Part shown: positions 1 through 32,000 of the stretch, piece after piece
Numbering within the stretch: the stretch's first letter is position 1
Layout of the letters: every line of letters starts with the position of its first letter
Source of the DNA: Pseudomonadota bacterium
Lineage (GTDB): Bacteria; Myxococcota_A; Polyangia; Polyangiales; Polyangiaceae
Assembly: GCA_023402175.1 (NCBI GenBank)
Contig: JAEXCN010000099.1
Coordinates: 25,178-57,177 of the forward strand
Length of the DNA stretch: 32,000 nt
Direction of reading: 5' to 3'
Program-made: the position numbers and the translations under genes
Notes under the pieces: generated by a model
What the model was told of the DNA's origin: nothing
What the model saw: the letters and a program-made list of their open reading frames with translations, nothing else
Database searches by the model: none

Positions 1-395
1 TTCTGCTCGACGACGTGGAACTTGTGATTGAAGCGGATCGTCAGCTTCTGCGGCGGGAAGATCGCCGCCGACGGTCCGGTGTCTTGCTCGAACGCGCCCG
101 GCGGAAGCCATTTGAGCGGGACGCGCGCGTTGCTCGCGAGAGGCGCGAGCCCCGACGAGAGCTTCGCCTGCGCGACGGGTGACGAGTGCGCCGGACCGGC
201 GGGCCCGGGCTCTTCCTGCGGGACGACCGAGGCGGAAGGTGCTGCCTCCGTCGTCGGCGGCGGCGCGGGCGTCTCCTGCGCGAACGCCGTCCCGATCGCG
301 CCGAGGATGACGACGACGAGGACGATGAGAGCGCCGAGGCCTCGGCGCGCCTCCGTCTCCTCCGTCCTCTCGATGTCGCTCGCTGCCGGGTTCAT
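1..395 (-). CDS. partial CDS (N-terminus in window, runs off left edge): membrane-anchored protein, possibly c3/c7-cytochrome-like
   Basis: ATG at 395 (revcomp reads MNPAASDIERTEE...). One hydrophobic helix GLGALIVLVVVILGAIGTAF, a Pro/Ala linker, and ...TIRFNHKFHVVEQ at the edge. Absent from the ORF track because no stop lies in the window. Starts 10 nt after the stop of the upstream beta-barrel gene. Confidence 0.5.
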   Translation of the reverse strand, partial: MNPAASDIERTEETEARRGLGALIVLVVVILGAIGTAFAQETPAPPPTTEAAPSASVVPQEEPGPAGPAHSSPVAQAKLSSGLAPLASNARVPLKWLPPGAFEQDTGPSAAIFPPQKLTIRFNHKFHVVEQ

Positions 396-405
396 GTCCT
401 GCTTC

Positions 406-2028
406 TCACTTCGAAAGGGCGATGGTGAGCCAGACCATTGCGCGGAAGCGCTGCCCGGCGATGCGGTTCATGTCGTGCTGGAAGTCCGCCAGCACCATCG
501 AGCGGGGAAACATCTTGTATCCCGCGCCGAGGACGTAGCCGAAGTTGGTCGCGTCGCGATCCGGACGGAGCTTGTCGTTCCACTGCCACACGCCCGTGCG
601 CGCCTGGAGGACGTAGCGCGTCTCGAGCGTGCGCTCTCCGTAGAGATCGAGCCCGACGCGGTCGCCGGTGTGATGGAGGTCGGCGGCACCACGCGCGCCG
701 ATGAAGCCCTCGCCGATGCGGTAGCGACCGGCGAGGTTCGCGCCTCCCATCGCATCGATCCCGCTCGACGGGTAGTAGTTGCCCTCGTACAGCCCGTTCG
801 GGGACGTCTGGAACGTGAGGTCCTTCTCGGGCTCCGTCTGAACGGTGAACGCGCGCGCGCGGAGCGCTCCCGACACCGAGACGCGCGGATCCGGATCCCA
901 CGACGCGCGGAGGCCGATGTCGTTCATCGGCATCGCCATGAAGAAGTTCCAGATGGAGTCGCCGTCGAACGTCGGCCGGAAGTAGTCGTAATCGACGCTC
1001 AGCGTGAGCTTCTGCGTCGTGTACCAGTCGAGCGAGGCGTAGATGTTCGCCATCGTCTTGACGTAGAGGTCGTACGCGAAGCCTGCCTTGATGCCGCCGA
1101 TCGTCGGCAGCGAGCCGTCGACCGCGTAGCCGACGCGCTCCTGCGAGATGCGCGTCCCGTCGTACGTCGCGTTCGTGCGGATGCCATTCGTGAACTGCGA
1201 GACGTTCGACGATCCCGTGTTGTAGACGCGACGATACGTCAGTCGGCCGTGCAGCCAGGTGATGCCGGCGGACTCGAGGGCAGCTCCGATCGCGGGCGCG
1301 ATGTCGTTCGGCTGGAACGACGGATAGAGCGTCGGATCGCGCTCGTAGTCGGTTCGATCGCCGCGCCAGATGCCGTCGCGTTCGTAGCGCGACGTCGCGA
1401 ACGGCAGTCCGCCGCGCTGCTCGAGCCCTCCGTACAGCTCGAGCGCGAAGTAGTACGGCGTCGTGACCTTCACCTGCCCGCCGTCGAAGGACCACCAGCC
1501 GAGCGCGTCGGTCACGTACTGCCGGCCGAGGCGGAAGCCGAGCAGGCCGTTCAAGAACCGCCGCCCCTCGATGTAGCCGTACATCAGATCGACGGGCCCG
1601 CGGGAGAACCCCGGGACGAGGCGGTCCGGACGGTTCACCGCCGTCTCTTCGGCACTGCCGCCGTAGTCGGCGTCGTATCGGAGGCGCGCGCGGAACGTCA
1701 GCGTCGGGGCGCGAGGGTCGTCGACCTTGTCGAACAGATCGTACGCGGCGACGCCGAGCGTCGTCGTCAGTCGCCGCCGCGCGATGATGGTCTGCCCGGT
1801 GGGGCTCCGCATCTCGTAGAACTGCGCGGCGGTCTCGCTCGTGATCTCGGCATCGATGGGGCGATCGGCCGGCGGCGGCGCCTTGATCGTCGGGCCGACG
1901 GACGACGCGGTCGCGTTTCCGTTCGGTGACGTCGACGACGTGTCCTGCGCGCTCGCGGCGGCCGTCGCGAGCGTCGAGGCCGAGAGTGCCGCGCCGAGCA
2001 GGAAGAAAAGGGAAGGGCGAACACGCAT
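406..2028 (-). CDS. putative outer-membrane beta-barrel protein (540 aa)
   Basis: In-frame ATG at 2028 inside the 406..3933 ORF gives MRVRPSLFFLLGAALSASTLATAAASAQD (signal peptide). The rest is rich in alternating aromatic/Gly/Arg strands (YGYIEGRRFLNGLLGFRLGRQY...). The upstream part of the track ORF is antisense to the kinase gene and is rejected. Confidence 0.6.
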   Translation of the reverse strand: MRVRPSLFFLLGAALSASTLATAAASAQDTSSTSPNGNATASSVGPTIKAPPPADRPIDAEITSETAAQFYEMRSPTGQTIIARRRLTTTLGVAAYDLFDKVDDPRAPTLTFRARLRYDADYGGSAEETAVNRPDRLVPGFSRGPVDLMYGYIEGRRFLNGLLGFRLGRQYVTDALGWWSFDGGQVKVTTPYYFALELYGGLEQRGGLPFATSRYERDGIWRGDRTDYERDPTLYPSFQPNDIAPAIGAALESAGITWLHGRLTYRRVYNTGSSNVSQFTNGIRTNATYDGTRISQERVGYAVDGSLPTIGGIKAGFAYDLYVKTMANIYASLDWYTTQKLTLSVDYDYFRPTFDGDSIWNFFMAMPMNDIGLRASWDPDPRVSVSGALRARAFTVQTEPEKDLTFQTSPNGLYEGNYYPSSGIDAMGGANLAGRYRIGEGFIGARGAADLHHTGDRVGLDLYGERTLETRYVLQARTGVWQWNDKLRPDRDATNFGYVLGAGYKMFPRSMVLADFQHDMNRIAGQRFRAMVWLTIALSK

Positions 2029-2220
2029 CGCTGGAGAACGCCGCGGCGTCGTCCTGCAGCGCGGCGGGAGCATCACGAACCGCTGTGCTTGTGTCAACGT
2101 CGATCCACCGCCGAGGTGGGCTCGGCGGTGCTGGGCGATCCTCGCTCGACCGAATCCCCCACGGCAGATGCCCCGAGACCCGCGTTTTGATCGCAACTTG
2201 TTGACGCATCGCGGCTCCGG

Positions 2221-3663
2221 GTGGCACGCTCCATGGGCCGCGGCATGACCGAGAGCGCCCAAAGATATCGCGTTGTCGAGAAGCTCGAGTCGGGCGGTAT
2301 GGCCGAAGTGTTCCGCGCCGAGAGCGAGGGGCTTCAGGGCTTTCGCAAGCAGGTCGCGATCAAACGCGTTCTGCCGCACCTGAGCGAGAAGAAGCGCTTC
2401 ATCGCGATGTTCCTCGACGAGGCGCGCATTTCGGCTCAGCTGACGCATTCGAACTGCGTCCAGGTCTTCGACATCGGCGTCGGCGACAGCGCGTACTTCA
2501 TCGTCATGGAGTACGTCGACGGCGCGAACCTGAAGTCGATCGCCGAGTCGCTCAAGAAGCAGGGAAAGGACTTCCCGGTCGCGGCCGCCGCGTTCATCGC
2601 GCACGAGATCTGCAAAGGCCTCAGCTACGCGCACGAGCTGACGGACCAGAACGGGATGCCGCTCAACATCGTCCACCGCGACATGTCCCCGCCGAACGTC
2701 CTCGTGACGAAATACGGCGAGGTGAAGATCGTGGACTTCGGCCTGGCGAAGGCGAGCTCGCAGCTCGAGAAGAGCGAGCCCGGCATCATCAAGGGCAAGT
2801 TCTCCTATCTGTCGCCCGAGGCCGCGATGGGCCAGGAGGTCGACAAGAAGACGGACATCTTCGCGGTCGGCATCATCCTCTGGGAGCTGCTCGCAGGGCA
2901 GCGTCTGTTCCTCGGCGAGACCGACTTCCAGACGGTGAAGAAGGTCCAGCAGGCCCAGGTGCCGCCGATCTCGCAGGTCAATCGCAAGGTTCCGCCGGAG
3001 CTCGAGCGCATCGTCAACAAGGCCCTCGCGCGCGACATGCTCCAGCGGTACGGCTCCGCGAGGGAGCTCGGTCAGGACCTCGTTCGCTTCCTCTACGCGT
3101 ACGGTCAGCCGATCGGCACGTTCGACGTCGCGACCATCGTGCAGAGCACGATGCGCGAGAAGCAGCGCGTGAGGCCGCCCCAAGGCTCGATCATCGACAA
3201 GCTGATCGAGGAGGCGCTCTTCGAGTTCACCTCGCTCAAGGAAGACGGCGCGCCGTCCGAGGGCGCCATCAAGGTCGGAGCCGCCGCTCCGTTGAACCCC
3301 GGGCAGTTCGTCGATCCGACCAACTGGGCCGAGGAGATCGCGATCCAGGAGAAGCGCCCGGTCCAGACGTTCGAGCAGATGCGCCACTCGCTGCCGGGCG
3401 AGGTGTTCGAGCAGGGGAACCTCTCCGCGCTCGAGGAGGAGCCGCTGCCGGGATCCGCTCCGCAGCCGTCGCTCTCCGTCTCGACGACGCAGCATTCGCA
3501 CTCGAGCCCTCCTCCAGCGAGCTCCCAGCGCTCGGGGCGGGAGCCAGGCAAGACGGCGAAGAGCGGCGGGGCGAGCAGCGCGGCGATCGGCGTCGTGTTG
3601 TTCCTCGTCGTTGCCGCCGCCGCCGGGGCGGCCTGGTTCTCGGGGCTGATACCCCATCAATAG
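2221..3663 (+). CDS. Hanks-type Ser/Thr protein kinase with C-terminal membrane anchor
   Basis: Motifs GGMAEVF...VAIKRV, HRDMSPPNVLV, DFGLAKA and SPE. Ser/Pro-rich linker, then the TM helix AAIGVVLFLVVAAAAGAAWF. The start may instead be ATG 2233 or 2245. Confidence 0.9.
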   Translation: MARSMGRGMTESAQRYRVVEKLESGGMAEVFRAESEGLQGFRKQVAIKRVLPHLSEKKRFIAMFLDEARISAQLTHSNCVQVFDIGVGDSAYFIVMEYVDGANLKSIAESLKKQGKDFPVAAAAFIAHEICKGLSYAHELTDQNGMPLNIVHRDMSPPNVLVTKYGEVKIVDFGLAKASSQLEKSEPGIIKGKFSYLSPEAAMGQEVDKKTDIFAVGIILWELLAGQRLFLGETDFQTVKKVQQAQVPPISQVNRKVPPELERIVNKALARDMLQRYGSARELGQDLVRFLYAYGQPIGTFDVATIVQSTMREKQRVRPPQGSIIDKLIEEALFEFTSLKEDGAPSEGAIKVGAAAPLNPGQFVDPTNWAEEIAIQEKRPVQTFEQMRHSLPGEVFEQGNLSALEEEPLPGSAPQPSLSVSTTQHSHSSPPPASSQRSGREPGKTAKSGGASSAAIGVVLFLVVAAAAGAAWFSGLIPHQ

Positions 3664-3667
3664 TTGA

Positions 3668-4468
3668 ATGCGCGTGGCGTCCGATGTAGCCATCGGCTGG
3701 ATGGGCGCGCTCGGACGTCGTACTGCCGTCTTGCTCCTCGCGGGGAGCGGGGTGTCGTGCGCGCTCTTCACGTCGCCGAGCGAGGGGCGGAGCGGGCCGT
3801 GCCCTGCCGGCATGGCGTACGTCACCATCGAAGAGTCGCCGCGTCGCTCGTACTGCATCGACAGGTGGGAAGGGTCGATCGTCGAGCTCCGCGGCAACAA
3901 GGAGGTCGCGCACCCTCCGTACGAGCCGGTCACGAACCTGAAGGTGAAGGCCGTCGCGAAGGCGGGCGTCGTCCCGCAAGGCTACATCTCGAAGAACGAG
4001 GCGGAGGCCGCGTGCAAGGCCGCACGCAAGCGACTCTGCTCCGGCGAGGAATGGCAGTTCGCGTGTCGCGGCAAGAAGCCGACGACGTTCCCGTACGGCG
4101 ACGAGCGCAAAGAGGGCTACTGCAACGACTCGGGGAGGGCGCCGCTCGCGACGCTGAACCCTGGGCTCGGTGACGCGATCTACTCGTCCGCGGAGGCGCT
4201 CAACGATCCGCGCATCAACAAGGCGCCGAACACGGTCGCGAAGACGGGCGAGTTCTCGAAGTGCAAGAACGCCTTCGGCGTCCATGACATGGTCGGCAAC
4301 CTGCACGAGTGGACGGCCGACGTGAACGGCTCGCGCGGCGTCTTCCGCGGCGGCTACTACCAGGACACGCACCTCAACGGCGACGGGTGCAAGTACAAGA
4401 CTGTCGCGCACGACGTGACGTATCACGACTACTCGACTGGCTTCCGCTGCTGCGCTGACGCTCGCTGA
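3668..4468 (+). CDS. FGE-sulfatase (SUMF1/formylglycine-generating enzyme-like) domain lipoprotein
   Basis: Signal ...VLLLAGSGVSC, plus GVHDMVGNLHEWT, RGG and STGFRCC motifs typical of the FGE-sulfatase fold. Begins 5 nt after the kinase stop. Confidence 0.8.
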   Translation: MRVASDVAIGWMGALGRRTAVLLLAGSGVSCALFTSPSEGRSGPCPAGMAYVTIEESPRRSYCIDRWEGSIVELRGNKEVAHPPYEPVTNLKVKAVAKAGVVPQGYISKNEAEAACKAARKRLCSGEEWQFACRGKKPTTFPYGDERKEGYCNDSGRAPLATLNPGLGDAIYSSAEALNDPRINKAPNTVAKTGEFSKCKNAFGVHDMVGNLHEWTADVNGSRGVFRGGYYQDTHLNGDGCKYKTVAHDVTYHDYSTGFRCCADAR

Positions 4469-4483
4469 CGCGCATCCCGCGGC

Positions 4484-5203
4484 TCACTTGCACTCGATGG
4501 GTCGTCCCGGGCGGTTCGTCACGATGCAGCCCGTCTTGCACGTCAGCGACTTCGTGAAGACGCCGCCCTGGCAGACGAGCTCCGTCCTGCCGTCGACCGA
4601 GCAGACGACCTGTCCGGGGATCCCGCATGGATCGCCTGCGAGCGAGAGCGTCTCGTCACACGAAGGCGTCTCGCCCTTGCTCCAGCATCCGTACTGGCCG
4701 CGGCAATAGCGGTACATCTCGAACTTGCCGTTCCGGCAGATGAGCATCTGCTTCTGGTCGACGTCGCACGCGACCGCGCCTTGCGTCTTGCAAGGATCAC
4801 CCTTCTCCGCCACGGACGTGTCGCACGACACGGAGCGCCCGAGCATCGAGCATCCGGCCTTGCCGCGGCATTCGAGGTACGGCTCGAATCGCCCGCCCTT
4901 GCAGACGAGGGCGTGCTTCTGATCGGGCGAGCACGCGTATTCGTCGTCCTCGCCCATGCAGGCGTCGCCGGCACTGGCGACGGACGTATCGCAGTTGGCG
5001 TGGTCCTGGTACTTCGAGCAACCCGTCGGGCCTCCGCAGGCGACCTCGACGAACGTGCCGCCGCGGCAGGCGATGGCCGTCTTCTTGTCGACGCAGGTGG
5101 ACTCGGCGCCCTTGCAGCTACTGCCCGCCTTCTTCTTGCACGCGGTGCCGAGCAAGGCGGAGGCGGCCAATGCGAAGACGATGACGACCTGCCTCTTCCT
5201 CAT
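4484..5203 (-). CDS. Cys-rich lipoprotein with four ~50-aa tandem repeats
   Basis: ATG 5203 gives MRKRQVVIVFALAASALLGTAC (lipobox). This is followed by four repeats of C-x-D-x(4)-L/I-x-C-x-x-G-x-F-x(4)-C-x(3-4)-GC...CD-x-S/T-x-A-x-x-GD-x-C. Confidence 0.7.
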   Translation of the reverse strand: MRKRQVVIVFALAASALLGTACKKKAGSSCKGAESTCVDKKTAIACRGGTFVEVACGGPTGCSKYQDHANCDTSVASAGDACMGEDDEYACSPDQKHALVCKGGRFEPYLECRGKAGCSMLGRSVSCDTSVAEKGDPCKTQGAVACDVDQKQMLICRNGKFEMYRYCRGQYGCWSKGETPSCDETLSLAGDPCGIPGQVVCSVDGRTELVCQGGVFTKSLTCKTGCIVTNRPGRPIECK

Positions 5204-5259
5204 GATTCGATGGTCCCTCGGCGAGGAGGCGCACGATCCCGACGTCGCTCGTGCTGGCG

Positions 5260-6567
5260 TCAGGCGCCTCCCGGATCGGGACAAGCGTAGAACGCGGCCA
5301 GCACCTTGGTCATCATTGCTGGATCCTTCGCGCCGCCGAGCTCGCGGACCGAGTGCATGCTGAGCATCGGATTGCCGACGTCGACGGTGCGGATCCCGAG
5401 CAGCGTGGACGCGATCGGCCCGATCGTGCTCCCGCAGGGGAGGTCCGTTCGGTGTGCATAGTGCTGCACCGGCACCTCGGCCTTCGCGCAGAGCTCCCGG
5501 AAGAGGACCGCGGTCGGCCCGGAGGTCGCGTACCGCTGCTGCGCGTTGATCTTGATGACCGGCCCGCCGTTGAGCACCGGCTTGTGACGCGACTCGTGAC
5601 GTCCCTCGTAGTTCGGATGGACGGCATGGGCCATGTCGGCCGAGACGCAGAGCGAGCCGGCGAGCGCGCGGTGGTAGTCCTCGCGTGAGCCACCCCGTCC
5701 GGCGACGATCCGCTCGAGCGCACGCGGCAAGAACCCGGAGTGCGCGCCGTACGCGCTCTCGCTGCCGACCTCCTCGTGATCGAAGAGGGCGACGACGGGA
5801 ACGACGTCGCCGGCTGCAGCACGTGGCGCGGCATCGATCAGCGCGCGGAGGCCTGCGTGGCACATCGCCTGGTTGTCGAGGCGGGCGGAGAAGATCATCT
5901 CCTCGTCGCGACCACCGAGCGTCGGCGCGACGACGTCGTAGAGCATCAGCTCGCTGCCGACGATCGTCTCGCGAGCGACCTTCAGCTCGTCGGCGAGGAG
6001 GGCGTTCAGGTCCTTCTCGGAGTCGCCCGCGAGGCCGAAGATCGGCGCGAGGTGCTCCTGACGGTTTAGCTTGAGCCCTTCGTTGACCTCGCGATCGAGG
6101 TGGATGGCGAGCTGCGCGACGCGGAGCATCGGCTTCGTGAAGCGCACGAGCTTCGTCTCGACACGGTCGCCCTCGCGGACGAACACGCGCCCGGCGAGCG
6201 ACAGGTCACGATCGAGCCACGAGTTCAGGAGAACGCCGCCGTAGACCTCGACCCCGAGCTGGGCATAGCCCTCCTTCTTGTACTCGGGGTTCGGCTTCAG
6301 CCGCAGGTTCGGGCTGTCGGTGTGGGCGCCGACGATGCGGAAGCCGGAGATGCGCTTGCCCTCGGGGATCACGAACGCGAAGACGCTCGAGCCGCCGTGC
6401 GCGAACGTGTACCCGCCCGGCTGGAGATCGGTCCAGCTGTCGGCCTCGGCGATCGGCCGGAACCCGGCGGCGACGAGCCGCTCGGTGGCGCTCCGGACGG
6501 CATGGAACGGGGTCGGGGAGGCGCCGAGGAAGGCGAGGAGGTCCTCGAGGATCGGGTCGGTCTTCAC
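5260..6567 (-). CDS. apeB: M18-family aminopeptidase (aspartyl aminopeptidase / aminopeptidase 2)
   Basis: 435 aa. N-terminus ...LLAFLGASPTPFHAV, then GAHTDSPNLRLKP, DHEEVGS and SADMAHAVHPNY motifs. Confidence 0.9.
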   Translation of the reverse strand: MKTDPILEDLLAFLGASPTPFHAVRSATERLVAAGFRPIAEADSWTDLQPGGYTFAHGGSSVFAFVIPEGKRISGFRIVGAHTDSPNLRLKPNPEYKKEGYAQLGVEVYGGVLLNSWLDRDLSLAGRVFVREGDRVETKLVRFTKPMLRVAQLAIHLDREVNEGLKLNRQEHLAPIFGLAGDSEKDLNALLADELKVARETIVGSELMLYDVVAPTLGGRDEEMIFSARLDNQAMCHAGLRALIDAAPRAAAGDVVPVVALFDHEEVGSESAYGAHSGFLPRALERIVAGRGGSREDYHRALAGSLCVSADMAHAVHPNYEGRHESRHKPVLNGGPVIKINAQQRYATSGPTAVLFRELCAKAEVPVQHYAHRTDLPCGSTIGPIASTLLGIRTVDVGNPMLSMHSVRELGGAKDPAMMTKVLAAFYACPDPGGA

Positions 6568-6631
6568 GGTCCGCGCATCCTAGTCCGACCCGGCCTTGCG
6601 TGAGAGGCGGAGCGGCGGTAGTAACTCAGGC

Positions 6632-6799
6632 ATGAGTGACGACAACGCGATGGAACGGGAAATCCCCGCGGAGGAGGAAGATGCCGGCACCGACCTCGCC
6701 GCGATCGATCGCACGGGTCACGACGCACGCCTGACGCCGCCGATCGGCGCCGCGCTCAGCGTGCTCTGGTGGGTCGAAGGCGAGCCGGTCCCTCGCTGA
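6632..6799 (+). CDS. small hypothetical acidic protein (55 aa)
   Basis: ATG 6632 within track ORF 6596..6799. High GC3, divergent from apeB, weak RBS. Confidence 0.25.
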   Translation: MSDDNAMEREIPAEEEDAGTDLAAIDRTGHDARLTPPIGAALSVLWWVEGEPVPR

Positions 6800-6917
6800 G
6801 GCCGAGGCCCCCGCCGGTCCACAGTAGTCGCCGTTGTTTGCCCGGGCCGTGCCCCGCGGTGCCGACGTCACGCATGACGTTCGACCCCGCAGGGAGCTTG
6901 GCCCCGGACGACGTCGG

Positions 6918-7682
6918 CTAGCGCTTCTTGCCCTTCGCGGGCTTGCCGGCGGGCTTCCTCGCGACCGGCTTCTTCGCAGCCGCCTTCTTCGCGGCGGGCT
7001 TGGCGGCGACCTTCTTGGTCACGGCCGGCTTCGCGGCAGCCTTGGGCTTCGCGGCCGGAGCCTTCGCTTTCGCTTTCGCCTTCGCGGGCGGCGCGGCCTT
7101 CGCCGGAGCCTTGGCCTTCGCCGGAGGCGGCGGAGGAGGAGGCTTGGCGACCACCTTCTTGCTCGGCGGCGCAGCCTTCACCGGCTTCGTCTTCTTCGGG
7201 GCCTCCTCGACCTCTTCCTCCTCTTCTTCCTCGTCGATCGGCGGCGGCGGAGGTCGCGGCGGAGGCGGCTTTCTCGGGTCGGGGAGGTACTTGCTGAAGA
7301 AGGTCCGCATCGGCGTGAAGTACTTGTCGTTCCACGTCTCGCGGGACTTCTCGCTCTGGCCTTCGGGGATCTCCGTGTGGAGGACCGTCAAGCGGGTGCT
7401 TCCACCGAGCGCCTCGAAGTGCAGCTCGGCGCGCGAGTCCGCCGCCTCCCGTGGAAAGTCGGTCGAGCGCCAGCTCATGACGATGCGCCGACCGAGGTCG
7501 AGGTTCACCAGCTTGCCGCTGATGTACCCATCGAGCGCGGTGAAATTTCCACCAACCTGCGAGTCGATCTTGGCCGCCCCGCCGGTCATCGCACTGTGCT
7601 GCTCGGCATTCAGCCAAGCGAGGTAGAGCGTGGTGGGAGCCGCCGGGATCGTCGTCGAGACGCGGAGGGCCTCCTTCTTCAT
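6918..7682 (-). CDS. SRPBCC/AHSA1-like domain protein with histone-H1-like Lys/Ala/Pro tail
   Basis: ATG 7682 (MKKEALRVSTTIPAAP...WLNAEQHSAMTG...) gives an Aha1/START-like core. It is followed by a PPPRPPPPP-EEEEEE linker and a ~90-aa AKPAAKKAAAK tail. Confidence 0.75.
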   Translation of the reverse strand: MKKEALRVSTTIPAAPTTLYLAWLNAEQHSAMTGGAAKIDSQVGGNFTALDGYISGKLVNLDLGRRIVMSWRSTDFPREAADSRAELHFEALGGSTRLTVLHTEIPEGQSEKSRETWNDKYFTPMRTFFSKYLPDPRKPPPPRPPPPPIDEEEEEEEVEEAPKKTKPVKAAPPSKKVVAKPPPPPPPAKAKAPAKAAPPAKAKAKAKAPAAKPKAAAKPAVTKKVAAKPAAKKAAAKKPVARKPAGKPAKGKKR

Positions 7683-7868
7683 GAGGAGCAGCGTAACTCG
7701 GTCGACGAGACAGAAGCTAAAATCTCGCTTGCTGAACGACGATGATTTCGGCGCCCGTTCGGGACATCGAAACAACCCCGGAACGGCTGGGCCCCGGTAA
7801 TCCGGCTCGTTTCGAGCCTCGTATGGGGTCGACAACTCGGCGCCAGCTAAAGAGCCGTATTTCCAGGG

Positions 7869-7952
7869 CGGAAGTCAGGCGACTCGAACACCATACCTTG
7901 CGGTACGCACCGGGTAGCGGCCGGGCCCGCGACCATTGGCGGTTTGACTTCC
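7869..7952 (-). tRNA. tRNA-Ser(GCU), class II, 84 nt
   Basis: Acceptor GGAAGTC/GACTTCC. D CCGC-CAATGGTC-GCGG. AC loop CCGCTAC (C33). Variable arm TACC-GCAA-GGTA. T-arm TGGTG-TTCGAGT-CGCCT. A8. Confidence 0.75.
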
Positions 7953-7988
7953 ATAAGCCACGTCGTCGTCGGCCCCGAAGGAACAATC

Positions 7989-8045
7989 GTCAGCTCACCG
8001 GGGTTGAACCGGCAGCCTCTGCTCTCGGCCACGTTGGCGAGCAGT
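7989..8045 (-). pseudogene. truncated tRNA-like remnant (hairpin plus T-arm, ~57 nt)
   Basis: Hairpin CTGCTC...GAGCAG followed by T-arm GCCGG-TTCAACC-CCGGT. No complete cloverleaf and only 5/7 acceptor pairs. Confidence 0.4.
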
Positions 8046-8118
8046 ACGGGGCGAGAGGATCGAACTCTCCTAGCCCTGCTTGTGAGGCAGGTGTCATCAC
8101 CAGATGAGCGGGCCCCGC
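8045..8118 (-). tRNA. tRNA-Val(CAC), 74 nt, degenerate D-stem
   Basis: Acceptor GCGGGGC/GCCCCGT (G1-U72). AC CCTGC-CTCACAA-GCAGG. T GAGAG-TTCGATC-CTCTC. C8, and D-stem GCTC/TGAC mispaired. Confidence 0.65.
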
Positions 8119-8157
8119 GTTCTCCGCCCCGAACCGCAGCTCGGAGCGTTTTGCCGG

Positions 8158-8231
8158 TTCCGGAGGAGGGATTCGCACCCCTCATCCCAGCGGTTCAAAG
8201 CCGCGGATCTTTGCTCTTGGACCACTCCGGA
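8158..8231 (-). tRNA. tRNA-Gln(UUG), 74 nt, non-canonical
   Basis: Acceptor TCCGGAG/CTCCGGA. AC loop CTTTGAA. T-loop TGCGAAT (G55). D-loop CAAGAGCAAA lacks GG. Confidence 0.6.
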
Positions 8232-8285
8232 TCGGGCGCGTCGTGAGCGCTCGTACTCGAGCGCGTCCAGGGCAAGACGCGCCGG

Positions 8286-8354
8286 TCGCTACGGGCAGAG
8301 TCGAACTGCCTGGGCCGCGCTCATGAGGCGCGCCCTCCTCCGAGGAACGCAGCG
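8286..8354 (-). tRNA. tRNA(CAU) Met/Ile2-type, 69 nt, mini D-arm
   Basis: Acceptor CGCTGCG/CGTAGCG. D CCTC-GGAG-GAGG (4-nt loop). AC CGCGC-CTCATGA-GCGCG. T GGCAG-TTCGACT-CTGCC. Confidence 0.65.
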
Positions 8355-8389
8355 ATGCTTGCGTTCTGCACGGATGCGAACGCAGGCGG

Positions 8390-8460
8390 AGCGGTGACCG
8401 AGAATCGCACTCGGATCTCGAGCGTGGCGGGCTCGGGTTCTACTCTTGAACTATCACCGC
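8390..8460 (-). tRNA. tRNA-Gly(GCC), 71 nt, non-canonical
   Basis: Acceptor GCGGTGA/TCACCGC. D GTTC-AAGAGTA-GAAC (no GG). AC CGAGC-CCGCCAC-GCTCG (C33). T CCGAG-TGCGATT-CTCGG (G55). Confidence 0.7.
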
Positions 8461-8566
8461 AGAGGCCGGGCGATGACACCCATCGCGCACGGGTAGAGCG
8501 GCCCTCGCACCGTCCTCATCCTTCGCTACCAGTGAGGTGCCCCGCTCTCTGGCCGTGGGCGGCACG

Positions 8567-8623
8567 TGAAAAGAGCTCGTCCCCAAGTCATGTCCGCTTG
8601 GAGCTGTCCCTCGTGGGGACGAG
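8567..8623 (-). terminator. possible intrinsic terminator downstream of rsr
   Basis: Minus sense: 10-bp GC stem GCTCGTCCCC/GGGGACGAGC followed by TCTTTTC. The apical loop is long (30 nt), so the call is weak. Confidence 0.35.
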
Positions 8624-8705
8624 CAGGTGATCGGCAACGAGGGGCGTGAAGACGGGCCTTCACGGGCATTTGCCGGATGAATTCGATCGAGTCGCAGATC
8701 GACAA

Positions 8706-10313
8706 TCAGATCGAGACGGACTCGATCTCGTGGAGAAAGGCGGAGCCGTCGGCGTCACCTTTCGCGAACGCGGCCACGATCTCGAAGACGGCATCGGAGA
8801 AACCGCCGACGTTCAGCACATCGCTGCGGTTCGCGACCTGCGTGGTCGCGTAGGGCTGCAGGTCGACGAGCACGAGCCTGGCGCGCGGATTGTTCGCACG
8901 GAGTCGCTCCCATTCCTCGGCCATGACGGTCGCTCTCGTCGCGTTCGATGCGCTCGGATCCACAGCGCGTGGCTCGAGCCTGAAGTCCGCCCACGACTGG
9001 TTGTCGGAGACGAAGACGACGAGGTCGGGGGCCATGCCGCGCGCATTGAGCCACCGCAGCGGCGCAGCGCACGAGGTCCCGCCGCTCGGGAGCGACGAGA
9101 GGAGCTCGGCGTTGGTGACCACCGAATCCAGCGCGTTGAGCTGACGACGAAGGGGGACGACGTCGTCCGAGAACGGCAGGACCGTCGCGCGCTCGTTCTT
9201 CCGGAGCAGCGCGGCAGTCGCGAGCGCGGCGACGTCGATGCAACGGACCTTGGAGGAGGCAGTCCCGCGCCGGCCCGTGACTGGAGAGTGCATCGACCCT
9301 GACACGTCCGGACACAGCGCGACGGAGCCGGCGACCTCGGGCACGTTCGCGACGGCGTGCTCGACGGAGCGAGCCAGCGCGTTGACGATCCCCGGCGGCA
9401 TGCTGGTCTCGACCGCGCGATATGCGGCGAGGAGCTGATAGGGGAGTGTGCGCGAGCGCTTCACGGCCTCGGCATCCGAGAGCTTCTCGGCGACGAGATC
9501 GACCATCGCGGGATCGGTGAAGACGCCGTGACGGTAGAGCGTGTTGAGGTTCTGGCGGAGCTGATTGAACGTCATCTTCTTCGCCAGCTCGGTCCAGTGC
9601 TGGGCGCGCAGTGGGAGAGCGGTGAGCATCTCGAACGGCACGTCCGGCAGAGGCTCCCGATCGTTCTTCTTCCAGGCTTCGAATGCCTGGGTGAGCGGCG
9701 GGAGCTTGGAGCAGTCCACGTTCTTTCCGATGAGGTAGCCGTAGAGGGCCTCACGAACGGCATCGGCTTCGCCCTTGTCGTTCCGCGGGGGAGGGCGAAC
9801 CATCTTGATGACGTCCGACATGGACGGGCTCTGACCGATGGACTGGCGGAAGATGGTCTCGGGGCTCTTCGCTGCGAACCATTCGCGGAGCGCTCGCTTC
9901 GGGGCCGAGCCGAACGACTTGCGGCCCGTGACACCGGAGCGAACGATCGCCACGAACGTCCGCAGCATCCGCGCGTCGTCGATGACGCGTGGGAAGACAC
10001 GCAGCATGAGGGCGACATCGCGCGCGGCGAGCCAGGCGACGAGGAACGCCGGGACGTCCTTCATCCTGCCGTGCTTGCGGCAATACACGGCCGTCTTTGC
10101 GACGAGCTCCGGGCTCACCGAGCTCGCGAGTGCCGCGACGTTCTCGAGCTGCTGCTCGTCGGTCGCGTAGAACGTGCCGTGAAACGTGCCGGTGACTGCG
10201 TATTGCGCCAGAGCATGCTCGGGCGGGAGCGCGTATGCCAGGCCGCCGGCTTCGTTGAATGCGTCGGCAACGGGGGCATTTCCTCCGTGACCAAATAGAT
10301 GCTTGTTCGGCAT
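8706..10313 (-). CDS. rsr: Ro60-related protein Rsr (TROVE domain plus vWA/MIDAS domain), 535 aa
   Basis: ATG 10313 preceded by AAGGAGAAACC. N-terminus NEAGGLAYAL...GTFHGTFYATDEQQ (TROVE-like). C-terminus ALCPDVSGSM (DxSxS MIDAS)...GGTSCAAPL...VFVSDNQSW. The track ORF extends to 10988 only because the upstream tRNA genes lack stops. Confidence 0.85.
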   Translation of the reverse strand: MPNKHLFGHGGNAPVADAFNEAGGLAYALPPEHALAQYAVTGTFHGTFYATDEQQLENVAALASSVSPELVAKTAVYCRKHGRMKDVPAFLVAWLAARDVALMLRVFPRVIDDARMLRTFVAIVRSGVTGRKSFGSAPKRALREWFAAKSPETIFRQSIGQSPSMSDVIKMVRPPPRNDKGEADAVREALYGYLIGKNVDCSKLPPLTQAFEAWKKNDREPLPDVPFEMLTALPLRAQHWTELAKKMTFNQLRQNLNTLYRHGVFTDPAMVDLVAEKLSDAEAVKRSRTLPYQLLAAYRAVETSMPPGIVNALARSVEHAVANVPEVAGSVALCPDVSGSMHSPVTGRRGTASSKVRCIDVAALATAALLRKNERATVLPFSDDVVPLRRQLNALDSVVTNAELLSSLPSGGTSCAAPLRWLNARGMAPDLVVFVSDNQSWADFRLEPRAVDPSASNATRATVMAEEWERLRANNPRARLVLVDLQPYATTQVANRSDVLNVGGFSDAVFEIVAAFAKGDADGSAFLHEIESVSI

Positions 10314-10403
10314 GGTTTCTCCTTTCCGAGCTCGTGTGAGGTGTCGGTCGTGCGCTTGCTCCGGCGCACGATCGTGTGTTGTTCCGGTTTCGAAGAGATG
10401 AGG

Positions 10404-10477
10404 CGTTCCCGACGGGATTCGAACCCGTGTTCCTGGCTTGAGAGACCAGAGTCCTTGGCCGTCTAGACGACGGGAAC
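10404..10477 (-). tRNA. tRNA-Glu(CUC), 74 nt, canonical
   Basis: GTTCCCG TC GTC-TAGACGGCCAAG-GAC T CTGGT-CTCTCAA-GCCAG GAAC ACGGG-TTCGAAT-CCCGT CGGGAAC G. Confidence 0.9.
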
Positions 10478-10519
10478 CGACGAGGAGCGCGCGGAGGCGC
10501 GGGCGCAGTCGAAAGATGA

Positions 10520-10647
10520 AGGTCGTCCGAGTGTCTCGAGCATCGGTGTTGACTTGGGAGTCGAACCCAAAACGGTCAGCTTCTGAGGCTGGTGTCCTTC
10601 CATTGGACGAGTCGAGTGCGTGTGAGCTCGGGTCGAGCGGACGACCT
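10520..10647 (-). ncRNA. Y-RNA-like candidate: tRNA-like domain (anticodon CAG, short variable loop, weak acceptor) clamped by a long terminal stem module
   Basis: 10-bp H1 AGGTCGTCCG/CGGACGACCT, 7x7 internal loop (CTCGACC / AGACACT), 5-bp H2 CGAGC/GCTCG, then TCACACGC. This leads into D GTCC-AATGGAA-GGAC, AC CCAGC-CTCAGAA-GCTGA and T TTGGG-TTCGACT-CCCAA. The same module occurs in units A-D. Lies about 200 nt upstream of rsr. Confidence 0.5.
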
Positions 10648-10721
10648 GGATGCAGCGGCTGGAGTCGCACCAGCGTCTCGAGCTTATGAGGCTCGCGGGG
10701 TGGCTCCTCCCCCACGCTGCA
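10647..10721 (-). tRNA. tRNA(CAU) Met/Ile2-type, 72 nt plus encoded CCA
   Basis: Acceptor TGCAGCG/CGCTGCA. D GGGG-AGGAGCCA-CCCC. AC CGAGC-CTCATAA-GCTCG. T GCTGG-TGCGACT-CCAGC (G55). T73-CCA. Confidence 0.75.
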
Positions 10722-10760
10722 ATGAGTCTCCGGATCGAGAGTGTTCTCGCGTCTGGAGGG

Positions 10761-10830
10761 CACCTTCGCCGGGAGTCGAACCCGGAGAACGAGCTTCGGA
10801 GGCTCGGCCCTGATTCCGCAGGACGAAGGT
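10761..10830 (-). tRNA. tRNA-Arg(CCG), 70 nt
   Basis: Acceptor ACCTTCG/CGAAGGT. AC CGAGC-CTCCGAA-GCTCG. T CCGGG-TTCGACT-CCCGG. D-arm CCTG-CGGAAT-CAGG shifted by 1 nt. Confidence 0.7.
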
Positions 10831-10834
10831 AGGG

Positions 10835-10923
10835 AGGAAGAAAGAGGTCTCGAACCCCACACGCTCTTCCGAGCGTGCGCATTGCTTTCGAGGCAAGCCC
10901 GGCGCCCAGCCGGTTTTTCATCC
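10835..10923 (-). tRNA. tRNA-Ser(CGA), class II, 89 nt
   Basis: Acceptor GGATGAA/TTCTTCC (one U-U). AAA linker. D CCGG-CTGGGCG-CCGG. AC loop CTCGAAA. Variable arm ACGCTC-GGAA-GAGCGT. T-loop TTCGAGA. Confidence 0.75.
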
Positions 10924-10930
10924 ATGTCAG

Positions 10931-11003
10931 TGGTCGGTGAGGGAATCGAACCCCCTACGCAGAGCTTTTCAAACTCCCGCTCTACCAATTGAGCTTACCG
11001 ACC
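10931..11003 (-). tRNA. tRNA-Phe(GAA), 73 nt, canonical
   Basis: GGTCGGT AA GCTC-AATTGGTA-GAGC G GGAGT-TTGAAAA-GCTCT GCGTA GGGGG-TTCGATT-CCCTC ACCGACC A. Confidence 0.9.
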
Positions 11004-11015
11004 GTTTCAACGTGC

Positions 11016-11090
11016 TGGCCTCCCCGCCAGGAATCGAACCTGGACAACTGGCTTCGTAGACCGGTGCGTGGGATCCACCACGACGAGGAG
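11016..11090 (-). tRNA. tRNA-Arg(ACG), 72 nt plus encoded CCA
   Basis: Acceptor CTCCTCG/CGGGGAG. AC loop CTACGAA (stem has a C-A mismatch). T CCAGG-TTCGATT-CCTGG. 5-bp shifted D-stem CGTGG/CCACG. Confidence 0.7.
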
Positions 11091-11094
11091 AGGG

Positions 11095-11182
11095 AGGAAG
11101 GCAGAGGACTCGAACCTCACGCGGCTCGACACCGCGCGAATCGCGTTCCAGACGATCTCCGCCCCCGGCGGATTTGCCTTCC
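11095..11182 (-). tRNA. tRNA-Ser(GGA), class II, 88 nt
   Basis: Acceptor GGAAGGC/GCCTTCC. AAA linker. D TCCG-CCGGGGG-CGGA. AC ATCGT-CTGGAAC-GCGAT. Variable arm CGCGG...CCGCG. T-loop TTCGAGT. Paralog of Ser(CGA). Confidence 0.75.
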
Positions 11183-11216
11183 GGGTATTGCAATGCGCCT
11201 GCTCATGCGAGCGCGG

Positions 11217-11291
11217 TCAGGACGGCAGGATTCGAACCTGCGCTCTCCAGTCCCCCAGACTGGCGCTTTTGCCGGGCTAAGCTACGCCCTG
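11217..11291 (-). tRNA. tRNA-Pro(GGG), 75 nt
   Basis: CAGGGCG TA GCTT-AGCCCGGCAA-AAGC G CCAGT-CTGGGGG-ACTGG AGAGC GCAGG-TTCGAAT-CCTGC CGTCCTG A. Confidence 0.85.
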
Positions 11292-11390
11292 AGGCTTTCA
11301 CGTAGTCGTGGAAATCAAGAATAAAGTGGTCCAGTTTCACGTCATGGACCAGGACGCGGGAGCTCTGTCGACGCTCACGCGATCGACGCC

Positions 11391-11924
11391 TCATGCAGAG
11401 AGCGGAGCCGAAGCCGTGTAGCCGTCGCAGTACGGCTGCCAGACATCCGGCAGATCACCCTCATCGAGACGGATCGGCGGCACGGCGGGCAGCCAGGTCG
11501 GCTTCTTCGGCTGCCGCAGCAGCTTCATGCCGGCCTGCTCAGGCGTGCGGCTCCCCTTGCGATCGTTGCATGCGTAGCAGGAGGTGACGATGTTCTCCCA
11601 AACCGTCTTTCCTCCCTGCACGCGCGGGATGACGTGGTCGTAGTTGAGGCCTCTGATCGGCTTCTTGTCACCGCAGTACTGGCAGCGGAACCTGTCGCGC
11701 GTAAAGACGTTCATCCGGGAGAAGCGGACCGACTGCTTCGTCGACACCGACCCCTTCTTCAGGCGGACCACGGCGGGCGTCATCATCGCGATGCTCGGGG
11801 CACGGAGCTCCGCGTCCCAGGTCTCGATGACTTCGACCTTGCCGAGATAAGCCAGCACGACGGCGCGCTGCCAGGGAATGATCTTGTGAGGCGCCATCCA
11901 TGGAGTCAGCATCAGCGTTTGCAT
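11391..11924 (-). CDS. HNH endonuclease (177 aa)
   Basis: CQYCG...DHVIPRVQGGKTVWENIVTSCYACNDRKG (HNH with Cys4 zinc motif). N-terminus IIPWQRAVVLAYLGKVEVIE is typical of the small stand-alone HNH family. Same strand as the tRNA array. Confidence 0.85.
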   Translation of the reverse strand: MQTLMLTPWMAPHKIIPWQRAVVLAYLGKVEVIETWDAELRAPSIAMMTPAVVRLKKGSVSTKQSVRFSRMNVFTRDRFRCQYCGDKKPIRGLNYDHVIPRVQGGKTVWENIVTSCYACNDRKGSRTPEQAGMKLLRQPKKPTWLPAVPPIRLDEGDLPDVWQPYCDGYTASAPLSA

Positions 11925-12064
11925 GGGTCACCGTTTCTTTCTCGTTTTCAAGGCTCGATCTCCTTTTCGGAGGGATGAAGAAGTCGTGCGGGATGCACGA
12001 CGACGGGCGTCATCAGAGATAGCGAACGGACGGTGCGCTGATGTTGCTCGGATATGGCGAGTAG

Positions 12065-12149
12065 TGTCACCGGAGGGAGTCGAACCCTCAAACTCGCAAC
12101 GGAGCCCAGCATCTCGGGCTGGCGTGTATTCCAGTTCCACCACGGTGAC
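12065..12149 (-). tRNA. tRNA-Leu(GAG), class II, 85 nt
   Basis: Acceptor GTCACCG/CGGTGAC, A73. 3-bp D-stem. AC CCAGC-CCGAGAT-GCTGG (C33). ~16-nt variable arm. T GAGGG-TTCGACT-CCCTC. Confidence 0.8.
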
Positions 12150-12186
12150 GTGTCGCGTCCGTCTCGCGCTCGGCGATCTTGGACGT

Positions 12187-12266
12187 TGGTACCGACGGAG
12201 GGATTCGAACCCTCACAACACACAGTTTCTGAGACTGCGGCCTCTACCAGATTGGGCCACGTCGGC
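12187..12266 (-). tRNA. tRNA with Leu anticodon CAG but only a 7-nt variable loop (77 nt plus CCA)
   Basis: GCCGACG TG GCC-CAATCTGGTAGA-GGC C GCAGT-CTCAGAA-ACTGT GTGTTGT GAGGG-TTCGAAT-CCCTC CGTCGGT A CCA. Leu-like D-arm but no long variable arm. Confidence 0.65.
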
Positions 12267-12298
12267 ATGAAGCGCGATCCGCAGGGCGGCTTGCGCGG

Positions 12299-12373
12299 TC
12301 TGTGCAGGAGGATTCGAACCTCCAATCCCTCCGACCCGAACGGAGTGCTCTAGCCAGGTTGAGCCATGCACAG
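12299..12373 (-). tRNA. tRNA-Pro(CGG), 75 nt, canonical
   Basis: CTGTGCA TG GCTC-AACCTGGCTA-GAGC A CTCCG-TTCGGGT-CGGAG GGATT GGAGG-TTCGAAT-CCTCC TGCACAG A (C1-G72, A73). Confidence 0.9.
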
Positions 12374-12412
12374 AGAAACGACGATGATCGACGGGAGCTC
12401 GAGCCATCGCCG

Positions 12413-12484
12413 TGGTGGACCAGTCGGGAGTCGCACCCGAACCATCTGCTTGCAAGACAGACGTCTCCCCTCGGAGACAAGCCC
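12413..12484 (-). tRNA. tRNA-Ala(UGC), 69 nt plus CCA, mini D-arm
   Basis: Acceptor GGGCTTG/CTGGTCC with G3-U70. D CTCC-GAGG-GGAG (4-nt loop). AC TCTGT-CTTGCAA-GCAGA. T TCGGG-TGCGACT-CCCGA (G55). Confidence 0.7.
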
Positions 12485-12523
12485 ATGTTGAATCACTGCA
12501 TGACGGCGGGACTGGCCCGCCGG

Positions 12524-12596
12524 TGCGGCGCGCAGGGATCGCACCTGCCTCCTCCTGCTCGTCATGCAGGCGCAGTCGCTAGACTGCCAGCGCCGC
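12524..12596 (-). tRNA. tRNA-Val(GAC), 73 nt
   Basis: GCGGCGC TG GCAG-TCTAGCGA-CTGC G CCTGC-ATGACGA-GCAGG AGGAG GCAGG-TGCGATC-CCTGC GCGCCGC A. G55, and no GG in the D-loop. Confidence 0.75.
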
Positions 12597-12619
12597 TCTT
12601 CTCGTCGAAGAGAGCTTCG

Positions 12620-12692
12620 TGGATCACCTGCGAATCGAACGCAGTGCGGGCTCCTTATCAGAGAGTCCAGGGTGACCAACCCGTCGTGATCC
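12620..12692 (-). tRNA. tRNA-Ile(GAU), 73 nt
   Basis: GGATCAC GA CGGG-TTGGTCAC-CCTG G ACTCT-CTGATAA-GGAGC CCGCA CTGCG-TTCGATT-CGCAG GTGATCC A. Confidence 0.8.
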
Positions 12693-12715
12693 GTCGTTTA
12701 TGTCTGGTGAACGAT

Positions 12716-12787
12716 TGGAGAGCCGAGAGGGAGTTGAACCCTCGCGCGCCGTTTTGCAGACGACGATCCTCCCCGGAGAATCGGCTC
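12716..12787 (-). tRNA. tRNA-Cys(GCA), 69 nt plus CCA, mini D-arm
   Basis: Acceptor GAGCCGA/TCGGCTC. D TCC-GGGGA-GGA. AC GTCGT-CTGCAAA-ACGGC. T GAGGG-TTCAACT-CCCTC. T73-CCA. Confidence 0.65.
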
Positions 12788-12852
12788 GAAGAAGTGGGCG
12801 CAGTTCCCTGTTGGCCGACGTCACGTGCGCGTCGGACGTTGGGGCTGCGCGG

Positions 12853-12923
12853 AGCGGGCAGAGGGAATCGCACCCTCATTGTCAGTTTGGAAGACTGCGG
12901 TCCTACTGTTGGACGATACCCGC
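12853..12923 (-). tRNA. tRNA-Gly(UCC), 71 nt
   Basis: GCGGGTA TC GTCC-AACAGTA-GGAC C GCAGT-CTTCCAA-ACTGA CAAT GAGGG-TGCGATT-CCCTC TGCCCGC T. G55, and no GG in the D-loop. Confidence 0.75.
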
Positions 12924-13119
12924 AGGATATGAATCGAAGTATCGCAAGCCTCGACGAGATTGACGAAGACGTAGGTGATCGGCAGCTCGCGCTGCCGGGC
13001 ACCATGATGCACGAGCGAGCAGCAGCCGCTCTTGCATCATCGGCACATTGAAGCCGCCCGCGAAGGCAGCTTCCGTTCGCCCCGCAAGGAGAGAGTCCAC
13101 CGAGGTGGTCTCCTGAGAA

Positions 13120-13225
13120 GCGCTCGGCTGGAGTCCGCGGAGCGCTCTCTGACTCTCCCTATGCCATCGCTAGGTCGGTCGCCCGACGTTCGCTACCTTA
13201 GGACCGTTATAGTTACGGATGTAGT
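13120..13225 (-). ncRNA. 23S rRNA domain IV (H69-H71) look-alike fragment inside a ~400-nt non-tRNA spacer
   Basis: Minus sense 13218..13189 reads CCGTAACTATAACGGTCCTAAGGTAGCGAA, which as I recall it is the universally conserved 23S segment and contains the I-CeuI site. It is followed by GTCGGG..CCGACCT..CGATGGC..GAGAGTCAGAGA..CCGCGG, patches colinear with 23S H70/H71 but with the loops deleted. Confidence 0.6.
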
Positions 13226-13322
13226 CCTCGTCGGCATTCGAGACCGACGCTGATGTTGCTCGTGTCGTGTGAGATCTGTTGTTCGTAATTTTCGAGATCG
13301 CTGCCCAGGGATGGGGCAGCGC

Positions 13323-13398
13323 TGGTGGAACCGGCCGGACTCGCACCGGCAACCTCCTCGATGCCATCGAGGCGCTCTCCTGGCTGAGCTACGGCCCC
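13323..13398 (-). tRNA. tRNA-Ala(GGC), 73 nt plus CCA
   Basis: GGGGCCG TA GCTC-AGCCAGGA-GAGC G CCTCG-ATGGCAT-CGAGG AGGTT GCCGG-TGCGAGT-CCGGC CGGTTCC A CCA. G3-U70, G55. Confidence 0.85.
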
Positions 13399-13425
13399 TT
13401 TCGTTCGGATGTCCTTCGCGTGTGG

Positions 13426-13499
13426 TGGTGGAGCGACGGGGAATCGCACCCCGATCCCTGCAATGCGAATGCAGCGTTCTCCTGTTGAACTATCGCCCC
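13426..13499 (-). tRNA. tRNA-Ala(CGC), 71 nt plus CCA
   Basis: GGGGCGA TA GTTC-AACAGGA-GAAC G CTGCA-TTCGCAT-TGCAG GGAT CGGGG-TGCGATT-CCCCG TCGCTCC A CCA. G3-U70, G55. Confidence 0.8.
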
Positions 13500-13533
13500 A
13501 GGGTCCCCACGTGGTGGGGAGCAGACAAGTCGG

Positions 13534-13604
13534 CAGGCCGCGAAGGAATCGAACCCTCTCTCCGGGGGTTGGAATCCCGGCTGGTCACCATGACTCTACG
13601 GCCT
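13534..13604 (-). tRNA. tRNA-Trp(CCA), 71 nt, aberrant D-arm
   Basis: Acceptor AGGCCGT/GCGGCCT, G73. AC CGGGA-TTCCAAC-CCCCG (A31-C39 mismatch). T GAGGG-TTCGATT-CCTTC. The D region pairs only as GTC-ATGGT-GAC. Confidence 0.65.
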
Positions 13605-13631
13605 GTGCTCTCGAGCGCGGTGCGCTTGCAG

Positions 13632-13703
13632 CGCCTCGTAGGGGAATCGAACCCCTCTCGCCCCATAGACAGTGGGGTTGCGACGCCAGTCGCATCACGA
13701 GGC
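13632..13703 (-). tRNA. tRNA-Asp(GUC), 72 nt
   Basis: GCCTCGT GA TGCG-ACTGGCGT-CGCA A CCCCA-CTGTCTA-TGGGG CGAG AGGGG-TTCGATT-CCCCT ACGAGGC G. Position 37 is U. Confidence 0.75.
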
Positions 13704-13727
13704 AATGAACGTCGATATTCGTGGCGG

Positions 13728-13799
13728 TGTCCTCGGCAGGAGTCGAACCCGCGTCTGCCGGTTTAGAAGACCGGCGCCTCTCCGCTCGGCCACGAGGAC
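13728..13799 (-). tRNA. tRNA-Arg(UCU), 72 nt
   Basis: GTCCTCG TG GCC-GAGCGGAGA-GGC G CCGGT-CTTCTAA-ACCGG CAGAC GCGGG-TTCGACT-CCTGC CGAGGAC A. The D-arm looks like a class II type. Confidence 0.75.
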
Positions 13800-13820
13800 G
13801 TTCTTGCTCTCCTGGCTCGG

Positions 13821-13885
13821 CGTCCCCGGCAGGAGTCGAACCTGCGTCGACCGGATTAGGAGCCTATCCGTTCGGCCAGGATGAC
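13821..13885 (-). pseudogene. tRNA-like paralog of Arg(UCU) with ~7-nt deletion in the anticodon arm (65 nt)
   Basis: GTCATCC TG GCC-GAACGGATA-GGC T CC..TAATCCGG TCGAC GCAGG-TTCGACT-CCTGC CGGGGAC G. Two acceptor mismatches and no 5-7-5 anticodon arm. Confidence 0.5.
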
Positions 13886-13929
13886 AGAGGCTGTCTGCGC
13901 AGGCGAAGAGTGGATCGGTGCGCGGCCGG

Positions 13930-14002
13930 GGTAGCGTACGGGAATCGCACCCGCCTCCACTGAGTCACAATCAGCCCTCGTCACTAGACGAGTAACGCTA
14001 CC
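13930..14002 (-). tRNA. tRNA-His(GUG) with encoded G-1, 73 nt
   Basis: G-1 GTAGCGT TA CTCG-TCTAGTGA-CGAG G GCTGA-TTGTGAC-TCAGT GGAG GCGGG-TGCGATT-CCCGT ACGCTAC C73. G55. Confidence 0.8.
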
Positions 14003-14084
14003 ATGTATTCAGATGCTCATTCGAGTCGGTGATGTCAACCTCGAGCCTGAATTTCGTCTGCCGTTGATAGGCACTTCGTCGAAC

Positions 14085-14159
14085 TGGTGCTCCCGATCGG
14101 AATCGAACCGATACCTTCCGCTTGAAAGGCGGAGATCCTGACCACTAGATGACGGGAGC
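14085..14159 (-). tRNA. tRNA-Glu(UUC), 72 nt plus CCA
   Basis: GCTCCCG TC ATC-TAGTGGTCAG-GAT C TCCGC-CTTTCAA-GCGGA AGGT ATCGG-TTCGATT-CCGAT CGGGAGC A CCA. Confidence 0.85.
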
Positions 14160-14165
14160 AAACGT

Positions 14166-14308
14166 GTCGTCCGAGTGAGAAGGTCGTTGTCATGTGAATG
14201 ACGGGTTGACTGCCCGTTGCCTTACCACTTGGCTACGATGGCGAAACGCCAGCGGCTGGATTCGAACCAGCGATTCGATTGCGTGTAGGACCTGTTCGAT
14301 CGGACGAC
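14166..14308 (-). ncRNA. permuted tRNA-like ncRNA unit A (Y-RNA/YrlA-like candidate)
   Basis: Minus-sense order: H1 GTCGTCCG, loop ATCGAAC, H2 AGGTC, CTACACGCAATCGAATC. Then T-arm GCTGG-TTCGAAT-CCAGC, acceptor 3' strand CGCTGGC, cap GTTTC, acceptor 5' strand GCCATCG, TA. Then D GCC-AAGTGGTAA-GGC, hairpin ACGGG-CAGTCAA-CCCGT, H2' GACCT, loop TCTCACT, H1' CGGACGAC. Confidence 0.5.
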
Positions 14309-14457
14309 GACGAGGGGGCCGTAGAGCGCCGACGATGATCGGCGCGGTAAAGGAGCGCCTCGTCAGGTGCGTGCCTGCGAGGCGTGGAGCTCAGAGGCGA
14401 GCTCGGCAAGCTCGGCGGCGTCCGGTGCGTTGGACGCGCGGGCTGCTGAAGAAAAGT

Positions 14458-14627
14458 CCTCACCCGAGTGAAAAAGCCGGTTGGATGGTTCCATCATTCA
14501 AGATGAGTGCCTTTACCAGTTAGGCTATCGCTGCGTACGATTTGCGGTGGCGGGCACCGTGAGCAGCGAGTCGGATTCGAACCGACATTTCCTCGATTGC
14601 GTGTAGGGCATCTTCGGTCGGGTGAGG
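14458..14627 (-). ncRNA. permuted tRNA-like ncRNA unit B
   Basis: H1 CCTCACCCG/CGGGTGAGG, loops ACCGAAG / TTTCACT, H2 ATGCC/GGCTT, CTACACGCAAT. T GTCGG-TTCGAAT-CCGAC. Acceptor TCGCTGC, 28-nt cap, GCAGCGA. D GCC-TAACTGGTAAA-GGC. Hairpin TCATC-TTGAAT-GATGG. Confidence 0.5.
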
Positions 14628-14663
14628 GAAATCGGAATGCGCTTAGCTCGCTGCGCGAGCATC

Positions 14664-14744
14664 TGGTCCCCCGTGATGGAATCGAACCACCTACCGAAAG
14701 GCACCGGGTTACGACCGGCTGCTCCGCCATGGAGCGAACGAGGG
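14664..14744 (-). tRNA. tRNA-Tyr(GUA), 78 nt plus CCA
   Basis: CCCTCGT TC GCTC-CATGGCG-GAGC A GCCGG-TCGTAAC-CCGGT GCCTTTCGGTA GGTGG-TTCGATT-CCATC ACGGGGG A CCA. C33, 11-nt variable region. Confidence 0.75.
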
Positions 14745-14752
14745 AAGAGGGG

Positions 14753-14909
14753 CACCCGAGTGAGAAAGCCGTGTTGTCGTCTGAATGGACGAGCGCCTTA
14801 CCATTAGGCCACGCTGGAATAGGTGTTTTGGAGCTCGATGGCTCACGGCTCCAGCGGACGGAATCGAACCGTCGTGTCTCATTGCGTGTAGGGCATTCCC
14901 TGGCGGGTG
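14753..14909 (-). ncRNA. permuted tRNA-like ncRNA unit C
   Basis: H1 CACCCG/CGGGTG, loops CCAGGGA / TCTCACT, H2 ATGCC/GGCTT, CTACACGCAAT. T GACGG-TTCGATT-CCGTC. Acceptor CGCTGGA, 31-nt cap, TCCAGCG (identical to the tRNA-Asn acceptor). D GCC-TAATGGTAA-GGC. Hairpin TCGTC-CATTCA-GACGA. Confidence 0.5.
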
Positions 14910-14913
14910 ACGG

Positions 14914-14985
14914 AGCCCACGTCCGGAGTCGAACCGGATCCTCCCGTGTACGAGACGGGTGCTCGACCATTCGAGCTGCGCGGGC
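14914..14985 (-). tRNA. tRNA-Thr(CGU), 72 nt, canonical
   Basis: GCCCGCG CA GCTC-GAATGGTC-GAGC A CCCGT-CTCGTAC-ACGGG AGGA TCCGG-TTCGACT-CCGGA CGTGGGC T. Confidence 0.9.
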
Positions 14986-14988
14986 AGG

Positions 14989-15042
14989 GGCCCCATGTAC
15001 TCATGGGGAACGAAAGAGGCGGGCCCCATGTACTCATGGGGA
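14989..15042. repeat. two direct copies of a 21-bp hairpin element (GGCCCCATGTACTCATGGGGA), period 33 bp
   Basis: Copies at 14989-15009 and 15022-15042. Each contains the inverted repeat CCCCATG-tact-CATGGGG. A related CCATG-ttgct-CATGG occurs at about 15486-15500. Confidence 0.7.
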
Positions 15043-15118
15043 AAAGAAGGTGCTCGCGGTGCGCGCGTCGCCTGGGTGGGAGGCGCGCGCGCCGGCGCGA
15101 GCGGGTGAGAAGAATGTC

Positions 15119-15264
15119 TCGTCCGAGTGGAGAAGCCGGTGCAAGTGCTCGTATGCGAAACGAGTGCCTTCCCATTAGGCTAGCAGCCCTGTGCCTTGCG
15201 GCTGGTGGACCACGTTGGAGTCGAACCAACATGTTGTGCGTGTAAGGCTTGTCCGAGCGGACGA
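15119..15264 (-). ncRNA. permuted tRNA-like ncRNA unit D (tRNA-Ala-type body)
   Basis: H1 TCGTCCG/CGGACGA, loops CTCGGAC / CTCCACT, H2 AAGCC/GGCTT, TTACACGCACAACAT. T GTTGG-TTCGACT-CCAAC. GTGGTCC-A-CCA, 13-nt linker GCCGCAAGGCACA, then GGGCTGC (7 pairs including G3-U70). TA, D GCC-TAATGGGAA-GGC, hairpin CTCGT-TTCGCAT-ACGAG (CGC). Confidence 0.55.
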
Positions 15265-15269
15265 AGAAG

Positions 15270-15341
15270 CTCCAGCGGAAGGAATCGAACCTTCGAAGGA
15301 CCGGTTAACGGCCGGCTGCCTGACCATTCGGCTTCGCTGGA
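15270..15341 (-). tRNA. tRNA-Asn(GUU), 72 nt
   Basis: TCCAGCG AA GCC-GAATGGTCA-GGC A GCCGG-CCGTTAA-CCGGT CCTTC GAAGG-TTCGATT-CCTTC CGCTGGA G. C33, U1-A72, G73. Confidence 0.8.
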
Positions 15342-15521
15342 ATACGTGCTCGTCGCGTTCGTGCCGCGCTGCTGCCGTCTCGACGAACCCGATCTCTTCC
15401 GAGGCAGGACGACGAAGCGGTCAGCGCGCACGAGACGCGACGAGCCTTGGCGCCAAGTTGTCATAGAGCGAGGGACCTCGAGCTCCCCATGTTGCTCATG
15501 GAGAACGAGACCGAGAGTCCT

Positions 15522-15595
15522 TGGTTCCGAGCACAGGATTCGAACCTGTCTTCCTGGTTTCAGAGGCCAGTGTCCTGCCGCTAGACGAGCCCGGA
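15522..15595 (-). tRNA. tRNA-Gln(CUG) with Glu-type body, 71 nt plus CCA
   Basis: TCCGGGC TC GTC-TAGCGGCAG-GAC A CTGGC-CTCTGAA-ACCAG GAAG ACAGG-TTCGAAT-CCTGT GCTCGGA A CCA. Close in body to Glu(CUC) at 10404. Confidence 0.75.
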
Positions 15596-15653
15596 GCAGG
15601 CGGCGGCGTGCGAAGGTCGCAAGTCGCCGGTGCCACGTCGTTCGACGCAGCAG

Positions 15654-15726
15654 TAGGTCCGGAGGGAATCGAACCCTCACCACCCCGGGTAAGAGCCGGG
15701 TGCGCTTCCGATTGCGCTACGGACCT
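15654..15726 (-). tRNA. tRNA-Lys(CUU), 73 nt, canonical
   Basis: AGGTCCG TA GCGC-AATCGGAA-GCGC A CCCGG-CTCTTAC-CCGGG GTGGT GAGGG-TTCGATT-CCCTC CGGACCT A. Confidence 0.9.
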
Positions 15727-15788
15727 GTATTTGGCGCGATGCGACGAACCGGGGCAGCACTGCCCGCAGCCGCACGCATCGCGGTGAG

Positions 15789-15861
15789 TGGGACGCGAGG
15801 GAGTCGAACCCTCATCCCTCGGCTTAAAAGGCCGGTGCTCGGCCGATTGAGCTAGCGCCCC
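15789..15861 (-). tRNA. tRNA-Lys(UUU), 73 nt, canonical
   Basis: GGGGCGC TA GCTC-AATCGGCC-GAGC A CCGGC-CTTTTAA-GCCGA GGGAT GAGGG-TTCGACT-CCCTC GCGTCCC A. First gene of the array in the direction of transcription. Confidence 0.9.
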
Positions 15862-16172
15862 GCAGTTTCGACAAACAATCGCGTTTGAACAGACGCGAGC
15901 GGCTCAGATGCCAAGCTTGAGAAACATGATTGATTCGTCCAGATGAAGTTAGGTTGATGGACGCCGTCTCGAGGACGCGCCCGTGTCTGGGTGCCGATGT
16001 AGGTCGGACGCTCGACGCTGGGACGAGCCGATCCGTGCGGCTTCGGGCCGCGATCTGGGACCGACCTCGACGAGGTGGAGAGGCCGAGGATGTCGACGCG
16101 CCCGGTACGCCCAAGCCCCTTTGCGGGGCACGGCGAAACGCACGAACGTCGGGACGAGCTAACCCGAGGCCC

Positions 16173-16212
16173 AGAAACAAGAAAGGCCACCTCGGGATAT
16201 CCCGGGCGGCCT
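16173..16212 (-). terminator. intrinsic terminator (minus strand) upstream of the tRNA array
   Basis: Minus sense: hairpin AGGCCGCC-CGGGATATCCCGA-GGTGGCCT followed by TTTCTTGTTTCT. Sits 40 nt after the stop of the small ORF 16254..16541. Confidence 0.55.
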
Positions 16213-16253
16213 CTGCGAACGGCTCCGAACGATGGAGACGATACGAGGGACCG

Positions 16254-16541
16254 CTAGGGGTCGCCTTCCTCCTGCTTGGCGCTCGAATCGAGCGGACGAG
16301 GGGCGGCGAGCATGCGGCTACCGGCCTGGTCGAGGCCAGAGAGACCGCCGAAGAGCGACAGAGAGACCGAGCTCACGTTGGAGTTGTGGCTATTCAGCCC
16401 GACGGCGGCCCCGCCAAAGGCAGGGCGACGCCACGCGCGATGCAGCCGTCCCTCGGACGCGAGATACGCCACGCCGGTGCGCGGGAGCGCCTCGGTCGTC
16501 GTCGTCCTCTTGTCTTGGAAGGAGAGAATCACGCGGAACAT
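16254..16541 (-). CDS. small hypothetical protein (95 aa)
   Basis: High GC3 and followed by a good terminator, but the RBS is poor (GGAG 13 nt from the ATG) and no family is recognisable. Confidence 0.3.
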   Translation of the reverse strand: MFRVILSFQDKRTTTTEALPRTGVAYLASEGRLHRAWRRPAFGGAAVGLNSHNSNVSSVSLSLFGGLSGLDQAGSRMLAAPRPLDSSAKQEEGDP

Positions 16542-17052
16542 GCACGCCCGGGATCTCCGGACGCGCCTCCATTGGTGGAGAGGTTGCTTCTGTAGACGTT
16601 CCAGGCAGGAGCGTCATTCAAGCTATAGCTCGCGATGTCGGACGACGCAAGGATCTAAATCGAAAAAGTGATCGCCGCGGAGCACTCGACGCAGACGGAT
16701 CAAACGCGGTTGTTGGGCAACGCGGGCAGAATCCATCGATCTTCTGCGACTCGGAAGCTGCGAGCGACCAGCGATGGGCTGGGCCGGTGACCTACGCGAC
16801 GAGCCTGGCGCGTCGCGCGCCTCGCGTTCGTCGGGATCGTTCACGTGTACGGTCCGCCAGCTCCGCCCGAGACGAATCTGACCTGTCAGCGATGAGAAGA
16901 CGACAACAATGCTGGCGCTGGGGGGATGTCTTGGCGTTCACCCGCTGGCCCGCGGGCCGGCCCGATCTGGCCCGGGCCAGGGGGCGCGATGCGTAACTCA
17001 TCGGAATGACGGCAACGAGGTGCAGGCATGCCCATCGCAATGCTGCCCCGTC

Positions 17053-18612
17053 ATGCTCGCCATCGCGCATAGCGCCGTTCTTGCGGGGATCGAGTCTTCA
17101 CCGGTTCGCGTCGAGATACAGGCCGAACGAGGCATTCCGACATTCGAGCTCGTCGGGCTCGCCGAGGCGGCCGTCCGGGAGAGCCGTGTGCGGGTGAAGA
17201 GCGCGCTCGCGGGAGTAGGCGTCGACATCAGCGAGTTCCGAGTCACGGTCAACCTCGCGCCTGCCGACGTGAAGAAGAGCGGCAGCTCCTTCGACCTGGC
17301 GATTGCGCTCGGGACGTTGGTCGCGCTCGGCGTTCTTCCCGAAGGAACGCTCGACGACGTGCTCGTCCTCGGAGAGCTGTCGCTCAACGGTAACGTCCAG
17401 AACCTGCGCGGCGTGGTCGCGCATCTGCTCGGCGCGAAGAAGCGCGGAGTCGCACGCGCGATCGTACCGTTCGCGAACGAGCGCGAAGCGGCACTGGTCG
17501 ATGGTGTCGAGGTCGAGCTGGCGTCGACGCTCGCCGAGGTCGTCGATGCGCTCTGCGGGCGTGCATCTCTCCGGACCCCGCGCCCCGCGCCGGCGGACGT
17601 CGTTCGACGCCCGGTCGACGATCTCGCCGACGTGCGCGGCCAACACGGCGCGCGACGTGCGCTCGAGATCGCCGCTTCCGGTGGGCACAACCTCCTCATG
17701 ATGGGACCTCCCGGCGCAGGAAAGACGATGCTCGCGCGCCGCCTGCCCGGCATCCTTCCGCTGCTCACGCGCGAAGAGGCCCTCGAGGTGATCGCGATCC
17801 ACGGCGTTGCCGGGCTGGTCGGTAGCGCGTCGAGCGTTGCCGTCGAGCGGCCCTTCCGCGCTCCTCACCATACCGCGAGCGACGTCGCGCTCGTGGGCGG
17901 CGGCGAGCACGCGCGGCCAGGTGAGGTCAGTCTCGCGCATCACGGCGTCCTCTTCCTCGACGAGCTCGCGGAGCTACGGCGTACCGCGCTCGAAGCCCTG
18001 CGCCAGCCGCTCGAGGACGGGACCGTGACGATCTGTCGGATGCGCATGACACTGACGTTTCCCGCTCGTCCGATGCTCATCGGAGCGACGAACCCGTGTC
18101 CCTGCGGAAACTTCGGCGACGGGACCAATCGGTGCAATTGCAGTCACGAGGCGATCCGCTCGTATCGCCGGAGACTGAGCGGTCCGCTGCTCGACCGTGT
18201 GGATCTGCACGTCGTTCTTCCGCGCGTCGATCTCCGGGAGCTGCACGCGACCGGTGGCGGTGAGCCGAGCGCCGCGGTCCGAGCGCGTGTCGAGAAGGCG
18301 CGTGCGGTCCAGCATGCTCGCTTTCGCGCCGGAGAGGTCGCGGCTCAGACCAACGCGCATCTCGCCCAGCGCGACGTCGAGCGCATCTGCAAGCTCGATA
18401 CGAAAGGGCGAGCGCTTCTCGCACAGGCCGTCGAGCGACGGGGCCTATCGGCGCGTGCGTACGGCAAGGTTCTCCGCGTCGCACGGACGATCGCGGACAT
18501 GGACGGAGCGACGGCGATTGCGCCGGGGCACGTCGTCGAAGCCGTCGCGGGTCGCGTGCTCGATCGCGATCAGTCGAACGGCCGCCCAATTTCCGAGACC
18601 GACGCGGCCTGA
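17053..18612 (+). CDS. comM: YifB/ComM-family Mg-chelatase-like AAA+ ATPase
   Basis: ATG 17053 gives [21 protein letters not shown], a typical N-terminus (Lon-protease-like ChlI domain). Walker [23 protein letters not shown], and a C-terminal Mg_chelatase_C region. Confidence 0.9.
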
Positions 18613-18701
18613 CGGCCGATCGGCACTCCGAACGGCTCGCGTCGCGGTCGCCGGCGACGTGTGCCCGTGAACAGATCGGCGAGATCGAAGGAGACGAGGA
18701 A

Positions 18702-19730
18702 ATGCTCGAGCAGCTCGCAGATAAGATGAAGGTCCTCAAGGGCGTCGTGGTGTCCGTCGAGAAGCAGTTCGGAAAGGGCGCCATCATGTCGCTCGGCGAC
18801 GAGGGCGCGCTCGAGCCGGTGCCGTCGATCCCAACGGGGTCGCTCGCGCTCGACCTCGCGACCGGAGTCGGCGGATATCCGCGCGGTCGCGTCGTCGAGG
18901 TCTACGGCCCCGAGTCGAGCGGAAAGACGACTCTCTCGCTGCATGCGATCGCGCAGGCGCAGCGTGCCGGCGGCATCTGCGCTTTCATCGACGCGGAGCA
19001 CGCGTTCGATGCGGCGTATGCACGGTCGATCGGTGTCGAGACGGACAAGCTTCTCGTCTCGCAACCGGATACCGGCGAGCAGGCGCTCGACATCGTCGAC
19101 ATCCTCGTTCGTTCGGGCGCGGTCGATCTGGTCGTCGTCGACTCCGTCGCGGCGCTCGTCCCGCGCGCCGAAATCGAAGGTGAGATGGGCGACAGCCACA
19201 TGGGCCTGCAGGCGCGGCTCATGAGCCAAGCGCTCCGCAAGCTGACGGCGATCGCGCATCGGACGAACACCACGATCATGTTCATCAACCAGCTTCGCCA
19301 GAAGATCGGCGTCACGTTCGGCAACCCCGAGACGACGACCGGCGGCAACGCGCTGAAGTTCTACGCATCGATGCGGCTCGACGTGCGGCGCATCGGCCAG
19401 GTGAAGGTCGGCGACGAGCTCGTCGGAGGCCGCACGCGGGTGAAGCTCGCGAAGAACAAAATGGCGCCGCCGTTCTGTGAGGCGGAGTTCGAGATCCGCT
19501 ACGGGCGCGGCGTCGACGGGCTGAGCGAGCTCATCGATCTCGGCCTCGCGCGCGGGCTCATCGAGAAGAACGGCAATCACCTCGCATTTGCGGGCACGAC
19601 GCTCGGCAACGGGCGCGAGCGCTCGCGCGAGACGATCGCGGCGAGCGCCGAGCTCCAGACGACGCTACGTCAGGCCATCCTCGCATCGGGGCCGGTGCGG
19701 CCGGGTCGTCGCGCCGAGGCCGACGCGTAG
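18702..19730 (+). CDS. recA: recombinase RecA
   Basis: [27 protein letters not shown] and [15 protein letters not shown] motifs. GGAG RBS upstream. Confidence 0.97.
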
Positions 19731-19877
19731 CGCGGCGACCATCGCGAAGGCCTGCGATGGGCCGAGGGCCGAACACCCTCGGCGAAGCAGGGCGAGGCGG
19801 CTCTTCTCTCGCTCACCCCCCCGAGGGAAGGGCCGCCTCGCCGCGGCCAGGGGACGTGATCTTCACTAGCGCCGTCG

Positions 19878-20282
19878 TCACCGGCGCCGCCCGCGGAAGC
19901 GGGCATCGAGTGAGATCGGTCCCGGGCCGTGCGCCGCGACGAACAAGAACAACCAACAGTAGAGGGCAGCCAGCTCTCCCTTGTTGACGGCCGGCACCCA
20001 GTGCGAGCCAGCCAGCTCGAACTTGAAATGGAACTGGAAGTAGGCGACGGCCATCGTGCCGGCAGTCAGGATCGCGGCCGCTCTCGTGAAGAGACCGAGC
20101 GCGATGAGCAGTCCTCCGACGAGCTCGATGAGCCCACCGACCCACAGCTGGGATCCCATCGTCGGGCGTGATGTTGCTGCAAACCAGCCGAGGATCTTCT
20201 GGGCGCCGTGCGACGCGAACATGAGACCGGCGACGATCCGCAACACAGCAAAGCAGAGCTTCTCGAGACGCTCGAACCGCAC
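19878..20282 (-). CDS. DoxX-family membrane protein
   Basis: 134 aa with four TM segments, and RIVAGLMFASHGAQKILGWF is typical of DoxX. Confidence 0.85.
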   Translation of the reverse strand: MRFERLEKLCFAVLRIVAGLMFASHGAQKILGWFAATSRPTMGSQLWVGGLIELVGGLLIALGLFTRAAAILTAGTMAVAYFQFHFKFELAGSHWVPAVNKGELAALYCWLFLFVAAHGPGPISLDARFRGRRR

Positions 20283-20741
20283 GCGCGGACCATACTGCAG
20301 CCGGACGCGCGTTTGATCGATTCTCCCTCGGTTGAGCTAGTCCCTGCAGGTATTCGACGTCCGTAGTTCGGCCGTTCGCGACGCGAGGCGTCCGCGCCGT
20401 CCAAACCTGCGCGCCGCCACGCGACGCGCGCCGACGTCGGCAGCTCAACCGGCGGTCGCTCCGCGGCACAATCAATCGGTGGCCAACAAAAGAGCTCGGT
20501 GGCCGATAAAAAAAGCCCCTTCCCAGTTTCCCGGGAAGGGGCGGAGCCGAGCGCATGCGGAGGGGAGGAGGGAGGAGGGGAGCTCCGTCACGCGCCAGCC
20601 AAATCTTCGATTCGTTCGTCGTTGAGGTGAGTCGTGGAGGTGAGGGTAAACGGTTTTTCTAGGAAGTCCGCCAAAAAATGAGCGTGCGAGCTGCTCGTCG
20701 GGAGGAGTGCGAGCGAGCAGCCGACGCGAAGAGGACGTCCC

Positions 20742-20890
20742 GGAGGAGTGAAACGAGGAGGAATGAAACGAGGAGGAGTGAAGCGAGGAGGAATGAAACG
20801 AGGAGGAATGAGACGAGGAGGAGTGAAACGAGGAGGAGTGAAACGAGGAGGAGTGACGAGGAGGAGTGACGAGGAGGAGTGACGAGGAGG
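20742..20890. repeat. tandem repeat: ~8 copies of the 15-mer GAGGAGGARTGARAC, then 3 copies of a 12-13-mer GAGGAGGAGTGAC
   Basis: Read directly from the sequence. It creates the HSSSF and RRSETRR repeat ORFs on both strands. Lies upstream of the SDR gene. Confidence 0.85.
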
Positions 20891-21229
20891 CGGGGCGGGT
20901 AGCTCCACTTTCGGAGCGCTGCGCGGTGAGCACCTTGTAGCTCGTGTACATACATGTGGTATGCCGAGCCTTGGCCATCGCCAAGTAGCTGTCTTTGCTT
21001 GGTTTCGTCAGGAGCGCGGCCCCCGCGGTACCCAGCTCATGAGGGGAAAGAGATCCACCCCCCACACGCGACCGAGGAGATCGGGGAAGCGCCTGCGCGC
21101 GAGCGGTCGCTGAATTCGTGCTCGGGCCGGGTGCGCGGCTTCCGATGGCGGAGCTCGGTCGAGCCCCCTCGTGCGCGACCACCTCGTCACCTCCGCTGGG
21201 CGGCACCGATCTTGGTTCGACGACGGCGC

Positions 21230-22117
21230 ATGAGGAACGAGCCGCAACAGGACCCCAGGACTCGAGCGAAGAAACCCCCGTTCCGCGAGGGCACGCAGCC
21301 GGCGCCTGCACGCGAATCACGCATGCGCGAGAAGCCAGACCATGGGGAAGAGACCTACCGCGGGCATGGCAGACTCGTTGACCGTGTGGCGCTGGTCACC
21401 GGCGCGGATAGCGGCATCGGCCGCGCGGTTGCGCTCGCCTACGCGCGCGAAGGAGCCGACGTCGCCATCTCGTATCTGAGCGAGCACGAAGATGCGAAAG
21501 AGACCGAGCGTCTCGTCACGGATGCTGGACGGCGAGCGCTGCTGCTGCCGGGCGACATCTCGGAGCGAGCCACCTGCGACCGTGTCATCAACTCGACCGT
21601 CGACACGTTCGGCCGGATCGACATCCTCGTGAACAATGCCGCGTTCCAGGGCAAGTCCGTCGAGAACTTCGAGGACATCGACGACGAGCGCGTCGAGCAA
21701 ACGTTCCGGACCAACATCGTCGCGATGTTTCGGCTCGTCCGCCGTGCGCTTCCGCACATGAAGCCGGGCTCTGCGATCATCAACGTCGCGTCGATCCAGG
21801 CGTATCAGCCGTCGAGCGGGATCCTCGACTACGCCGCGACGAAGGGAGCCATCGTGACGTTCACGAAGGGCCTCGCGCAGGAGGTGATCAAGCGAGGGAT
21901 CCGCGCGAACGCGATCGCGCCTGGCCCCGTGTGGACTCCGCTCATCGTCCAGTCGTTCGCCGAGGAGAAGGTGCAGAGCTTCGGCGAAGGAGCTCCGATG
22001 GAGCGCCCGGCTCAGCCCGCCGAGATGGCGCCTGCGTTCGTGTTCCTCGCGAGCGACGAGTCGCGCTACGTGAACGGCGAGGTCCTCGGGTTGACGGGCG
22101 GCAAGCCACTCGCGTGA
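21230..22117 (+). CDS. SDR-family oxidoreductase (YghA/YhdF general-stress type)
   Basis: ATG 21230 (MRNEPQQDP...KPPFREGTQP...YRGHGRL). TGADSGIG, NNAA, Y-x3-K (YAATK) and PGPVWTP motifs. Confidence 0.9.
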   Translation: MRNEPQQDPRTRAKKPPFREGTQPAPARESRMREKPDHGEETYRGHGRLVDRVALVTGADSGIGRAVALAYAREGADVAISYLSEHEDAKETERLVTDAGRRALLLPGDISERATCDRVINSTVDTFGRIDILVNNAAFQGKSVENFEDIDDERVEQTFRTNIVAMFRLVRRALPHMKPGSAIINVASIQAYQPSSGILDYAATKGAIVTFTKGLAQEVIKRGIRANAIAPGPVWTPLIVQSFAEEKVQSFGEGAPMERPAQPAEMAPAFVFLASDESRYVNGEVLGLTGGKPLA

Positions 22118-22402
22118 TCACGGCCACCTGGAGCATCACACCATCAGCGGTAGCGAGGACCCTCCCCGCGCGTCTCGGCGCGCGTCGGTGTGGAGATGGT
22201 CGAGGTCGTGGGCAGCCTGCTTCCATTCGCGCGAGCCTCCGACGCGTGATCGCCGCCTCATCGCCTCATCGTTGGTCATCCCATGCTCGCGCTCGCGTCG
22301 GCATCATGTCGCGATGCGCGTGAAGTCATTCCCCTCGTCGTGCAATCGCTGCCCGCGAAACCGTCGGCGAATGGCGTCGCCGCAGGTGCGGTGCGCAAGT
22401 CG

Positions 22403-23575
22403 AGCAGGCCCGCGTGCGTTACTTCTCCCAGCGCAAGTAGAGGTCGGCTCGCCCGCACGAGGCAAGGCGCCGGTGAGCGCGGCGAACGACATGCGCTCGC
22501 CGCTGCGGAGCGATCGTTCGCTCGGCGAACGACGTGCGCCACTGCGCGTGGAGGGATCGTTCGGTCGGCGAACGACGTAGGCCCATGGGCGTGGAGGCGC
22601 CGCTCGCGCGAGGAACGACGTGGGCCCGTGCGTGGAGGGATCGTTCGGTCGGCGAACGACATGCGCTTGCCCGCGTGGAGAGCTCGTTCGGTCGGCGAAC
22701 GACGTGGGCCCGTGGGCGGGGAGGGATCGTTCGGTCGGCGAACGACGTGGCGGCCCCATGCGCGAGGAGTCATTGTTCGCTCGGCGAACGACCCCACGTG
22801 GAGCCCTCGTTCGTTTGGCGAACGTCCCCGCGGTAAGGCATCGTTCGCCCGGCGAACGACCCCGCGGGAAGGCGTCGTCGCCCGGCGAAAGACCGAACGA
22901 CCCGGGCCCGTCCGCATGGAGTCATCACGCGTGCGCTACTTCTCCCAGCGCAAGTAGAGGTCGGCGCCCACGCACAGGGCAGAGGTGGCGGTGAGCGCGG
23001 CGAACGACATGCGCTCGTCCGCGTAGATTCATCGTTCGTTCGGCGAACGACCTCGCGGTAAGGCACGTTCGCCCGGCGAACGACCTCGCGGTAAGGCAGG
23101 TTCGCCCGGCGAACGACCCCGCGGTTAGGCATCGTCGCCCGGCGAACGACCCCGCGGTAAGACATCGTCGCCCGGCGAACGACCTCGCGGTAAGGCAGGT
23201 TCGCCCGGCGAACGACCCCGCGGTAAGGCATCGTCGCCCGGCGAACGACCTCGCGGTAAGGCACGTTCGTTCGGCGAACGACCCCGCGGTAAGGCATCGT
23301 TCGCCCGGCGAGCGACCTCGCGGTGACGCACGTTCGCCCGGCGAACGACCCCGCGGTAAGGCATCGTCGCCCGGCGAACGACCCCGGCCGTGCGCGTGGA
23401 GTCACCACGCGTGGGTTACTTGTCCCAGCGCAAGTAGAGGTCGGCGCCCACGCACAAGGCAGAGGTGGCGGTGAGCGCGGCGAACGACGTGTGCTCGTCC
23501 GCGTGGATTCATCGTTCGCTCTGCGAACGACGTGTGCTCGTCCGCGTGGATTCATCGTTCGCTCTGCGAACGTCT
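22403..23575. repeat. composite repeat field: ~22 copies of the palindrome CGTTCGCC-C-GGCGAACG, including a 33-bp tandem array (about 23033-23390), plus three copies of a ~115-bp module
   Basis: Module copies at about 22403-22515, 22917-23033 and 23397-23512 (..TTACTTCTCCCAGCGCAAGTAGAGGTCGGCG..GGTGAGCGCGGCGAACGAC..). There are no unique spacers. Lies between convergent genes. Confidence 0.85.
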
Positions 23576-23716
23576 GCCGGAGATGCCGCGTCCGGCCGCG
23601 TGCGTCCGTATCCGGTGAGCGCGAGAGCGCGGTCGGCAACGACGGGGAGGCCGGCATGAAGGCGTTCGGACCCTCGGATCAGCTTATTCTGCGAATGCTC
23701 ACGGGGAGGCGTGCGG

Positions 23717-24712
23717 CTACGGAGGGCCGGGGGCGTTCGGCGTGGCGTTGCTCTGGGGCGCCGCGGCAGCTTCTTCGTCCTGCTTGTCCCAGCGCGCTTT
23801 CAGCCACGGGTAGACCGTCTCGCCCATCGCGTGGAGCTGGATGACGTGATCCTTTGCGCGCGTCCCCTCGAAGCCGCGGATGTGGAAGCTGCCTTTGTCG
23901 ACGGCATAGATCTGATGCATGTCGTGCGGACCCGTCATGACCGCGGGGACCTTCTCGAGAGCGATCATCTCGAGGAGCTTCGCCACACACTCCTGCACGC
24001 TGGGGTACGGGCCCGTCGGGATCGTCGTGTGGGTGATCGCGAAGAGCTTCTCGTCGCGAGCTGCGGCCTCCGCGAGTTTCGCGAACTTCTCGAGCGCCTG
24101 CACGTTCACGGTTCGCTTCTTCGGGTTCGTGAAGTTCGTGAAGAACCCGTCGGCGAGGAGGACGGCATCGACGCGTGGAGCGACACTCTCGGTCAGCACA
24201 CGAGAGACCGAGCTGAAGCCGGCGCTCCACGCGGACAGCGCGATTCGCCGAAGCTGGGCGCCCTCGGCCCGCCCGCTCTTCATGATCTCCGCGTGAGCAT
24301 TCTCGAGCAGGCGGTCGAATGCCTCGGGTCTCTTGAATGCGTTCGAATACGGCTCGGTGCCGGCGCCGAGGTTCACGCTGACGACTGCGACATTGAGCTT
24401 CGCGTGCTCGATGTTCGCTTCTTGCCAGCGGCCTTCACCGTGGAAGTGGACGATGAGATCGTAGCCGCCTCTTTTGGCCGCGAACCACGGTGGGAGGTAA
24501 AGCTCCGCGCCTGTTGCGAGACTCGCGCGGTATGCCGTGGCGGTCTCGAGCTGTTTCGGCGTCTCGACCTCGGGGGTGCGTGGTTGACGCTCCGTCGTGC
24601 TCGCGGATCGAGCAGGCGGAGGCGTCGGTGGTCGGTCGTGAGAACAAGCCCCGAGCACCGTGAAGAGCGTCGCGAGGCTCGCGACGTACGCGGTTCGTAG
24701 TGCCGTTCGCAT
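23717..24712 (-). CDS. lipoprotein, possible alpha/beta-hydrolase-like (331 aa)
   Basis: ATG 24712 gives MRTALRTAYVASLATLFTVLGAC (lipobox), with IVHFHGEG... and LSAWSAGF motifs. The upstream part of the track ORF is rejected. Confidence 0.65.
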   Translation of the reverse strand: MRTALRTAYVASLATLFTVLGACSHDRPPTPPPARSASTTERQPRTPEVETPKQLETATAYRASLATGAELYLPPWFAAKRGGYDLIVHFHGEGRWQEANIEHAKLNVAVVSVNLGAGTEPYSNAFKRPEAFDRLLENAHAEIMKSGRAEGAQLRRIALSAWSAGFSSVSRVLTESVAPRVDAVLLADGFFTNFTNPKKRTVNVQALEKFAKLAEAAARDEKLFAITHTTIPTGPYPSVQECVAKLLEMIALEKVPAVMTGPHDMHQIYAVDKGSFHIRGFEGTRAKDHVIQLHAMGETVYPWLKARWDKQDEEAAAAPQSNATPNAPGPP

Positions 24713-25249
24713 TGCCCGCGGCCCTGCCAGTGTCGTTCCGACAGCCGCCGTTCGCGCCGGTCCTCCGGCTCCTGCGGCGTCTGTCGTCCGTGATGTTCGT
24801 GTTCGTCGCGTCCGTCGTGTTCGTACCGTCTGTAGGAGCGTCGTCAACGCCGTTCGAAGCGCCGTTCGAAGCACCGTGCAGACTGCAAAGTTTCGATATT
24901 GGGCGAGCGCGTCGGATACCGGGTTCATCGCAATTTTCCCGTGTGCTTTCAGCGACGCACCGGTCTCTGAGGGGCGCGAGCAGCAGGGGTGATGGACGCC
25001 CGTCTCAGGGAAATTCCGTTGTTCCGTGCACGCTCCTCCAAATTGTGCCGGAAGTTCGAGGGGGAGCAACTTAGCTGCATCTGGGCATCACCCTTGCCTA
25101 CACACATTTGGTCATGCCGAAGGTCGAAGCTGCCTGAGTCAGCATCTTCTCCCTACTCGGATCGGCATGCGCTCTCCCAATCGCTCCCACCACTGTCGAA
25201 AGGGGGCCTCGGCTGCGCGCTCTAGTCGGGACCCTTCTTGAGAGATCGT

Positions 25250-26953
25250 ATGGCCAATCCGAAAGTCCCTGCCCGACCCCAGACACCGTCCGCTCCCGTC
25301 GCTCCGATGGCCCCGCAGATCCCACTCGCGGGAAGGAGCAATTCAGGGATCGCTCCTCGAAGCCCGCAGGCGCCGCTTCCGCCGTCGGTGCCGCCGCCGC
25401 CGCCGCTTCCGGCCAACATGGGGAGCAGCCCGCCGCCCGCGAGCGTAATGTCGGCGAAGATCCCGCCGCCGCCGCCGCTTCCAGGGACGCATGCTTCGAC
25501 GTCGGGCTCGTCCGCCTCGCCGAACCCGACGATGCCGGACATCCAACCCGATCGGCCGACCGGCAAGACCATTCACACGGTCCGGCAGCTCATCGAGACC
25601 GTCGCTGTCCCGCGGATCTCGCTCGCGGTCGAGCGTGAAGGCGGGATGCCCGTGCAGCGAACGATCGTGCACGACGGCGACCTCTGCAAGATCGGCTCGC
25701 ACGCGTCGAACGACATCGTCCTTCGCGACCCGATGGTTTCTCGATTCCATTGCCGCCTCGTTCGCGAGGACGGGCTCTGGCGGCTCCGTGACTCGGGATC
25801 GATGAACGGTACGAAGCTCGACGGCGTTCGCGTTCGCGACGCCGACATCGTCGAAGGCGGCGTGCTCACGATCGGCGATTCGATCGTTCGCCTCCGCGCG
25901 GGCGCTCCGCAGAAGGAAGACATCGTCCCGATGCTGCCGTCCTTCGGCGCGCTCGTCGGAACGAGCCTCCCGATGCGCCGGCTGTTCGGTCTGCTCGACA
26001 AGATCGCGCAGAGCGACATCAACGTCCTCATCGAGGGCGAGAGCGGCACCGGCAAGGAGCTCGTCGCGACGGAGATCATGCAGCGCAGCTCGCGCGCGGA
26101 CAAGCCGTTCGTCGTCGTCGACTGCGGGGCGATCAGTCCGAGCCTCGTCGAGAGCGAGCTGTTCGGTCACGTTCGCGGCGCGTTCACCGGAGCCGACCGA
26201 GATCGCATGGGCGCCTTCGAGGCGGCGGACGGCGGTACGGTGTTCCTCGACGAGATCGGCGAGCTCCCGCTCGAGCTGCAGCCGAAGCTCCTTCGCGCGC
26301 TCGAGGCGCGGGAGATTCGGCGCGTCGGTGAGACCCGCGCACGCCGGGTGAACGTGCGCGTCATCTCGGCGACGAATCGCGATCTCGAGCGCGAGGTCAA
26401 CAAGGGCCGCTTCCGCGAGGATCTCTACTTCCGCCTCGCCGTCATCAGCGCGCGCGTGCCTCCGCTCCGCGAGCGCCTCGACGACATGCTGATCCTCGTG
26501 CGCACGTTCCTCCAGCAGCTCGGCGTCCCCGAGGAAGAGCGCCTGTTCCCGACGCAGGTGCTGCAGGACATGGCGAAGCACGACTGGCCCGGCAACGTCC
26601 GCGAGCTGCGGAACTACGTCGAGCGGAGCGTCGTGCTCCAGTCGGCGAGCCCCACGCTTCGCCGTGGTCAGGGCGCCGGACCTTCTGCGGCAGGCCCCCT
26701 CAACGGGATCGATCTGTCGGTGCCGTTCCGGATCGCCAAGGACGCGGTCATCGACTCGTTCGAGCGCTCGTACCTCTCGCAGCTTCTCGAAGCGGCGGGC
26801 GGCAACATGAGCAAGGCTGCACGCATGGCCGGCATGGACCGCATGTATCTGCATCGCCTCGTCCAGAAGCACGGGCTTCGAGGTGGGCGTGGCGCTCAAG
26901 GCGGATCCGGAGAACAACATCCGTCGATTCGCGTCGGTTCGATGAAGGAATGA
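25250..26953 (+). CDS. sigma54-dependent transcriptional activator with N-terminal Pro-rich region and FHA domain
   Basis: FHA ([26 protein letters not shown]...NGTKLDG). AAA+ ([29 protein letters not shown]). Fis-type HTH ([20 protein letters not shown]). The track start at 25238 is TTG. The ATG is at 25250. Confidence 0.9.
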
Positions 26954-27123
26954 GCGTGCGCGGCACGCGGTGCCGCGCAATTCGAGCACAGTCCGGAAAG
27001 AGGGCCGTCATGCGGCCGCGGGGTCGCTTCCTCGAGAGGGGGAACGACCTCGTGACTTTTCGAGCTGACCGCTCGCGTCGCGCACGCCAGCTCTCGTCGC
27101 GCGCGAGGCTGGAGGCGCAGGCT

Positions 27124-28740
27124 TCAGAAGTCGCGGGCGATCTCTCCAGCGGCGCGAAGCCCGGAGAGCGCGCCACCCTCCATGAATCCTTGCCAGCTGT
27201 AGAACGAGTCGGTCGTCTCGCCGGCGAAGTGAAGGTTTCCGACGGGCTTTGCCTCGTTGCCGGCGACCGTCGTGAAATAGCCCGGAGCGTTGGCCGTGTA
27301 CGCGCCTTTCGTCCACGGCGACTGCGGCCACGACTCGAGGTGGCAGACGATGTTGCCCTTGTTGTCGCGACGCGCGCGCGCCTTCGATCCCGGCACGAGG
27401 CGCTCGAAGTCGTCGAGGAAACGTGAGGCGTCGGCCTGCGCGTTCGAGAGCGACCGGGCGAGCTGGCCGCCGGTGTAGTCGGTGATGACGGCACGCTGCG
27501 CGTTCGCGAGCGACGAGTTCGTCTCCCACGTCGTCTGGAGGCACGGCAGATCGCTGTAGCAAGCGCCGCTGCAGCCCTGCTCGACCCAGGGCCGCCCCGC
27601 GAAGCCGACCATCAGCTTCGAGTTGTCGCCGTAGACGGTGTTCTGGATCGCGCGCTTCTTCCAATCGGGTAGAGCCAGGCTCGCGTGCAGGTCGATCTCG
27701 CGGAGGAGGTGGAACGGAAGTGCGAGGACGACGGCGTCGTGGGTCACCGTCACCGTGCGACCGCCCTCGATGAAGGTGAGCTCGATGCGCCCATCCGAGA
27801 GCTTCTTCACGGCGACGAGCTTCCTGCCGAACCGGATCTGTCCCGAGAGCTTCGCCGCGAGCCCGACCGGGATCTGCTGGTTTCCGCCGACGACGTGATA
27901 GCGCTCGTCGCTGGAGTTGCCCCAGAGGCGAAGCTTCGATTGTCGCGACGCCTTCGCGAACAGCAGGAACGCGAGCGAGCTCATTCGATCGACGGGGACG
28001 CCGTACTCGATCTCGTATGCGACCGAGAGAAGCGCCTTGATGTGCGGCGGAGCCCCGCGCCGTTCGAGCCACTCGGCGAGGCTCATTCGATCGAGCGTCG
28101 CGTCGGCAGGGGTGAACGCGTCGGCCGTCGGCGAACGGACCGCGCGGAGGTCGTCGCGCATCGCATCGACGAGGACGCGATATTCCTCGACGAGCCGCGA
28201 CTCCGGGATGGTCTCGCCGCCGAAGCGATAGAAGGTGTCGCGTTTGGGCTTCGTGATCTCCTCGAGCGAGAGGTTCAGCTCACGCGCGTAGCCGATCATC
28301 GTCTTGTGGCCCGTGTCGATCAGCTCGCCGCCGCGTTCGATGACTTGTCCGAGCCAGTCGACCGGGCCGGCGAATGCTCCGCCCATCGAGCAGATTCGCC
28401 CGCCGACGCGTGTGTTGCCTTCGTGGATCGTCGCCTTCACGCCGACCCGCGTGAGCTCGTACGCGCAGGACAGACCGGCAATGCCCGCTCCCACGATGCC
28501 GACGTCGGCGGTGATCTTCTTGAGCGATGCACGCGTCTGCGCGATCGGATCGTCGCCGTCGTCCGTCGGCGCGGCGCAACCAGCGAGCACGCGTGGAGCG
28601 GCCAGCGCAGCGACGCCGACGCCCATGCCTTGGAGCACGCTTCGACGCCCGATTCGCTGCGTCGCGCGATGTTGCGGTTCGTTCGTGTCGGCGGTGCGGA
28701 TCGTCTCGAACACGCGGCGGAGGAGGGGAGTACGCGCCAT
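27124..28740 (-). CDS. FAD-dependent amine oxidase (flavin monoamine oxidase family) with Tat signal
   Basis: GRRSVLQGMGVG twin-arginine motif, DVGIVGAGIAGLSCAYEL dinucleotide fold, and C-terminus ...LHFAGETT..GFMEGGALSG. Confidence 0.85.
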   Translation of the reverse strand: MARTPLLRRVFETIRTADTNEPQHRATQRIGRRSVLQGMGVGVAALAAPRVLAGCAAPTDDGDDPIAQTRASLKKITADVGIVGAGIAGLSCAYELTRVGVKATIHEGNTRVGGRICSMGGAFAGPVDWLGQVIERGGELIDTGHKTMIGYARELNLSLEEITKPKRDTFYRFGGETIPESRLVEEYRVLVDAMRDDLRAVRSPTADAFTPADATLDRMSLAEWLERRGAPPHIKALLSVAYEIEYGVPVDRMSSLAFLLFAKASRQSKLRLWGNSSDERYHVVGGNQQIPVGLAAKLSGQIRFGRKLVAVKKLSDGRIELTFIEGGRTVTVTHDAVVLALPFHLLREIDLHASLALPDWKKRAIQNTVYGDNSKLMVGFAGRPWVEQGCSGACYSDLPCLQTTWETNSSLANAQRAVITDYTGGQLARSLSNAQADASRFLDDFERLVPGSKARARRDNKGNIVCHLESWPQSPWTKGAYTANAPGYFTTVAGNEAKPVGNLHFAGETTDSFYSWQGFMEGGALSGLRAAGEIARDF

Positions 28741-28934
28741 GCGATTGCCTCGTCACGTGCTCCGATGTCGTGCGCCGGAGCTGTGTGCGACGACGTGGGT
28801 GCATCCGCCGTGCCCCCGCAAGAGTCACGTCGCGACGAATGCTTGCGAGAGGCGTGTCCGGGACGGCGGTGCGTCGTCGATCCAGCGGGACGCCCCAGGC
28901 GCGCACGCGGATCGTCACGCGCGCGCTCAGCGGG

Positions 28935-30554
28935 TCAGGCGCTCTTCTTCGGGCGGACGATGGCGAGCACCATCGAGAGATCGCTCTTTCCGAGCTCGCC
29001 CATCACGACCAGAGCGACGGCATACGCCACCGCGATCGCCGGTGCGACGACGAGCGTTGCCATCTTGCCGAAGCGCGGAAGATAGAGCCCGAGCGCAGTC
29101 GCGCCGGCGATGCACAGGCCGACGCGGAGCGCTGTCTTCAGCGGGACGAACGCGCCTGCGGCGCGCCGCGCGCTGATGATGCCGAAGACGAGCGAGGTGC
29201 CGAGCGCTCCGGCAGCAGCGGTCGCGGCCCCCATGACTTGCAGGCGACCGAATCCGGCATTCGGGACGAGCACCATGCACGCGCCGACGAGCAGCGCGAG
29301 CGCGATTGCCGTGAGCGACATCGCGACTCGCTCGCGGCCGAGGCTCACGAGGATCGTCGTCGCGAGGCCGAGCATCGCGAAGGCGGCCTGGCCGAGGACG
29401 AGGATGCGCAGGGCCGGACCACCGGCGGCGGCGATCTCGGCGTCGTACGCGATACGGATCAGCGACTCGGGAATGGCGACGATCACCGTGACCATGAGCC
29501 CGCACACGATCGCGCCGATGCGCGACCCCCGCGAGACGAGCTCGGCGACGCGCGCATCTCCCTCTTCCTTCTTCGCACGCGCGAGCATCGGGAAGAGCAC
29601 CTGCGTGACGCTGAACAGGAGCTGGTAGGGGAGAAAGGCGAAGAGCTGACACGCTCGATACACCGCGACCCACTCATTCGCCGCTTGCGCCGGCTCTGCC
29701 GCGATGCCGCCAGGCGTGAGCGGCAGCGGCGTGCGCGCCGCCGCGAGCGACAGGTAACGACCGAGCATGAAGATGTCGGCCTGCATCAGGCCGTTGACGA
29801 AGAGCTGCGCGATCATCACCGGGACGATCAGCCGAACGTACGTGGCGAACGTCGGAACGCCGGGCGGACGCGCGGCCGCGTCGAACGTCGCGCCCGTGCC
29901 GGTCCAGCGAAGCGCGAGAAGCAGGACGCCGACGGCGGCGAGCACGGCGCCGAACGTTGCGCCGAGCATGCCGGGGAGCGTCCCCGCCGCGACGGCGACG
30001 CCGCGCGCATTGCGCACGAAGAACCAACCGATGCCGAGCATGCCGACGGTCCGCAACGTGGCGGCGACCATGTCGAGGCCGGCCTGCCTCGTGAACATGC
30101 GCCGGCCGTTGATGTACCCGACCAACGGAGCATAGACGCCGTAGACGGCGAGGACGCCGGCCATCGCTGCGAGCGGCGCCAGAATCTCCGGCGCGCCCTG
30201 GATGCGCGCGACGAGCGGCGCGGCCAGCAAGAGGATCCCGGTCGCGACCGCGGCGATGCCGAGATGCGCTCGCAACGTCGCCCTGAGCGCCTCGCGTTCG
30301 TAGGCGCCCGCCGCCGCTACCGTCCGGCTCACTCCCTGCGTCGAGCTGGCGACGATGACGTTGTTGAAGACGTTCGAGACGGCGAATACGCGTGCGAGCG
30401 CGCCGTAGTCGGCTCTTCCGATCGCGCGCGGAAGGAGCGCTTGCTGCACGAGTCCCGTCAGGATGAAGAAGACCTTCGCGACGAGGACGGCGAGCCCTCC
30501 GCGTCCGGCTTGCTTCTGTTCTTCGTTTGCCCCCGCGGTGCTCTTGTTCGTCAT
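28935..30554 (-). CDS. MOP-superfamily polysaccharide/oligosaccharide flippase (Wzx/MurJ-like)
   Basis: ATG 30554 (MTNKSTAGANEEQ...). About 12-14 TM helices, and the LPRAIGRADYGALARVF..N.......QGVSR pattern typical of polysaccharide biosynthesis proteins. Confidence 0.8.
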   Translation of the reverse strand: MTNKSTAGANEEQKQAGRGGLAVLVAKVFFILTGLVQQALLPRAIGRADYGALARVFAVSNVFNNVIVASSTQGVSRTVAAAGAYEREALRATLRAHLGIAAVATGILLLAAPLVARIQGAPEILAPLAAMAGVLAVYGVYAPLVGYINGRRMFTRQAGLDMVAATLRTVGMLGIGWFFVRNARGVAVAAGTLPGMLGATFGAVLAAVGVLLLALRWTGTGATFDAAARPPGVPTFATYVRLIVPVMIAQLFVNGLMQADIFMLGRYLSLAAARTPLPLTPGGIAAEPAQAANEWVAVYRACQLFAFLPYQLLFSVTQVLFPMLARAKKEEGDARVAELVSRGSRIGAIVCGLMVTVIVAIPESLIRIAYDAEIAAAGGPALRILVLGQAAFAMLGLATTILVSLGRERVAMSLTAIALALLVGACMVLVPNAGFGRLQVMGAATAAAGALGTSLVFGIISARRAAGAFVPLKTALRVGLCIAGATALGLYLPRFGKMATLVVAPAIAVAYAVALVVMGELGKSDLSMVLAIVRPKKSA

Positions 30555-31720
30555 CGGCTCTGGAGCTGCTGCGCCGGGCGGAGCGCGACGGGACGCTGAG
30601 GCAGATCGATCGTCCTCGTCGACTCGACGAGCGTGCAGCCGTCCTTGCGTTCGAAGACGTGCACGGCGTACCCGGCGCCGCCGCGGCGACGATCGCCGAC
30701 GTAGAGGGTGCTGCCTCGCCAGGCGAGCCCCTGGAGATCGTAGCCGGCAGTGGGCCCGAGCACGGGGCTCTGTTTGGTGGAGAAGATCTGGCCGCTGTCG
30801 GGATCGAACGTCACCACCCACGTCGGGTTAACGTCCTTCTCTGGGCCGGCGATGATGGCAGCGCCACAGCCGTCGGTCACCGCGATCTCCGCGACGCTGC
30901 CGCCGAGGTCGCGCTCGCGTACGACGAGGCGCGATGTCGACGTGGCGGTGTCGAACCGCTCGATGCCAGCGAGCTCGTCGTCGGCGGCGTCGAAGTTCCC
31001 GGGCTCGGCCATGAACAGCACGCCTGCGACCTCGGACATGGGGTTGAACGGGTTCCTGCCTTGCAGGTCGAACACCGCCTCGGCCTTGCGCGTCGCGACG
31101 TCGATGCGAAGCATCTGCGACGTCTGCTTCGACCGCAGCGAGTCCGTGTCGTCGAGGCGCTCCAGCGTGACGAACGCCTTCGCAGCGCCGTCGATCATGA
31201 CGATGTGCACCGCGTCGGGCTGCGGGTTGCCGTCCTCGTCGTAGTCTTTCAAGTCGAGCGACGTGGGCTCGAGGAGGCCGTCCTTGAAGAACGCGATCCG
31301 GCCCGCCGTGTAGAGAGGCACGACGACGGTCCCATCGGGAGCAGCCGCTGCATCGTGCGGATTGGCGGACCGCTTCTCTCCGGTGATCGGATCGGTCGGC
31401 GCGAGCGAGCTCACGCTCATGCGCGCCTTCGGCGTCCCGCACGCCGCGTCGACCTCGAACAAGAGATCGTTGTCGCGCGCGAGGAAGAACGCTCGACCGT
31501 TCGCCGATGCCAGCATCGGATCGCCGCCCAGATCCGAGCCCGCCGCGCACGCGCCGGGCGCTCCGCAGAGACGGCTCGACGAATAGTCACTCGCCGCGAC
31601 GATGAGCTCGACGCCGTCGCACGGAGCCGACCCCGGTGCGTCGTCGGAGCCGCAACCCGGAGCGACCACGGCGATGGCCGCGATCGCGACGAGCGGAAGG
31701 GCAGAAAGGGCTGACCTCAC
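30551..31720 (-). CDS. lipoprotein, possible beta-propeller fold (389 aa)
   Basis: MRSALSALPLVAIAAIAVVAPGC lipobox. Its stop overlaps the flippase start in ATGA (translational coupling). Confidence 0.7.
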   Translation of the reverse strand: MRSALSALPLVAIAAIAVVAPGCGSDDAPGSAPCDGVELIVAASDYSSSRLCGAPGACAAGSDLGGDPMLASANGRAFFLARDNDLLFEVDAACGTPKARMSVSSLAPTDPITGEKRSANPHDAAAAPDGTVVVPLYTAGRIAFFKDGLLEPTSLDLKDYDEDGNPQPDAVHIVMIDGAAKAFVTLERLDDTDSLRSKQTSQMLRIDVATRKAEAVFDLQGRNPFNPMSEVAGVLFMAEPGNFDAADDELAGIERFDTATSTSRLVVRERDLGGSVAEIAVTDGCGAAIIAGPEKDVNPTWVVTFDPDSGQIFSTKQSPVLGPTAGYDLQGLAWRGSTLYVGDRRRGGAGYAVHVFERKDGCTLVESTRTIDLPQRPVALRPAQQLQSR

Positions 31721-31735
31721 GCCCGGAGTTGTACC

Positions 31736-32000
31736 TCACTGGAGGTGGTTGCGGTCGAGAAGCTTGCCGTCTGCTCCGAGCCCAGCCTTCCGGTAACGAT
31801 CCTCGGTCGTGAGGCCAGGCTCTTCCGGTGGCGCCGTGATGTCCTCGACGACGATCTGACTTCGATACTCGCCCACTCCGAGCTCGGGCCGTACCTGGAT
31901 CGACAGCGTCTTCGAAGGATCCGCTCCGACGACGACGCCGTCGAATCGAATCTCGTTCCGTCCGGTCGAGGTCGTGCCGTCCTTCACACGCTTGCGGACG
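31736..32000 (-). CDS. partial CDS (C-terminal end; open to right edge), unknown function
   Basis: The reading frame stays open upstream of the track GTG at 31987 (...VRKRVKDGTTSTGRNEIRFDG...). Stop at 31736, 16 nt before the next gene. Confidence 0.5.
   Translation of the reverse strand, partial: VRKRVKDGTTSTGRNEIRFDGVVVGADPSKTLSIQVRPELGVGEYRSQIVVEDITAPPEEPGLTTEDRYRKAGLGADGKLLDRNHLQ

Follow-up and report, generated by a model that had tools for sequence, protein, structure and literature searches.

Few features of tRNA are as constant as uridine 33 and a purine at position 37, and the locus described here raises the question of why six genes of a single bacterial tRNA array depart from them. 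U33 has been described as invariant in E. coli (PMC1635277) and in elongator tRNAs generally (PMC5041475), and the exceptions given in reviews are few and special-purpose (PMC5041475). The six genes lie in the window, i.e., the whole stretch of 32,000 nucleotides that was analysed, from the chromosome of a Labilithrix-like soil myxobacterium. A preliminary description of this DNA had proposed that their altered anticodon loops could belong to a spare tRNA set that, as reported for phage-encoded tRNAs, escapes anticodon nucleases.

A long tRNA array at one chromosomal site

The array (7869..15861, minus strand) contains 34 tRNA genes, with all 20 amino acids represented, as well as one decayed tRNA copy, genes for Ro60 and an HNH endonuclease, five Y-RNA-like elements and one rRNA-mimic RNA, all on the same strand. 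Its density, 34 tRNA genes in 7,993 bp or 4.3 per kb, is that of an L-array (at least 20 tRNA genes, at least 2 per kb), as is its layout, with one orientation, short spacers and an isoacceptor order without a repeating unit. No further tRNA genes were found outside the window in about 10 kb beyond either end of it on the metagenome scaffold.

The same array occupies the same site in about ten related genomes of the Labilithrix clade, between recA-comM on one flank and AHSA1-M18-FGE-STK on the other; these shared flanks point to vertical descent of the array there. Its gene order is kept in L003–L010 and L021. The array is not carried by a phage but occupies one conserved site across a myxobacterial clade, and no near match to it was present among 50,697 phage records. 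The idea of a spare, phage-related tRNA set held up, since the HNH gene, the Ro60 gene and the gene order recur on viral contigs, where homologous arrays are found, and in Myxococcus phage Mx1; part of the "viral" contigs in IMG/VR could be chromosomal DNA that was misclassified. The HNH gene (11391..11924, minus strand, 177 aa, Pfam HNH/HNH_5) is 77–90% identical across the Labilithrix clade and has 80 viral homologues; 54 of the viral loci include tRNA genes, and 42 of these have at least 8 within 8 kb. The Ro60/Rsr orthologue (8706..10313, minus strand, 535 aa) has the TROVE and vWA domains according to Pfam and falls below the cut-off of the NCBIfam Rsr model; homologues with 41–49% identity occur in four viral tRNA arrays. 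No RNA run was found that held the array sequence.

Register and integrity of the six anticodon loops

All six loops, read on the minus strand, are as the preliminary description gave them. C33 is present in the class II tRNA-Ser(GCU) (7869–7960, loop 32–38 CCGCUAC, C33 at 7919), in tRNA-Gly(GCC) (8388–8460, CCGCCAC, C33 at 8429), which also has G55 in the T-loop, in the class II tRNA-Leu(GAG) (12064–12149, CCGAGAU, C33 at 12116), in tRNA-Tyr(GUA) (14664–14744, UCGUAAC, C33 at 14713), with C1:G72, a long variable arm and an encoded CCA, and in tRNA-Asn(GUU) (15269–15341, CCGUUAA, C33 at 15310). The sixth, tRNA-Asp(GUC) (13631–13703, CUGUCUA), has U37 at 13667 together with A38, a 5-bp D-stem and a 4-nt D-loop.

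In this register the anticodon stems have 5/5 pairs, or 4/5 in Ser. Re-registration of the stem, by which U33 might have been regained, does not remove the oddity: none of the 7-nt-loop registers shifted by −3 to +3 equals the stem as read here, and the sole one with U33 and 4/5 pairs (Asn, +2) would give the anticodon UAA and C37. The Infernal tRNA model places the C of Asn on its own U33 with high posterior probability, and the Gly, Ser-GCU and Leu-GAG genes of a separate Logan assembly (L002) are identical to those of the window. Ser-GCU received no call in the window from ARAGORN, even at a relaxed threshold, or from Rfam at E-values up to 5; its identification is based on a hand-drawn cloverleaf and on orthologues called by ARAGORN in L006–L008. 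Rfam scores are low for several tRNAs of the array, and 9/34 lack U55.

The elements read by synthetases are retained: G3:U70 in all three Ala tRNAs, G-1:C73 in His, A73 in Leu and Tyr, G73 in Asn, Ser and Asp, and the complete glycine set (G1:C72, C2:G71, G3:C70, U73) in Gly-GCC. Broken stems, indels and anticodon drift, by which tRNA pseudogenes are recognised, are not seen in the six odd-loop tRNAs. Since anticodons, identity elements and compensatory stem changes are all kept, we read these tRNAs, on the evidence of their sequences, as functional variants rather than products of decay. The altered loops are inherited and in part conserved, and are not random damage. True decay does occur in the array, in an Arg-CCU copy (13819..13891, minus strand) that carries a deletion and is the only copy with pseudogene features.

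C33 and pyrimidine 37 in related arrays

Among 1,822 array tRNAs of three sets (genome, viral and metagenome arrays), we found C33 in 181, A33 in 3 and G33 in 2, with C33 making up 12–13% of tRNAs in myxobacterial arrays and 8% in viral ones. Five C33 tRNAs in the window are far above what an invariant U33 would lead one to expect, and typical for this family of arrays, for which a share of 12% predicts about 4/34. The claimed tie between C33 and G34 is real in the window, where C33 occurs in 5/14 G34 tRNAs and in 0/20 others (Fisher p = 0.007), but it loosens in related myxobacterial arrays, which also have C33 with C34 and U34, and it is absent from viral arrays, where 10.3% of G34, 9.8% of U34 and 5.6% of C34 tRNAs carry C33. 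The frequency of C33 increases with G+C content, from 5–6% in arrays below 55% G+C to 10–11% above (Spearman 0.45, p = 0.003), and in the lineages of L015 and L016 more than half of the tRNAs carry it. Between orthologue pairs, position 33 differs in 9% of comparisons, positions 32 and 38 in 24–27%, and the anticodon-stem positions, with compensatory changes in their partners, in 4–38%.

By isoacceptor, in counts that are not phylogenetically independent, C33 is most constant in Gly-GCC, where it is present in 11/14 genome orthologues and 6/6 from metagenome contigs with the array family (17/20 in total), while position 32 varies among A, C, G and U. Leu-GAG has it in 6/12 genome orthologues, 4/4 in metagenome contigs and 6/23 in viral arrays. 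In Asn-GUU, which is otherwise near-invariant and differs from the copies of L003 and L004 at two positions, 33 being one of them, C33 appears in at least three backgrounds (3/12 genome orthologues, 6/27 metagenome loci). The only close orthologue of Tyr-GUA, in L003, has the loop CUGUAAC. Because the Ser-GCU orthologues in L006, L007 and L008 all have U33, C33 is specific to the window in this tRNA. In viral Val-GAC, 17 of 21 copies (81%) have C33 at a median pairwise identity of 55%.

A pyrimidine at position 37 (Y37) was found in 7/8 genome genes for Asp-GUC, in 6/6 from metagenome contigs and in 5/25 viral tRNAs-Asp; the eighth genome gene, without Y37, sits inside a Y-RNA-like element. 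The viral U37 copies share the body of the window tRNA (that of L054 is 78% identical), and pyrimidine 37 is the mark of one array tRNA-Asp lineage that phages have as well. The variants, then, are real, long conserved in some isoacceptors and recurrent in others, also present in phage arrays and commoner at higher G+C. Much of the isoacceptor pattern could be the result of common descent instead of selection.

Y-RNA-like elements and an rRNA mimic

Five Y-RNA-like elements lie 0.2–5 kb from the Ro60 gene, each combining a T-arm, a D-arm and an acceptor-like domain with a covarying outer stem. Proximity to Ro60, a terminal stem and a tRNA-like domain are the features by which bacterial Y RNAs (YrlA) are recognised, and all three are present here. 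In four elements within 14171..15244 on the minus strand (15123–15244, 14756–14890, 14464–14605 and 14171–14287, coordinates that exclude about 20 nt of outer stem on each side) the tRNA-like domain is permuted, in the order T-arm, closed acceptor stem, D-arm, hairpin. The fifth (10527..10624, minus strand) has an unpermuted core but shares its flanking motifs and its outer stem, GGTCGTCCG/CGGACGACC, with the rest. The flanks carry a conserved YACACGCA and a CUCACUCGG-like motif, and the outer stem covaries (CGTCCG/CGGACG vs. CACCCG/CGGGTG). The Rfam YrlA match at 14219–14273 is weak, its best score of 21.6 bits not reaching the RF02553 gathering threshold of 69. ARAGORN calls a "tRNA-Leu(CAG)" at 10545–10616, which we rejected, its "anticodon" differing in every orthologue and a long variable arm being absent.

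A further structured RNA of about 300 nt (12950..13255, minus strand) includes a copy of 23S rRNA helix 69 and shortened helices 70/71. Its H69-like core sequence also occurs in L003, L004, L006, L011 and L016; across the first three of these the mimic can be aligned, and its closing helices covary.

Explanations of the altered loops

The explanation that we prefer, to which we give about an even chance, is that the six loops are authentic and inherited, marking tRNA lineages that belong to phage-spread L-arrays, the window holding a domesticated copy in which the C33/Y37 tRNAs are working but supernumerary. Such a copy would have settled permanently at a single site in the chromosome of Labilithrix-like myxobacteria, and its C33/Y37 tRNAs would keep a pyrimidine at 33, their anticodons, synthetase identity elements and paired stems. 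Position 33 may be weakly constrained for decoding in redundant array tRNAs, so that C33 could drift in under GC pressure, after which selection would hold it in Gly-GCC here and in phage-array Val, and would hold Y37 in Asp. The most likely selective reason would be that proteins reading the loop see array tRNAs differently from the housekeeping set, whose loops in this genome we presume to be unlike those of the array. Candidate readers are ribonucleases and modification enzymes such as the queuosine-inserting transglycosylase, which reads U33-G34-U35, and the effect could be either escape or decoy.

The same observations might instead be accounted for by near-neutral drift alone, in redundant and probably seldom expressed tRNAs in which selection on the U-turn is relaxed, GC-biased change turns U33 into C33, the pattern is one of shared ancestry and the loops have no function of their own. 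We regard this as possible though rather unlikely. The rise of C33 with G+C, the lineages of L015 and L016, the decayed gene in the array and the change of Asn, Tyr and Ser-GCU in the window lineage only, their closest relatives having U33, all speak for it, as does the Anabaena L-array, which works without C33 and so indicates that C33 is dispensable for L-array function. Drift accords poorly, however, with a position 33 that varies less than positions 32 and 38 and most stem positions, with changes that are nearly all from U to C rather than to purines, and with a C33 that stays in Gly-GCC while N32 takes all four bases. Nor would one expect C33 in 81% of very divergent viral Val-GAC tRNAs, its presence at 5–6% even in low-GC arrays, or the retention of Y37 in Asp across phages of 46–68% G+C. 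That the genes are dead, or that editing of the transcripts converts C33 to U33, so that the mature RNA has no odd loops, seems to us extremely improbable. The low Rfam scores and the failure of both finders to call Ser-GCU could be taken in this sense, but compensatory stem changes and near-invariant sequences across the genomes compared, which diverge by 13–50% in Ro60, argue for the opposite, the one true pseudogene beside them is recognisable by a deletion, we saw no deaminase gene within the array, and we know of no C33 editing in bacteria.

The resistance first proposed for these loops, in which a spare tRNA set withstands nucleases of the colicin E5, PrrC or VapC type as a counter-defence or toxin-resistance reservoir, we consider improbable. 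Several points favour it. The array resembles those of phages, and for phage tRNAs with substituted loops resistance to host tRNases has been suggested (PMC10264068). Position 37 can matter in principle, since the K. lactis gamma-toxin no longer cleaves its Glu substrate after any change there (PMC2275089), and CdiA-CT(EC536) makes its cut between nucleotides 32 and 33 (PMC11724271). Colicin E5, however, requires only YGUN and cuts a substrate with U changed to C at the position of U33 fully (PMC1635277), so C33 in Tyr and Asn cannot be an evasion of E5, and the gamma-toxin is indifferent to U33C (PMC2275089). On these published assays a protective effect of C33 against either enzyme is not borne out. 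His keeps U33, Asp keeps U33-G34-U35, and the tRNAs in which C33 is most frequent, those for Gly, Leu and Val, are not targets of E5. No anticodon nuclease appeared among the window ORFs tested: a PADLOC search of 10 of them gave only weak HNH-domain (PtuB-like) matches, to the array HNH. In Anabaena, moreover, it is array tRNAs rather than housekeeping ones that are cleaved, and we found nothing in support of protection against tRNA-cutting toxins.

Cleavage of some Anabaena array tRNAs, more than of the housekeeping ones, and the sponge role proposed for that array (PMC8421152) lead to a different reading, in which array tRNAs, Y-RNA-like mimics and Ro60 act as sponges or ligands of RNA-binding proteins and a strict U-turn is unneeded. 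The five tRNA mimics, Ro60 and the rRNA mimic in the same array, and the nine tRNAs without U55, would fit. We nevertheless think it distinctly improbable: the anticodons match the host preference for G/C-ending codons and persist across orthologues, the identity elements for synthetases are intact, and in Anabaena the array tRNAs become charged and associate with polysomes (PMC8421152). A more speculative reading, and something of a long shot, is that the array would be a domesticated phage "translation back-up island" whose tRNAs, by virtue of C33, Y37 and G55, have been rendered orthogonal to enzymes that read the loop. The HNH protein would then be a tRNA-acting nuclease rather than a homing enzyme, for which PtuB, the HNH protein of retron Eco7 linked to tRNA-Tyr degradation, offers a model; altered loops would mark the surviving "self" tRNAs, and the handling or decoying of damaged RNA would fall to Ro60, the five Y-like mimics and the helix-69 mimic.

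Whichever applies, about a tenth of the tRNAs in an entire class of arrays, apparently spread by phages, have C33. Certain isoacceptors have it fixed, and phages and bacteria have in common a tRNA-Asp lineage with a pyrimidine at 37. The odd loops provide a cheap experimental handle on the purpose of long tRNA arrays, as U33 and C33, or A37 and U37, can be compared directly and the needs of decoding thereby separated from recognition by other proteins. Gene prediction and surveys that are geared to canonical tRNAs record too few of these arrays and of the tRNA mimics embedded in them.

Comparison with known systems

The closest counterpart is the trn operon on plasmid delta of Anabaena (Nostoc) PCC 7120 (PMC8421152), one of the "tRNA array units" (PMC4758250), which is likewise dense, confined to one strand and non-periodic, with more than 20 tRNA genes. 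The array HNH is 40.9% identical (tblastn, E = 8e-21) to an HNH gene on pCC7120delta located 200 bp upstream of the trn operon and, judging from its position, probably all8564; both arrays thus have a linked, homologous HNH gene, and related arrays of this kind occur in phages. Further traits ascribed to L-arrays are that they supplement a dispersed housekeeping tRNA set, that their distribution is patchy through horizontal transfer, and that they stay silent until translational stress induces them. All 24 Anabaena array tRNAs have U33, and Asp has G37, whereas the window array has C33 and an Asp with U37. The window array is chromosomal and inherited vertically at one site rather than borne on a plasmid, adds Ro60, five Y-RNA-like elements and an rRNA mimic, and, unlike the Anabaena array, has no rtcB nearby.

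Myxococcus phage Mx1, which infects the same host phylum, carries a module of a TROVE/Ro60 protein, an HNH protein, tRNAs and a peptidyl-tRNA hydrolase. Its Ro60 is 45% and its HNH 42% identical to ours, and both lie among tRNA genes, but only three tRNAs are annotated in that stretch compared with 34 in the window. With YrlA-type Y RNAs beside Ro60 (PMC4201824) the window elements share Ro60 proximity, a long terminal stem and a tRNA-like domain; they differ in lying inside a tRNA array, in five copies, below the Rfam threshold, and in that four of them retain a complete set of four cloverleaf arms, the stem emerging at the position of the variable loop. The survey of Chen et al. (2014) dropped matches overlapping tandem tRNA genes (PMC4201824).

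The phage tRNAs proposed to evade anticodon nucleases of the host (mycobacteriophage cluster C1 and T5, PMC10264068; escape from PARIS and retron Eco7, PMC11464382, PMC11555353) also form a large extra set of phage type with noncanonical loops. Unlike them, the window set is not phage-encoded, being chromosomal with conserved synteny, and its departures affect the near-universal U33 and R37 rather than nuclease-specific determinants. Functional tRNAs departing from the U-turn uridine are otherwise represented by the C33 of many eukaryotic initiator tRNAs-Met and the G33 of Candida tRNA-Ser(CAG) (PMC5041475). Those are single special-purpose tRNAs, whereas here C33 is present in 8–13% of elongator tRNAs throughout a whole class of arrays.

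Anticodon Loops of the Six Unusual tRNAs

In an 8.0-kb part of the window, the array packs 34 tRNA genes that together serve all 20 amino acids, and its anticodons mostly fit codons ending in G or C. ARAGORN called 31 tRNA genes at positions 8044–15861, throughout on the minus strand; an Rfam search added Ala-UGC and Asn-GUU (15270–15341), a more permissive ARAGORN setting added Ser-CGA, and Ser-GCU (7869–7960, minus strand) was read directly from the strand. The six loop sequences reported in the preliminary description are exactly those in the DNA: positions 32–38 read CCGCUAC in Ser-GCU, CCGCCAC in Gly-GCC, CCGAGAU in Leu-GAG, UCGUAAC in Tyr-GUA, CCGUUAA in Asn-GUU, and CUGUCUA in Asp-GUC.

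In this register, all five pairs of the anticodon stem are formed (four of five in Ser). With shifts from −3 to +3 and loop sizes of 5–9 allowed, no shifted register with a 7-nt loop gives an equal stem, be it with U33 or with another base at position 33, and re-registration of the stem was therefore rejected. The C33 of Asn also sits on the U33 of the model in the Infernal alignment. Assembly error was rejected as well, since three of the six genes (Gly, Ser-GCU, and Leu-GAG) are identical in a second, separately made assembly of this sample and the Gly, Leu, and Asp features are common to relatives.

All C33 carriers of the window have G34 (C33 in 5/14 G34 tRNAs versus 0/20 others, p = 0.007), and to this extent the association noted earlier holds; related genomes show it less clearly and viral arrays not at all, so a G34-specific rule was rejected. 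In relatives, C33 is found with C34 (Glu-CUC, Thr-CGU, Val-CAC, Pro-CGG, and Arg-CCG) and with U34 (Ala-UGC and Gln-UUG).

Distribution of C33 and Pyrimidine 37 in Related Arrays

We found C33 in 49/407 tRNAs of myxobacterial genome arrays (12%), in 37/278 tRNAs of metagenome contigs with this array (13%), whose loci were picked by a pattern across the Asn D-arm and anticodon arm, and in 95/1137 tRNAs of viral arrays (8.4%), where some IMG/VR contigs are possibly misclassified; it should be noted that these counts are not phylogenetically independent. For Gly-GCC, the respective values are 11/14 (with all four bases occurring at position 32), 6/6, and 2/28, and for Leu-GAG 6/12, 4/4, and 6/23. 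Asn-GUU has C33 in 3/12 genes of genome arrays, in 6/27 of the metagenome set, on at least three backgrounds, and in 0/33 viral genes. Val-GAC carries it in 3/9, 1/4, and 17/21 genes, the viral ones having a median pairwise identity of 55%, and further viral concentrations are seen in Val-UAC (11/28), Glu (13/45), and Ala-UGC (6/29). The C33 of Tyr and Ser-GCU is restricted to the window lineage, and the Asn gene of the window differs from those of the closest relatives (loci L003 and L004) at two positions, one of which is position 33. A purine at this position is almost absent (5/1,822 array tRNAs). In two arrays from Polyangiaceae MAGs, lying around positions 7800–13100, C33 reaches 11/19 (locus L015) and 10/17 tRNAs (locus L016), and its carriers there include Phe, His, Ile, Thr, Pro, and Ala.

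A pyrimidine at position 37 together with A38 is present in 7/8 Asp-GUC genes of the genome arrays, the eighth gene lying within a Y-RNA-like element; in the metagenome contigs, the pyrimidine is found in 6/6 (three U and three C), and in viral arrays in 5/25 Asp genes. The viral Asp tRNAs with U37 have the unusual body of the window Asp (a 5-bp D-stem and a 4-nt D-loop), with identity of up to 78%. Among the 407 myxobacterial array tRNAs, pyrimidine 37 occurs only in Asp. It is a conserved trait of the lineage and not a chance mutation.

Functional State of the Array tRNAs

The six tRNAs are best read as functional variants because their stems are compensatory, identity elements are retained, and a truly decayed gene nearby looks different. 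Between orthologues, 4–38% of pairs differ at anticodon-stem positions, with compensatory partners, 24–27% at positions 32 and 38, and 9% at position 33. Identity elements include G3:U70 in all three Ala tRNAs, G-1:C73 in His, the acceptor set and U73 in Gly, A73 in Leu and Tyr, and G73 in Asn, Ser, and Asp. The only true decay nearby is a tRNA-Arg(CCU) copy (13819–13891, minus strand) with a 7-nt deletion in the anticodon stem, and a pseudogene reading of the six was rejected. Among the matching public runs, no RNA run with the array sequence was found, the best sharing 12% of the sampled words.

Other parts of the tRNAs also depart from the usual. The array tRNA-Tyr (14664–14744, minus strand) combines C1:G72, a first pair of the archaeal/eukaryotic type, with a long variable arm in the bacterial style; several related arrays have a second Tyr gene at the array end with the normal G1:C72, which the window does not have. 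In nine of the 34 window tRNAs, G replaces the near-universal U55 (T-loop UGCGA versus UUCGA): His (13928–14001), Ala-CGC (13426–13499), Ala-GGC (13323–13398), Gly-UCC (12851–12923), Val-GAC (12522–12596), Ala-UGC (12413–12484), Met (10647–10721), Gly-GCC (8388–8460), and Gln-UUG (8156–8231). G55 is present in 93/407 related myxobacterial array tRNAs versus 23/1137 viral ones.

Location and Origin of the Array

The window belongs to a metagenome scaffold of 88.7 kb, and no tRNA genes were found in the approximately 10 kb past each of its ends. Ordinary bacterial genes flank the array: one side encodes a Ser/Thr kinase, an FGE-sulfatase-like protein, an M18 aminopeptidase, and an AHSA1-like protein, and the other has comM and recA as well as genes for a short-chain dehydrogenase and a sigma-54 activator. 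Relatives of the Ro60 protein (48–87% identity) occur in Labilithrix, Polyangiaceae, and other myxobacterial genomes from metagenomes, about ten of which have the same array, gene order, and flanking genes; the array is thus an old chromosomal resident of the clade. Since no close match to it was found in phage records and the synteny shows long chromosomal residence, recent phage insertion was rejected, and the array is neither a phage genome nor a fresh insertion. It adjoins comM (16909–18612, plus strand), a gene into which genomic islands frequently integrate in other bacteria; this position may point to the array's original way into the chromosome.

The array HNH gene (11391–11924, minus strand; 177 aa) is 77–90% identical within the clade, conserved like housekeeping enzymes and beyond Ro60, which would be unexpected for a selfish homing endonuclease. 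On many large viral contigs, a homologue of this gene flags a tRNA array: IMG/VR yielded 80 homologues, at least eight tRNAs lie within 8 kb in 42/54 distinct tRNA-carrying viral HNH loci, and the viral array tRNAs are often no more than 100 nt from the HNH gene. The idea that this HNH is always inside arrays was rejected, as in Agrobacterium phage Atu_ph07 it is located away from tRNAs. A homologue is present in 175 phage records, and the best match comes from Myxococcus phage Mx1, in which a Ro60 homologue (45% identical) stands beside the HNH gene and tRNAs. Ro60 (41–49% identical) was also detected by tblastn within the HNH-linked arrays of four viral contigs, the first IMG/VR scan having given none, and three of these arrays begin with Lys-UUU, Lys-CUU, Gln-CUG, and Asn-GUU, as here. 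Because HNH, Ro60, and gene order are common to phages and viral arrays, we infer that the array in the window is an L-array that descends from phages and has been domesticated.

Y-RNA-Like Elements and an rRNA Mimic

Five Y-RNA-like genes are embedded in the array close to Ro60, all on the minus strand and each with about 20 nt of outer stem per side. Four of them (15123–15244, 14756–14890, 14464–14605, and 14171–14287) are circularly permuted cloverleaves consisting of a T-arm, a closed acceptor stem, a D-arm, and a hairpin, with a long covarying terminal stem that exits at the variable-loop position. The fifth (10527–10624) has an unpermuted tRNA-like core (10545–10616), which ARAGORN annotates as tRNA-Leu(CAG); every related genome has a different "anticodon" there (Gly, Asp, Cys, Arg, and others), and an anticodon-switching tRNA was rejected in favor of the core of a Y-RNA-like element. 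The best Rfam YrlA score among the elements is only 21.6 bits, against a threshold of 69.

In a conserved structured RNA of about 300 nt (minus strand, ~12950–13255), 23S rRNA helix 69, the region of the I-CeuI site (CCGUAACUAUAACGGUCCUAAGGUAGCGAA), is reproduced almost exactly; a shortened helix 70/71-like sequence follows it, and two covarying helices close the RNA. The RNA recurs in related loci L003 (~6795–7075), L004 (~5680–6010), L006 (~6490–6715), L011 (near 3737), and L016 (near 13196), and it may act as a decoy or bind Ro60.

Discussion

U33 is considered invariant in elongator tRNAs, and known departures include eukaryotic initiators with C33 and Candida tRNA-Ser(CAG) with G33 (PMC5041475). 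Our literature searches on C33/U33 and on position 33 of phage tRNAs turned up no report that C33 or pyrimidine 37 is frequent in array or phage elongator tRNAs.

The leading candidate of the preliminary description, evasion of colicin E5 through C33, fails on published assays: this enzyme recognizes YGUN and cuts a substrate with U-to-C at position 33 like the wild type (PMC1635277). For gamma-toxin, U33C has no effect, and any change at position 37 stops cutting (PMC2275089). Among ten window ORFs, PADLOC found no anticodon nuclease, and its only match was the array HNH, which weakly resembles PtuB in the HNH domain. The array does not belong with phage tRNAs that evade a known nuclease, being chromosomally encoded and, by the published assays, lacking a cleavage-blocking determinant. 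A different consequence might apply to Asn and Tyr, where C33 might block queuosine, because the bacterial transglycosylase that inserts it requires U33-G34-U35; a paper title in the reference list of PMC1635277 speaks of a "UGU minimum requirement".

In our best reading, position 33 would be weakly constrained in redundant array tRNAs, GC pressure would then drive it towards C, and in some isoacceptors selection tied to protein recognition of the loop would keep C33. The share of C33 is 5–6% in arrays under 55% G+C and 10–11% over it. The main rival to this combination of weak constraint, GC pressure, and selection is pure drift of position 33.

The suggestion of a spare tRNA set of phage type stands as regards phage ancestry, but the set sits on a chromosome and not on a phage. 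The type example of an L-array is the Anabaena trn operon, which is supernumerary and horizontally spread; translational stress induces its tRNAs, which become charged and appear on polysomes. During stress, some array tRNAs are cleaved and the tested housekeeping ones are not, and the authors of that study suggested a sponge role (PMC8421152). In Anabaena PCC 7120, the HNH encoded just upstream of this operon shares 41% identity with the array HNH. Structurally, the array described here qualifies as an L-array (tRNA array unit), and it has the HNH marker of the family, but it differs from known L-arrays in that it is vertically inherited at a single chromosomal site, is joined with Ro60 and Y-like RNAs, includes an rRNA mimic, and has non-canonical anticodon loops.

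Follow-up and report, generated by a model that had tools for sequence, protein, structure and literature searches.

G55 in place of U55, with a covarying A18, in tRNA genes of a Ro60-linked array

Nine of the roughly 35 tRNA genes in a chromosomal array carry G at position 55, within the motif U54-G55-C56-R57-A58. From sequence comparison we consider it very probable that they are real tRNAs, kept by selection, in a Ro60-linked array of a Labilithrix-like myxobacterium, with a different inner contact at the elbow. U55 (Ψ55) and G18 are described as universally or highly conserved in tRNA. This signature is broken at position 55 in all nine genes (G55 at 8176, 8408, 10668, 12434, 12542, 12871, 13344, 13447, and 13948) and by A18 in eight of them, with an AG dinucleotide in the atypical ninth. 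The departure at positions 18 and 55 is the finding; all other features keep the nine genes in the tRNA family.

Register and family membership of the G55 genes

We scanned for T-arms, taken as 5-bp stems around a T[TG]CRANN loop, and detected exactly nine TGCGA arms within the array. In the rest of the window (the whole 32-kb stretch of DNA analyzed here), the same scan returned seven chance hairpins of the TGCGA type, none of them inside a tRNA call. Alignment to the Rfam tRNA model (RF00005, Infernal) placed G under the model U55 in 9/9 genes with top posterior probability, and ARAGORN, which calls eight of the nine, agreed on the register. Since the G sits between the intact G53-C61 stem end and C56/R57/A58, no alternative register gives U at 55. 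The T-arms of all nine read G-T-G-C-G-A-N-N-C with stems of 4 to 5 bp and a seven-base loop, and they retain the conserved core (G53-C61, U54, C56, R57, A58). An earlier note on this DNA had listed nine TGCGA tRNAs and quoted their T-loops; arm scan, RF00005 alignment, and ARAGORN bear out the nine, and all quoted loops are correct. Its description of the other genes as TTCRA also holds for the pattern (TTCGA or TTCAA), but the count is about 26 rather than 25.

All nine genes are encoded on the minus strand. tRNA-Gln(UUG) (8156..8231; A18 8215, G19 8214, G55 8176, C56 8175; T-loop TGCGAAT) scores 38.3 bits against RF00005, with AG under G18G19, and has orthologs in four related arrays (L003, L005, L007, and L010). 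The two glycine genes, tRNA-Gly(GCC) (8388..8460; A18 8444, G55 8408; D-loop AAGAGTA, T-loop TGCGATT; 54.8 bits) and tRNA-Gly(UCC) (12851..12923; A18 12907, G55 12871; D-loop AACAGTA, T-loop TGCGATT; 53.5 bits), carry the identity elements U73, G1-C72, C2-G71, and G3-C70. tRNA(CAU), for Met or Ile2 (10647..10721; A18 10705, G55 10668; D-loop AGGAGCCA, T-loop TGCGACT; 52.7 bits), has seven orthologs with six compensatory stem pairs. tRNA-His(GUG) (13928..14002; A18 13985, G55 13948; D-loop TCTAGTGA, T-loop TGCGATT; 41.6 bits) has an encoded G-1 (14002) and C73. The gathering score of RF00005 is 29 bits; eight of the nine pass it (31.7 to 60.9 bits, model positions 1 to 71), and only tRNA-Val(GAC) (12522..12596; A18 12580, G55 12542; D-loop TCTAGCGA, T-loop TGCGATC) falls below, at 27.5 bits.

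G3·U70, A73, and an encoded CCA are present in all three alanine genes. Two of these are canonical: tRNA-Ala(GGC) (13323..13398; A18 13381, G55 13344; 56.4 bits), with the D-loop AGCCAGGA read as A18, G19, G20, and tRNA-Ala(CGC) (13426..13499; A18 13483, G55 13447; 60.9 bits), with the D-loop AACAGGA read in the same way. The third is an atypical tRNA-Ala(UGC)-like gene (12413..12484; G55 12434; T-loop TGCGACT; 31.7 bits), which ARAGORN did not call in the window. Its D-arm is noncanonical, a 5-bp hairpin that follows the acceptor stem immediately and has the four-base loop GAGG, and the gene also matches the Tymo_tRNA-like family at 28.5 bits, below the threshold of 40 bits. It is kept in five related arrays (L003, L005, L007, L008, and L010) with compensatory changes in the D-stem.

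Covariation of positions 18 and 55

The D-loops carry A18-G19 instead of G18-G19, clearly so in 8/9 genes, and the Ala(UGC)-like gene has AG in its four-base loop; for six of the nine, the Infernal alignment shows AG below the model G18G19. In the two canonical alanine genes the D-loop is of the form xAGGA, compared to xGGGA in tRNA-Ala genes with U55. As A18-G19 is carried, the G19-C56 pair is kept, and only the inner pair changes, from G18·U55 to A18·G55. The earlier note had counted five of the nine as lacking the D-loop GG and had suggested covariation at the elbow contact. The loops it quoted are correct, but the loss of G18 extends to at least eight genes. The covariation is real, and stronger than could be seen from that reading, but its form is an exchange of A18·G55 for G18·U55 with G19-C56 retained.

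We examined this association in 1,630 ARAGORN tRNAs, drawn from related arrays and from phage and metagenome contigs. Of the 120 G55 genes, at least 114 have A18: 103 have an unambiguous AG D-loop and 11 are of the alanine xAGGA type, while the other six also contain AG. Among the U55 genes, 1,404/1,496 have a GG D-loop (Fisher's exact test for the covariation, p = 4e-129). At most about five candidate A18/U55 intermediates were found among the roughly 1,500 U55 genes. Elsewhere, the base after position 18 covaries with position 56 (A19-U56, U19-A56, C19-G56), and this settles the register of the two D-loop bases.

The same exchange is seen between orthologs. tRNA-His orthologs in L013, L014, and L018 have the D-loop TCTGGCGA or TCTGGGA together with TTCGATC, so that TCTGGCGA/TTCGATC and TCTAGTGA/TGCGATT form an exact double change. 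The same double change separates orthologs of tRNA-Val(GAC) (TCTGGTGA/TTCGATC in L014 and L011), tRNA-Ala(CGC) (AAGTGGGA/TTCGAAT in L019), tRNA-Gly(GCC) (G18/U55 in L019 and L036), tRNA-Gly(UCC) (G18/U55 in L017, L018, and L019), tRNA-Phe, and tRNA-Gln(UUG). The existence of orthologous genes with G18/U55 in sister arrays shows that G55 arose within the array lineage.

Genomic setting and conservation of the array

The array (8044..15861, minus strand) comprises about 35 tRNA or tRNA-like genes for all 20 amino acids, at about 4.5 genes per kb. It is flanked by an M18 aminopeptidase gene on one side and by comM-recA on the other. ARAGORN called 31 minus-strand tRNAs in this interval and no tRNAs outside the array in the 32-kb window. 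Rfam added tRNA-Asn(GUU) (15270-15341), the Ala(UGC)-like gene, and a Ser(CGA)-like gene (10836-10923), and a degenerate Arg(CCU) ortholog near 13815-13890 brings the total to about 35. A short Leu(CAG) gene at 10545 is likewise clearly degenerate, and such members point to some relaxed constraint at the array locus. With about 35 genes in 7.8 kb, the locus falls within the published definition of a tRNA array unit or L-array, which asks for 20 or more tRNA genes and a density of 2 or more per kb. Long tRNA arrays add supernumerary genes and can serve as an inducible backup set under translational stress; the literature on them that we searched does not mention Ro60, HNH, or variants of the T-loop or of position 55.

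Two protein genes lie inside the array, both on the minus strand. The first (8706..10313) encodes a Ro60/Rsr ortholog with TROVE and vWA domains (Pfam PF25045 and PF05731), although its score against the NCBIfam Rsr model is far below the cut-off; among its 7,006 homologs, the nearest labelled ones are from Labilithrix and Polyangiaceae. The second (11391..11924) encodes an HNH endonuclease of 177 aa (Pfam HNH_5/HNH). It is kept in Ro60-linked arrays of several phyla, with 23 further loci at 35-94% identity (tblastn). Acidobacteriota, Verrucomicrobiota, and other phyla likewise have arrays linked to Ro60 and HNH. In the Ro60-linked arrays that we sampled in Acidobacteriota and related groups, G55 was found in 0/185 tRNAs.

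The gene order of the array matches that in L003 and L005, where the flanks (recA-comM and the M18 peptidase gene) are the same as well, and that in L007-L010. The identical flanks in L003 and L005 point to vertical descent, and the array is syntenic and apparently vertically inherited within the Labilithrix clade. Seven Labilithrix-clade arrays share one gene order with G55 in identical slots, and no reversions of G55 were seen across the seven genomes. The G55 form of tRNA-Gly(GCC) is found in all seven and also in L006, L011, L014, and L015.

Decaying pseudogenes or a misregistered alignment could in principle produce unusual T-loops, and there are degenerate genes in the array and a tRNA-Val(GAC) gene below the Rfam gathering score. 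We regard this as extremely improbable: it is contradicted by the agreement of two register methods and by the stems. We compared 164 stem pairs in eight ortholog groups, of which 24 showed compensatory and 15 one-sided changes, with standard pairs in 996 of 1,005 cells (99.1%). U54, G55, C56, A58, A18, and G19 are invariant among orthologs, in which positions 57, 59, and 60 and the bases beside 18 vary, and the identity elements are intact.

A more serious alternative is near-neutral drift, in which A18·G55 and G18·U55 would be about equivalent, weakly constrained supernumerary tRNAs would switch occasionally without advantage, and single reversions would be harmful. We hold this to be credible, at somewhat less than an even chance. 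Both states do occur among orthologs of sister arrays, tRNAs of many isoacceptor families have switched, and other elbow variants and degenerate genes are tolerated in arrays. The switch is also rare overall (7/647 tRNAs in the phage sample, 2/160 in the metagenome sample, and 0/64 in three cultured phages). Drift fits less well with the share of G55, which is 26% of the array here and six to nine genes per sister array, against about 1% elsewhere, and with the grouping of several G55 genes in some phage tRNA clusters (5/11, 4/5, and 4/4). The lack of reversions across seven genomes and the scarcity of A18/U55 intermediates also argue against it.

The proposed inner elbow contact and its possible consequences

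In the proposed contact, A replaces G at 18 and G replaces the Ψ-forming U at 55, with G19-C56, U54-A58, and G53-C61 unchanged. Its probable geometry is taken from other RNAs. Outside tRNA, the T-loop motif usually takes the form U-G-N-R-A, and an adenine of a partner loop intercalates between positions 4 and 5. In FMN and cobalamin riboswitches, 89% of T-loops are UGNRA and 11% CGNRA, and the almost invariant intercalating A contacts the sugar edge of G2 through two hydrogen bonds. The array tRNAs resemble these with U54-G55-C56-R57-A58 in a seven-base loop plus A18. Orthologs also show TGCAA and CGCGA T-loops, and the rarer CGNRA form, with C54, is found in tRNA-Gln(UUG) of L010 and tRNA-Ala(UGC) of L005. 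They differ from the riboswitch elements in that they form a full tRNA cloverleaf in which C56 (position 3) still makes a Watson-Crick pair with G19; for A18, we infer the intercalation. As UGNRA with an intercalated A is a common T-loop form, the L-shape is expected to be preserved, and with it the flat face of the outer G19-C56 pair, which a review of the tRNA elbow describes as the surface recognized by the ribosome, RNAs, and proteins. For the same reason, the altered elbow suggested in the earlier note is unlikely in any strong form.

A second parallel is found in the valine-accepting tRNA-like structures of tymoviruses (RF00233), whose consensus D-loop CAGU and T-loop UGCAACU contain the same AG and UGC. 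The association of D- and T-loop in the TYMV element is described as nearly identical to that of tRNA, and the element engages host tRNA enzymes. In the viral elements, which lie at the 3' end of an RNA genome, the acceptor stem is a pseudoknot, whereas the array genes are free-standing with ordinary acceptor stems, and only the Ala(UGC)-like gene, with its subthreshold match, resembles the viral D-arm layout.

tRNA-Pyl and the staphylococcal nonproteinogenic tRNA-Gly are also natural tRNAs without the G18G19 and T-Ψ-C signatures, and tRNA-Pyl of D. hafniense has G at 55. In these, however, the whole D/T contact is lost or remodelled (a tiny D-loop, no G19-C56, or U19), and each serves one special amino acid or pathway; in the array, many amino acids are represented and only the 18·55 contact is exchanged in otherwise ordinary tRNAs. 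The nine could likewise donate amino acids outside translation, as does the staphylococcal cell-wall tRNA-Gly, which lacks G18G19 and U55C56. Glycine (two genes) and alanine (three genes) are indeed overrepresented among the nine, and such tRNA-Gly species without canonical elbow nucleotides are known. We nevertheless find this role highly improbable. His, Val, Gln, and CAU belong to the set as well, which gives six anticodon specificities in the window, and elsewhere G55 is found in tRNAs for Leu, Thr, Phe, Pro, Lys, Glu, Tyr, Cys, Asp, Arg, Trp, and Ser. Both bases of the G19-C56 pair are still in place, unlike in the staphylococcal NP2 with U19. T-stem pairs set the affinity for EF-Tu, and the change lies in the loops, outside these pairs.

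Without a uridine at 55, TruB cannot make Ψ55, so that the nine are not TruB substrates, as the earlier note had concluded and as follows from the chemistry. Without a G at 18, TrmH cannot make Gm18. The exchange might thus be an adaptive escape, hiding tRNAs from enzymes that read U55/Ψ55 or G18 (T-loop-cleaving toxins, for example) or freeing their folding from TruB and TrmH, and this would suit mobile or stress-induced spare tRNA sets. We consider such an escape possible but doubtful. It is consistent with the enrichment of A18/G55 in arrays and phage tRNA clusters, with the inducible backup role of long arrays, and with a known T-loop toxin, CdiA-CT of B. pseudomallei E479, which cuts between the conserved T and Ψ. 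Two hydrogen bonds are also reported for the A·G contact, compared to one for G18·Ψ55 in the elbow review. On the other hand, the window yielded neither a T-loop nuclease nor an immunity gene; the HNH gene gave only generic HNH matches against PADLOC and NCBIfam, and arrays that lack G55 have it too. We could connect no nuclease and no modification enzyme with G55, which is confined to a quarter of the array, and as only some isoacceptors are exchanged, a T-loop attack would leave translation crippled all the same.

Most likely, judged on sequence, the nine are working tRNAs with a near-normal elbow in which neither Ψ55 nor Gm18 is possible. They would be aminoacylated and would serve translation as members of a spare tRNA set. 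Less certainly, this elbow may be independent of enzymes specific for U55 or G18 and unreadable by them, which could explain its recurrence in arrays and phages.

Positions 18 and 55 of the array tRNAs

The tRNA genes under study belong to a bacterial chromosome (62-70% G+C in the window) and form a dense array on the minus strand (8044-15861), in which ARAGORN called 31 genes. Rfam added a tRNA-Asn GUU (15270-15341, minus strand), an Ala-UGC-like gene (12416-12484, minus strand) and a Ser-CGA-like gene (10836-10923, minus strand). A degenerate Arg-CCU ortholog with a decayed acceptor stem (about 13815-13890, minus strand) was missed by ARAGORN. The total of about 35 tRNA genes covers all 20 amino acids. 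Embedded in the array, also on the minus strand, are an ortholog of Ro60/Rsr with TROVE and vWA domains (8706-10313), whose closest labelled homologs are from Labilithrix and Polyangiaceae, and an HNH endonuclease of 177 residues (11391-11924). An M18 aminopeptidase gene flanks the array on one side, comM and recA on the other. The locus is a tRNA array by the published definition, and the nine genes discussed here are tRNAs. A scan of the array for sigma-70 promoters returned no sites. Megablast of the array against cultured phages gave no match, and when phages and plasmids were searched at higher sensitivity with blastn, only generic tRNA similarity and short exact rRNA-like matches came up.

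Scanning for 5-bp stems that close a T[TG]CRANN loop, we found nine TGCGA arms in the array (Gln UUG, Gly GCC, Gly UCC, CAU, Val GAC, His, Ala GGC, Ala CGC and the Ala-UGC-like gene) and no other arm with G at the second loop position within any tRNA; the rest of the window holds seven hairpins of this kind, all of them isolated and due to chance. Infernal alignment to the Rfam tRNA model (RF00005) placed G under the model's U55 in 9/9, with maximal posterior probability. No register gives U at 55, because the G sits between an intact G53-C61 pair and C56-R57-A58. [quoted passage not shown]

The same alignment placed A-G under the model's G18-G19 in six of the nine (Gln, both Gly, CAU, Val and His). 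For the two canonical Ala genes (D-loops AACAGGA and AGCCAGGA), Infernal takes GG as positions 18-19 and deletes position 20. In our samples the D-loops of U55 tRNA-Ala overwhelmingly end in GGGA (G18 G19 G20 A21), whereas those of G55 tRNA-Ala all end in AGGA, and the Ala CGC ortholog in L019, one of the loci compared with the window, has the D-loop AAGTGGGA with the T-loop TTCGAAT. Therefore, we read the two canonical Ala genes as A18-G19 followed by G20. The D hairpin of the Ala-UGC-like gene consists of 5 bp and a GAGG loop, and the loops of its orthologs read GAGG, GTAG or GAGT. With A18-G19 in eight of the nine and an AG also in the loop of this ninth gene, the D-loop contact is retained. 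The lack of a D-loop GG noted previously does not amount to its loss: G19-C56 is kept, and the sole change is that of the inner pair from G18·U55 to A18·G55.

Covariation, ortholog pairs and expected elbow geometry

Ro60-homolog loci were collected through exact-protein look-up (four loci) and one scan of species-representative genomes (80 loci). Their 544 tRNAs included 414 with U55 and a GG D-loop, 63 with G55 and an AG D-loop, 11 with G55 and the Ala xAGGA type, and five with U55 and an apparent AG. We added phage contigs drawn by the G55 T-arm pattern, together with a phage control and a metagenome control drawn by the canonical pattern; these surveys used one fixed T-stem (GGG/CCC) and an encoded CCA, so that the class is under-sampled. 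Among all 1,630 tRNAs, 120 had G55 and 1,496 had U55. The D-loops of the G55 tRNAs were unambiguously AG in 103 cases and of the Ala type in 11, and the remaining six contain AG outside the parsing rule, while 1,404 of the 1,496 U55 tRNAs had a GG D-loop (P = 4e-129 for the 18/55 association, Fisher's exact test).

Sixteen U55 genes were scored as AG, mostly with G18 followed by A19 or U19 that pairs to U56 or A56, and true A18/U55 intermediates number about five candidates at most. The base after position 18 covaries with position 56, both in these U55 exceptions and in tRNA-Leu(UAG) genes with A18-C19 and G55-G56, which fixes the register of the D-loop dinucleotide independently. Variants of the outer pair were also observed in their own right, with TTTGA T-loops (U56) accompanying xTGAx D-loops (A19) and TTAGA T-loops (A56) accompanying xGTAx D-loops (U19). 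These combinations and that of tRNA-Leu(UAG) occur in array and phage tRNAs (L039, L076 and L079, which are Pyrinomonadaceae arrays; L069, L093, L209 and others; L027, L088 and L199).

Both states of the inner pair occur among orthologs. The tRNA-His of the window clade has TCTAGTGA in the D-loop and TGCGATT in the T-loop, whereas its sister in L014 and L018 has TCTGGCGA and TTCGATC (the D-loop in L013 is TCTGGGA). For Val GAC the two forms are TCTAGCGA with TGCGATC in the window clade and TCTGGTGA with TTCGATC in L014 and L011, and for Gly GCC they are AACAGTA with TGCGATT and AACGGTA with TTCGATT, the latter in L019 and L036. The remaining sequence of these three tRNAs is very similar between the two states. 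The same double change separates orthologs of Gly UCC, Phe, Gln UUG and Ala CGC; both states also occur in Gln CUG and Pro CGG, where the two forms are less alike. The switch has thus occurred repeatedly, and the G18/U55 state of His, Val and Gly UCC in other arrays indicates that G55 arose inside the array lineage rather than being copied from elsewhere.

According to a review of the tRNA elbow, G18, the intercalating base of tRNA, makes a single hydrogen bond to Ψ55, and G19-C56 presents the exposed flat face at which the ribosome, non-coding RNAs and proteins recognize the elbow. The form typical of T-loops outside tRNA is seen in FMN and cobalamin riboswitches, which read U-G-N-R-A in 89% and C-G-N-R-A in 11% of cases; their intercalating base is nearly always an adenine, hydrogen-bonded twice to the sugar edge of G2. 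Precisely this combination of loop sequence and partner adenine is present in the G55 tRNAs of the array. Given this match, a normal L-shape is expected: by analogy, A18·G55 would adopt the generic T-loop contact and leave the outer face unchanged. The variant elbow resembles that of tymovirus tRNA-like structures. In tRNA-Pyl and the staphylococcal cell-wall tRNA-Gly species, by contrast, the entire D/T contact is lost or remodelled. What is certain is that TruB finds no uridine to isomerize at position 55 and TrmH no guanosine at position 18. In two orthologs, Gln UUG of L010 (about 12039-12112) and the Ala-UGC-like gene of L005 (7318-7387), C54-G55 (CGCGA) replaces U54-G55. Such loops correspond to CGNRA, the less common class among riboswitches, and would lack the m5U54 site as well.

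Elements accompanying the tRNA genes

Ro60-linked tRNA arrays are common and were found in Polyangia, Pyrinomonadaceae, Bryobacteraceae, a Pedosphaera MAG (Verrucomicrobiota) and others. In the genome scan (L020-L086), several phyla had Ro60 genes that lie within long tRNA arrays or next to them; in MAGs of Pyrinomonadaceae and Bryobacteraceae, for example, the 7-22 kb around Ro60 contain 24-31 tRNAs. No mention of this association was found in the tRNA-array papers searched.

Four YrlA-like Y RNA genes lie between tRNAs on the minus strand (about 15265-15118, 14911-14751, 14626-14459 and 14308-14166). Their closing stem shows compensatory changes (TCGTCCG/CGGACGA versus CTCACCCG/CGGGTGAG), and a conserved CCYTACACGCAAT box is followed by a canonical T-arm (GGTTCGANTCC) and a D-arm-like TAGCCTAATGGGAAGGC. 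RNAalifold predicted 29 pairs, 10 of them compensatory. The Rfam YrlA model scores these RNAs at only 21.6 bits and thus misses them.

The gap between tRNA-Ala GGC and tRNA-Gly UCC is occupied by a structured RNA that is conserved and about 225 nt long (about 13250-13030, minus strand). It contains a segment presumably identical to the helix-69 hairpin of E. coli 23S and the next strand (CCGTAACTATAACGGTCCTAAGGTAGCGAA, presumably the I-CeuI site), followed by what are presumably a shortened H70/71-like hairpin and a stretch like 23S around positions 2050-2062. The RNA is conserved in L003, L005, L007 and L009, and a 35-nt core also in L011, L014, L015 and L019; RNAalifold predicted 53 pairs, of which 14 are compensatory. 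It may be a mimic of rRNA domain IV adjoining Ro60.

The HNH endonuclease is conserved alongside Ro60 in arrays of Polyangia, Acidobacteriota and Verrucomicrobiota (35-94% identity; the window, L003-L019, L027, L030, L036, L050, L051, L059, L069 and L079). Its matches are generic only, including weak ones to PtuB, IscB and Cas9 HNH domains, and neither Ro60 nor HNH received a defence-system assignment in the PADLOC and NCBIfam searches. As the gene is found also in arrays without G55, its presence is no guide to the G55 state. Two further tRNA-like elements on the minus strand of the window are degenerate or atypical. One is a Leu(CAG) gene (10545-10616), short and type-I-like, whose acceptor stem is mismatched; the other, a mini element just beyond the last tRNA (about 7990-8040), combines an acceptor-like stem of 7 bp with a TTCAACC T-arm and has no anticodon arm.

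Maintenance, distribution and possible roles

L003 and L005 have the flanks and gene order of the window, and L007 to L010 have the gene order in common. In seven arrays the G55 slots are constant for His, Ala CGC, Ala GGC, Gly UCC, Val GAC, CAU, Gly GCC and Gln UUG; Leu CAA, Thr GGU and Ala UGC carry G55 in some of them. Stem pairs in eight ortholog groups (n = 164) showed 24 compensatory and 15 one-sided changes, with standard pairs in 996 of 1,005 cells. U54, G55, C56, A58, A18 and G19 are invariant in the ortholog groups, and positions 57, 59, 60 and the bases beside 18 vary. Identity elements are present as well (G3·U70 and A73 in three Ala genes, encoded G-1 and C73 in His, U73 and three G-C pairs in Gly). 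Judged by their sequences, the G55 genes are not decaying.

The variant makes up 20-30% of the tRNAs in Labilithrix-clade arrays. It was found in 7 of 647 tRNAs of the phage control and 2 of 160 of the metagenome control (about 1%), one of the latter two being a member of a seven-tRNA cluster. G55 tRNAs tend to occur together in a phage locus (5/11, 4/5 and 4/4). None occurred among the 185 tRNAs sampled in Ro60-linked arrays of Acidobacteriota and related groups, or among 64 in the tRNA clusters of three cultured phages (Rhodococcus phage NiceHouse, Erythrobacter phage XM05 and Caulobacter phage CcrColossus). For 29 of the 41 collected phage and metagenome G55 tRNAs, megablast against cultured phages gave no match. 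This pattern fits near-neutral drift in weakly constrained spare tRNAs. It also fits an advantage of an elbow that is independent of, and unreadable by, enzymes or toxins specific for U55 or G18; in favor of such an advantage, a T-loop-cleaving toxin is known and long arrays can serve as inducible backup sets. Extending the latter reading, we tentatively propose, while considering it rather unlikely as a whole, a hitherto unrecognized class of spare tRNAs of arrays and phages with a self-sufficient "stealth" elbow that, through the generic T-loop contact, would fold without Ψ55 and Gm18 and escape enzymes and toxins reading U55, Ψ55 or G18. Here they would be part of a conserved island of Ro60, Y RNA, rRNA mimic and HNH that sustains translation when the normal tRNA pool is damaged.

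We found no description of the A18·G55 covariation in the open-access literature searched, including reviews of non-canonical tRNAs, T-loop modification and the elbow, tRNA-array papers, and searches for G55/A18, U55G/G18A and T-loop or D-loop variants of phage tRNAs. The ortholog pairs are matched natural pairs that differ only by G18/U55 versus A18/G55. With them it can be asked directly how Ψ55, Gm18 and TruB contribute to folding and function, and why the contact in tRNAs is U·G when in most other T-loops it is G·A. They could also be used to probe for enzymes, toxins or sensors that recognize the inner elbow, and the A18/G55 variant could guide the design of tRNAs independent of host modification. 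With its low frequency in the phage and metagenome samples and its enrichment in one array clade, the variant may also help to recognize tRNA sets that are mobile or serve as backup.

Follow-up and report, generated by a model that had tools for sequence, protein, structure and literature searches.

The window analysed here, a stretch of 32,000 nucleotides, is part of a Labilithrix-like (Polyangia) bacterial chromosome and not of a phage. It carries a gene for a Ro60/Rsr protein (rsr) within a long array of tRNA genes, together with an HNH endonuclease gene and, in the spacers of the array, at least seven predicted Y-type RNA genes on the rsr strand, namely one mini-Y RNA, five tRNA-like Y RNAs and one rRNA-like Y RNA. 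The predicted Y-type stems were located 28 nt, 0.2 kb, 2.6 kb and 3.9-5 kb from rsr. The preliminary description of this DNA mentioned a single Y-like RNA upstream of rsr; that element lies at 10521-10646 and belongs to a family supported by covariation, but the count was too low, and the rRNA-like class had escaped notice. The features of the locus are listed below.

7869-15861, minus strand: long array of about 34 tRNA genes for all 20 amino acids, holding rsr, the HNH gene and the Y RNA genes
7869-7952, minus strand: doubtful Ser(GCU)-like sequence, seen by eye only, at the low end of the array
8388-8460, minus strand: tRNA-Gly(GCC), downstream of rsr, followed by Met, Gln(UUG) and Val(CAC)
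8492-8563 (ends approximate), minus strand: degenerate tRNA-Thr(GGU), from comparison with orthologous loci
8569-8624, minus strand: GC-rich hairpin of 10 bp with a 30-nt loop, then UCUUUU, read from the sequence
8630-8677, minus strand: putative mini-Y RNA stem, 28 nt past the rsr stop codon, a covariance model match
8706-10313, minus strand: rsr, encoding a Ro60/Rsr protein of 535 aa with a TROVE HEAT-repeat ring and a vWA domain with MIDAS
10319-10324, minus strand: Shine-Dalgarno sequence AAGGAG, read from the sequence, 5 nt 5' of the rsr ATG
10402-10477, minus strand: tRNA-Glu(CUC), upstream of rsr, from where the array continues to 15861
10521-10646, minus strand: putative tRNA-like Y RNA C, based on its fold, an ortholog in locus L002 and family covariation
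11391-11924, minus strand: HNH endonuclease (HNH_5) of 177 aa, inside the array
12948-13246, minus strand: putative rRNA-like Y RNA of about 299 nt, with a canonical Y stem (5' GGUCUCGAAUGCCGACGAGGACUACAU, 3' GUCUUCGUCAAUCUCGUCGAGGCU)
13189-13218, minus strand: 30-nt segment CCGUAACUAUAACGGUCCUAAGGUAGCGAA, identical to 23S rRNA by BLAST to the annotated 23S rRNA of Salmonella and others
14166-14311, minus strand: putative tRNA-like Y RNA B, lower stem GUCGUCCGA/UCGGACGAC
14458-14628, minus strand: putative tRNA-like Y RNA A, architecture as B, lower stem CACCCGA/UCGGGUG
14753-14911, minus strand: putative tRNA-like Y RNA E, architecture as B
15118-15265, minus strand: putative tRNA-like Y RNA D, architecture as B

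The product of 8706-10313 is a bona fide bacterial Ro60/Rsr, whose identity and fold are established by the following results. The open reading frame, the coordinates of which are exact, starts with an ATG at 10313-10311 on the minus strand and is backed by the GC content at codon positions (GC3 0.83-0.90). The preliminary description had read it as a 535-aa TROVE plus vWA/MIDAS protein preceded by an AAGGAG ribosome binding site, and had held that the lack of a TROVE match would refute this reading. Both Pfam TROVE (34.2 bits, cut-off 23) and Pfam vWA_Ro60 (55.5 bits, cut-off 27.7) matched above their cut-offs, and the binding site was located. In addition, residues 20-520 matched PHROG 850 'RNA-binding protein' (1.7e-37), and residues 19-520 aligned with residues 28-533 of Deinococcus radiodurans Rsr (2nvo), that is, end to end, at about 22% identity. 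The MIDAS is intact (D336-x-S338-x-S340, T413 and D437) and invariant across 18 relatives, and its segments DVSGSM, GGT and SDN align with D. radiodurans Rsr. Structure prediction, which had also been proposed, gave an AlphaFold model (pLDDT 78.9, pTM 0.75) that matched Ro60 structures over its full length in Foldseek (1yvp, TM 0.75; also 2i91, 9nfa, 2nvo and 9kop). The protein scored 76.4 bits against the NCBIfam equivalog NF041674 'RNA-binding protein Rsr', the cut-off of which is 900; it belongs to a divergent Rsr clade, apart from the one underlying that model. Its nearest homologs, 60-90% identical, are encoded on metagenome contigs and in Labilithrix/Polyangiaceae MAGs, and its best phage relative, from Myxococcus phage Mx1, shows 45% identity.

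ARAGORN called 31 tRNAs, every one on the minus strand, and three more were found by Rfam only (10836-10923, 12416-12484 and 15270-15341, the last being Asn GUU by our own reading). The calls of both programs span 8044-15861 and make up a long array as defined by at least 20 tRNAs, at least 2 per kb and a single orientation. As described earlier, tRNA genes lie on both sides of rsr on the same strand, with Gly, Met, Gln and Val called downstream and Glu(CUC) upstream. The downstream tRNA-Ser of that description was called by neither ARAGORN nor Rfam, and only the doubtful Ser(GCU)-like sequence at 7869-7952 was recognised by eye. The tRNA-Thr(GGU) at 8492-8563, also uncalled by both programs, has lost the 3' half of its T arm compared with the intact copies in L003, L004 and other orthologous loci. 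T-loops with G at position 55 occur in the array. The HNH protein is 57-90% identical among rsr loci across Polyangia. No sigma-70-like promoter was found in 7600-17000.

The genes flanking the array encode a Ser/Thr kinase, an FGE-sulfatase-domain protein, an M18 peptidase, AHSA1, ComM, RecA and a sigma54-dependent activator with an FHA domain. In a Pfam scan of 20 large ORFs of the window, picked mostly by GC3 support, no match to RtcB or RtcA was obtained, in agreement with the earlier statement that rtcB and rtcA are absent from the window, and the window holds no PNPase gene. The sigma54-dependent activator (25238-26953) was considered as a candidate RtcR and rejected, as it has an FHA domain and its Pfam matches include nothing RtcR-like.

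It has been reported that Y RNA genes share the strand of rsr and lie no more than 4 kb from it, and that Y RNAs bind via a GNCGAA-containing stem, tether PNPase and gate the Rsr cavity; YrlA undergoes RNase P processing and CCA addition, and tandem tRNAs can mimic YrlA in model searches (PMC4201824). The mini-Y RNA was the top match of the window, both strands being searched with filters off, for a short-Y covariance model trained on 47 short Y RNAs taken from other loci, with 21.3 bits and an E of about 9e-4. Its predicted lower stem, internal loop and upper stem are retained, while a short loop takes the place of the apical UACAU and module. The usually invariant G-C pair of the CGAA motif is A-U here, both sides having changed, and the motif in the 5' strand reads GGCAAAUG, compared with GNCGAA(N)G in YrlA. 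Hairpins resembling the mini-Y were found at the equivalent place in two other loci (L107 and L083). Across 81 loci, the short-Y-stem covariance model identified 217 Y stems, and 217/217 were on the rsr strand. The hairpin at 8569-8624, which a terminator scan missed because its loop is too long, is possibly a terminator or a processing hairpin. The minimum-free-energy fold of the whole 245-nt spacer 3' of rsr has an ordinary energy (z = -1.75) and obscures the local Y hairpin. Elsewhere in the array, a Y-type 5' strand at 14002-14026 adjoins tRNA-His, and a matching 3' strand was not found.

Five further elements are predicted to carry tRNA-like modules. Element C has a lineage-specific Y stem (GGUCGUCCG.../...CGGACGACC, with UCACACGC) and a tRNA-like module with normal arm order and without a full acceptor stem; its core was called by ARAGORN as a 'tRNA-Leu(CAG)' of 72 nt without a long variable arm (10545-10616) and scored 36.6 bits against Rfam tRNA at 10550-10613. 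The module of element B runs from a T arm through an acceptor-like stem and a D arm to an anticodon-like arm, which is the permuted order of the YrlA type. This order was assigned to A, B, D and E by reading of the sequence and minimum-free-energy folds. All five stems have a small 2x2 internal loop instead of the canonical AUGCC/AAUCCUUG loop, and the copies carry CCGAUCGAAC or CCGACCGAAG where YrlA has GNCGAA(N)G. Among 15 members of this lineage-specific family, 87.8% of the cells in the Y stems were paired, both sides had changed in 10 of 17 pairs, and the covariation score was reached by 0 of 500 shuffles. Rfam YrlA remained below its gathering threshold (69 bits) throughout the window, the best match being a partial one of 21.6 bits in element B (14219-14273). 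Neither an Rfam search of the entire window at gathering thresholds nor one of 7700-11400 at E up to 10 detected a Y_RNA near rsr, and the only YrlA match there (10951-11072, 17.1 bits) was rejected, since it spans tRNA-Phe and tRNA-Arg and is the tandem-tRNA artefact of Chen et al. In the Polyangiaceae relatives L009, L011 and L012, YrlA was found directly 3' of rsr within arrays, with 74.2, 73.6 and 70.8 bits (cut-off 69). Judged by their covariation, lineage-specific Y stems exist that escape the curated models.

The element at 12948-13246 combines a perfect canonical 5' strand (CGAAUGCC...GACUACAU) with a matching 3' strand, and its motif CUCGAAUG differs from the GNCGAA(N)G of YrlA in that the first G-C pair is flipped to C-G. 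The module opens with a copy of 23S rRNA helix 69 and of the sequence flanking it on the 3' side; a helix-71-like GNRA hairpin comes next. The 30-nt segment at 13189-13218 is 100% identical to the 23S rRNA of distant bacteria; in E. coli numbering it corresponds to C1908-A1937, and it is also the I-CeuI site. A real 23S rRNA gene or large fragment was considered here and rejected, as Rfam LSU_rRNA_bacteria gave only a 48-nt local match (13.4 bits, cut-off 50; model positions 1932-1988) and nothing in 23S corresponds to the other blocks of the module. Only about 65 nt are 23S-like, and the conserved module blocks GCGGGGCGAACGG, CAAUGUGCCG and CUAGCGAUGGC gave no convincing further match to 23S; thus, we confine the claim of mimicry to approximately E. 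coli 1908-1975. As far as the sequence comparisons go, the element is a mimic or a captured motif and no rRNA gene.

The rRNA-like class was present in 9 of the 125 bacterial loci examined, the window included, and in 6 viral contigs, of which five measure 94-363 kb and several carry further Y RNAs; its conservation extends to a low-GC bacterium. A first viral scan, in which ACTACA had to be followed by the complete helix 69 loop, gave 0 matches; a looser pattern gave 14 loci, from which 8 were rejected to leave these 6 contigs. The rejected loci (L128-L132 and L135-L137) are near-identical, have about 40% GC and no 3' partner strand, and appear to be chance matches in probable coding sequence; other Y stems were absent from the two tested (L128 and L130). 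Among 9 members, the rRNA-like Y stems were 85% paired, with double changes in 13 of 20 pairs and a score reached by 0 of 500 shuffles, and a whole-RNA consensus of bacterial and viral members comprises 37 pairs, with compensatory changes at 21. The helix-71-like hairpin covaries as well (GUCGG/CCGAC, UUCGG/CCGAA, GCGGG/CCCGC and CUGGA/UCCAG), and the 23S-like segment always lies within the covarying Y stem, immediately 3' of the UACA motif. The class was absent from Rfam 15 and did not turn up in the searchable literature, two Wolin-lab reviews of 2018 and 2020 (PMC6047535 and PMC10870794) lying outside that search, and a copy of a 23S rRNA piece in a Y RNA looks undescribed.

An association of rsr with tRNA genes recurs elsewhere. 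For this Rsr clade, 80 genomic loci were compared, and 19 of them, including those of Pyrinomonadaceae and Bryobacteraceae, have at least 10 tRNAs within 10 kb; in phage Mx1 the Ro gene is also found among tRNA genes. Annotated Ro homologs occur in 182 records of Mycobacterium phages and in 117 of Streptomyces phages. The earlier statement that Bxz1-like mycobacteriophages pair a Ro homolog with large tRNA sets agrees with the former number, but not with an embedded position: in the Bxz1-type phage ScottMcG, the Ro gene lies outside the tRNA set and has only two tRNAs 3 kb upstream. Among archaeal tRNA clusters, a TROVE protein was reported in 20 of 29 (PMC6333295). The linkage of rsr to tRNA clusters is already on record for archaea and phages, and the new element is the rRNA-mimicking Y RNA.

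We consider it probable that the locus is a chromosomal super-locus in which a long single-strand tRNA array and an HNH gene are interspersed with an rsr/Y-RNA cassette, the spacers encoding Y RNAs. Stems of the Rsr-binding type would be closed there by three kinds of module: none in the mini-Y, a tRNA-like one in five copies and a 23S-like one in a single copy. For Rsr binding, processing, partners and physiological role, we propose the following scenario. The array would be transcribed as long precursors, from which RNase P and RNase Z type processing would free tRNAs, Y RNAs and the rsr mRNA, and the expression of all three would be coupled through their release from common precursors. Because a terminator-like hairpin follows the mini-Y and a sigma-70-like promoter was not found in the region searched, we infer co-transcription as one unit rather than assert it. 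Rsr would bind the Y stems, and the modules may act as a gate of the Rsr cavity and link the ring to PNPase or to tRNA- or rRNA-recognising factors, as for YrlA and Yrn1. The decay or maturation of structured RNAs would in this way be steered to RNAs of the translation apparatus, probably under stress. Counted against this explanation are the sub-threshold Rfam YrlA scores, the non-canonical tRNA-like stems, the mini-Y with A for G and only 21 bits, the NCBIfam score of 76 versus 900, and the absence of PNPase and rtcB/rtcA genes from the window.

If there were no functional link at all, rsr would have landed among tRNAs, and the 'Y-like' elements would be decaying tRNA pseudogenes and spacer hairpins. 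The decayed tRNA-Thr(GGU), tRNA genes with odd features, the sub-threshold YrlA matches within the window and the ordinary fold of the spacer after rsr (z = -1.75) are consistent with such a history, as is the ability of tandem tRNAs to imitate YrlA (PMC4201824). However, it is very improbable given the compensatory changes that hold the enclosing stems in 15 tRNA-like and 9 rRNA-like members, the perfect canonical 5' strand of the rRNA-like Y RNA with its matching 3' strand, the Rfam-grade YrlA at the orthologous place in Polyangiaceae relatives, the position of all 217 Y stems in 81 loci on the rsr strand, and the rsr-tRNA array link in three phyla, phages and archaea. An objection directed at the 23S-like segment alone is that it could be a relic at the DNA level, either a captured rRNA gene fragment or the target of a homing endonuclease, and not an rRNA-mimicking RNA. 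Its sequence matches exactly a universally conserved rDNA site at which intron homing endonucleases act, and the array holds an HNH gene, which in L006, L009 and L010 lies about 100 nt upstream of the rRNA-like element. Nevertheless, a relic would hardly be enclosed every time by a covarying Y stem right after UACA, bear a covarying helix-71-like hairpin and persist both in a low-GC bacterium and across six viral contigs, of which several have more Y RNAs. Since, in addition, only about 65 nt resemble 23S, other conserved module blocks lack a 23S match and HNH is as conserved in loci without the rRNA-like element, we give this possibility very little credence.

The idea that array and rsr form a recently gained mobile or phage-derived island that can still move deserves somewhat more weight, although we regard it as unlikely. 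Horizontal spread of long tRNA arrays, and the presence of homing-type HNH endonucleases in them, has been reported (PMC8421152). An HNH gene is present in this array, the rsr-tRNA association occurs also in phage Mx1, Acidobacteriota and archaea, and among the viral contigs with Y RNA arrays, one has rsr within the stretch examined. The array also adjoins comM, a known insertion hotspot in other bacteria. On the other hand, comM is intact, and recA-comM, the array with its HNH and rsr genes, and AHSA1-M18 peptidase follow one another in this order in at least six related Labilithrix-type assemblies (flanks seen in L002, L003, L005, L088, L004 and others) in which Rsr is only 67-78% identical; the locus thus predates the divergence of these assemblies. 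The order tRNA-Glu(CUC), rsr, tRNA-Gly(GCC), with 21-33 tRNAs, is likewise found in L002-L005. This conserved synteny speaks against recent transfer of the array, as does the lack of an integrase or transposase among the window ORFs scanned. No megablast match of 7000-16000 was obtained to any of 50,697 phage records, an IMG/VR protein-pattern scan with the window's Rsr gave no relatives, and the best phage Rsr is 45% identical, compared with 60-90% for bacterial relatives. Unlike a decaying selfish gene, HNH is about as conserved (57-90%) as Rsr. The locus therefore looks fixed and not currently mobile, and the 'transferable RNA quality-control plus tRNA module' of the preliminary description is plausible as an ancient origin, given its recurrence in Acidobacteriota, phages and archaea and the HNH gene, but not as a statement on present mobility.

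The super-locus shares its fold, domains and intact MIDAS with known bacterial Rsr systems (D. radiodurans Rsr with Yrn1; the S. Typhimurium rsr-yrlBA-rtcBA operon; RYPER with PNPase), as well as Y RNAs on the same strand a few kb away, with CGAA-type stems and several per locus with differing modules. It differs in that no rtcB, rtcA or rtcR lies near rsr as in S. Typhimurium, the cassette is scattered through a tRNA array instead of forming a compact operon, most Y stems are lineage-specific variants, and the protein, about 22% identical to that of D. radiodurans, falls far under the NCBIfam equivalog cut-off. Like YrlA (RF02553), elements A, B, D and E have a T arm, an acceptor-like stem and a D arm inside a long stem; the window copies nevertheless reach at most 21.6 bits versus 69, their closing stem has neither the canonical internal loop nor the exact GNCGAA(N)G, and element C has a non-permuted arm order. 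With the long arrays of Tran et al. (2016) and Santamaria-Gomez et al. (2021), the window array shares a size of more than 20 tRNAs, a density of about 4 per kb, a non-periodic arrangement on one strand, the presence of an HNH endonuclease gene and coverage of all amino acids, whereas it is syntenic across relatives and those arrays are sporadic. In the searched text of these reports, Ro, TROVE and Y RNAs are not mentioned; HNH endonucleases in long arrays and the induction of the Anabaena array and rtcB by translational stress are (PMC8421152). Archaeal tRNA clusters with TROVE (Morgado and Vicente 2019) and the Ro genes of phages (Mx1, Bxz1-type and Thermus phage phiLo) likewise link Ro/TROVE to many tRNAs, and phage Ro genes are accompanied by Y-like RNAs. 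Those reports concern another domain or replicon and describe neither tRNA-interleaved Y RNA genes nor an rRNA-like module.

The locus indicates that an rsr/Y-RNA cassette can be wholly interleaved with a tRNA array, and earlier surveys would miss such cassettes because matches overlapping tandem tRNA genes were discarded. Ro60 and Y RNAs form a conserved and poorly understood RNA surveillance system, and Ro60 is a major human autoantigen. To our knowledge, the bacterial Y RNA modules described so far are tRNA mimics only. A Y RNA with 23S helix 69, its 3' flank and a helix-71-like hairpin would represent a second kind of mimicry, shared by myxobacteria, a low-GC bacterium and large phages. 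We tentatively suggest, as a possibility of lower standing than the super-locus itself, that Y RNA modules are a general toolkit of translation-machinery mimics, that an undescribed 170-300-nt class resembling 23S helix 69-70-71 is widespread in bacteria and large phages, and that tRNA arrays may spawn tRNA-like Y RNAs from tandem tRNA genes. The 23S helix 69-70-71 region is the 50S surface that contacts 16S helix 44, and, if the mimicry is true, the rRNA-like module could dock Rsr RNPs on 30S subunits or on helix 69-recognising factors; it could instead gate the known 23S rRNA activity of Rsr. Since Rsr acts in 23S rRNA maturation and rRNA decay, with the Y RNA as an inhibitor, an rRNA-like Y RNA offers a concrete and testable handle on how Y RNAs choose their targets, and it may help to explain why long tRNA arrays are retained and how phages use Ro.

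The preliminary description had placed a Ro60/Rsr gene of 535 amino acids at 8706-10313, and the open reading frame was recovered at exactly these coordinates, with its ATG and AAGGAG motif in place and with support from codon-position GC. The TROVE and vWA domains proposed there were also found, as Rsr scored above the cut-off of both Pfam models (vWA_Ro60, 55.5 bits, cut-off 27.7; TROVE, 34.2 bits, cut-off 23); it further matched PHROG 850 (1.7e-37). Alignment with D. radiodurans Rsr (PDB 2nvo) ran from end to end and kept the MIDAS residues, and D336, S338, S340, T413 and D437 were invariant across 18 relatives. The AlphaFold model (pLDDT 78.9, pTM 0.75) resembled Ro60 over its full length: strong Foldseek matches were to Ro60 structures only, namely 1yvp (TM 0.75), 2i91, 9nfa, 2nvo and the Thermus phage Ro60 structures 9kop and 9l5y. 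The NCBIfam Rsr equivalog model gave 76 bits, far below its cut-off of 900, and the protein therefore belongs to a divergent Rsr clade.

Features of the rsr and tRNA array region (window positions)
6918-7835, minus: AHSA1-domain protein downstream of the array
7869-7952, minus: possible type II tRNA-Ser(GCU)-like sequence, C replacing U33
8156-8231, 8388-8460, 10647-10721, 12522-12596, 12851-12923, 13323-13398, 13426-13499, 13928-14001, minus: tRNAs with a UGCGAUU-type T-loop
8492-8563, minus: decayed tRNA-Thr(GGU), 3' half of T arm deleted
8569-8624, minus: terminator-like hairpin 3' of mini-Y
8630-8677, minus: mini-Y, a minimal Y stem
8706-10313, minus: rsr, ATG at 10313, 535 codons
10319-10324, minus: AAGGAG, 5 nt 5' of the rsr ATG (sequence reading)
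10521-10646, minus: element C, tRNA-like module in normal arm order
11391-11924, minus: HNH_5 endonuclease
12948-13246, minus: rRNA-like Y RNA, ~299 nt
13189-13218, minus: 30 nt identical to 23S rRNA
14166-14311, minus: element B, permuted tRNA-like module
14458-14628, minus: element A, permuted tRNA-like module
14753-14911, minus: element E, permuted tRNA-like module
15118-15265, minus: element D, permuted tRNA-like module

ARAGORN called 31 tRNA genes within 8044-15861, all on the minus strand, and Rfam added three; by our reading they span all 20 amino acids. Because tRNA-Glu(CUC) lies 88 nt upstream of rsr and tRNA-Gly(GCC) 245 nt downstream, the gene is embedded in the array, as had been claimed. 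A downstream tRNA-Ser named in the same description was not called and is probably the doubtful Ser(GCU)-like sequence, for which neither ARAGORN nor Rfam gave a call. Eight of the 31 tRNAs (Gln UUG, Gly GCC, Met, Val GAC, Gly UCC, Ala GGC, Ala CGC and His) carry the T-loop UGCGAUU or a similar one, with G in place of the near-universal U55 (pseudouridine); this loop also occurs in the decayed Thr(GGU) gene and in orthologous tRNAs of related loci (L003, L004 and others). The Thr(GGU) gene lies 3' of rsr in every Labilithrix-type relative and is decayed in the window, and CCA ends are encoded by only some array tRNA genes.

No Rfam YrlA or Y_RNA was found in the window. In Polyangiaceae relatives, a YrlA above the Rfam threshold lies between rsr and tRNA-Gly(GCC), followed by a short Y RNA. 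R1, a covariance model for which 47 short Y RNAs were taken from other loci (consensus of 16 pairs, 11 with compensatory changes), detected 217 Y stems in 81 loci, every one on the rsr strand and mostly just 3' of rsr. Its top match in the window with filters off (21.3 bits, E about 9e-4) was mini-Y, which starts 28 nt past the rsr stop codon, keeps the lower stem, the AAUGCC/CCCCUCG internal loop and the upper stem, and has a short loop in place of the apical UACAU and module. The G-C pair of its CGAA motif, near-invariant elsewhere, is replaced by A-U on both strands, and hairpins like it occupy the equivalent position in L107 and L083. A canonical-looking Y RNA 5' strand (GACUCGAAUGAGCAUCUGAAUACAUG) also abuts the 5' end of tRNA-His at 14002-14026 (minus); a search for its 3' partner found none, and this strand could be either a remnant or part of a Y RNA whose module is an entire tRNA.

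Motif searches revealed five more Y elements, A to E, in large 'gaps' of the array. Common to all five is a closing stem specific to the lineage, 5' UCGUCCG-NN-CGAnnnGnC-CUACACGC ... GnnCnnnnC-AC-UCGGACGA. When 15 such elements, drawn from 8 loci, were put into a spliced alignment, 87.8% of cells in this stem were paired and 10 of 17 pairs had changed on both sides; the covariation score was reached in none of 500 shuffles, and slid controls gave 30-49% pairing. Elements A, B, D and E resemble YrlA in having a permuted T arm, acceptor-like stem, D arm and anticodon-like arm, whereas C differs from it in its normal, non-permuted arm order. Element C, which ARAGORN reported as tRNA-Leu(CAG), is the Y-like RNA already noticed upstream of rsr, now one of five tRNA-like elements in a family supported by covariation.

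The second R1 match led to an rRNA-like Y RNA, whose canonical 5' stem strand (GGUCUCGAAUGCCGACGAGGACUACAU) has a matching 3' strand (GUCUUCGUCAAUCUCGUCGAGGCU) 250 nt downstream. Right after the UACAU of the Y stem stand 30 nt, CCGUAACUAUAACGGUCCUAAGGUAGCGAA, with 100% identity to 23S rRNA as annotated in Salmonella and other distant bacteria, which we take to be E. coli C1908-A1937 in 23S numbering. Rfam LSU model positions 1932-1988 align to 13173-13220, a stretch that takes in helix 69, the CUAAG mini-hairpin, the GUAGC linker and helix 71; the helix 71 counterpart is a GNRA-capped hairpin with the closing G...C pair as in 23S, followed by a GAUGGC-containing stretch. A search for 23S counterparts of the module's other conserved blocks found none. 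In the Y stem, 13 of 20 pairs showed double changes, pairing reached 85% vs. 27-59% in slid controls, and none of 500 shuffles matched the observed covariation values. RNAalifold, applied to eight full-length bacterial and viral members, gave 37 pairs and compensatory changes at 21 of them, among others in the helix-71-like hairpin and in two more module stems. The core GGUCCUAAGGUAGC is invariant across the family, and the full helix 69 loop is retained only in most Polyangia members.

This RNA was found in eight Polyangia loci, the window counted. It also occurs in L018, a low-GC MAG with the label Clostridia, where it is a unit in a tandem series of Y RNAs 3' of rsr. At least five tandem Y RNAs follow rsr there at 7470-8200 (two short, a YrlA, the rRNA-like one and one more), which shows that Y RNAs with different modules can stand together in a compact locus of the classical kind. 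Scanning IMG/VR by pattern added six viral contigs, five of 94-363 kb (L127, 149 kb; L134, a 183-kb UViG; L138; L139, 363 kb; L140, 94 kb) and a 6-kb fragment (L133). Within the fetched stretch, L134 holds an rsr gene that shares 44% identity with that of the window, and L127, L134, L139 and L140 bear 1 to 9 additional same-strand Y stems; these contigs suggest that large phages make extensive use of Ro/Y RNA systems. The rRNA-like Y RNA had no match in Rfam 15 and was absent from Chen et al. 2014 and from full-text searches combining Y RNA/Rsr with helix 69/rRNA mimicry, whose literature coverage is incomplete; it is probably previously undescribed. A permuted 'tmRNA*' called by ARAGORN in the related locus L002 (5467-6065) is almost certainly a false positive, because it covers tRNA-Ala and the rRNA-like Y RNA.

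The window (66% GC) is bacterial chromosome. One array flank holds a Ser/Thr kinase, an FGE-sulfatase-domain protein, an M18 aminopeptidase and the AHSA1-like gene, whose product has a long, histone-H1-like, Lys/Ala/Pro-rich tail kept in related loci; the other holds ComM, RecA, a short-chain dehydrogenase and a sigma54-dependent activator with an FHA domain. The nearest Rsr homologs (60-90% identity) are from metagenome contigs and Labilithrix and Polyangiaceae MAGs. The HNH_5 gene also occurs in L002-L014, L084-L097 and others, with 57-90% identity among Polyangia rsr loci, including those with few tRNAs, and looks like a conserved rsr partner, not like a selfish gene in decay; its end lies ~100 nt ahead of the rRNA-like Y RNA in L006, L009 and L010. 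Several copies of a ~30-40 nt repeat (GCCTTACCGCG[AG]GGTCGTTCGCCGGGCGA) lie at ~22840-23280, where no Pfam-annotated ORF was found; they appeared as weak matches in Y-stem searches.

A Ro gene among tRNA genes is a type of arrangement already known, since the Ro gene of Myxococcus phage Mx1 sits in the phage's tRNA region and, in archaea, 20 of 29 tRNA gene clusters were reported by Morgado and Vicente to encode a TROVE-domain protein (PMC6333295). Published work on tRNA arrays of bacteria (PMC4758250, PMC5966550, PMC8421152) describes arrays with HNH endonucleases and, in Anabaena, induction of the array by translational stress along with rtcB (PMC8421152); a term search of these papers found no mention of Ro-like proteins, the TROVE domain or Y RNA. 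Among the best 80 genomic loci of this Rsr clade, 19 had 10 or more tRNA genes within 10 kb (8 Polyangia, the remaining 11 mostly Pyrinomonadaceae or Bryobacteraceae). The tRNA region of Mx1 (L001) also contains YrlA-like Y RNAs at 254-392 and 606-776 (R1, 35 and 33.5 bits), ~11 kb upstream of its Ro gene; a 'hypothetical protein' CDS annotated at 610-732 overlaps one of them and is probably a mis-annotation.

It has been demonstrated that Rsr binds the Y stem, that Y RNA serves both as a gate to the Rsr cavity and as a tether between Rsr and PNPase, that the tRNA-like domain of YrlA is a substrate of tRNA enzymes, including RNase P and CCA addition, and that Y-free Rsr aids 23S rRNA maturation while Y RNA inhibits it (PMC4201824). 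Given that the array genes lie on one strand, tens of nucleotides apart, and that a scan of the array found no internal sigma-70-like promoter, the simplest model would have long precursors that are cut where tRNAs and tRNA-like elements begin and end, so that the output of tRNAs, Y RNAs and rsr mRNA would be coupled; with the terminator-like hairpin at 8569-8624, the array may fall into two or more units. Rsr would bind the window's Y stems, and the tRNA-like and rRNA-like modules would direct or restrain the Rsr ring, with PNPase or other partners, its targets presumably being RNAs of the translation apparatus. On the 50S subunit, helices 69 and 71 are the elements that touch 16S helix 44, and for this reason we speculate that the rRNA-like module might dock on 30S subunits or on factors recognising helix 69.

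Three other explanations were weighed. The preliminary description was right about a Ro60/Rsr gene and a Y-like RNA in a tRNA array, and its interpretation is supported in part; its proposal of a transferable module is plausible for an ancient origin of the locus. That the array is a currently mobile island seems unlikely: no DNA-level match of the array region to phage records was found, the best phage Rsr (Mx1) is 45% identical and mycobacteriophage Ro proteins ~24%, while the order recA-comM, array with HNH and rsr, AHSA1-M18 is repeated in L002, L003/L103, L005, L088, L004 and others, and the order tRNA-Met, tRNA-Glu(CUC), rsr, tRNA-Gly(GCC), an odd 70-nt tRNA-Met, tRNA-Gln(UUG) is common to the relatives. 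This conservation argues that the locus is fixed in the lineage. A 23S-like segment that is a relic at the DNA level, left by rDNA or by a homing site, would account for the 30 nt identical to rDNA, which are also the I-CeuI site, but we consider it highly improbable, as the segment lies inside a covarying Y stem and the helix-71-like hairpin shows compensatory changes. Equally improbable is the absence of any functional link between rsr and the array with its Y elements, against which stand Y stems kept by compensatory changes and the location of all 217 R1 stems on the rsr strand. The locus is thus best read as a mixed array of tRNAs and Y RNAs, whose Y stems had been missed by curated models, and its interest is raised by a conserved and apparently undescribed Y RNA with a 23S rRNA-like module.

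Follow-up and report, generated by a model that had tools for sequence, protein, structure and literature searches.

The window, by which we mean the whole stretch of 32,000 nucleotides that was analysed, carries an array of more than 31 minus-strand tRNA genes (8044..15861). The array is interrupted by rsr, by an HNH endonuclease ORF (11391..11924) and by several Y-like units, and it is flanked by common chromosomal genes (recA, a comM/Mg-chelatase-like gene, an M18 aminopeptidase, a sigma-54 activator and an SDR gene). The Rsr protein is 57–87% identical to its orthologues in Labilithrix/Polyangiaceae and 45% identical to the TROVE protein of Myxococcus phage Mx1, the closest phage Rsr. The start of rsr lies 206 nt downstream of the element studied here, on the same strand, in agreement with the roughly 200 nt of the original prediction, and this position is conserved in at least nine loci. 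The features of the locus are as follows.

8706..10313, minus strand: rsr, encoding a Ro60 orthologue of 535 aa (Pfam TROVE and vWA_Ro60)
10402..10477, minus strand: tRNA-Glu(ctc), called by ARAGORN, between the element and rsr
10520..10647, minus strand: the whole predicted RNA of 128 nt (unit 5), a Y RNA-like stem with an unpermuted tRNA-like domain
10647..10721, minus strand: tRNA-Met(cat), called by ARAGORN, immediately upstream of the element
12187..12266: an ordinary tRNA-Leu(cag) of the array
14165..14309, minus strand: unit D, a permuted YrlA-like Y RNA with the same stem module (fold z-score -3.60)
14459..14626, minus strand: unit C, a permuted YrlA-like Y RNA with the same stem module
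14753..14909, minus strand: unit B, a permuted YrlA-like Y RNA with the same stem module
15118..15265, minus strand: unit A, a permuted YrlA-like Y RNA with the same stem module (fold z-score -3.83)

Two features of this locus were absent from the original prediction, namely the intervening tRNA-Glu and the CCA end of tRNA-Met that abuts the first helix (H1) of the element. The 3′ end of tRNA-Met (...CAUCCA) overlaps H1 by one base, so that the first A of the H1 5′ strand doubles as the last A of the CCA end. The same junction (CATCCA followed by GGTCG, and similar) recurs in orthologues. The position and anticodon of tRNA-Glu(ctc) are likewise kept in orthologous loci.

A stem module joined to a complete cloverleaf

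Reading of the minus strand bore out the predicted anatomy, with a perfect 10-bp H1, a 7x7 internal loop, a 5-bp H2 and a junction motif that enclose a D arm, an anticodon arm (CAG) and a T arm. The normal order of the three arms was found in the sequence and by ARAGORN, and the acceptor-like strands pair at 4 of 7 positions. From the 5′ to the 3′ end the element consists of the following parts, all on the minus strand.

10638..10647: H1 5′ strand AGGUCGUCCG, pairing with 10520..10529 over a perfect 10 bp
10631..10637: 5′ strand of the internal loop, CUCGACC, 7 nt
10626..10630: H2 5′ strand CGAGC, pairing with 10537..10541 over a perfect 5 bp
10618..10625: junction motif UCACACGC (YYACACGC), common to all five units of the window
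10547..10617: tRNA-like domain, recognised by ARAGORN, by the Rfam tRNA model and by covariation of its arms
10617..10611 and 10553..10547: acceptor-like strands ACUCGAC and GUCAACA
between the 5′ acceptor-like strand and the D arm: U8-C9 of the tRNA-like domain
10608..10594: D arm GUCC-AAUGGAA-GGAC, followed by a single A
10592..10576: anticodon arm CCAGC-CUCAGAA-GCUGA, with CAG at 10585..10583
10575..10571: variable region CCGUU, 5 nt
10570..10554: T arm UUGGG-UUCGACU-CCCAA
10542..10546: 3′ junction CCGAU, from the acceptor-like strand to the 3′ strand of H2, variable in length and sequence among orthologues
10537..10541: H2 3′ strand GCUCG
10530..10536: 3′ strand of the internal loop, AGACACU, 7 nt
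10520..10529: H1 3′ strand CGGACGACCU

ARAGORN reported 10545..10616 as tRNA-Leu(cag), and the core of the element scored 36.6 bits with the Rfam tRNA model (RF00005; gathering score 29). Compared with real tRNAs of the array, the domain shows only generic similarity, with the best scores for Leu-cag and Arg-ccg. As a single sequence, the element folds with a z-score of only -2.28. The duplex of its leader and trailer, at -27.9 kcal/mol, ranks first of 32 in the window, but this energy alone does not discriminate, since four ordinary tRNAs of the window come close (-21.7 to -25.0 kcal/mol). The leader-trailer pairing of tRNA-Val(cac), the best of these four, is a chance match that is lost in orthologues. 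Because both measures separate weakly in a GC-rich array, we used orthologues as evidence, and the decisive evidence for the element is comparative.

The stem module is not confined to this element. The 32-kb window contains exactly five copies of the 5′ signature CCG-N12-YYACACGC, all on the minus strand, against an expectation of 0.18, and each copy has a CACUCGGR partner downstream. All five units have a common layout: H1, a 7-nt loop, a 5-bp H2 and YYACACGC on the 5′ side, then the second strand of H2, N3-CACU and CGGR leading into the second strand of H1. The 8-nt core of H1 in unit D is identical to that of unit 5. In units A–D, however, the interior runs in the order T arm, acceptor-like hairpin, D arm and anticodon-like hairpin, and the module enters the tRNA body at the variable region. 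Unit 5 was thus correctly predicted to be a fifth copy, with the spacing of units A–D and shared signatures. The further claim that one module is attached to two points of a tRNA body, the acceptor end in unit 5 and the variable region in units A–D, also stands, because units A–D have the same layout with a different interior. A candidate sixth module near 16300 (minus strand; CUCGUCCGCUCGAUUCGAGC) was rejected, as it has neither ACACGC nor a 3′ partner and gave no covariance-model match.

The 5′ loops of units A–D (CUCGGAC, CCAGGGA, ACCGAAG and AUCGAAC) follow the pattern NYCGRAN, and unit 5 has GUCCG-CUCGACC at the same place. In YrlA RNAs a GNCGAA-type motif has been proposed to contact Rsr (PMC4201824), and the 5′ loop of the element takes the same position. 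For bacterial Y RNAs as a class, the Ro60-contact motif of the 5′ strand is written as GNCGAAN0-1G or GGUCCGA-like. The motif is imperfect in the window element (CUCGACC) and is not kept in the 5′ loops of the relatives L005, L007, L083 and L092. The Rfam models for YrlA (gathering score 69 bits) and Y_RNA gave no match at 10520–10647, even at E<=10. The only YrlA match in the region is unit D, whose T-AS-D core aligns to positions 29–81 of the model with 21.6 bits, below threshold.

Relatives, synteny and covariation

We scanned genomes with the Rsr protein and obtained 22 loci, all from Labilithrix/Polyangiaceae (Myxococcota) MAGs and with 48–87% identity. Several of these loci lie on contigs of 200–850 kb. 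Metagenomes were scanned with the pattern CGAGCYYACACGC-N40-60-GGTTCGA, and the matches were filtered by eye and then with a covariance model. Eight of 100 pattern matches were true members; the remainder fell in coding sequence or in ordinary tRNAs, such as tRNA-Ala in L057, L064 and L118. Altogether, the element has 14 relatives in Labilithrix/Polyangiaceae genomes and metagenomes.

The order of genes near rsr is fixed: tRNA-Arg(ccg), tRNA-Met(cat), a slot X that holds the element, tRNA-Glu(ctc) and rsr. Nine of the 14 relatives occupy the slot tRNA-Met(CAT) – X – tRNA-Glu(CTC) – rsr, and the synteny from tRNA-Met to rsr is found in the window, L002, L003, L005, L007, L020, L083, L092 and L097. 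In these loci the element is on the same strand as rsr and about 200–290 nt upstream of it. From the Rsr scan, X is an orthologue of the element in L002, L003, L005, L007 and L020. The metagenome scan added L050, L083, L092 and L097, all with the same synteny (rsr was confirmed by tblastn in L083, L092 and L097), and also L051, L053, L076 with two copies (L076a and L076b) and L102. In L051 and L076 the element occurs in tandem arrays. Two syntenic loci, L004 and L009, do not have the element, their spacer between tRNA-Met and tRNA-Glu being only 48 nt, and it is therefore dispensable there. In L006 the X slot was unrecognisable.

With the covariance model R1, the 15 full-length members scored 78–124 bits (124.4 bits for the window element), and ordinary tRNAs with their flanks reached at most 60–62 bits. 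Viral sequences gave no relative in an Rsr-based scan of viral contigs, where the sole match to the DNA pattern (L124) was a chance match, and blastn of the element against 50,697 phage records gave no match. Near the TROVE gene of phage Mx1 only ordinary tRNAs were found and no module. The protein encoded downstream of the Y-like array in L051 has no sequence similarity to Rsr and no match among solved structures beyond its VWA domain.

We then assessed covariation in a model-based alignment (A3) of 15 distinct sequences, with 36 pairs and 500 shuffles. Standard pairs formed in 87.5% of cells, compared with 73.3% in shuffles; changes on both sides were seen in 22 of the 36 pairs, and the covariation score was 0.433 against 0.155. 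None of the 500 shuffles reached the observed paired share, double-change count or covariation score, and sliding the 3′ partners by 1–3 columns reduced pairing to 26–39%. A plain MAFFT alignment (A1), made without regard to the structure, gave the same picture, with 86.2% of cells paired and 18 double-change pairs. By helix, the paired cells were distributed as follows.

H1: 88%, with changes on both sides at 8 of 10 pairs in the 15 sequences
H2: 98.7%
D arm: 100%
anticodon arm: 98.7%
T arm: 98.7%
inner three acceptor pairs: 92.7%
outer four acceptor positions: 16%

Covariation was also seen in all three arms of the tRNA-like domain, and H2 in L076b is a compensated variant (AAAGC/GCUUU). The motif ACACGC is invariant in 14 of 14 sequences, although in the metagenomic members this invariance is partly ascertainment, since the scan pattern fixed CGAGC-YYACACGC; the six loci found via Rsr are free of it. 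Also invariant is the boundary between the 3′ loop and H1, CUCG (columns C117, T118, C119 and G120). The tertiary set of tRNA (U8, A14, G19, A21, G46, G53, T54-Psi55-C56, A58 and C61) is invariant or nearly so.

L002 is the closest relative of the window. The two share 100% identity in the 5′ module, 95% in the 3′ module, 85% in the body and 24% in the spacer, and their anticodon loops differ at 4 of 7 bases. Across eight orthologues, identity to the window is 55–100% for the module and 12–44% for the spacers; the bona fide neighbouring tRNAs are 73–100% identical. The identity of the module compared with the spacer, the covariation of H1 and the unconserved anticodon together give strong support to the original view that the module is the selected part rather than a discarded tRNA flank.

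A probable Y RNA and its alternatives

Published work on bacterial Y RNAs (Chen et al. 2014, PMC4201824; Wang et al. 2018, bioRxiv 10.1101/312249) places their genes upstream of rsr and in the same orientation, and describes polycistronic precursors that can contain tRNAs as well. One part of such an RNA is a stem made of its paired ends, which bears the Ro60 site and, in its 5′ strand, a GNCGAA-type motif; the other is an effector module that often resembles tRNA. In the features examined, which are proximity to rsr, an end-pairing stem and a tRNA-like second module, the element fits this definition: its strand is that of rsr, which lies within about 4 kb, a long stem (10-bp H1 and 5-bp H2) joins its two ends, and the second module, expected to consist of loops and stem-loops for binding an effector, is a full cloverleaf with conserved tertiary nucleotides. 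We therefore compared the element with the individual systems known.

YrlA RNAs, such as those of S. Typhimurium and M. smegmatis, make up Rfam family RF02553, and a crystal structure is available (PDB 6cu1). YrlA is a circularly permuted tRNA mimic in which the Rsr stem replaces the anticodon stem. Like YrlA, the element is encoded next to rsr on the same strand and has an end-paired terminal stem; the YrlA 5′ strand carries a CGAA-type motif. The YUAY that follows the stem in YrlA has its counterpart in UCAC in the window and CUAC or CCAC in most relatives, followed by the invariant ACGC. In both, a tRNA mimic serves as the effector module, its D and T arms and tertiary nucleotides are conserved, and there is no free CCA end. 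However, YrlA has the order V-T-AS-D with a loop-capped acceptor stem, whereas in the element the arms come in the order D-AC-T, the stem extends the acceptor end, and the anticodon arm, complete with its 7-nt loop, lies exposed.

Yrn1 of D. radiodurans is oriented opposite to YrlA and consists of a D-like element, a 5-bp 'anticodon arm' and a T arm (PMC4201824). This order places its Rsr-binding stem at the acceptor position, and attachment at the acceptor end thus has a precedent, which the original prediction did not mention. Yrn1 is also encoded upstream of rsr and co-transcribed with a tRNA (PMC4201824). By the published description of its topology, the element matches Yrn1 in the order of D, anticodon and T parts inside a terminal stem. 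Yrn1 differs in that it has no full D arm (dihydrouridine was not detected), a 6-nt 'anticodon' loop and no variable region, and both strands of its Ro-binding helix follow the metazoan type, whereas the stem of the element is of the YrlA type. In addition, the cloverleaf of the element passes tRNA detectors, and its stem module is shared with permuted paralogues at the locus. The Y-like RNAs of phages, such as Yrl1 and Yrl2 of Thermus phage phiLo, resemble the element in their 5′-3′ stem with an internal bulge and a CGAA motif, in their location just upstream of a Ro60 homologue and in the presence of several Y RNAs per locus, but their effector parts are hairpins only, and no tRNA-like cloverleaf has been described for them (PMC12135203).

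Taken with the sequence comparisons, these likenesses make it likely that the element is a non-coding Y RNA and a partner of the Ro60 orthologue Rsr encoded 206 nt downstream. We infer that the stem formed by H1, the 7x7 loop, H2 and YYACACGC would be the Rsr-binding site. The combination of a Yrn1-like attachment, a YrlA-like stem and a complete cloverleaf reads as a structural subtype that we did not find described in the literature searched. The element is thus most likely a Y RNA with a stem-clamped tRNA domain, an architecture that known bacterial Y RNAs do not have in such complete form.

It is unlikely, though conceivable, that this Y RNA is nicked or split, with RNase P and possibly a 3′ endonuclease cutting the acceptor-like helix. 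The result would be two to three pieces held together by H1 and H2, or a released tRNA-like piece and a bimolecular Rsr-binding stem. There is a precedent in M. smegmatis YrlA, which has a 7-bp acceptor stem: RNase P cuts this RNA and CCA is added while Rsr is still bound, and each of the halves co-precipitates with Rsr (PMC4201824). In our alignment, those nucleotides of the T arm and elbow that RNase P recognises do not vary, and the metagenomic members L051, L053, L076a and L102 could be RNase P substrates because they form 6–7 acceptor pairs. Against this, the window element and all its syntenic orthologues form only 2–5 of 7 acceptor pairs, with 84% of cells at the outer four positions lacking a pair. 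In YrlA and Yrn1 RNAs that do not have a 7-bp stem, Chen et al. saw no cleavage by RNase P (PMC4201824).

That the element is a genuine decoding tRNA, or one with a shifting anticodon, whose leader and trailer pair as a signal for processing or stability and are then discarded, is quite improbable. This reading would account for the tRNA-Leu(cag) call, the Rfam score above gathering, the intact cloverleaf with its tertiary nucleotides and the location inside a tRNA array. It would also account for U33 and the purine at position 37, which are mostly retained among members, so that the anticodon loop is not completely free. The likeness to a canonical tRNA (RF00005) further includes a 5-nt variable region and G18/G19. 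However, where a tRNA has a 7-bp acceptor with free ends, the ends of the element continue into H2 and H1, a conserved 15-bp bipartite stem. The acceptor remnant comprises 3–5 bp and no CCA end, compared with essentially complete stems in the ordinary tRNAs of the array. The triplet at the anticodon position differs in almost every orthologue (CAG, TCC, GTC, GCA, CCT, CTC, CGT, CGA, CAA, ATG and TGC), giving at least 11 triplets or abnormal loop lengths among the 15 members, and the loop has 6 or 8 nt in three of them; the anticodons of the flanking tRNA-Met(CAT), tRNA-Glu(CTC) and tRNA-Arg(CCG) are constant in every locus. A class I body with CAG would also be redundant with the tRNA-Leu(cag) of the array. 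Finally, the flanks of the element are conserved, covary and have motifs in common with four Y-like units that are not tRNAs, unlike the flanks of ordinary tRNAs, which are not conserved. The 3–5 bp acceptor remnant and the absence of a free CCA end and of a conserved anticodon argue for a non-decoding cloverleaf, and the gene-finder call of tRNA-Leu is most likely an annotation error, given the wandering anticodon.

We regard as highly improbable a cis-acting structure of the polycistron or rsr leader that serves, independently of Rsr, as processing punctuation or as a stability element. Such a role would fit an element that precedes rsr on its strand, has tRNAs immediately next to it and has no detectable promoter or terminator before the gene: our scan found no promoter-like sites and no minus-strand terminator between tRNA-Met, the element, tRNA-Glu and rsr, which is weak evidence from a scan that was otherwise uninformative. 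However, processing of the intervening tRNA-Glu would split the element from rsr, four other units carry the module up to 5 kb away from rsr, and L051 and L076 have tandem arrays. The module also matches the Y RNA design, with a terminal stem and a CGAA-type loop. A decaying tRNA pseudogene with fortuitous complementarity of its flanks is extremely improbable because of the covariation: the degenerate acceptor and variable anticodon would fit it, and some real tRNAs of the window have GC-rich flanks whose duplexes happen to be about as stable, but the D, anticodon and T arms are intact, H1 is compensated across an Rsr divergence of 57–87% identity, and the tertiary nucleotides are invariant while neutral spacers have diverged to 12–44% identity.

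Proposed function and significance

For the favoured Y RNA, we propose the following mechanism. The element is probably transcribed within a tRNA/Y RNA polycistron. Its 5′ end may be generated by 3′ processing of the abutting tRNA-Met, and RNase P, by cutting at the downstream tRNA-Glu, may release its 3′ side. The two ends pair into the bipartite stem, a module common with the four YrlA-like RNAs further up the array, joined to the acceptor end of a complete, normally ordered cloverleaf that keeps the nucleotides needed for the L-shape of tRNA. By analogy with characterised Y RNAs, the stem would dock on the Rsr ring and gate it. The tRNA-like domain could either tether Rsr to an effector that recognises tRNA or degrades RNA, or act as a nuclease-resistant tRNA mimic. 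In Deinococcus and Salmonella the effector is PNPase.

A more speculative idea, to which we give rather little credence, sees the module as a portable "Rsr leash" by which various tRNA bodies within tRNA arrays have been captured. In the syntenic group the D arm is similar to the tRNA-Gly/Glu type of the array, and the body in L051, L053, L076 and L102 is of the AGCUCA...GGUAGAGC type; these different types of D arm and body are hints that support such a capture. Unlike YrlA, unit 5 presents a whole anticodon arm whose triplet changes freely, and for this reason it could be a tethered tRNA decoy or sensor. If so, it might bait anticodon nucleases or enzymes directed at the anticodon loop and couple the event to the action of Rsr and an exonuclease. 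Alternatively, the Rsr ring would be placed where the 3′ end of a tRNA would be, which may point to surveillance of tRNA 3′ ends.

In Polyangiales genomes, annotation wrongly lists elements of this kind as tRNA genes whose identity seems to shift (Leu, Gly, Asp, Arg, Thr, Ser etc.). Bacterial Y RNAs are thought to be tRNA mimics, but the two types studied differ: YrlA is permuted and without an anticodon arm, and Yrn1 is only loosely tRNA-like. It has reportedly been proposed, by Hughes et al. in 2020, that a Y RNA serves as a competitor for anticodon nucleases, and a Y RNA with a real anticodon stem-loop would make this idea directly testable. Beside a single rsr, the locus presents both attachment geometries on one Rsr-stem module, at the anticodon or variable side four times and at the acceptor side once. 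The elbow is common to both geometries, whereas the anticodon arm and the acceptor end are not, and the locus is thus a natural experiment on which face of the tRNA matters.

Contents and possible origin of the tRNA array

Besides the called tRNA genes, the minus-strand tRNA array around rsr, the Ro60 orthologue gene, holds two sequences that match the Rfam tRNA model in the window, neither of which was called by ARAGORN, as well as an endonuclease gene and a short rRNA-like segment:

12416-12484, minus strand: tRNA-like sequence (31.7 bits)
15270-15341, minus strand: tRNA-Asn(gtt)-like gene (52 bits), directly 5′ of unit A, a permuted YrlA-like Y RNA
11391-11924, minus strand: HNH endonuclease ORF (Pfam HNH_5/HNH), inside the array
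13185-13215, minus strand: UAACUAUAACGGUCCUAAGGUAGCGAA, within the array

Low scores of 30–40 bits were obtained for many array tRNAs. The array spacers also contain a palindrome, CCCCAUGAGUACAUGGGG, in two copies, and the related CUCCAUGAGCAACAUGGGGAG (14990-15045 and about 15490-15510, minus strand).

The segment UAACUAUAACGGUCCUAAGGUAGCGAA is flanked by tRNA-Gly(tcc) and tRNA-Ala(ggc) and presumably corresponds to the recognition site of the homing endonuclease I-CeuI, a conserved stretch of 23S rRNA; the HNH ORF lies about 1.3 kb away. It was found in none of the 124 fetched loci and is therefore specific to the window genome. The closest phage Rsr is that of Myxococcus phage Mx1 (45% identity), and its gene likewise has tRNA genes and an HNH gene as neighbours. 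The shared arrangement is a hint that the island of array plus rsr is of phage-related origin, despite its chromosomal flanks (recA and others).

Elsewhere in the window, a long tandem-repeat tract (22480-23540; periods about 33 and 43 nt) with GGGTCGTTCG-type motifs overlaps an ORF on the minus strand (22770-23657) that has no match in Pfam.

The 5′ UTR of rsr

The rsr 5′ UTR (10314-10401, minus strand) carries a conserved hairpin, GUGCGC-[Y]CGAGCA[A/C]-GCGCAC (10374-10345), and GCUCGGAAAGGAG is conserved immediately ahead of the start codon. Among the loci compared, these elements also occur in L002, L004, L006, L009, L092 and L097 and are absent from L005, L007, L018 and L020. Because the hairpin loop UCGAGCA and the CUCGG near the start codon resemble the motifs of the Y-module, the inferred Rsr-binding stem, they may form a site for autoregulation by Rsr.

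Y-like RNAs in related loci

In L051, a metagenomic locus, four Y-like RNAs lie in tandem upstream of an ORF:

L051 9260-9720, minus strand: Y-like RNAs of, in listed order, hairpin, YrlA, unpermuted tRNA and hairpin type
L051 7485-9224, minus strand: ORF of 579 aa, with VWA as its sole Pfam match

No similarity between the 579-aa protein and Rsr from the window was detected; the protein may represent a highly diverged partner of the Ro60-like type.

In two loci, the orthologues of unit 5, the Y-like RNA with an unpermuted tRNA-like domain upstream of rsr, have additional Y-like RNAs as neighbours, and these carry the same stem module as unit 5:

L003 5704-5822: one Y-like RNA
L005 5165-5309 and 5504-5654: two Y-like RNAs

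Their interiors are either non-tRNA or partial, with a T-arm only. Thus, within this clade effector domains of at least three types are joined to the stem module.

Follow-up and report, generated by a model that had tools for sequence, protein, structure and literature searches.

A predicted bacterial Y RNA in a tRNA array whose inner domain resembles the H67-H71 junction of 23S rRNA

What is an exact piece of 23S rRNA sequence doing in a spacer of a tRNA array, a few kilobases from a gene for a Ro60 ortholog? The question arises from the window, by which we mean the whole 32,000-nt stretch of DNA analyzed here, and from its interval 12924-13322, which a first, sequence-only reading had described as free of tRNA, in agreement with our tRNA search. 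Within it, the 30-mer CCGTAACTATAACGGTCCTAAGGTAGCGAA (minus strand, 13218..13189) is exactly identical to 23S rRNA 1908-1937, in line with the 23S segment named in that reading, and also contains the exact 26-bp I-CeuI site claimed for it (TAACTATAACGGTCCTAAGGTAGCGA, 13215..13190; site sequence as printed in PMC7104398). The 30-mer is 100% identical to the 23S rRNA of 5426 of 5426 complete E. coli genomes, and by our arithmetic about 6e-14 exact occurrences would be expected by chance in 64 kb of two-strand sequence. We propose that it belongs to a predicted structured RNA of 299 nt (~12947..13245, minus strand), in which the rRNA look-alike forms the inner domain, or cargo, and of which the originally delimited interval, 13120-13225, lies inside but covers only part. 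Judged from sequence comparison, this element is likely a bacterial Y RNA of a new subclass, in which an rRNA-mimic effector domain replaces the tRNA mimic of YrlA; no earlier description of such a subclass was found in open-access texts.

The element belongs to a family of about 29 relatives from Labilithrix-like and planctomycete MAGs, other metagenome contigs, and viral contigs of 75-204 kb, whose members neighbor Ro60 genes in myxobacteria and planctomycetes as well as in large phages, most of them within tRNA arrays. In seven syntenic genomes it stands at the same position, accompanied by an Rsr 68-100% identical to that of the window, and conservation in related arrays, which had been proposed as a check on the original reading, is found in these seven genomes as well as in other phyla and in phages. 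In a plain MAFFT alignment 80.7% of cells are paired, compared with 30-44% in slid controls, and double changes occur at 37 of 51 pairs; in a model-fitted alignment of 24 members the figures are 84.6% versus 32-46%, with double changes at 42 of 46 pairs and a covariation score of 0.486 versus at most 0.139 in the controls. A covariance model (R1), built from 14 members with the window lineage left out, finds the window at 13041-13248 on the minus strand (67.4 bits, E = 4e-19), scores 41.6-74.3 bits on six syntenic copies and 44.7-80.4 bits on three viral copies, and gives only 19-28 bits on real 23S rRNAs, at the H69-H71 position. The family is not covered by Rfam 15; at gathering thresholds Rfam returned tRNAs only for the whole window, and the spacer matches at E <= 10 (istR, permuted tmRNA, and SNORA17, at 13-19 bits) were far below threshold and were taken as chance. 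Searches of the window spacer against annotated phage and plasmid DNA gave no similar sequence, the element of locus L059 had no match among plasmids, and that of L010 matched phages only through 33-nt stretches of 23S rRNA sequence inside phage records. The six hits of the first viral pattern scan (L068-L073) are copies of a single unrelated sequence and not family members.

This pattern bears on one possible origin, a passively captured, functionless, and decaying rrl fragment. The rRNA identity of the 30-mer fits such an origin, and illegitimate recombination could bring in rRNA-like sequence, yet we regard it as extremely improbable given the shared position in seven syntenic genomes and the recurrence in other phyla and phages, the pairing-keeping double substitutions at 42 of 46 pairs with helix covariation across phyla, the loops swapped for GNRA caps, and a segment order that appears circularly permuted in most members. 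No LSU match surrounds the element either. The sequence-only reading was correct that this is not an rrl gene: Rfam LSU had no match in the window or the spacer, the flanks form the Y-type stem described below, LSU colinearity does not extend beyond the core, and the helices are maintained with no neutral decay of the kind that would mark a pseudogene.

Compared with the 23S domain IV junction H67-H71 (E. coli ~1830-1975), the window shares the 30 identical nucleotides and has the H69 stem, H70, and H71 in the same order (Table 1). The H69 look-alike has the same 7-nt loop as 23S H69, forms in the centroid fold, and keeps its loop in the 'closed-type' relatives, from loci of 35-67% GC; the 13-mer CUAAGGUAGCGAA is invariant in a 15-member alignment spanning the same GC range and is retained in five of the seven syntenic relatives, the last base being altered in L077 and three substitutions being present in L076. 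The 23S 1938-1944 loop upstream of H71 is represented by a single C in the window. GTCGG-GCGA-CCGAC, part of the sequence that the first reading had set beside 23S, behaves as the counterpart of H71, with a helix that is 99-100% paired and covaries across relatives: its first pair is seen as GC, CG, UA, AU, UG, and GU across the family, and its stem occurs within the lineage as GUCGG/CCGAC, AUGGG/CCCAU, CUCCG/CGGAG, and GCGGG/CCCGC. The proposed correspondence of CGATGGC (13169..13163) with 23S CGAAUGGC likewise held, these columns being invariant in 7/7 syntenic relatives, as are AGCGA and GGC of CUAGCGAUGGCA, the former also being kept across most of the wider family. Two further patches did not survive comparison: the hairpin that contains GAGAGTCAGAGA (13157..13146) and CCGCGG (13140..13135) differs in sequence between members of the lineage, none of the relatives conserves CCGCGG, and GAGAGTC is simply one strand of a covarying stem. 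We also dropped GGUGCCCGG as an equivalent of 23S UGCCCGG; its region is not conserved in the six syntenic relatives and the likeness is possibly due to chance.

Table 1. Features of the predicted RNA and its presumed protein partner in the window
Feature	Coordinates	Strand	Remarks
Whole predicted RNA	12947..13245	minus	Y-RNA-type closing stem and rRNA-like cargo
Outer stem, 5' strand GUCUCGA	13238..13244	minus	Pairs with 12948-12954
CGAAUGCC	13233..13240	minus	CGAA motif and 5' internal loop of putative Ro60-binding module
Inner stem, 5' strand GACGAGGAC	13224..13232	minus	Pairs with 12962-12970; followed by UACAU (13219-13223)
H69 look-alike hairpin CCGUAACUAUAACGG	13204..13218	minus	Identical to E. 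coli 23S 1908-1922
CUAAGGUAGCGAA	13189..13201	minus	Equivalent of 23S 1925-1937: H69/H71 junction including 5' strand of H70
H71 look-alike GUCGG-GCGA-CCGAC	13174..13187	minus	GNRA tetraloop instead of 23S 7-nt loop GUAAGUU
CUAGCGAUGGCA	13162..13173	minus	Counterpart of 23S 1962-1975 (CUGCACGAAUGGCG): H70 3' strand and start of H67 stub
Hairpin A	13086..13161	minus	Lineage-variable; caps H67-like stub; holds GAGAGTCAGAGA and CCGCGG
GCGGGGCGAACGG	13073..13085	minus	Subtype-conserved motif; invariant in 7/7 syntenic relatives, also on viral contig L083
Hairpin B	13051..13072	minus	Topological place of H68 stub; stem covaries
CAAUGUGCCGAU	13039..13050	minus	Second subtype-conserved motif; AUGUGC invariant in 7/7 syntenic relatives
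Two window-specific hairpins	12974..13041	minus	GAUGAUGCA...UGCAUCAU; GGUG-CC-CGGCAGC-GCGA-GCUGCCG-AU-CACC
Inner stem, 3' strand GUCUUCGUC (12962-12970), and 3' internal loop AAUCUCG (12955-12961)	12955..12970	minus	
Outer stem, 3' strand UCGAGGC	12948..12954	minus	Predicted fold
rsr (Ro60 ortholog, 535 aa)	8709..10313	minus	Presumed protein partner; Pfam TROVE and vWA_Ro60

The intact I-CeuI site invites the reading that the core is a homing site, a relic one as suggested at the outset or an active one, kept by selection at the DNA level for an I-CeuI-like enzyme or for the HNH protein of the array. The complete 26-bp recognition sequence is present in the window, and a gene of the HNH_5 family (Pfam) lies 1.0 kb from the element and co-occurs with it in several related loci. 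Homologous elements do not preserve the site as DNA: its left half is missing from open-type members, several substitutions fall within it in L079 and L080 and one in L078, and L076 is also substituted, while the helices are kept by compensation, which is the mark of selection acting on the RNA. The large ORFs that were scanned with Pfam included no LAGLIDADG gene or intron that could supply a cognate enzyme, the sole nuclease gene being HNH_5, whose product is 74-94% identical across the lineage (68-82% in the Rsr comparison) with synteny kept. It tracks rsr in a manner unlike a selfish mobile gene and closer to a housekeeping one. With many members having lost or altered the site and yet retained the helices, we consider a homing function highly improbable.

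Beyond the core, the likeness to 23S is one of architecture. In most members, the order of the cargo segments appears circularly permuted relative to 23S H67-H71, with the H67/H68-like part 3' of H71; the Y stem enters some of them where 23S has the H69 loop and others at the H68/H69 boundary. Most also carry an H67-like stub and, for the base of H68, a stub that shares the G.U closing pair, 2-nt 5' bulge, and 3' A bulge of 23S rRNA. Distal H68, the loop at 1938-1944, and that of H71 are deleted or capped. Since 'open-type' members lack the H69 loop, mimicry of bridge B2a cannot be a universal function. Against the whole E. coli 23S, nhmmer and Smith-Waterman found the core block alone significant (E = 1.5e-10); the short 3' blocks (H67/H68) were not individually significant in these searches, and for this reason we claim H67/H68 mimicry at the level of topology and hit location only, the best local matches falling at the expected 23S site in 7/14 and 5/14 members and the topology agreeing.

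In the window lineage, the H67/H68 part has no sequence similarity to 23S rRNA, and lineage-conserved motifs take its place. The stem of hairpin A (GGGAGAGUC/GACUCUCUCC) is preserved by covariation although its length ranges from ~20 to 75 nt among relatives, and hairpin B shows covarying pairs at two positions (AU/GC/CG and GC/AU/CG). RNAalifold predicts that GGCG of GCGGGGCGAACGG pairs with UGCC of 13039-13050, a pairing whose bases never vary and therefore offer no test by covariation. GCGGGGCGAACGG is also colinear with 23S 2046-2061 (GCGGCAAGACGGAAAG), and for this lineage-conserved motif the likeness may reflect homology or chance; CAAUGUGCCGG of the second motif recurs on viral contig L083. 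The two window-specific hairpins appear in both the MFE and centroid folds, and neither their sequence nor their length is conserved in relatives.

The folding of the whole RNA and the anatomy of its ends point to the class to which it belongs. The 299-nt RNA has an MFE of -150.3 kcal/mol (z = -5.52), with none of 200 shuffles equally stable, and its centroid fold includes the outer stem, the inner stem, H69, and H71; a search for a promoter or terminator of its own found none. Both tiers of the closing stem covary, with compensatory changes at three pairs of the 7-bp outer stem (RNAalifold, seven syntenic relatives) and changes on both sides at three pairs of the 9-bp inner stem in relatives (RNAalifold). 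The CGAAUGCC region is identical to the Rfam YrlA consensus CgaAUGC, with columns invariant in 7/7 syntenic relatives. The CGAA/GNCGAA motif is the likely Ro60 contact (PMC4201824, PMC12135203); in the window it reads CUCGAAUG, with CGAA present and C as the first G of GNCGAAN0-1G. The last C of the inner stem and the following UAC form CUAC, matching the YUAY motif of YrlA (PMC4201824), and the 3' loop AAUCUCG, corresponding to AaAcUuG in the YrlA consensus, has CACUCG or CACUUG as its counterpart in relatives and in the two YrlA-like units of the window. The complete scaffold, GGUCUCGAAUGCC-GACGAGGA-CUACAU ... GUCUUCGUC-AAUCUCG-UCGAGGC, can thus be read against the Rfam YrlA consensus CgaAUGCuuggGgaaCUAc ... 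AaAcUuG, and like bacterial Y RNAs the element has its 5' and 3' ends in a long stem with (GN)CGAA(N)G near the 5' end.

The same scaffold in neighboring units encloses cargos that match the tRNA-like domain of Rfam YrlA (L003, 42.1 bits, E = 5e-8). The window holds YrlA-like units at ~14170-14310 and 14470-14630, and 14219-14273 matches the Rfam YrlA tRNA-like domain (21.6 bits, E = 0.04). The element is not itself a member of the YrlA subfamily: Rfam YrlA (RF02553; gathering threshold 69 bits) has no match in 12800-13450 even at E <= 10, and 12947-13245 contains no inner tRNA or YrlA match. The pattern CGAA-N(3-16)-YUAYA occurs at three sites in the window, all in Y-like units, a count that is not evidence alone because ~3.5 are expected from composition.

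Genomic linkage to Ro60 points in the same direction. The start of rsr (10313) lies 2.6 kb downstream of the RNA 3' end (12947) on the same minus strand, within the ~4 kb of a same-strand Ro60 ortholog used to recognize bacterial Y RNAs by Chen et al. 2014, and the product matches D. radiodurans Rsr over its full length (PDB 2NVO, E = 4e-16) as well as PHROG 850, 'RNA-binding protein'. A co-oriented Ro60-family gene is found at <= 3.5 kb in 18 of 26 member loci, the other eight being short contigs or contig ends, so that the linkage is 18/18 where sequence suffices; 11 of those 18 loci were found by DNA pattern alone, with Ro60 not consulted. Divergent neighboring ORFs, for which Pfam and PDB sequence searches were negative or weak, are Ro60 homologs by hhalign profile-profile comparison (98.7% probability, E = 4e-16). 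Against the assignment, tRNA genes and an HNH gene stand between the 299-nt RNA and rsr. In PADLOC, Rsr was unmatched and the HNH protein had only generic HNH-domain matches.

The original suggestion of an rRNA mimic linked to Rsr therefore stands in part: the mimic is under selection and linked to Ro60 in 18/18 informative loci, and the anatomy points to an Rsr ligand with a YrlA-type Ro-binding stem rather than to a misfolded-rRNA substrate or a free decoy. In the substrate reading, the RNA would not be a Y RNA at all; it would resemble misfolded rRNA and be threaded by Ro60 to exonucleases, for example regulating or occupying quality control. Misfolded rRNA precursors are indeed bound by Ro60, and both the maturation of 23S rRNA and the decay of rRNA involve Rsr (PMC4201824). 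We nevertheless hold this reading to be very unlikely, with the ends locked in a long covarying stem that bears Y-RNA motifs and leaves no free 3' tail; moreover, the mimic helices are kept by compensatory changes, and the RNA is hence selected to be well folded, not misfolded.

A decoy or sponge independent of Rsr, in which the mini-domain IV titrates a factor or toxin targeting 23S H69-H71, could find a target in HflX and like factors, which bind the H69/H71 cleft (PMC11040002). It might, for instance, be a phage or island counter-measure that shields ribosomes, consistent with the tRNA-array context, and the occurrence of the family in such arrays and on 75-204 kb viral contigs, with universally conserved rRNA nucleotides held invariant, agrees with this. 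We judge it unlikely, as it leaves both the Y-RNA-motif closing stem and the strict Ro60 co-orientation (18/18) without explanation, and every member has lost the 1938-1944 loop (UUCCU), the known MazF-mt6/mt3 cleavage site of the region. The decoy reading overlaps with the titration branch of the Y RNA explanation set out below.

Under our preferred interpretation as a Y RNA, the element would be transcribed together with the tRNA array, and processing of the tRNAs on either side would probably set it free. Pairing of its two ends would create the two-tier stem to which Ro60/Rsr binds in YrlA-type Y RNAs, and this stem would hold a folded miniature of 23S domain IV comprising the H69 hairpin, the 1925-1937 strand, H70, and the GNRA-capped H71, to which most members would add stubs for H67 and H68 in a circularly permuted arrangement. 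Known Y RNAs tether or gate Ro60, and by analogy the rRNA-like domain may serve as the effector module, recognized by a factor that normally reads this part of the 23S rRNA or the 50S interface, and may either bring Rsr and a partner 3'-5' exoribonuclease to the target or titrate that target. Candidate partners are readers of the H69/H71 cleft or of the naked domain IV junction (HflX-type, RRF-type, and rRNA modification or assembly factors) and the 30S platform/h44 surface that touches these helices in bridges B2a, B2b, B2c, and B3. The miniature would display H67, the H68 base, H69, and H71, the RNA elements that make up the 50S core of these bridges. That bacteria and large phages use Y RNAs displaying such a bridge core to aim an Rsr-exoribonuclease particle at free 30S subunits or at factors reading the H69/H71 cleft (HflX, RRF), or to block these targets, is a tentative and rather doubtful proposal.

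The closest known relative in design is YrlA (Rfam RF02553; Chen et al. 2014, PMC4201824), a group of bacterial and phage Y RNAs carrying a mimic of a translation RNA. Both lie near, and co-oriented with, a Ro60/Rsr gene; both have a two-tier end stem with CGAAUGC...CUAC and ACUYG motifs; both are modular, combining a Ro-binding-type stem with an inner domain that mimics translation-machinery RNA; and both occur in bacteria and phages, with several Y RNAs possible per locus. The inner domain of YrlA, in contrast, is composed of tRNA T arm, acceptor stem, and D arm, whereas here it corresponds to 23S H67/H69-H71, and the family is longer (170-310 nt versus ~80-130), invisible to RF02553, and mostly located in tRNA arrays. 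As a working model for the element we used D. radiodurans Yrn1 in RYPER (Rsr-Y RNA-PNPase), in which Rsr is held by the stem while the second module tethers an effector and gates the Ro60 cavity (PMC4201824, PMC12135203), though the effector module there is a large internal loop and here a predicted folded rRNA-like junction. That a Y RNA can work on ribosomes has a precedent in human Y3 RNA, which binds and inhibits ribosomes and acts on them directly under stress (PMC13501136); Y3 is eukaryotic and has no sequence relationship to the element, and the abstract of that article does not mention rRNA mimicry.

If Y RNAs of this family do act on 30S subunits or H69/H71-reading factors as proposed above, RNA-level mimicry of the ribosomal subunit interface would be a targeting device. 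To our knowledge, the targets of bacterial Ro60-Y RNA particles are largely open, and the only effector domains that we know of are the PNPase-binding loop and the YrlA tRNA mimic, of unknown purpose. A second widespread mimic domain, of a 23S junction central to the subunit interface, would tie Ro60 RNPs directly to the ribosome, and concrete partner candidates follow from it: 30S subunits, HflX or RRF, and domain IV modification or assembly factors. Targeting of the kind proposed, together with the tRNA-mimicking YrlA in the same loci, would mean that Ro60 RNPs can be programmed with 'translation-machinery mimic' cartridges. For structural work, the family would also supply a naturally minimal H67-H71 junction, the RNAs of L003 (171 nt) and L059 (188 nt) being among its short members. 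Finally, large phage contigs and chromosomal islands carry the module along with tRNA arrays, the HNH protein, and Rsr, which suggests a mobile cassette for 'translation maintenance or takeover'.

The minus strand of the window at 13218-13189 reads CCGTAACTATAACGGTCCTAAGGTAGCGAA, which is identical to the 23S rRNA of all 5426 complete E. coli genomes and corresponds to E. coli 23S positions 1908-1937, i.e., most of H69 and the strand leading to H71. By our own arithmetic, an exact 30-mer in 64 kb has a chance expectation of ~6e-14. The sequence-only reading had reported an exact I-CeuI site here, and the 26-bp site is indeed present within the 30-mer. We also recovered the shortened H71 it had described downstream (GUCGG-GCGA-CCGAC, with a GNRA tetraloop in place of the 23S loop) and the CGAUGGC patch, which matches 23S CGAAUGGC, while the 23S loop 1938-1944 is reduced to one base. 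The proposed colinearity with 23S is unsupported for the patches GAGAGTCAGAGA and CCGCGG, which lie inside a hairpin that is variable among close relatives. The 120 nt 3' of the 30-mer scored higher against 23S than 994 of 1000 shuffles. The spacer has no Rfam LSU match and the look-alike is therefore not an rrl gene, as already suspected, and conservation in related arrays was borne out by its presence in the same spacer of six syntenic genomes, just upstream of tRNA-Gly.

A search for the shortened junction (GCGAA, 0-5 nt, GUCGGG) returned five non-rRNA loci in planctomycete metagenome-assembled genomes (MAGs), at least two of them (L003 and L005) in tRNA arrays. All five enclose the look-alike in one recurring clamp, 5'-YRACUGCC-N4-GGGAnUACAU ... 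CUUCGUYRR-3', and neighbouring units carry other cargos inside the same clamp, one of these cargos matching the tRNA-like domain of the Rfam Y RNA YrlA (42.1 bits, E = 5e-8). Both sides of the clamp can be aligned with the YrlA stem module, the 5' side as outer stem, AUGC loop, inner stem and CUAC, and the 3' side as AaAcUuG before the outer stem. In the window clamp, CGAAUGC equals the YrlA consensus exactly, and the CGAA within it is the likely Ro60 contact (PMC4201824; PMC12135203). Folding of the 299-nt RNA as a whole gives z = -5.52 and a centroid structure containing both stem tiers, H69 and H71. We classify the element as a putative variant among Y RNAs, one with an rRNA-mimic domain. 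Rfam 15 holds no family for an rRNA-like Y RNA, and in open-access full texts searched for Y RNA or Ro60 in combination with rRNA mimicry, helix 69 or tRNA arrays, the related work concerned the tRNA mimic only, though an earlier description elsewhere is possible.

Features of the window and divergent Ro60-like proteins at related loci (L handles)
Feature	Position or sequence	Strand	Basis or content
Clamp, outer stem	GUCUCGA 13244-13238 x UCGAGGC 12954-12948	-	RNA folding
Clamp, 5' loop	CGAAUGCC	-	RNA folding
Clamp, inner stem	GACGAGGAC 13232-13224 x GUCUUCGUC 12970-12962	-	RNA folding
Clamp, next to inner stem	(C)UACAU on 5' side, AAUCUCG on 3' side	-	
YrlA-like unit 1	~14630-14470	-	T-arm, acceptor-like, D-arm cargo
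YrlA-like unit 2	~14310-14170	-	T-arm, acceptor-like, D-arm cargo; weak Rfam YrlA match (21.6 bits, E = 0.04)
tRNA array, 31 genes	8044-15861	-	tRNA gene prediction
Rsr/Ro60 gene, within array	8709-10313	-	Pfam TROVE + vWA_Ro60
HNH_5 gene, within array, 177 aa	11391-11924	-	Pfam
Ro60-like protein, L024	2375-3958	-	
Ro60-like protein, L012	3-1379	-	
Ro60-like protein, L040	2275-3705	-	
Ro60-like protein, L044	2228-3658	+	
Ro60-like protein, L045	918-2072	+	

Two YrlA-like units, which share the tRNA-mimic layout of YrlA, occupy the largest remaining tRNA-free gap of the array; both combine an outer stem with a CGAA...CUACAC motif and are closed at the 3' side by CACUCG plus outer stem. Together with the rRNA-like element, three Y-RNA-like units thus lie upstream of rsr in the array. 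A third kind of unit, the same clamp around a short cargo, occurs at L003 (2972-3055), L006 (~4133-4262) and L081 (~10460-10540), with a GCAA-capped hairpin (UGCCGCAAGGCG/A) in L003 and L081 and a longer cargo in L006. No mimicry was recognised in these three units, which may be YrlB-like.

In most members the cargo runs from the H69 3' strand (or the full H69 hairpin) through CUAAGGUAGCGAA, H71 with a GNGA loop and (C)UAGCGA to a hairpin-capped 4-bp stub, GU-GNN-CA-CU, a short G.U-opened hairpin, A-AG-NNC and GGCCG. Judged by sequence comparison with E. coli, we read this order as a putative circular permutation of the H67-H68-H69-H70-H71 junction: the family's GNN[CA]CU/AGNNC is the counterpart of 23S GCC[CG]GU/ACGGC with bulge positions alike, the short hairpin reproduces the H68 base GCCGG/CCGGU, and the capped stub stands where 23S has H67. 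The H69 stem of open-type members arises by pairing in trans between the terminal GGCCG and CGGUC, with compensatory variants (CAGUC/GACUG, CGGUU/AGCCG, GGGAC/GUCCU), so that the Y stem replaces the H69 loop. Closed-type members, the window among them, keep an intact H69 hairpin with the rRNA loop sequence, and in them the Y stem joins the junction between H68 and H69. At the sequence level the H67/H68 part resembles 23S only weakly and not significantly for single sequences, nhmmer being significant for the core block only; on the whole 23S, seven of 14 members have their best local match at exactly 1827-1847 and five have it at 1892-1911.

Covariation was assessed in a plain MAFFT alignment of 15 members, with the structure transferred from one of them. 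There, 80.7% of cells were paired versus 30-44% in slid controls and both sides changed in 37 of 51 pairs, observed values that none of 500 shuffles reached. In a model-fitted alignment of 24 members, 84.6% of cells were paired versus 32-46%, both sides changed in 42 of 46 pairs, and covariation scored 0.486 versus at most 0.139, figures in which fitting favours the fitted structure. Under a covariance model (R1) of 14 members with the window lineage left out, the window scored 67.4 bits (E = 4e-19), the six syntenic copies 41.6-74.3 bits and the viral copies 44.7-80.4 bits. Genuine 23S rRNAs scored no more than 19-28 bits, with the match at the H69-H71 position (for E. coli, locus positions 1875-2086, 24.1 bits), and the family is therefore related to, but clearly distinct from, that part of 23S.

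Common to the seven syntenic copies are the Y stem, H69, a 13-mer, a covarying H71 and AGCGAYGGC, followed by variable hairpin A, invariant GCGGGGCGAACGG, covarying hairpin B, CAAUGUGCCG and variable terminal hairpins. H69 is shortened in two of the seven, and the 13-mer has its last base changed in one copy (L077) and is degraded in another (L076). Since GCGGGGCGAACGG and CAAUGUGCCGG recur on a 149-kb viral contig, the window lineage is a subtype, not debris. Hairpins A and B correspond in topology to the H67 cap and H68 stub of the other subtype; whether they pair with the invariant motifs is beyond the reach of covariation because the motif bases never vary. The L076 element (1732-2042) has a perfect H69 hairpin, three substitutions in the 13-mer (CAUAAUGUAGCGGAA) and the lowest R1 score (41.6 bits), and may be a decaying copy.

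The family comprises ~29 loci of 35-67% G+C: the window, the five planctomycete loci, 14 true members among 58 loci from a metagenome scan (the remainder being real rrl variants or chance matches), three members on IMG/VR viral contigs of 149, 204 and 75 kb, and the six syntenic genomes, reached via Rsr homologs, each of which carries the element. Among the viral contigs, L083 and L089 have tRNA arrays, and L086 and L089 have Ro60 genes. Of the 26 loci examined, 18 have a Ro60-family gene no more than 3.5 kb away, on the same strand every time, and the other eight are short contigs or contig ends; at several loci the RNA 3' end falls ~150-200 nt before the Ro60 start codon. ORFs beside the RNA that Pfam missed proved to be divergent Ro60 homologs (hhalign 98.7%, E = 4e-16, 377 columns). 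These proteins have the N-terminus EQDLRLxLLNTLLTTPHR, were missed by Pfam TROVE and had no PDB sequence match; that of L024 gave only a sub-threshold vWA_Ro60 match (E = 1.6e-4), and a separate vWA-domain protein follows its gene. Seven further IMG/VR and metagenome contigs (L063, L068-L073) share the sequence ...GCUGGUCCUAAGGUAGCGAAUCUCGUCGGGUCAGC..., which carries the 23S-like 13-mer without a GNRA-capped H71 or a visible Y-RNA clamp (15.9 bits under R1 for L063), and may represent a different kind of rRNA-like element.

These facts fit a modular Y RNA with a Ro60-binding stem and an effector domain mimicking rRNA, parallel to YrlA, whose effector domain mimics tRNA. The RNA would be co-transcribed with the tRNA array, as the search of 12700-13500 revealed neither a promoter nor a terminator, the predicted Y-type stem would be bound by Rsr, and the cargo may be recognised by something that normally reads the same 23S region. 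H71 forms bridge B3. The retained helices also include the bridge elements B2a (H69-h44), B2b (base of H68-h24) and B2c (H67-h27), as well as the H69/H71 cleft bound by HflX (PMC11040002), making the 30S subunit or H69/H71-binding factors candidate partners. Open-type members argue against universal native-like 30S docking in that (i) they lack the H69 loop and (ii) their Y stem projects from the H69 stem, and we therefore consider a protein partner somewhat more likely than 30S docking. A ribosome-directed Y RNA is made plausible by a 2026 report of human Y3 RNA binding to ribosomes and inhibiting them (PMC13501136).

The window belongs to a metagenome scaffold of ~66% G+C, and its array is flanked by ComM-like ATPase and RecA genes and by AHSA1 and peptidase M18 genes. 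The closest source-named Rsr proteins are from Labilithrix sp. and Polyangiaceae MAGs, and D. radiodurans Rsr (PDB 2NVO) aligns to the window Rsr over its full length (E = 4e-16). At Rfam gathering thresholds the window yields tRNAs only. Rfam tRNA/tRNA-Sec models also score four minus-strand stretches where ARAGORN calls no gene, two above the gathering threshold (12416-12484, 31.7 bits; 15270-15341, 52 bits) and two below it (10836-10923 and 13821-13885), and the array may hold a few tRNAs or tRNA-like RNAs beyond the 31 listed.

The HNH_5 protein is syntenic, at 74-94% identity, in all six Labilithrix-like relatives with sequence upstream of rsr; homologs neighbour both Ro60 and the rRNA-like Y RNA at L035, L005, L025 and on viral contig L089, and L081 has an HNH_5 homolog and Rsr with no rRNA mimic. 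Rather than a mobile homing gene, it appears to be a stable partner of the Rsr/tRNA-array module. The block of tRNA array, HNH and Rsr (window 6900-18600) occupies one chromosomal slot in Labilithrix-like genomes (L074, L076-L080), bordered by a comM-like gene (visible in four of six fetched syntenic loci) on one side and AHSA1, peptidase M18, FGE-sulfatase and Ser/Thr kinase genes on the other. The 75-kb L089 contig combines tRNA array, Ro60, HNH and Y RNA, and this recurrence of the block's gene combination on a viral contig suggests that the block is a domesticated phage-derived cassette.

Follow-up and report, generated by a model that had tools for sequence, protein, structure and literature searches.

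YrlA (Rfam RF02553) is a tRNA-mimicking Y RNA bound by the bacterial Ro60 protein, Rsr (PMC4201824; 10.1101/312249). Its genes lie about 4 kb or less from that of Ro60, on the same strand (Chen et al. 2014, PMC4201824). Stabilisation by Rsr and modification by TruB and DusA are further marks of this class. Y RNAs bind Ro60 by way of a stem-bulge-stem layout with a CGAA-type motif (PMC4201824; PMC12135203). YrlA has already been said to resemble a circularly permuted tRNA with a closed acceptor, and some members sit beside tRNA genes (10.1101/312249). The canonical form opens at the anticodon loop, its closing stem being the 'anticodon stem', and no hairpin follows the D arm (Rfam consensus; 10.1101/312249).

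Other bacterial and phage Y RNAs show parts of the same design. Yrn1 and Yrn2 of Deinococcus radiodurans form a Ro-binding stem from their termini and are released by processing from a polycistronic transcript shared with a tRNA; besides a T arm, Yrn1 has what may be an anticodon arm, in a T/D order opposite to that of YrlA (PMC4201824). The tRNA features of Yrn1 are only partial: it lacks a clear D arm, and its 'anticodon' loop has 6 nt. Deletion of rsr destabilises the Y RNAs of D. radiodurans. The Thermus phage phiLo encodes Ro60 and, upstream, the CGAA-bearing Yrl1 and Yrl2, which are stem-bulge-stem RNAs by their authors' description, the part of that article drawn on here making no mention of a tRNA-like domain (PMC12135203). 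A separate comparison is offered by the permuted tRNA genes of Cyanidioschyzon merolae and some archaea. In these the 3' half comes first, the termini pair and the acceptor starts out closed; the precursors carry a bulge-helix-bulge (BHB), are cut by a splicing endonuclease and circularised, and give rise to essential decoding tRNAs (PMC3978253; PMC3218864).

A tRNA array with rsr and five small-RNA units

The window, meaning the whole 32,000-nucleotide stretch of DNA analysed, contains a tRNA gene array in which four units, A to D, are interleaved with normal tRNA genes (Table 1). A sequence-only reading had taken them for circularly permuted tRNA-like genes with a shared terminal stem. The features that it claimed for the units are borne out, with coordinates agreeing within 3 nt, and at the sequence level units A–D are confirmed as real, structured small-RNA genes. 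Each begins with a 7-bp helix (H1), a 7x7 internal loop and a 5-bp helix (H2), followed by the tract Y-UACACGC. The T arm (GGUUCGAnUCC) leads into a 7-bp acceptor closed by a cap, and thence to UA or UG. The D arm, N26, a hairpin and a linker come next, before the 3' strands of the terminal stem: H2 (GACCU or GGCUU), NNNCACU and H1. The helix sequences quoted in the earlier reading are correct, as is its conserved 3' loop strand. The window has exactly four copies of TACACGCA, one per unit and all on the minus strand.

None of the four tRNA arms is missing, and the parse, the loop signature and un-permutation of the units bear out the earlier view that the chain opens at the variable region and not at the anticodon stem. 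Two points need qualification. The H1 / 7x7 / H2 layout stands, although the innermost H1 pair is open in about 43% of the family; and the anticodon-like hairpin attributed to every unit is a clean 5-bp stem in A and D but degenerate in B and C. The acceptor of Unit C (UCCAGCG/CGCUGGA, then G) is, as claimed, that of the tRNA-Asn at 15270-15341. The alternation with normal tRNAs holds too, the interleaved genes being tRNA-Asn, Thr, Tyr and Glu. Unit C sits directly between tRNA-Thr (5') and tRNA-Tyr (3'); tRNAs lie within some 6-10 nt of units A and C at their 3' ends, and of C and D at their 5' ends.

Table 1. Coordinates of the array, its genes and the parsed elements of the units (R1, covariance model of the family)
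Feature	Position	Strand	Remarks
tRNA gene array	8044-15861	minus	about 33 tRNA genes; hosts units and rsr
rsr, Ro60 ortholog	8706-10313	minus	535 aa; TROVE and Ro60-type vWA domains
HNH endonuclease gene	11391-11924		in tRNA array; Pfam
tRNA-Ala(cgc)	13426-13499		standard; ARAGORN
tRNA-Asp(gtc)	13631-13703		standard; ARAGORN
Unit E	10520-10640	minus	fifth family member; R1 37.3 bits, E 2e-6
Unit A	14165-14309	minus	candidate permuted tRNA-like Y RNA; R1 105.5 bits, E 1.6e-21
A, H1	14301-14307/14167-14173		
A, 7x7 loop	14294-14300/14174-14180		
A, H2	14289-14293/14181-14185		
A, CUACACGC	14281-14288		
A, T arm	14255-14271		
A, acceptor	14248-14254/14236-14242		
A, cap	14243-14247		5 nt
A, D arm	14219-14233		
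A, anticodon-like arm	14201-14217		loop CAGUCAA
Unit B	14458-14627	minus	R1 92.1 bits
B, H1	14619-14625/14460-14466		
B, internal loop	14612-14618/14467-14473		ACCGAAG/UUUCACU
B, H2	14607-14611/14474-14478		
B, T arm	14570-14586		
B, acceptor	14563-14569/14528-14534		
B, cap			28 nt
B, D arm	14509-14525		
B, anticodon-like region	14491-14507		degenerate
Unit C	14750-14912	minus	R1 82.7 bits
C, H1	14904-14910/14752-14758		
C, H2	14892-14896/14766-14770		
C, T arm	14857-14873		
C, acceptor	14850-14856/14812-14818		
C, cap			31 nt
C, D arm	14795-14809		
C, hairpin	14777-14793		6-nt loop
Unit D	15117-15266	minus	R1 109.5 bits, E 2e-22
D, H1	15258-15264/15119-15125		
D, H2	15246-15250/15133-15137		
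D, UUACACGC	15238-15245		
D, T arm	15214-15230		
D, acceptor	15207-15213/15183-15189		
D, cap	15190-15206		17 nt; starts ACCA
D, D arm	15166-15180		
D, anticodon-like arm	15148-15164		loop UUCGCAU

A fifth unit, E, lies about 210 nt upstream of rsr on the minus strand. It has the same terminal module as A–D (GUCGUCCG/CGGACGAC, CGAGC/GCUCG, CACACGCA and CACUCGG) around a non-permuted core running from D arm through anticodon arm to T arm, with an acceptor-like stem of only 4 bp. Its single-sequence fold is weak (z -1.0). Six homologues of the Unit E type were found elsewhere, all adjoining Ro-like genes.

The claim that the units are a new sort of permuted tRNA gene is not supported; the earlier reading overlooked the Ro60/Rsr gene on the same strand. 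The rsr product matches the Pfam families vWA_Ro60 (8.6e-15) and TROVE (2.1e-8), and the gene call on the source contig also carries both domains. Among PDB sequences it matches D. radiodurans Rsr best (2nvo, E 3.6e-16, full length); the match to NCBIfam RNA-bind_Rsr (1.6e-21) falls under that model's cut-off. The closest phage Rsr is the TROVE protein of Myxococcus phage Mx1, with 45% identity. All five units lie on the minus strand with rsr downstream, at 0.2 kb from E and at 3.9, 4.1, 4.4 and 4.8 kb from A, B, C and D, and its product is their presumed protein partner on this sequence evidence. The locus also has a bearing on annotation: Rfam 15 misses the units, ARAGORN mis-calls Unit E as tRNA-Leu(cag) at 10545-10616, and rsr is hidden by gene finders within a longer ORF (760 aa) that overlaps tRNAs.

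The tRNA count of the array combines 31 ARAGORN calls with two genes added by Rfam, 15270-15341 and 12416-12484. Syntenic arrays, at about 70-85% identity, occur in Myxococcales bacterium 68-20 and in Labilithrix MAGs; one of the syntenic arrays, L022, has the units and lacks rsr at that position. Immediately upstream of tRNA-Arg(tct) lies a degenerate copy of a tRNA-Arg; the junction between the two mimics the unit layout, and the R1 match there (13732-13880, 45 bits) was rejected as a sixth unit.

Covariation and spread of the family

The covariance model R1 was built from 42 homologues, none from the window, and it finds all four window units at 82.7-109.5 bits (E 1e-16 to 1e-22). In alignment A3, which holds 136 distinct sequences, all six helices covary. 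Paired cells amount to 94.2% in alignment A2 (28-46% in slid controls) and 95.1% in A3 (28-48%), with 93% for H1 and 98% for H2 in the terminal module, percentages that lean towards the proposed structure because seed sequences were chosen by motif pattern and a pairing filter and A3 was fitted to the model. Fairer evidence of covariation comes from the slid controls, which give at most 242 double-change cells against 1069 in A3, and from a free RNAalifold run in which the same helices, H1 and H2 included, were recovered with no structure supplied. The covariation originally proposed for the terminal stem from the window alone is upheld among homologues, where compensatory changes affect six of seven pairs in H1 and all five in H2. 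Folding of single sequences gives z-scores of -3.6 for A, -4.9 for B, -1.7 for C and -3.4 for D. A run of at least four T within 25 nt 3' of the terminal stem is found in 39 of 110 units, as compared with 2.2% of background windows, which is consistent with discrete RNA ends.

Members of the family were found at over 118 genome loci. Almost all of these lie in Myxococcota, where the family spans classes, and it extends to viral or phage-like contigs of 45-60% GC. Culturable carriers include Myxococcus, Archangium, Corallococcus and Pyxidicoccus, with Myxococcus eversor, Archangium gephyra and Pyxidicoccus fallax among them. Tandem sets of 3-7 copies are common, often beside canonical or divergent Ro60-like genes. 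Within the stretch examined (a median of 3.4 kb downstream), a Ro-like gene is found at 30 of 99 unit loci, in 26 cases directly downstream on the same strand. The other 69 loci have no Ro-like gene in that stretch and, together with L022, suggest that some copies may act without an adjacent Ro60. When the 2-kb region was compared by blastn with 50,697 phage records, the only matches were short and to tRNAs.

A tblastn search with the window Rsr located Ro genes at only three genome loci, whilst ORF clustering and HMMs brought out a divergent Ro-like family at 26 further loci. This family matches Ro60 in profile comparison (Prob 96.6%); its N-terminal part alone matches Rsr weakly (Prob 53%). 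In a fold search the top five PDB matches were all full-length Ro60 structures, the query being a mediocre model (pLDDT 68, TM about 0.35). Profile and predicted fold support the view that these proteins are probably Ro60-like. In many Myxococcota these genes, downstream of the units, form a cassette that also contains JAB and E1-like genes; no unit was found upstream of one divergent Ro-like operon, L129/L130 (L130).

A tRNA-like core compared with YrlA

The core of the units is highly tRNA-like. A hairpin with a 5-bp stem and a 7-nt loop begins 1 nt past the D stem in 83 of 109 units, and the loop retains Y32 (94%), U33 (93%) and R37 (87%). The triplets in the anticodon position are by contrast near-random: 36 different 'anticodons' occur, stop and A34 triplets among them. 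The base before the T stem and D-loop position 15 form a Levitt-like pair, A:U in 54 and G:C in 28 of 109 units, where about 46 Levitt-type pairs would be expected were the two positions independent. GG is present in every D loop (109/109). When un-permuted, 102 of the 109 units are called tRNA by ARAGORN, as against two in native order; Unit A becomes tRNA-Asp(gtc) and Unit D tRNA-Ala(cgc). The acceptor has 7 bp and a discriminator purine, and many caps begin NCC or NCCA. Judged by its position, its loop signature, the Levitt pair and the ARAGORN calls, the hairpin after the D arm behaves as a genuine anticodon arm.

Many of these properties are shared with YrlA. The units lie near rsr on the same strand, and their ends pair into a stem that carries a CGAA-type motif in some members. 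The order YUAY (CUAC or UUAC in A–D), T arm, closed acceptor, UA/UG and D arm with GG is that of YrlA, as is a tRNA tertiary signature with Levitt-pair covariation. Neighbouring tRNA genes have been reported for some Y RNAs too. The 7-bp acceptor of the units is similar to the acceptor of M. smegmatis YrlA, which is cut by RNase P and receives CCA.

There are also differences. The units have a full anticodon arm after the D arm, and their putative Ro-binding stem occupies the place of a long variable arm. D- and T-stem sequences are reported to be nearly invariant in YrlA, whereas those of the units vary widely, much as between different tRNAs: the D stem comes in at least 15 types (among them GCUC..GAGC, GCCA..AGGC, GUCC..GGAC and GCGG..ACGC), and three of the five T-stem pairs vary freely across the family. 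UACACGCA, CACUCGG and the 7x7 loop are specific to the family of the units and not features of YrlA. The motif GNCGAAN0-1G is exact in 17 of 109 units and CGAA occurs in 33, the loop consensus being GCCGAWG. In the window, the 5' loops of A (AUCGAAC) and B (ACCGAAG) have CGAA without the first G, those of C (CCAGGGA) and D (CUCGGAC) lack CGAA, and the exact YrlA 5' motif is found in none of the four.

R1 and the Rfam YrlA model cross-match over the T-acceptor-D core only (21.6 and 22 bits). RF02553 scores Unit A at 21.6 bits over model positions 29-81, its gathering score being 69, and has no match on B, C or D at E up to 10; at gathering thresholds, Rfam reports tRNAs only. This shortfall is not taken to exclude a relationship, as known phage YrlAs also score below gathering (mycobacteriophage Sebata 37.4 bits, Mx1 32 bits). 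The units share with phage Ro60 and Y RNAs an association with phage tRNA-rich regions, whilst the Sebata YrlA differs in having no anticodon-like arm 1 nt past the D stem. The Mx1 array has a TROVE gene and a canonical-type YrlA, and no member of the units' family in the region examined. No sequence similarity was found between the units and Yrn1 or Yrn2. Unit E has the T/D order of Yrn1; units A–D, by contrast, are in the YrlA-like orientation.

With rsr in the same array, a terminal module of the Ro-binding type, and YrlA already described as permuted, the units are a structural variant within the Y RNA/YrlA kind and not a new kind. The novelty originally claimed for a bacterial family permuted at the variable region thus survives in part: the variant appears undescribed in Rfam 15 and in the literature searched, but its kind is known from YrlA. 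Those searches yielded no paper in which Y RNAs or Rsr are connected with Myxococcus or with tRNA arrays; the supplementary tables of Chen et al. (2014) may list myxobacterial members.

Proposed role and alternative readings

The most likely role of the units is that of Ro60-bound Y RNAs processed from the tRNA transcript. Units A–D, together with E in rearranged form, would be partners of the Ro60/Rsr encoded in the same array, a reading to which we would give a probability of nearly 0.8. The units would be transcribed with the tRNA array, and their ends set by RNase P and by 3'-end processing of the abutting tRNAs. Covariation shows that the termini pair into the H1 / 7x7 loop / H2 stem. Judging from Y RNAs already characterised, the Rsr-binding module would be this stem-bulge-stem, with its CGAA-type 5' strand and its ACACGCA and CACUCGG tracts. 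On sequence evidence the remainder makes a complete cloverleaf with a closed acceptor, the putative Ro-binding stem replacing the variable region. A machine composed of Ro60, Y RNA and PNPase occurs in Deinococcus and Salmonella. The tRNA mimic may likewise be the effector end, recruiting an exoribonuclease (PNPase, for instance) or some partner that binds tRNA, and so could gate or direct Rsr in RNA decay or repair. As in M. smegmatis YrlA, RNase P may cut the cap and CCA may be added to give a two-piece RNA, a step suggested by an acceptor of exactly 7 bp and a discriminator-like purine, often followed by C or CCA.

Un-permutation as tRNA, the 7-bp acceptor with its discriminator purine and NCC or NCCA caps, and the conserved U33 and R37 would also suit true circularly permuted tRNA genes, in which the terminal stem is cut out, the ends are joined (by RtcB, for example) and RNase P and RNase Z open the cap to release decoding tRNAs. 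Wang et al. raise the same possibility for YrlA (10.1101/312249). Such maturation, of the C. merolae type, is nevertheless very unlikely. There is no BHB: the junction is a symmetric 7x7 (or 6x6) internal loop and not a pair of 3-nt bulges separated by 4 bp. Bacteria have no known splicing endonuclease (10.1101/312249), and rtcB was not seen in the window. The tRNA set is already complete, normal tRNA-Ala(cgc) and tRNA-Asp(gtc) being present in the array; the anticodons of the family are unconstrained and the loops of B and C defective. Furthermore, the part to be discarded, the terminal module, is the most conserved (ACACGCA, CACUCGG). A permuted tmRNA was also considered and rejected, the Rfam permuted-tmRNA model having no match on the units.

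A kept loop shape around a free triplet would also be expected of tRNA decoys or sensors acting largely independently of Ro60, as baits for anticodon nucleases, modifying enzymes, or phage or defence factors, with a terminal stem serving stability. The many dispersed copies with no Ro-like gene in the flank examined, the presence of the family in tRNA arrays that carry HNH genes and in large phage-like contigs, and the JAB/E1-like cassette of the divergent Ro-like genes, which resembles a conflict system, all lean this way. Against it, the terminal module is conserved in sequence too and fits a Ro-binding layout, adjacency to canonical or divergent Ro60 genes on the same strand recurs, and no nuclease or defence gene is consistently linked; a largely Ro60-independent role is accordingly judged quite unlikely. 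Non-functional debris, either tRNA pseudogenes left by tandem duplication and recombination or a tRNA-derived MITE, would account for several copies per genome and for an H1 resembling a terminal inverted repeat, and the degenerate tRNA-Arg junction does give a 45-bit R1 match. Compensatory changes in every helix and a covarying tertiary pair, however, effectively refute this reading. The terminal module is kept while the inner parts differ, which is the reverse of a MITE family, and conservation extends across Myxococcota classes and into phage-like contigs.

The Y RNA reading may be taken further, to a distinct class in which a complete cloverleaf is plugged into one Ro60-binding stem in either permutation and is possibly the active part; taken jointly, these propositions are speculative and rather unlikely. 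[quoted passage not shown] In both cases damage to tRNA, as in phage attack, would be coupled to Ro60-directed decay or repair. The JAB/E1-like cassette would tie Y RNAs to a ubiquitin-like conjugation system.

The family offers a sharper handle on the role of the tRNA-like end in bacterial Y RNAs. Its mimicry is complete, comprising acceptor, D, anticodon and T arms and a tertiary pair, with the 'anticodon' free and the loop shape kept. It provides multiple copies per locus and both circular permutations on one shared, putative Ro-binding stem. The array also supports the proposed origin of Y RNAs from tandem tRNA transcripts, its degenerate tRNA-Arg pair included.

Architecture and covariation of the units

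Segment by segment, the four tRNA-like units A to D parse into an identical layout, as the sequence-only reading had proposed. Each opens with a terminal stem (a 7-bp outer helix H1, a 7x7 internal loop and a 5-bp inner helix H2), followed by Y-UACACGC and, after a short spacer, by a T arm of canonical form. The acceptor comes next, 7 bp long with a closing cap (5-31 nt), and leads through UA or UG to the D arm and one purine, after which come a hairpin, a linker, the 3' strand of H2, NNNCACU and the 3' strand of H1. TACACGCA occurs four times in the window and is confined to the four units. Unit C does have the acceptor of the array's tRNA-Asn, and its discriminator matches too. The anticodon-like hairpin ascribed to all four units forms a clean arm (5 bp, 7-nt loop) in units A and D, whereas those of B and C are degenerate.

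A search pattern derived from the units found four true loci in viral contigs and more than 118, among the matches listed, in one-genome-per-species contigs, nearly all of them from Myxococcota. False matches of this pattern fell on the anticodon loops of tRNA-Val(UAC). Tandem sets of three to seven units are common (for example at loci L086, L103, L075, L066, L026 and L022). A covariance model of the family (R1), seeded with 42 non-redundant homologues and excluding the window sequences, scored the window units at 109.5, 105.5, 92.1 and 82.7 bits. In the 42-sequence MAFFT alignment (A2) 94.2% of cells are paired, against 28-46% in slid controls, with 341 double-change cells against 54-73. For the 138 model hits (A3) the values are 95.1% against 28-48%, and 1069 against at most 242, with compensatory pairs in every helix. 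Since the seed was selected by motif pattern and pairing filter and the model was used to fit the A3 alignment, fairer measures come from the slid controls and a free RNAalifold prediction; without a supplied structure, RNAalifold returned the same six helices, with H1 gaining two covarying pairs outward. Covariation establishes the fold; the tRNA signatures of the units and their linkage to Ro60 genes are likewise established.

The hairpin that follows the D stem after one purine has a 5-bp stem and a loop of 7 nt in 83 of 109 units. Its loop has Y32 in 94%, U33 in 93% and R37 in 87%, with 36 different middle triplets. Because this tRNA-like hairpin recurs across the family, the topology proposed earlier is correct: none of the four arms is missing, and the chain opens at the variable region, the predicted Ro-binding stem occupying the site of a long variable arm. 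The base preceding the T stem forms a Levitt-type pair with D-loop position 15 (A:U in 54 and G:C in 28 of the 109), and at least 15 tRNA-like types are found among the D stems. When the units were un-permuted in silico, by opening the cap and swapping the terminal module for five bases, ARAGORN called tRNAs in 102 of 109, against 2 in native order; window units D and A became Ala(cgc) and Asp(gtc), respectively. The discriminator position is a purine in 74% of units, and caps often start NCC or NCCA (ACCA in unit D). Within 25 nt downstream of the terminal stem, 39 of 110 units have a run of at least four T, compared with 2.2% of background windows, which is consistent with discrete RNA ends.

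Ro60 genes and the shared terminal module

The window (~67% GC), a portion of an 88.7-kb metagenome scaffold, has ordinary cellular genes for a Ser/Thr kinase, M18 aminopeptidase, ComM, RecA and an FHA-domain sigma-54 activator. Its tRNA array is syntenic with those of 'Myxococcales bacterium 68-20' and Labilithrix MAGs, which places the source among the myxobacteria of Polyangia type.

Features of the window
Feature	Position	Strand	Remarks
tRNA array	8044-15861	minus	31 ARAGORN calls, 2 more by Rfam
rsr	8706-10313	minus	Ro60/Rsr orthologue, 535 aa; TROVE and Ro60-type vWA domains; same strand as units, inside array
Unit E	10520-10640	minus	0.2 kb upstream of rsr; terminal module as in A-D
HNH endonuclease gene			within tRNA array
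tRNA-Arg(tct)	13726-13799	minus	preceded immediately by degenerate tRNA-Arg copy
tRNA-Arg pair	13732-13880	minus	R1 match, 45 bits
Unit A	14165-14309	minus
Unit B	14458-14627	minus
Unit C	14750-14912	minus
CCCCATGAGTACATGGGG hairpins	15024-15041, 14991-15008	minus	two identical 18-nt copies between unit D and tRNA-Thr
Unit D	15117-15266	minus
tRNA-Asn	15270-15341		in array; one of the two Rfam additions

The best solved relative of the window Rsr is D. radiodurans Rsr (E 3.6e-16, full-length). The window protein shares 45% identity with the TROVE protein from Myxococcus phage Mx1, whose gene is also located in a tRNA/HNH array. The window gene is concealed in a 760-aa mechanical ORF (8706-10988) overrunning tRNA genes. 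In a Labilithrix sp. MAG (L022) the syntenic array keeps three permuted units and, at the position matching window 8563-10402, has neither rsr nor unit E; arrays conserved in other respects have therefore acquired or lost Rsr.

Unit E shares H1, the loop, H2, CACACGCA and CACUCGG with units A-D. Its core follows the normal order of D, anticodon and T arms with a short acceptor-like stem, and is called tRNA-Leu(cag) by ARAGORN (10545-10616) and a weak tRNA by Rfam (36.6 bits). At six other loci (L027, L082, L099, L103, L113 and L123) an E-type homologue separates permuted units from a Ro-like gene. As the module is common to both types, the conserved ACACGCA tract is part of the predicted Ro-binding module. 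Judged from sequence, a cloverleaf is inserted into this module in either circular permutation.

Among 99 loci with units, 30 have a Ro-like gene within the available stretch, 4 canonical and 26 of a divergent family (~583 aa; for example L027, L052, L086 and L113) whose gene lies immediately downstream of the units on the same strand. This family is large (>1,100 proteins) and highly conserved, and is annotated solely as 'VWA domain-containing'. Profile comparison with Ro60 gave a probability of 96.6%, or 53% once the vWA domain was removed. The top five PDB matches of a modest AlphaFold model (pLDDT 68) are full-length Ro60 structures, the remainder being restricted to the vWA domain. The gene heads a cassette encoding an unknown 336-aa protein, a Prok-JAB protein, an 89-aa protein and a ThiF/E1-like protein (L129/L130, 8001-11974). 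Profile comparison, fold search and cassette together suggest that the divergent family is Ro60-like. At L130 the operon has no units upstream. At 69 of the 99 loci the downstream stretch (median 3.4 kb) contains no Ro-like gene; thus there are scattered 'orphan' copies, chiefly in Myxococcaceae and Archangium, and these may act as a decoy or sensor independently of Ro.

A 42.7-kb IMG/VR contig (L003) carries two further divergent units at 2716-2990 (+; R1 45-47 bits) with a divergent Ro-like gene downstream. In a 199.6-kb contig (L005) three units lie within 4 kb of a Ro-like gene fragment; its GC content of ~45-48% indicates that the family is not restricted to high-GC hosts.

Relation to YrlA and alternative explanations

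The units are real and well supported, and are probably Y RNAs of the YrlA type. Bacterial Ro60 partners are Y RNAs encoded close by on the same strand, with YrlA the main class. In YrlA the termini pair and bear a GNCGAA-type motif; a conserved YUAY precedes the T arm, after which come a closed stem-loop resembling an acceptor, UA and the D arm, and the Levitt pair covaries (PMC4201824). The canonical Ro-binding layout is a stem-bulge-stem with a CGAA motif (PMC12135203). Like YrlA, the unit family has a YUAY-type tract (YUAC) after H2 and a Levitt-type pair; its loop consensus is GCCGAWG. YrlA, however, 'lacks the anticodon loop' (10.1101/312249): in the Rfam consensus a three-way junction of T, acceptor and D is closed by an 'anticodon stem', the D arm leading directly to the 3' strand, whereas the units carry an anticodon-like hairpin between the two. 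D stems are varied in the units and near-invariant in YrlA. The Rfam YrlA model scores unit A at 21.6 bits and R1 scores Sebata phage YrlA at 22 bits, both matches being limited to the T-acceptor-D core; the Rfam threshold is an unfair test of membership, since known phage YrlAs (37.4 and 32 bits) also fall below it. The earlier claim of a new kind, which overlooked both the Ro60 gene nearby and the fact that YrlA had already been described as mimicking a permuted tRNA, gives way to this known kind. The units are apparently an undescribed structural variant of it, widespread in Myxococcota.

Maturation into decoding tRNAs is unlikely. The unit termini have no bulge-helix-bulge, and the array already has normal genes for Ala(cgc) and Asp(gtc). 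Furthermore, the loops of B and C are defective, the triplets are near-random, and the segment to be excised is the most conserved part. An origin as debris or MITE is ruled out by covariation and by the divergence of the inner parts around a retained terminal module.

Processing and neighbouring elements

Y RNAs can adjoin tRNA genes and may derive from dimeric tRNA transcripts (10.1101/312249), and in D. radiodurans Yrn2, tRNA-Asp and Yrn1 are produced as a single precursor (PMC4201824). Here tRNAs lie within ~6-10 nt of the units they abut, and the YrlA-type units would be co-transcribed with the array and freed by tRNA processing. Rsr is predicted to bind the stem-bulge-stem, with the cloverleaf as a putative effector end to which PNPase or tRNA-binding proteins would be recruited. 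By analogy with M. smegmatis YrlA, RNase P may cleave the cap and CCA may be added, because the acceptor is strictly 7 bp, the 'discriminator' is mostly a purine and the caps often start NCC or NCCA.

The degenerate tRNA-Arg copy has a partly deleted anticodon stem. [quoted passage not shown] The CCCCATGAGTACATGGGG hairpins, with similar ones near 15480-15500 and 13510-13525, may serve in processing or as terminators, or may be REP-like elements. Phage Mx1 itself (L009) carries a canonical-type YrlA candidate (255-383; a full-length Rfam match of 32 bits) and a tmRNA gene (1732-2109; 117.7 bits). Its record annotates neither, and a 'Hef-like endonuclease' CDS covers part of the tmRNA region.
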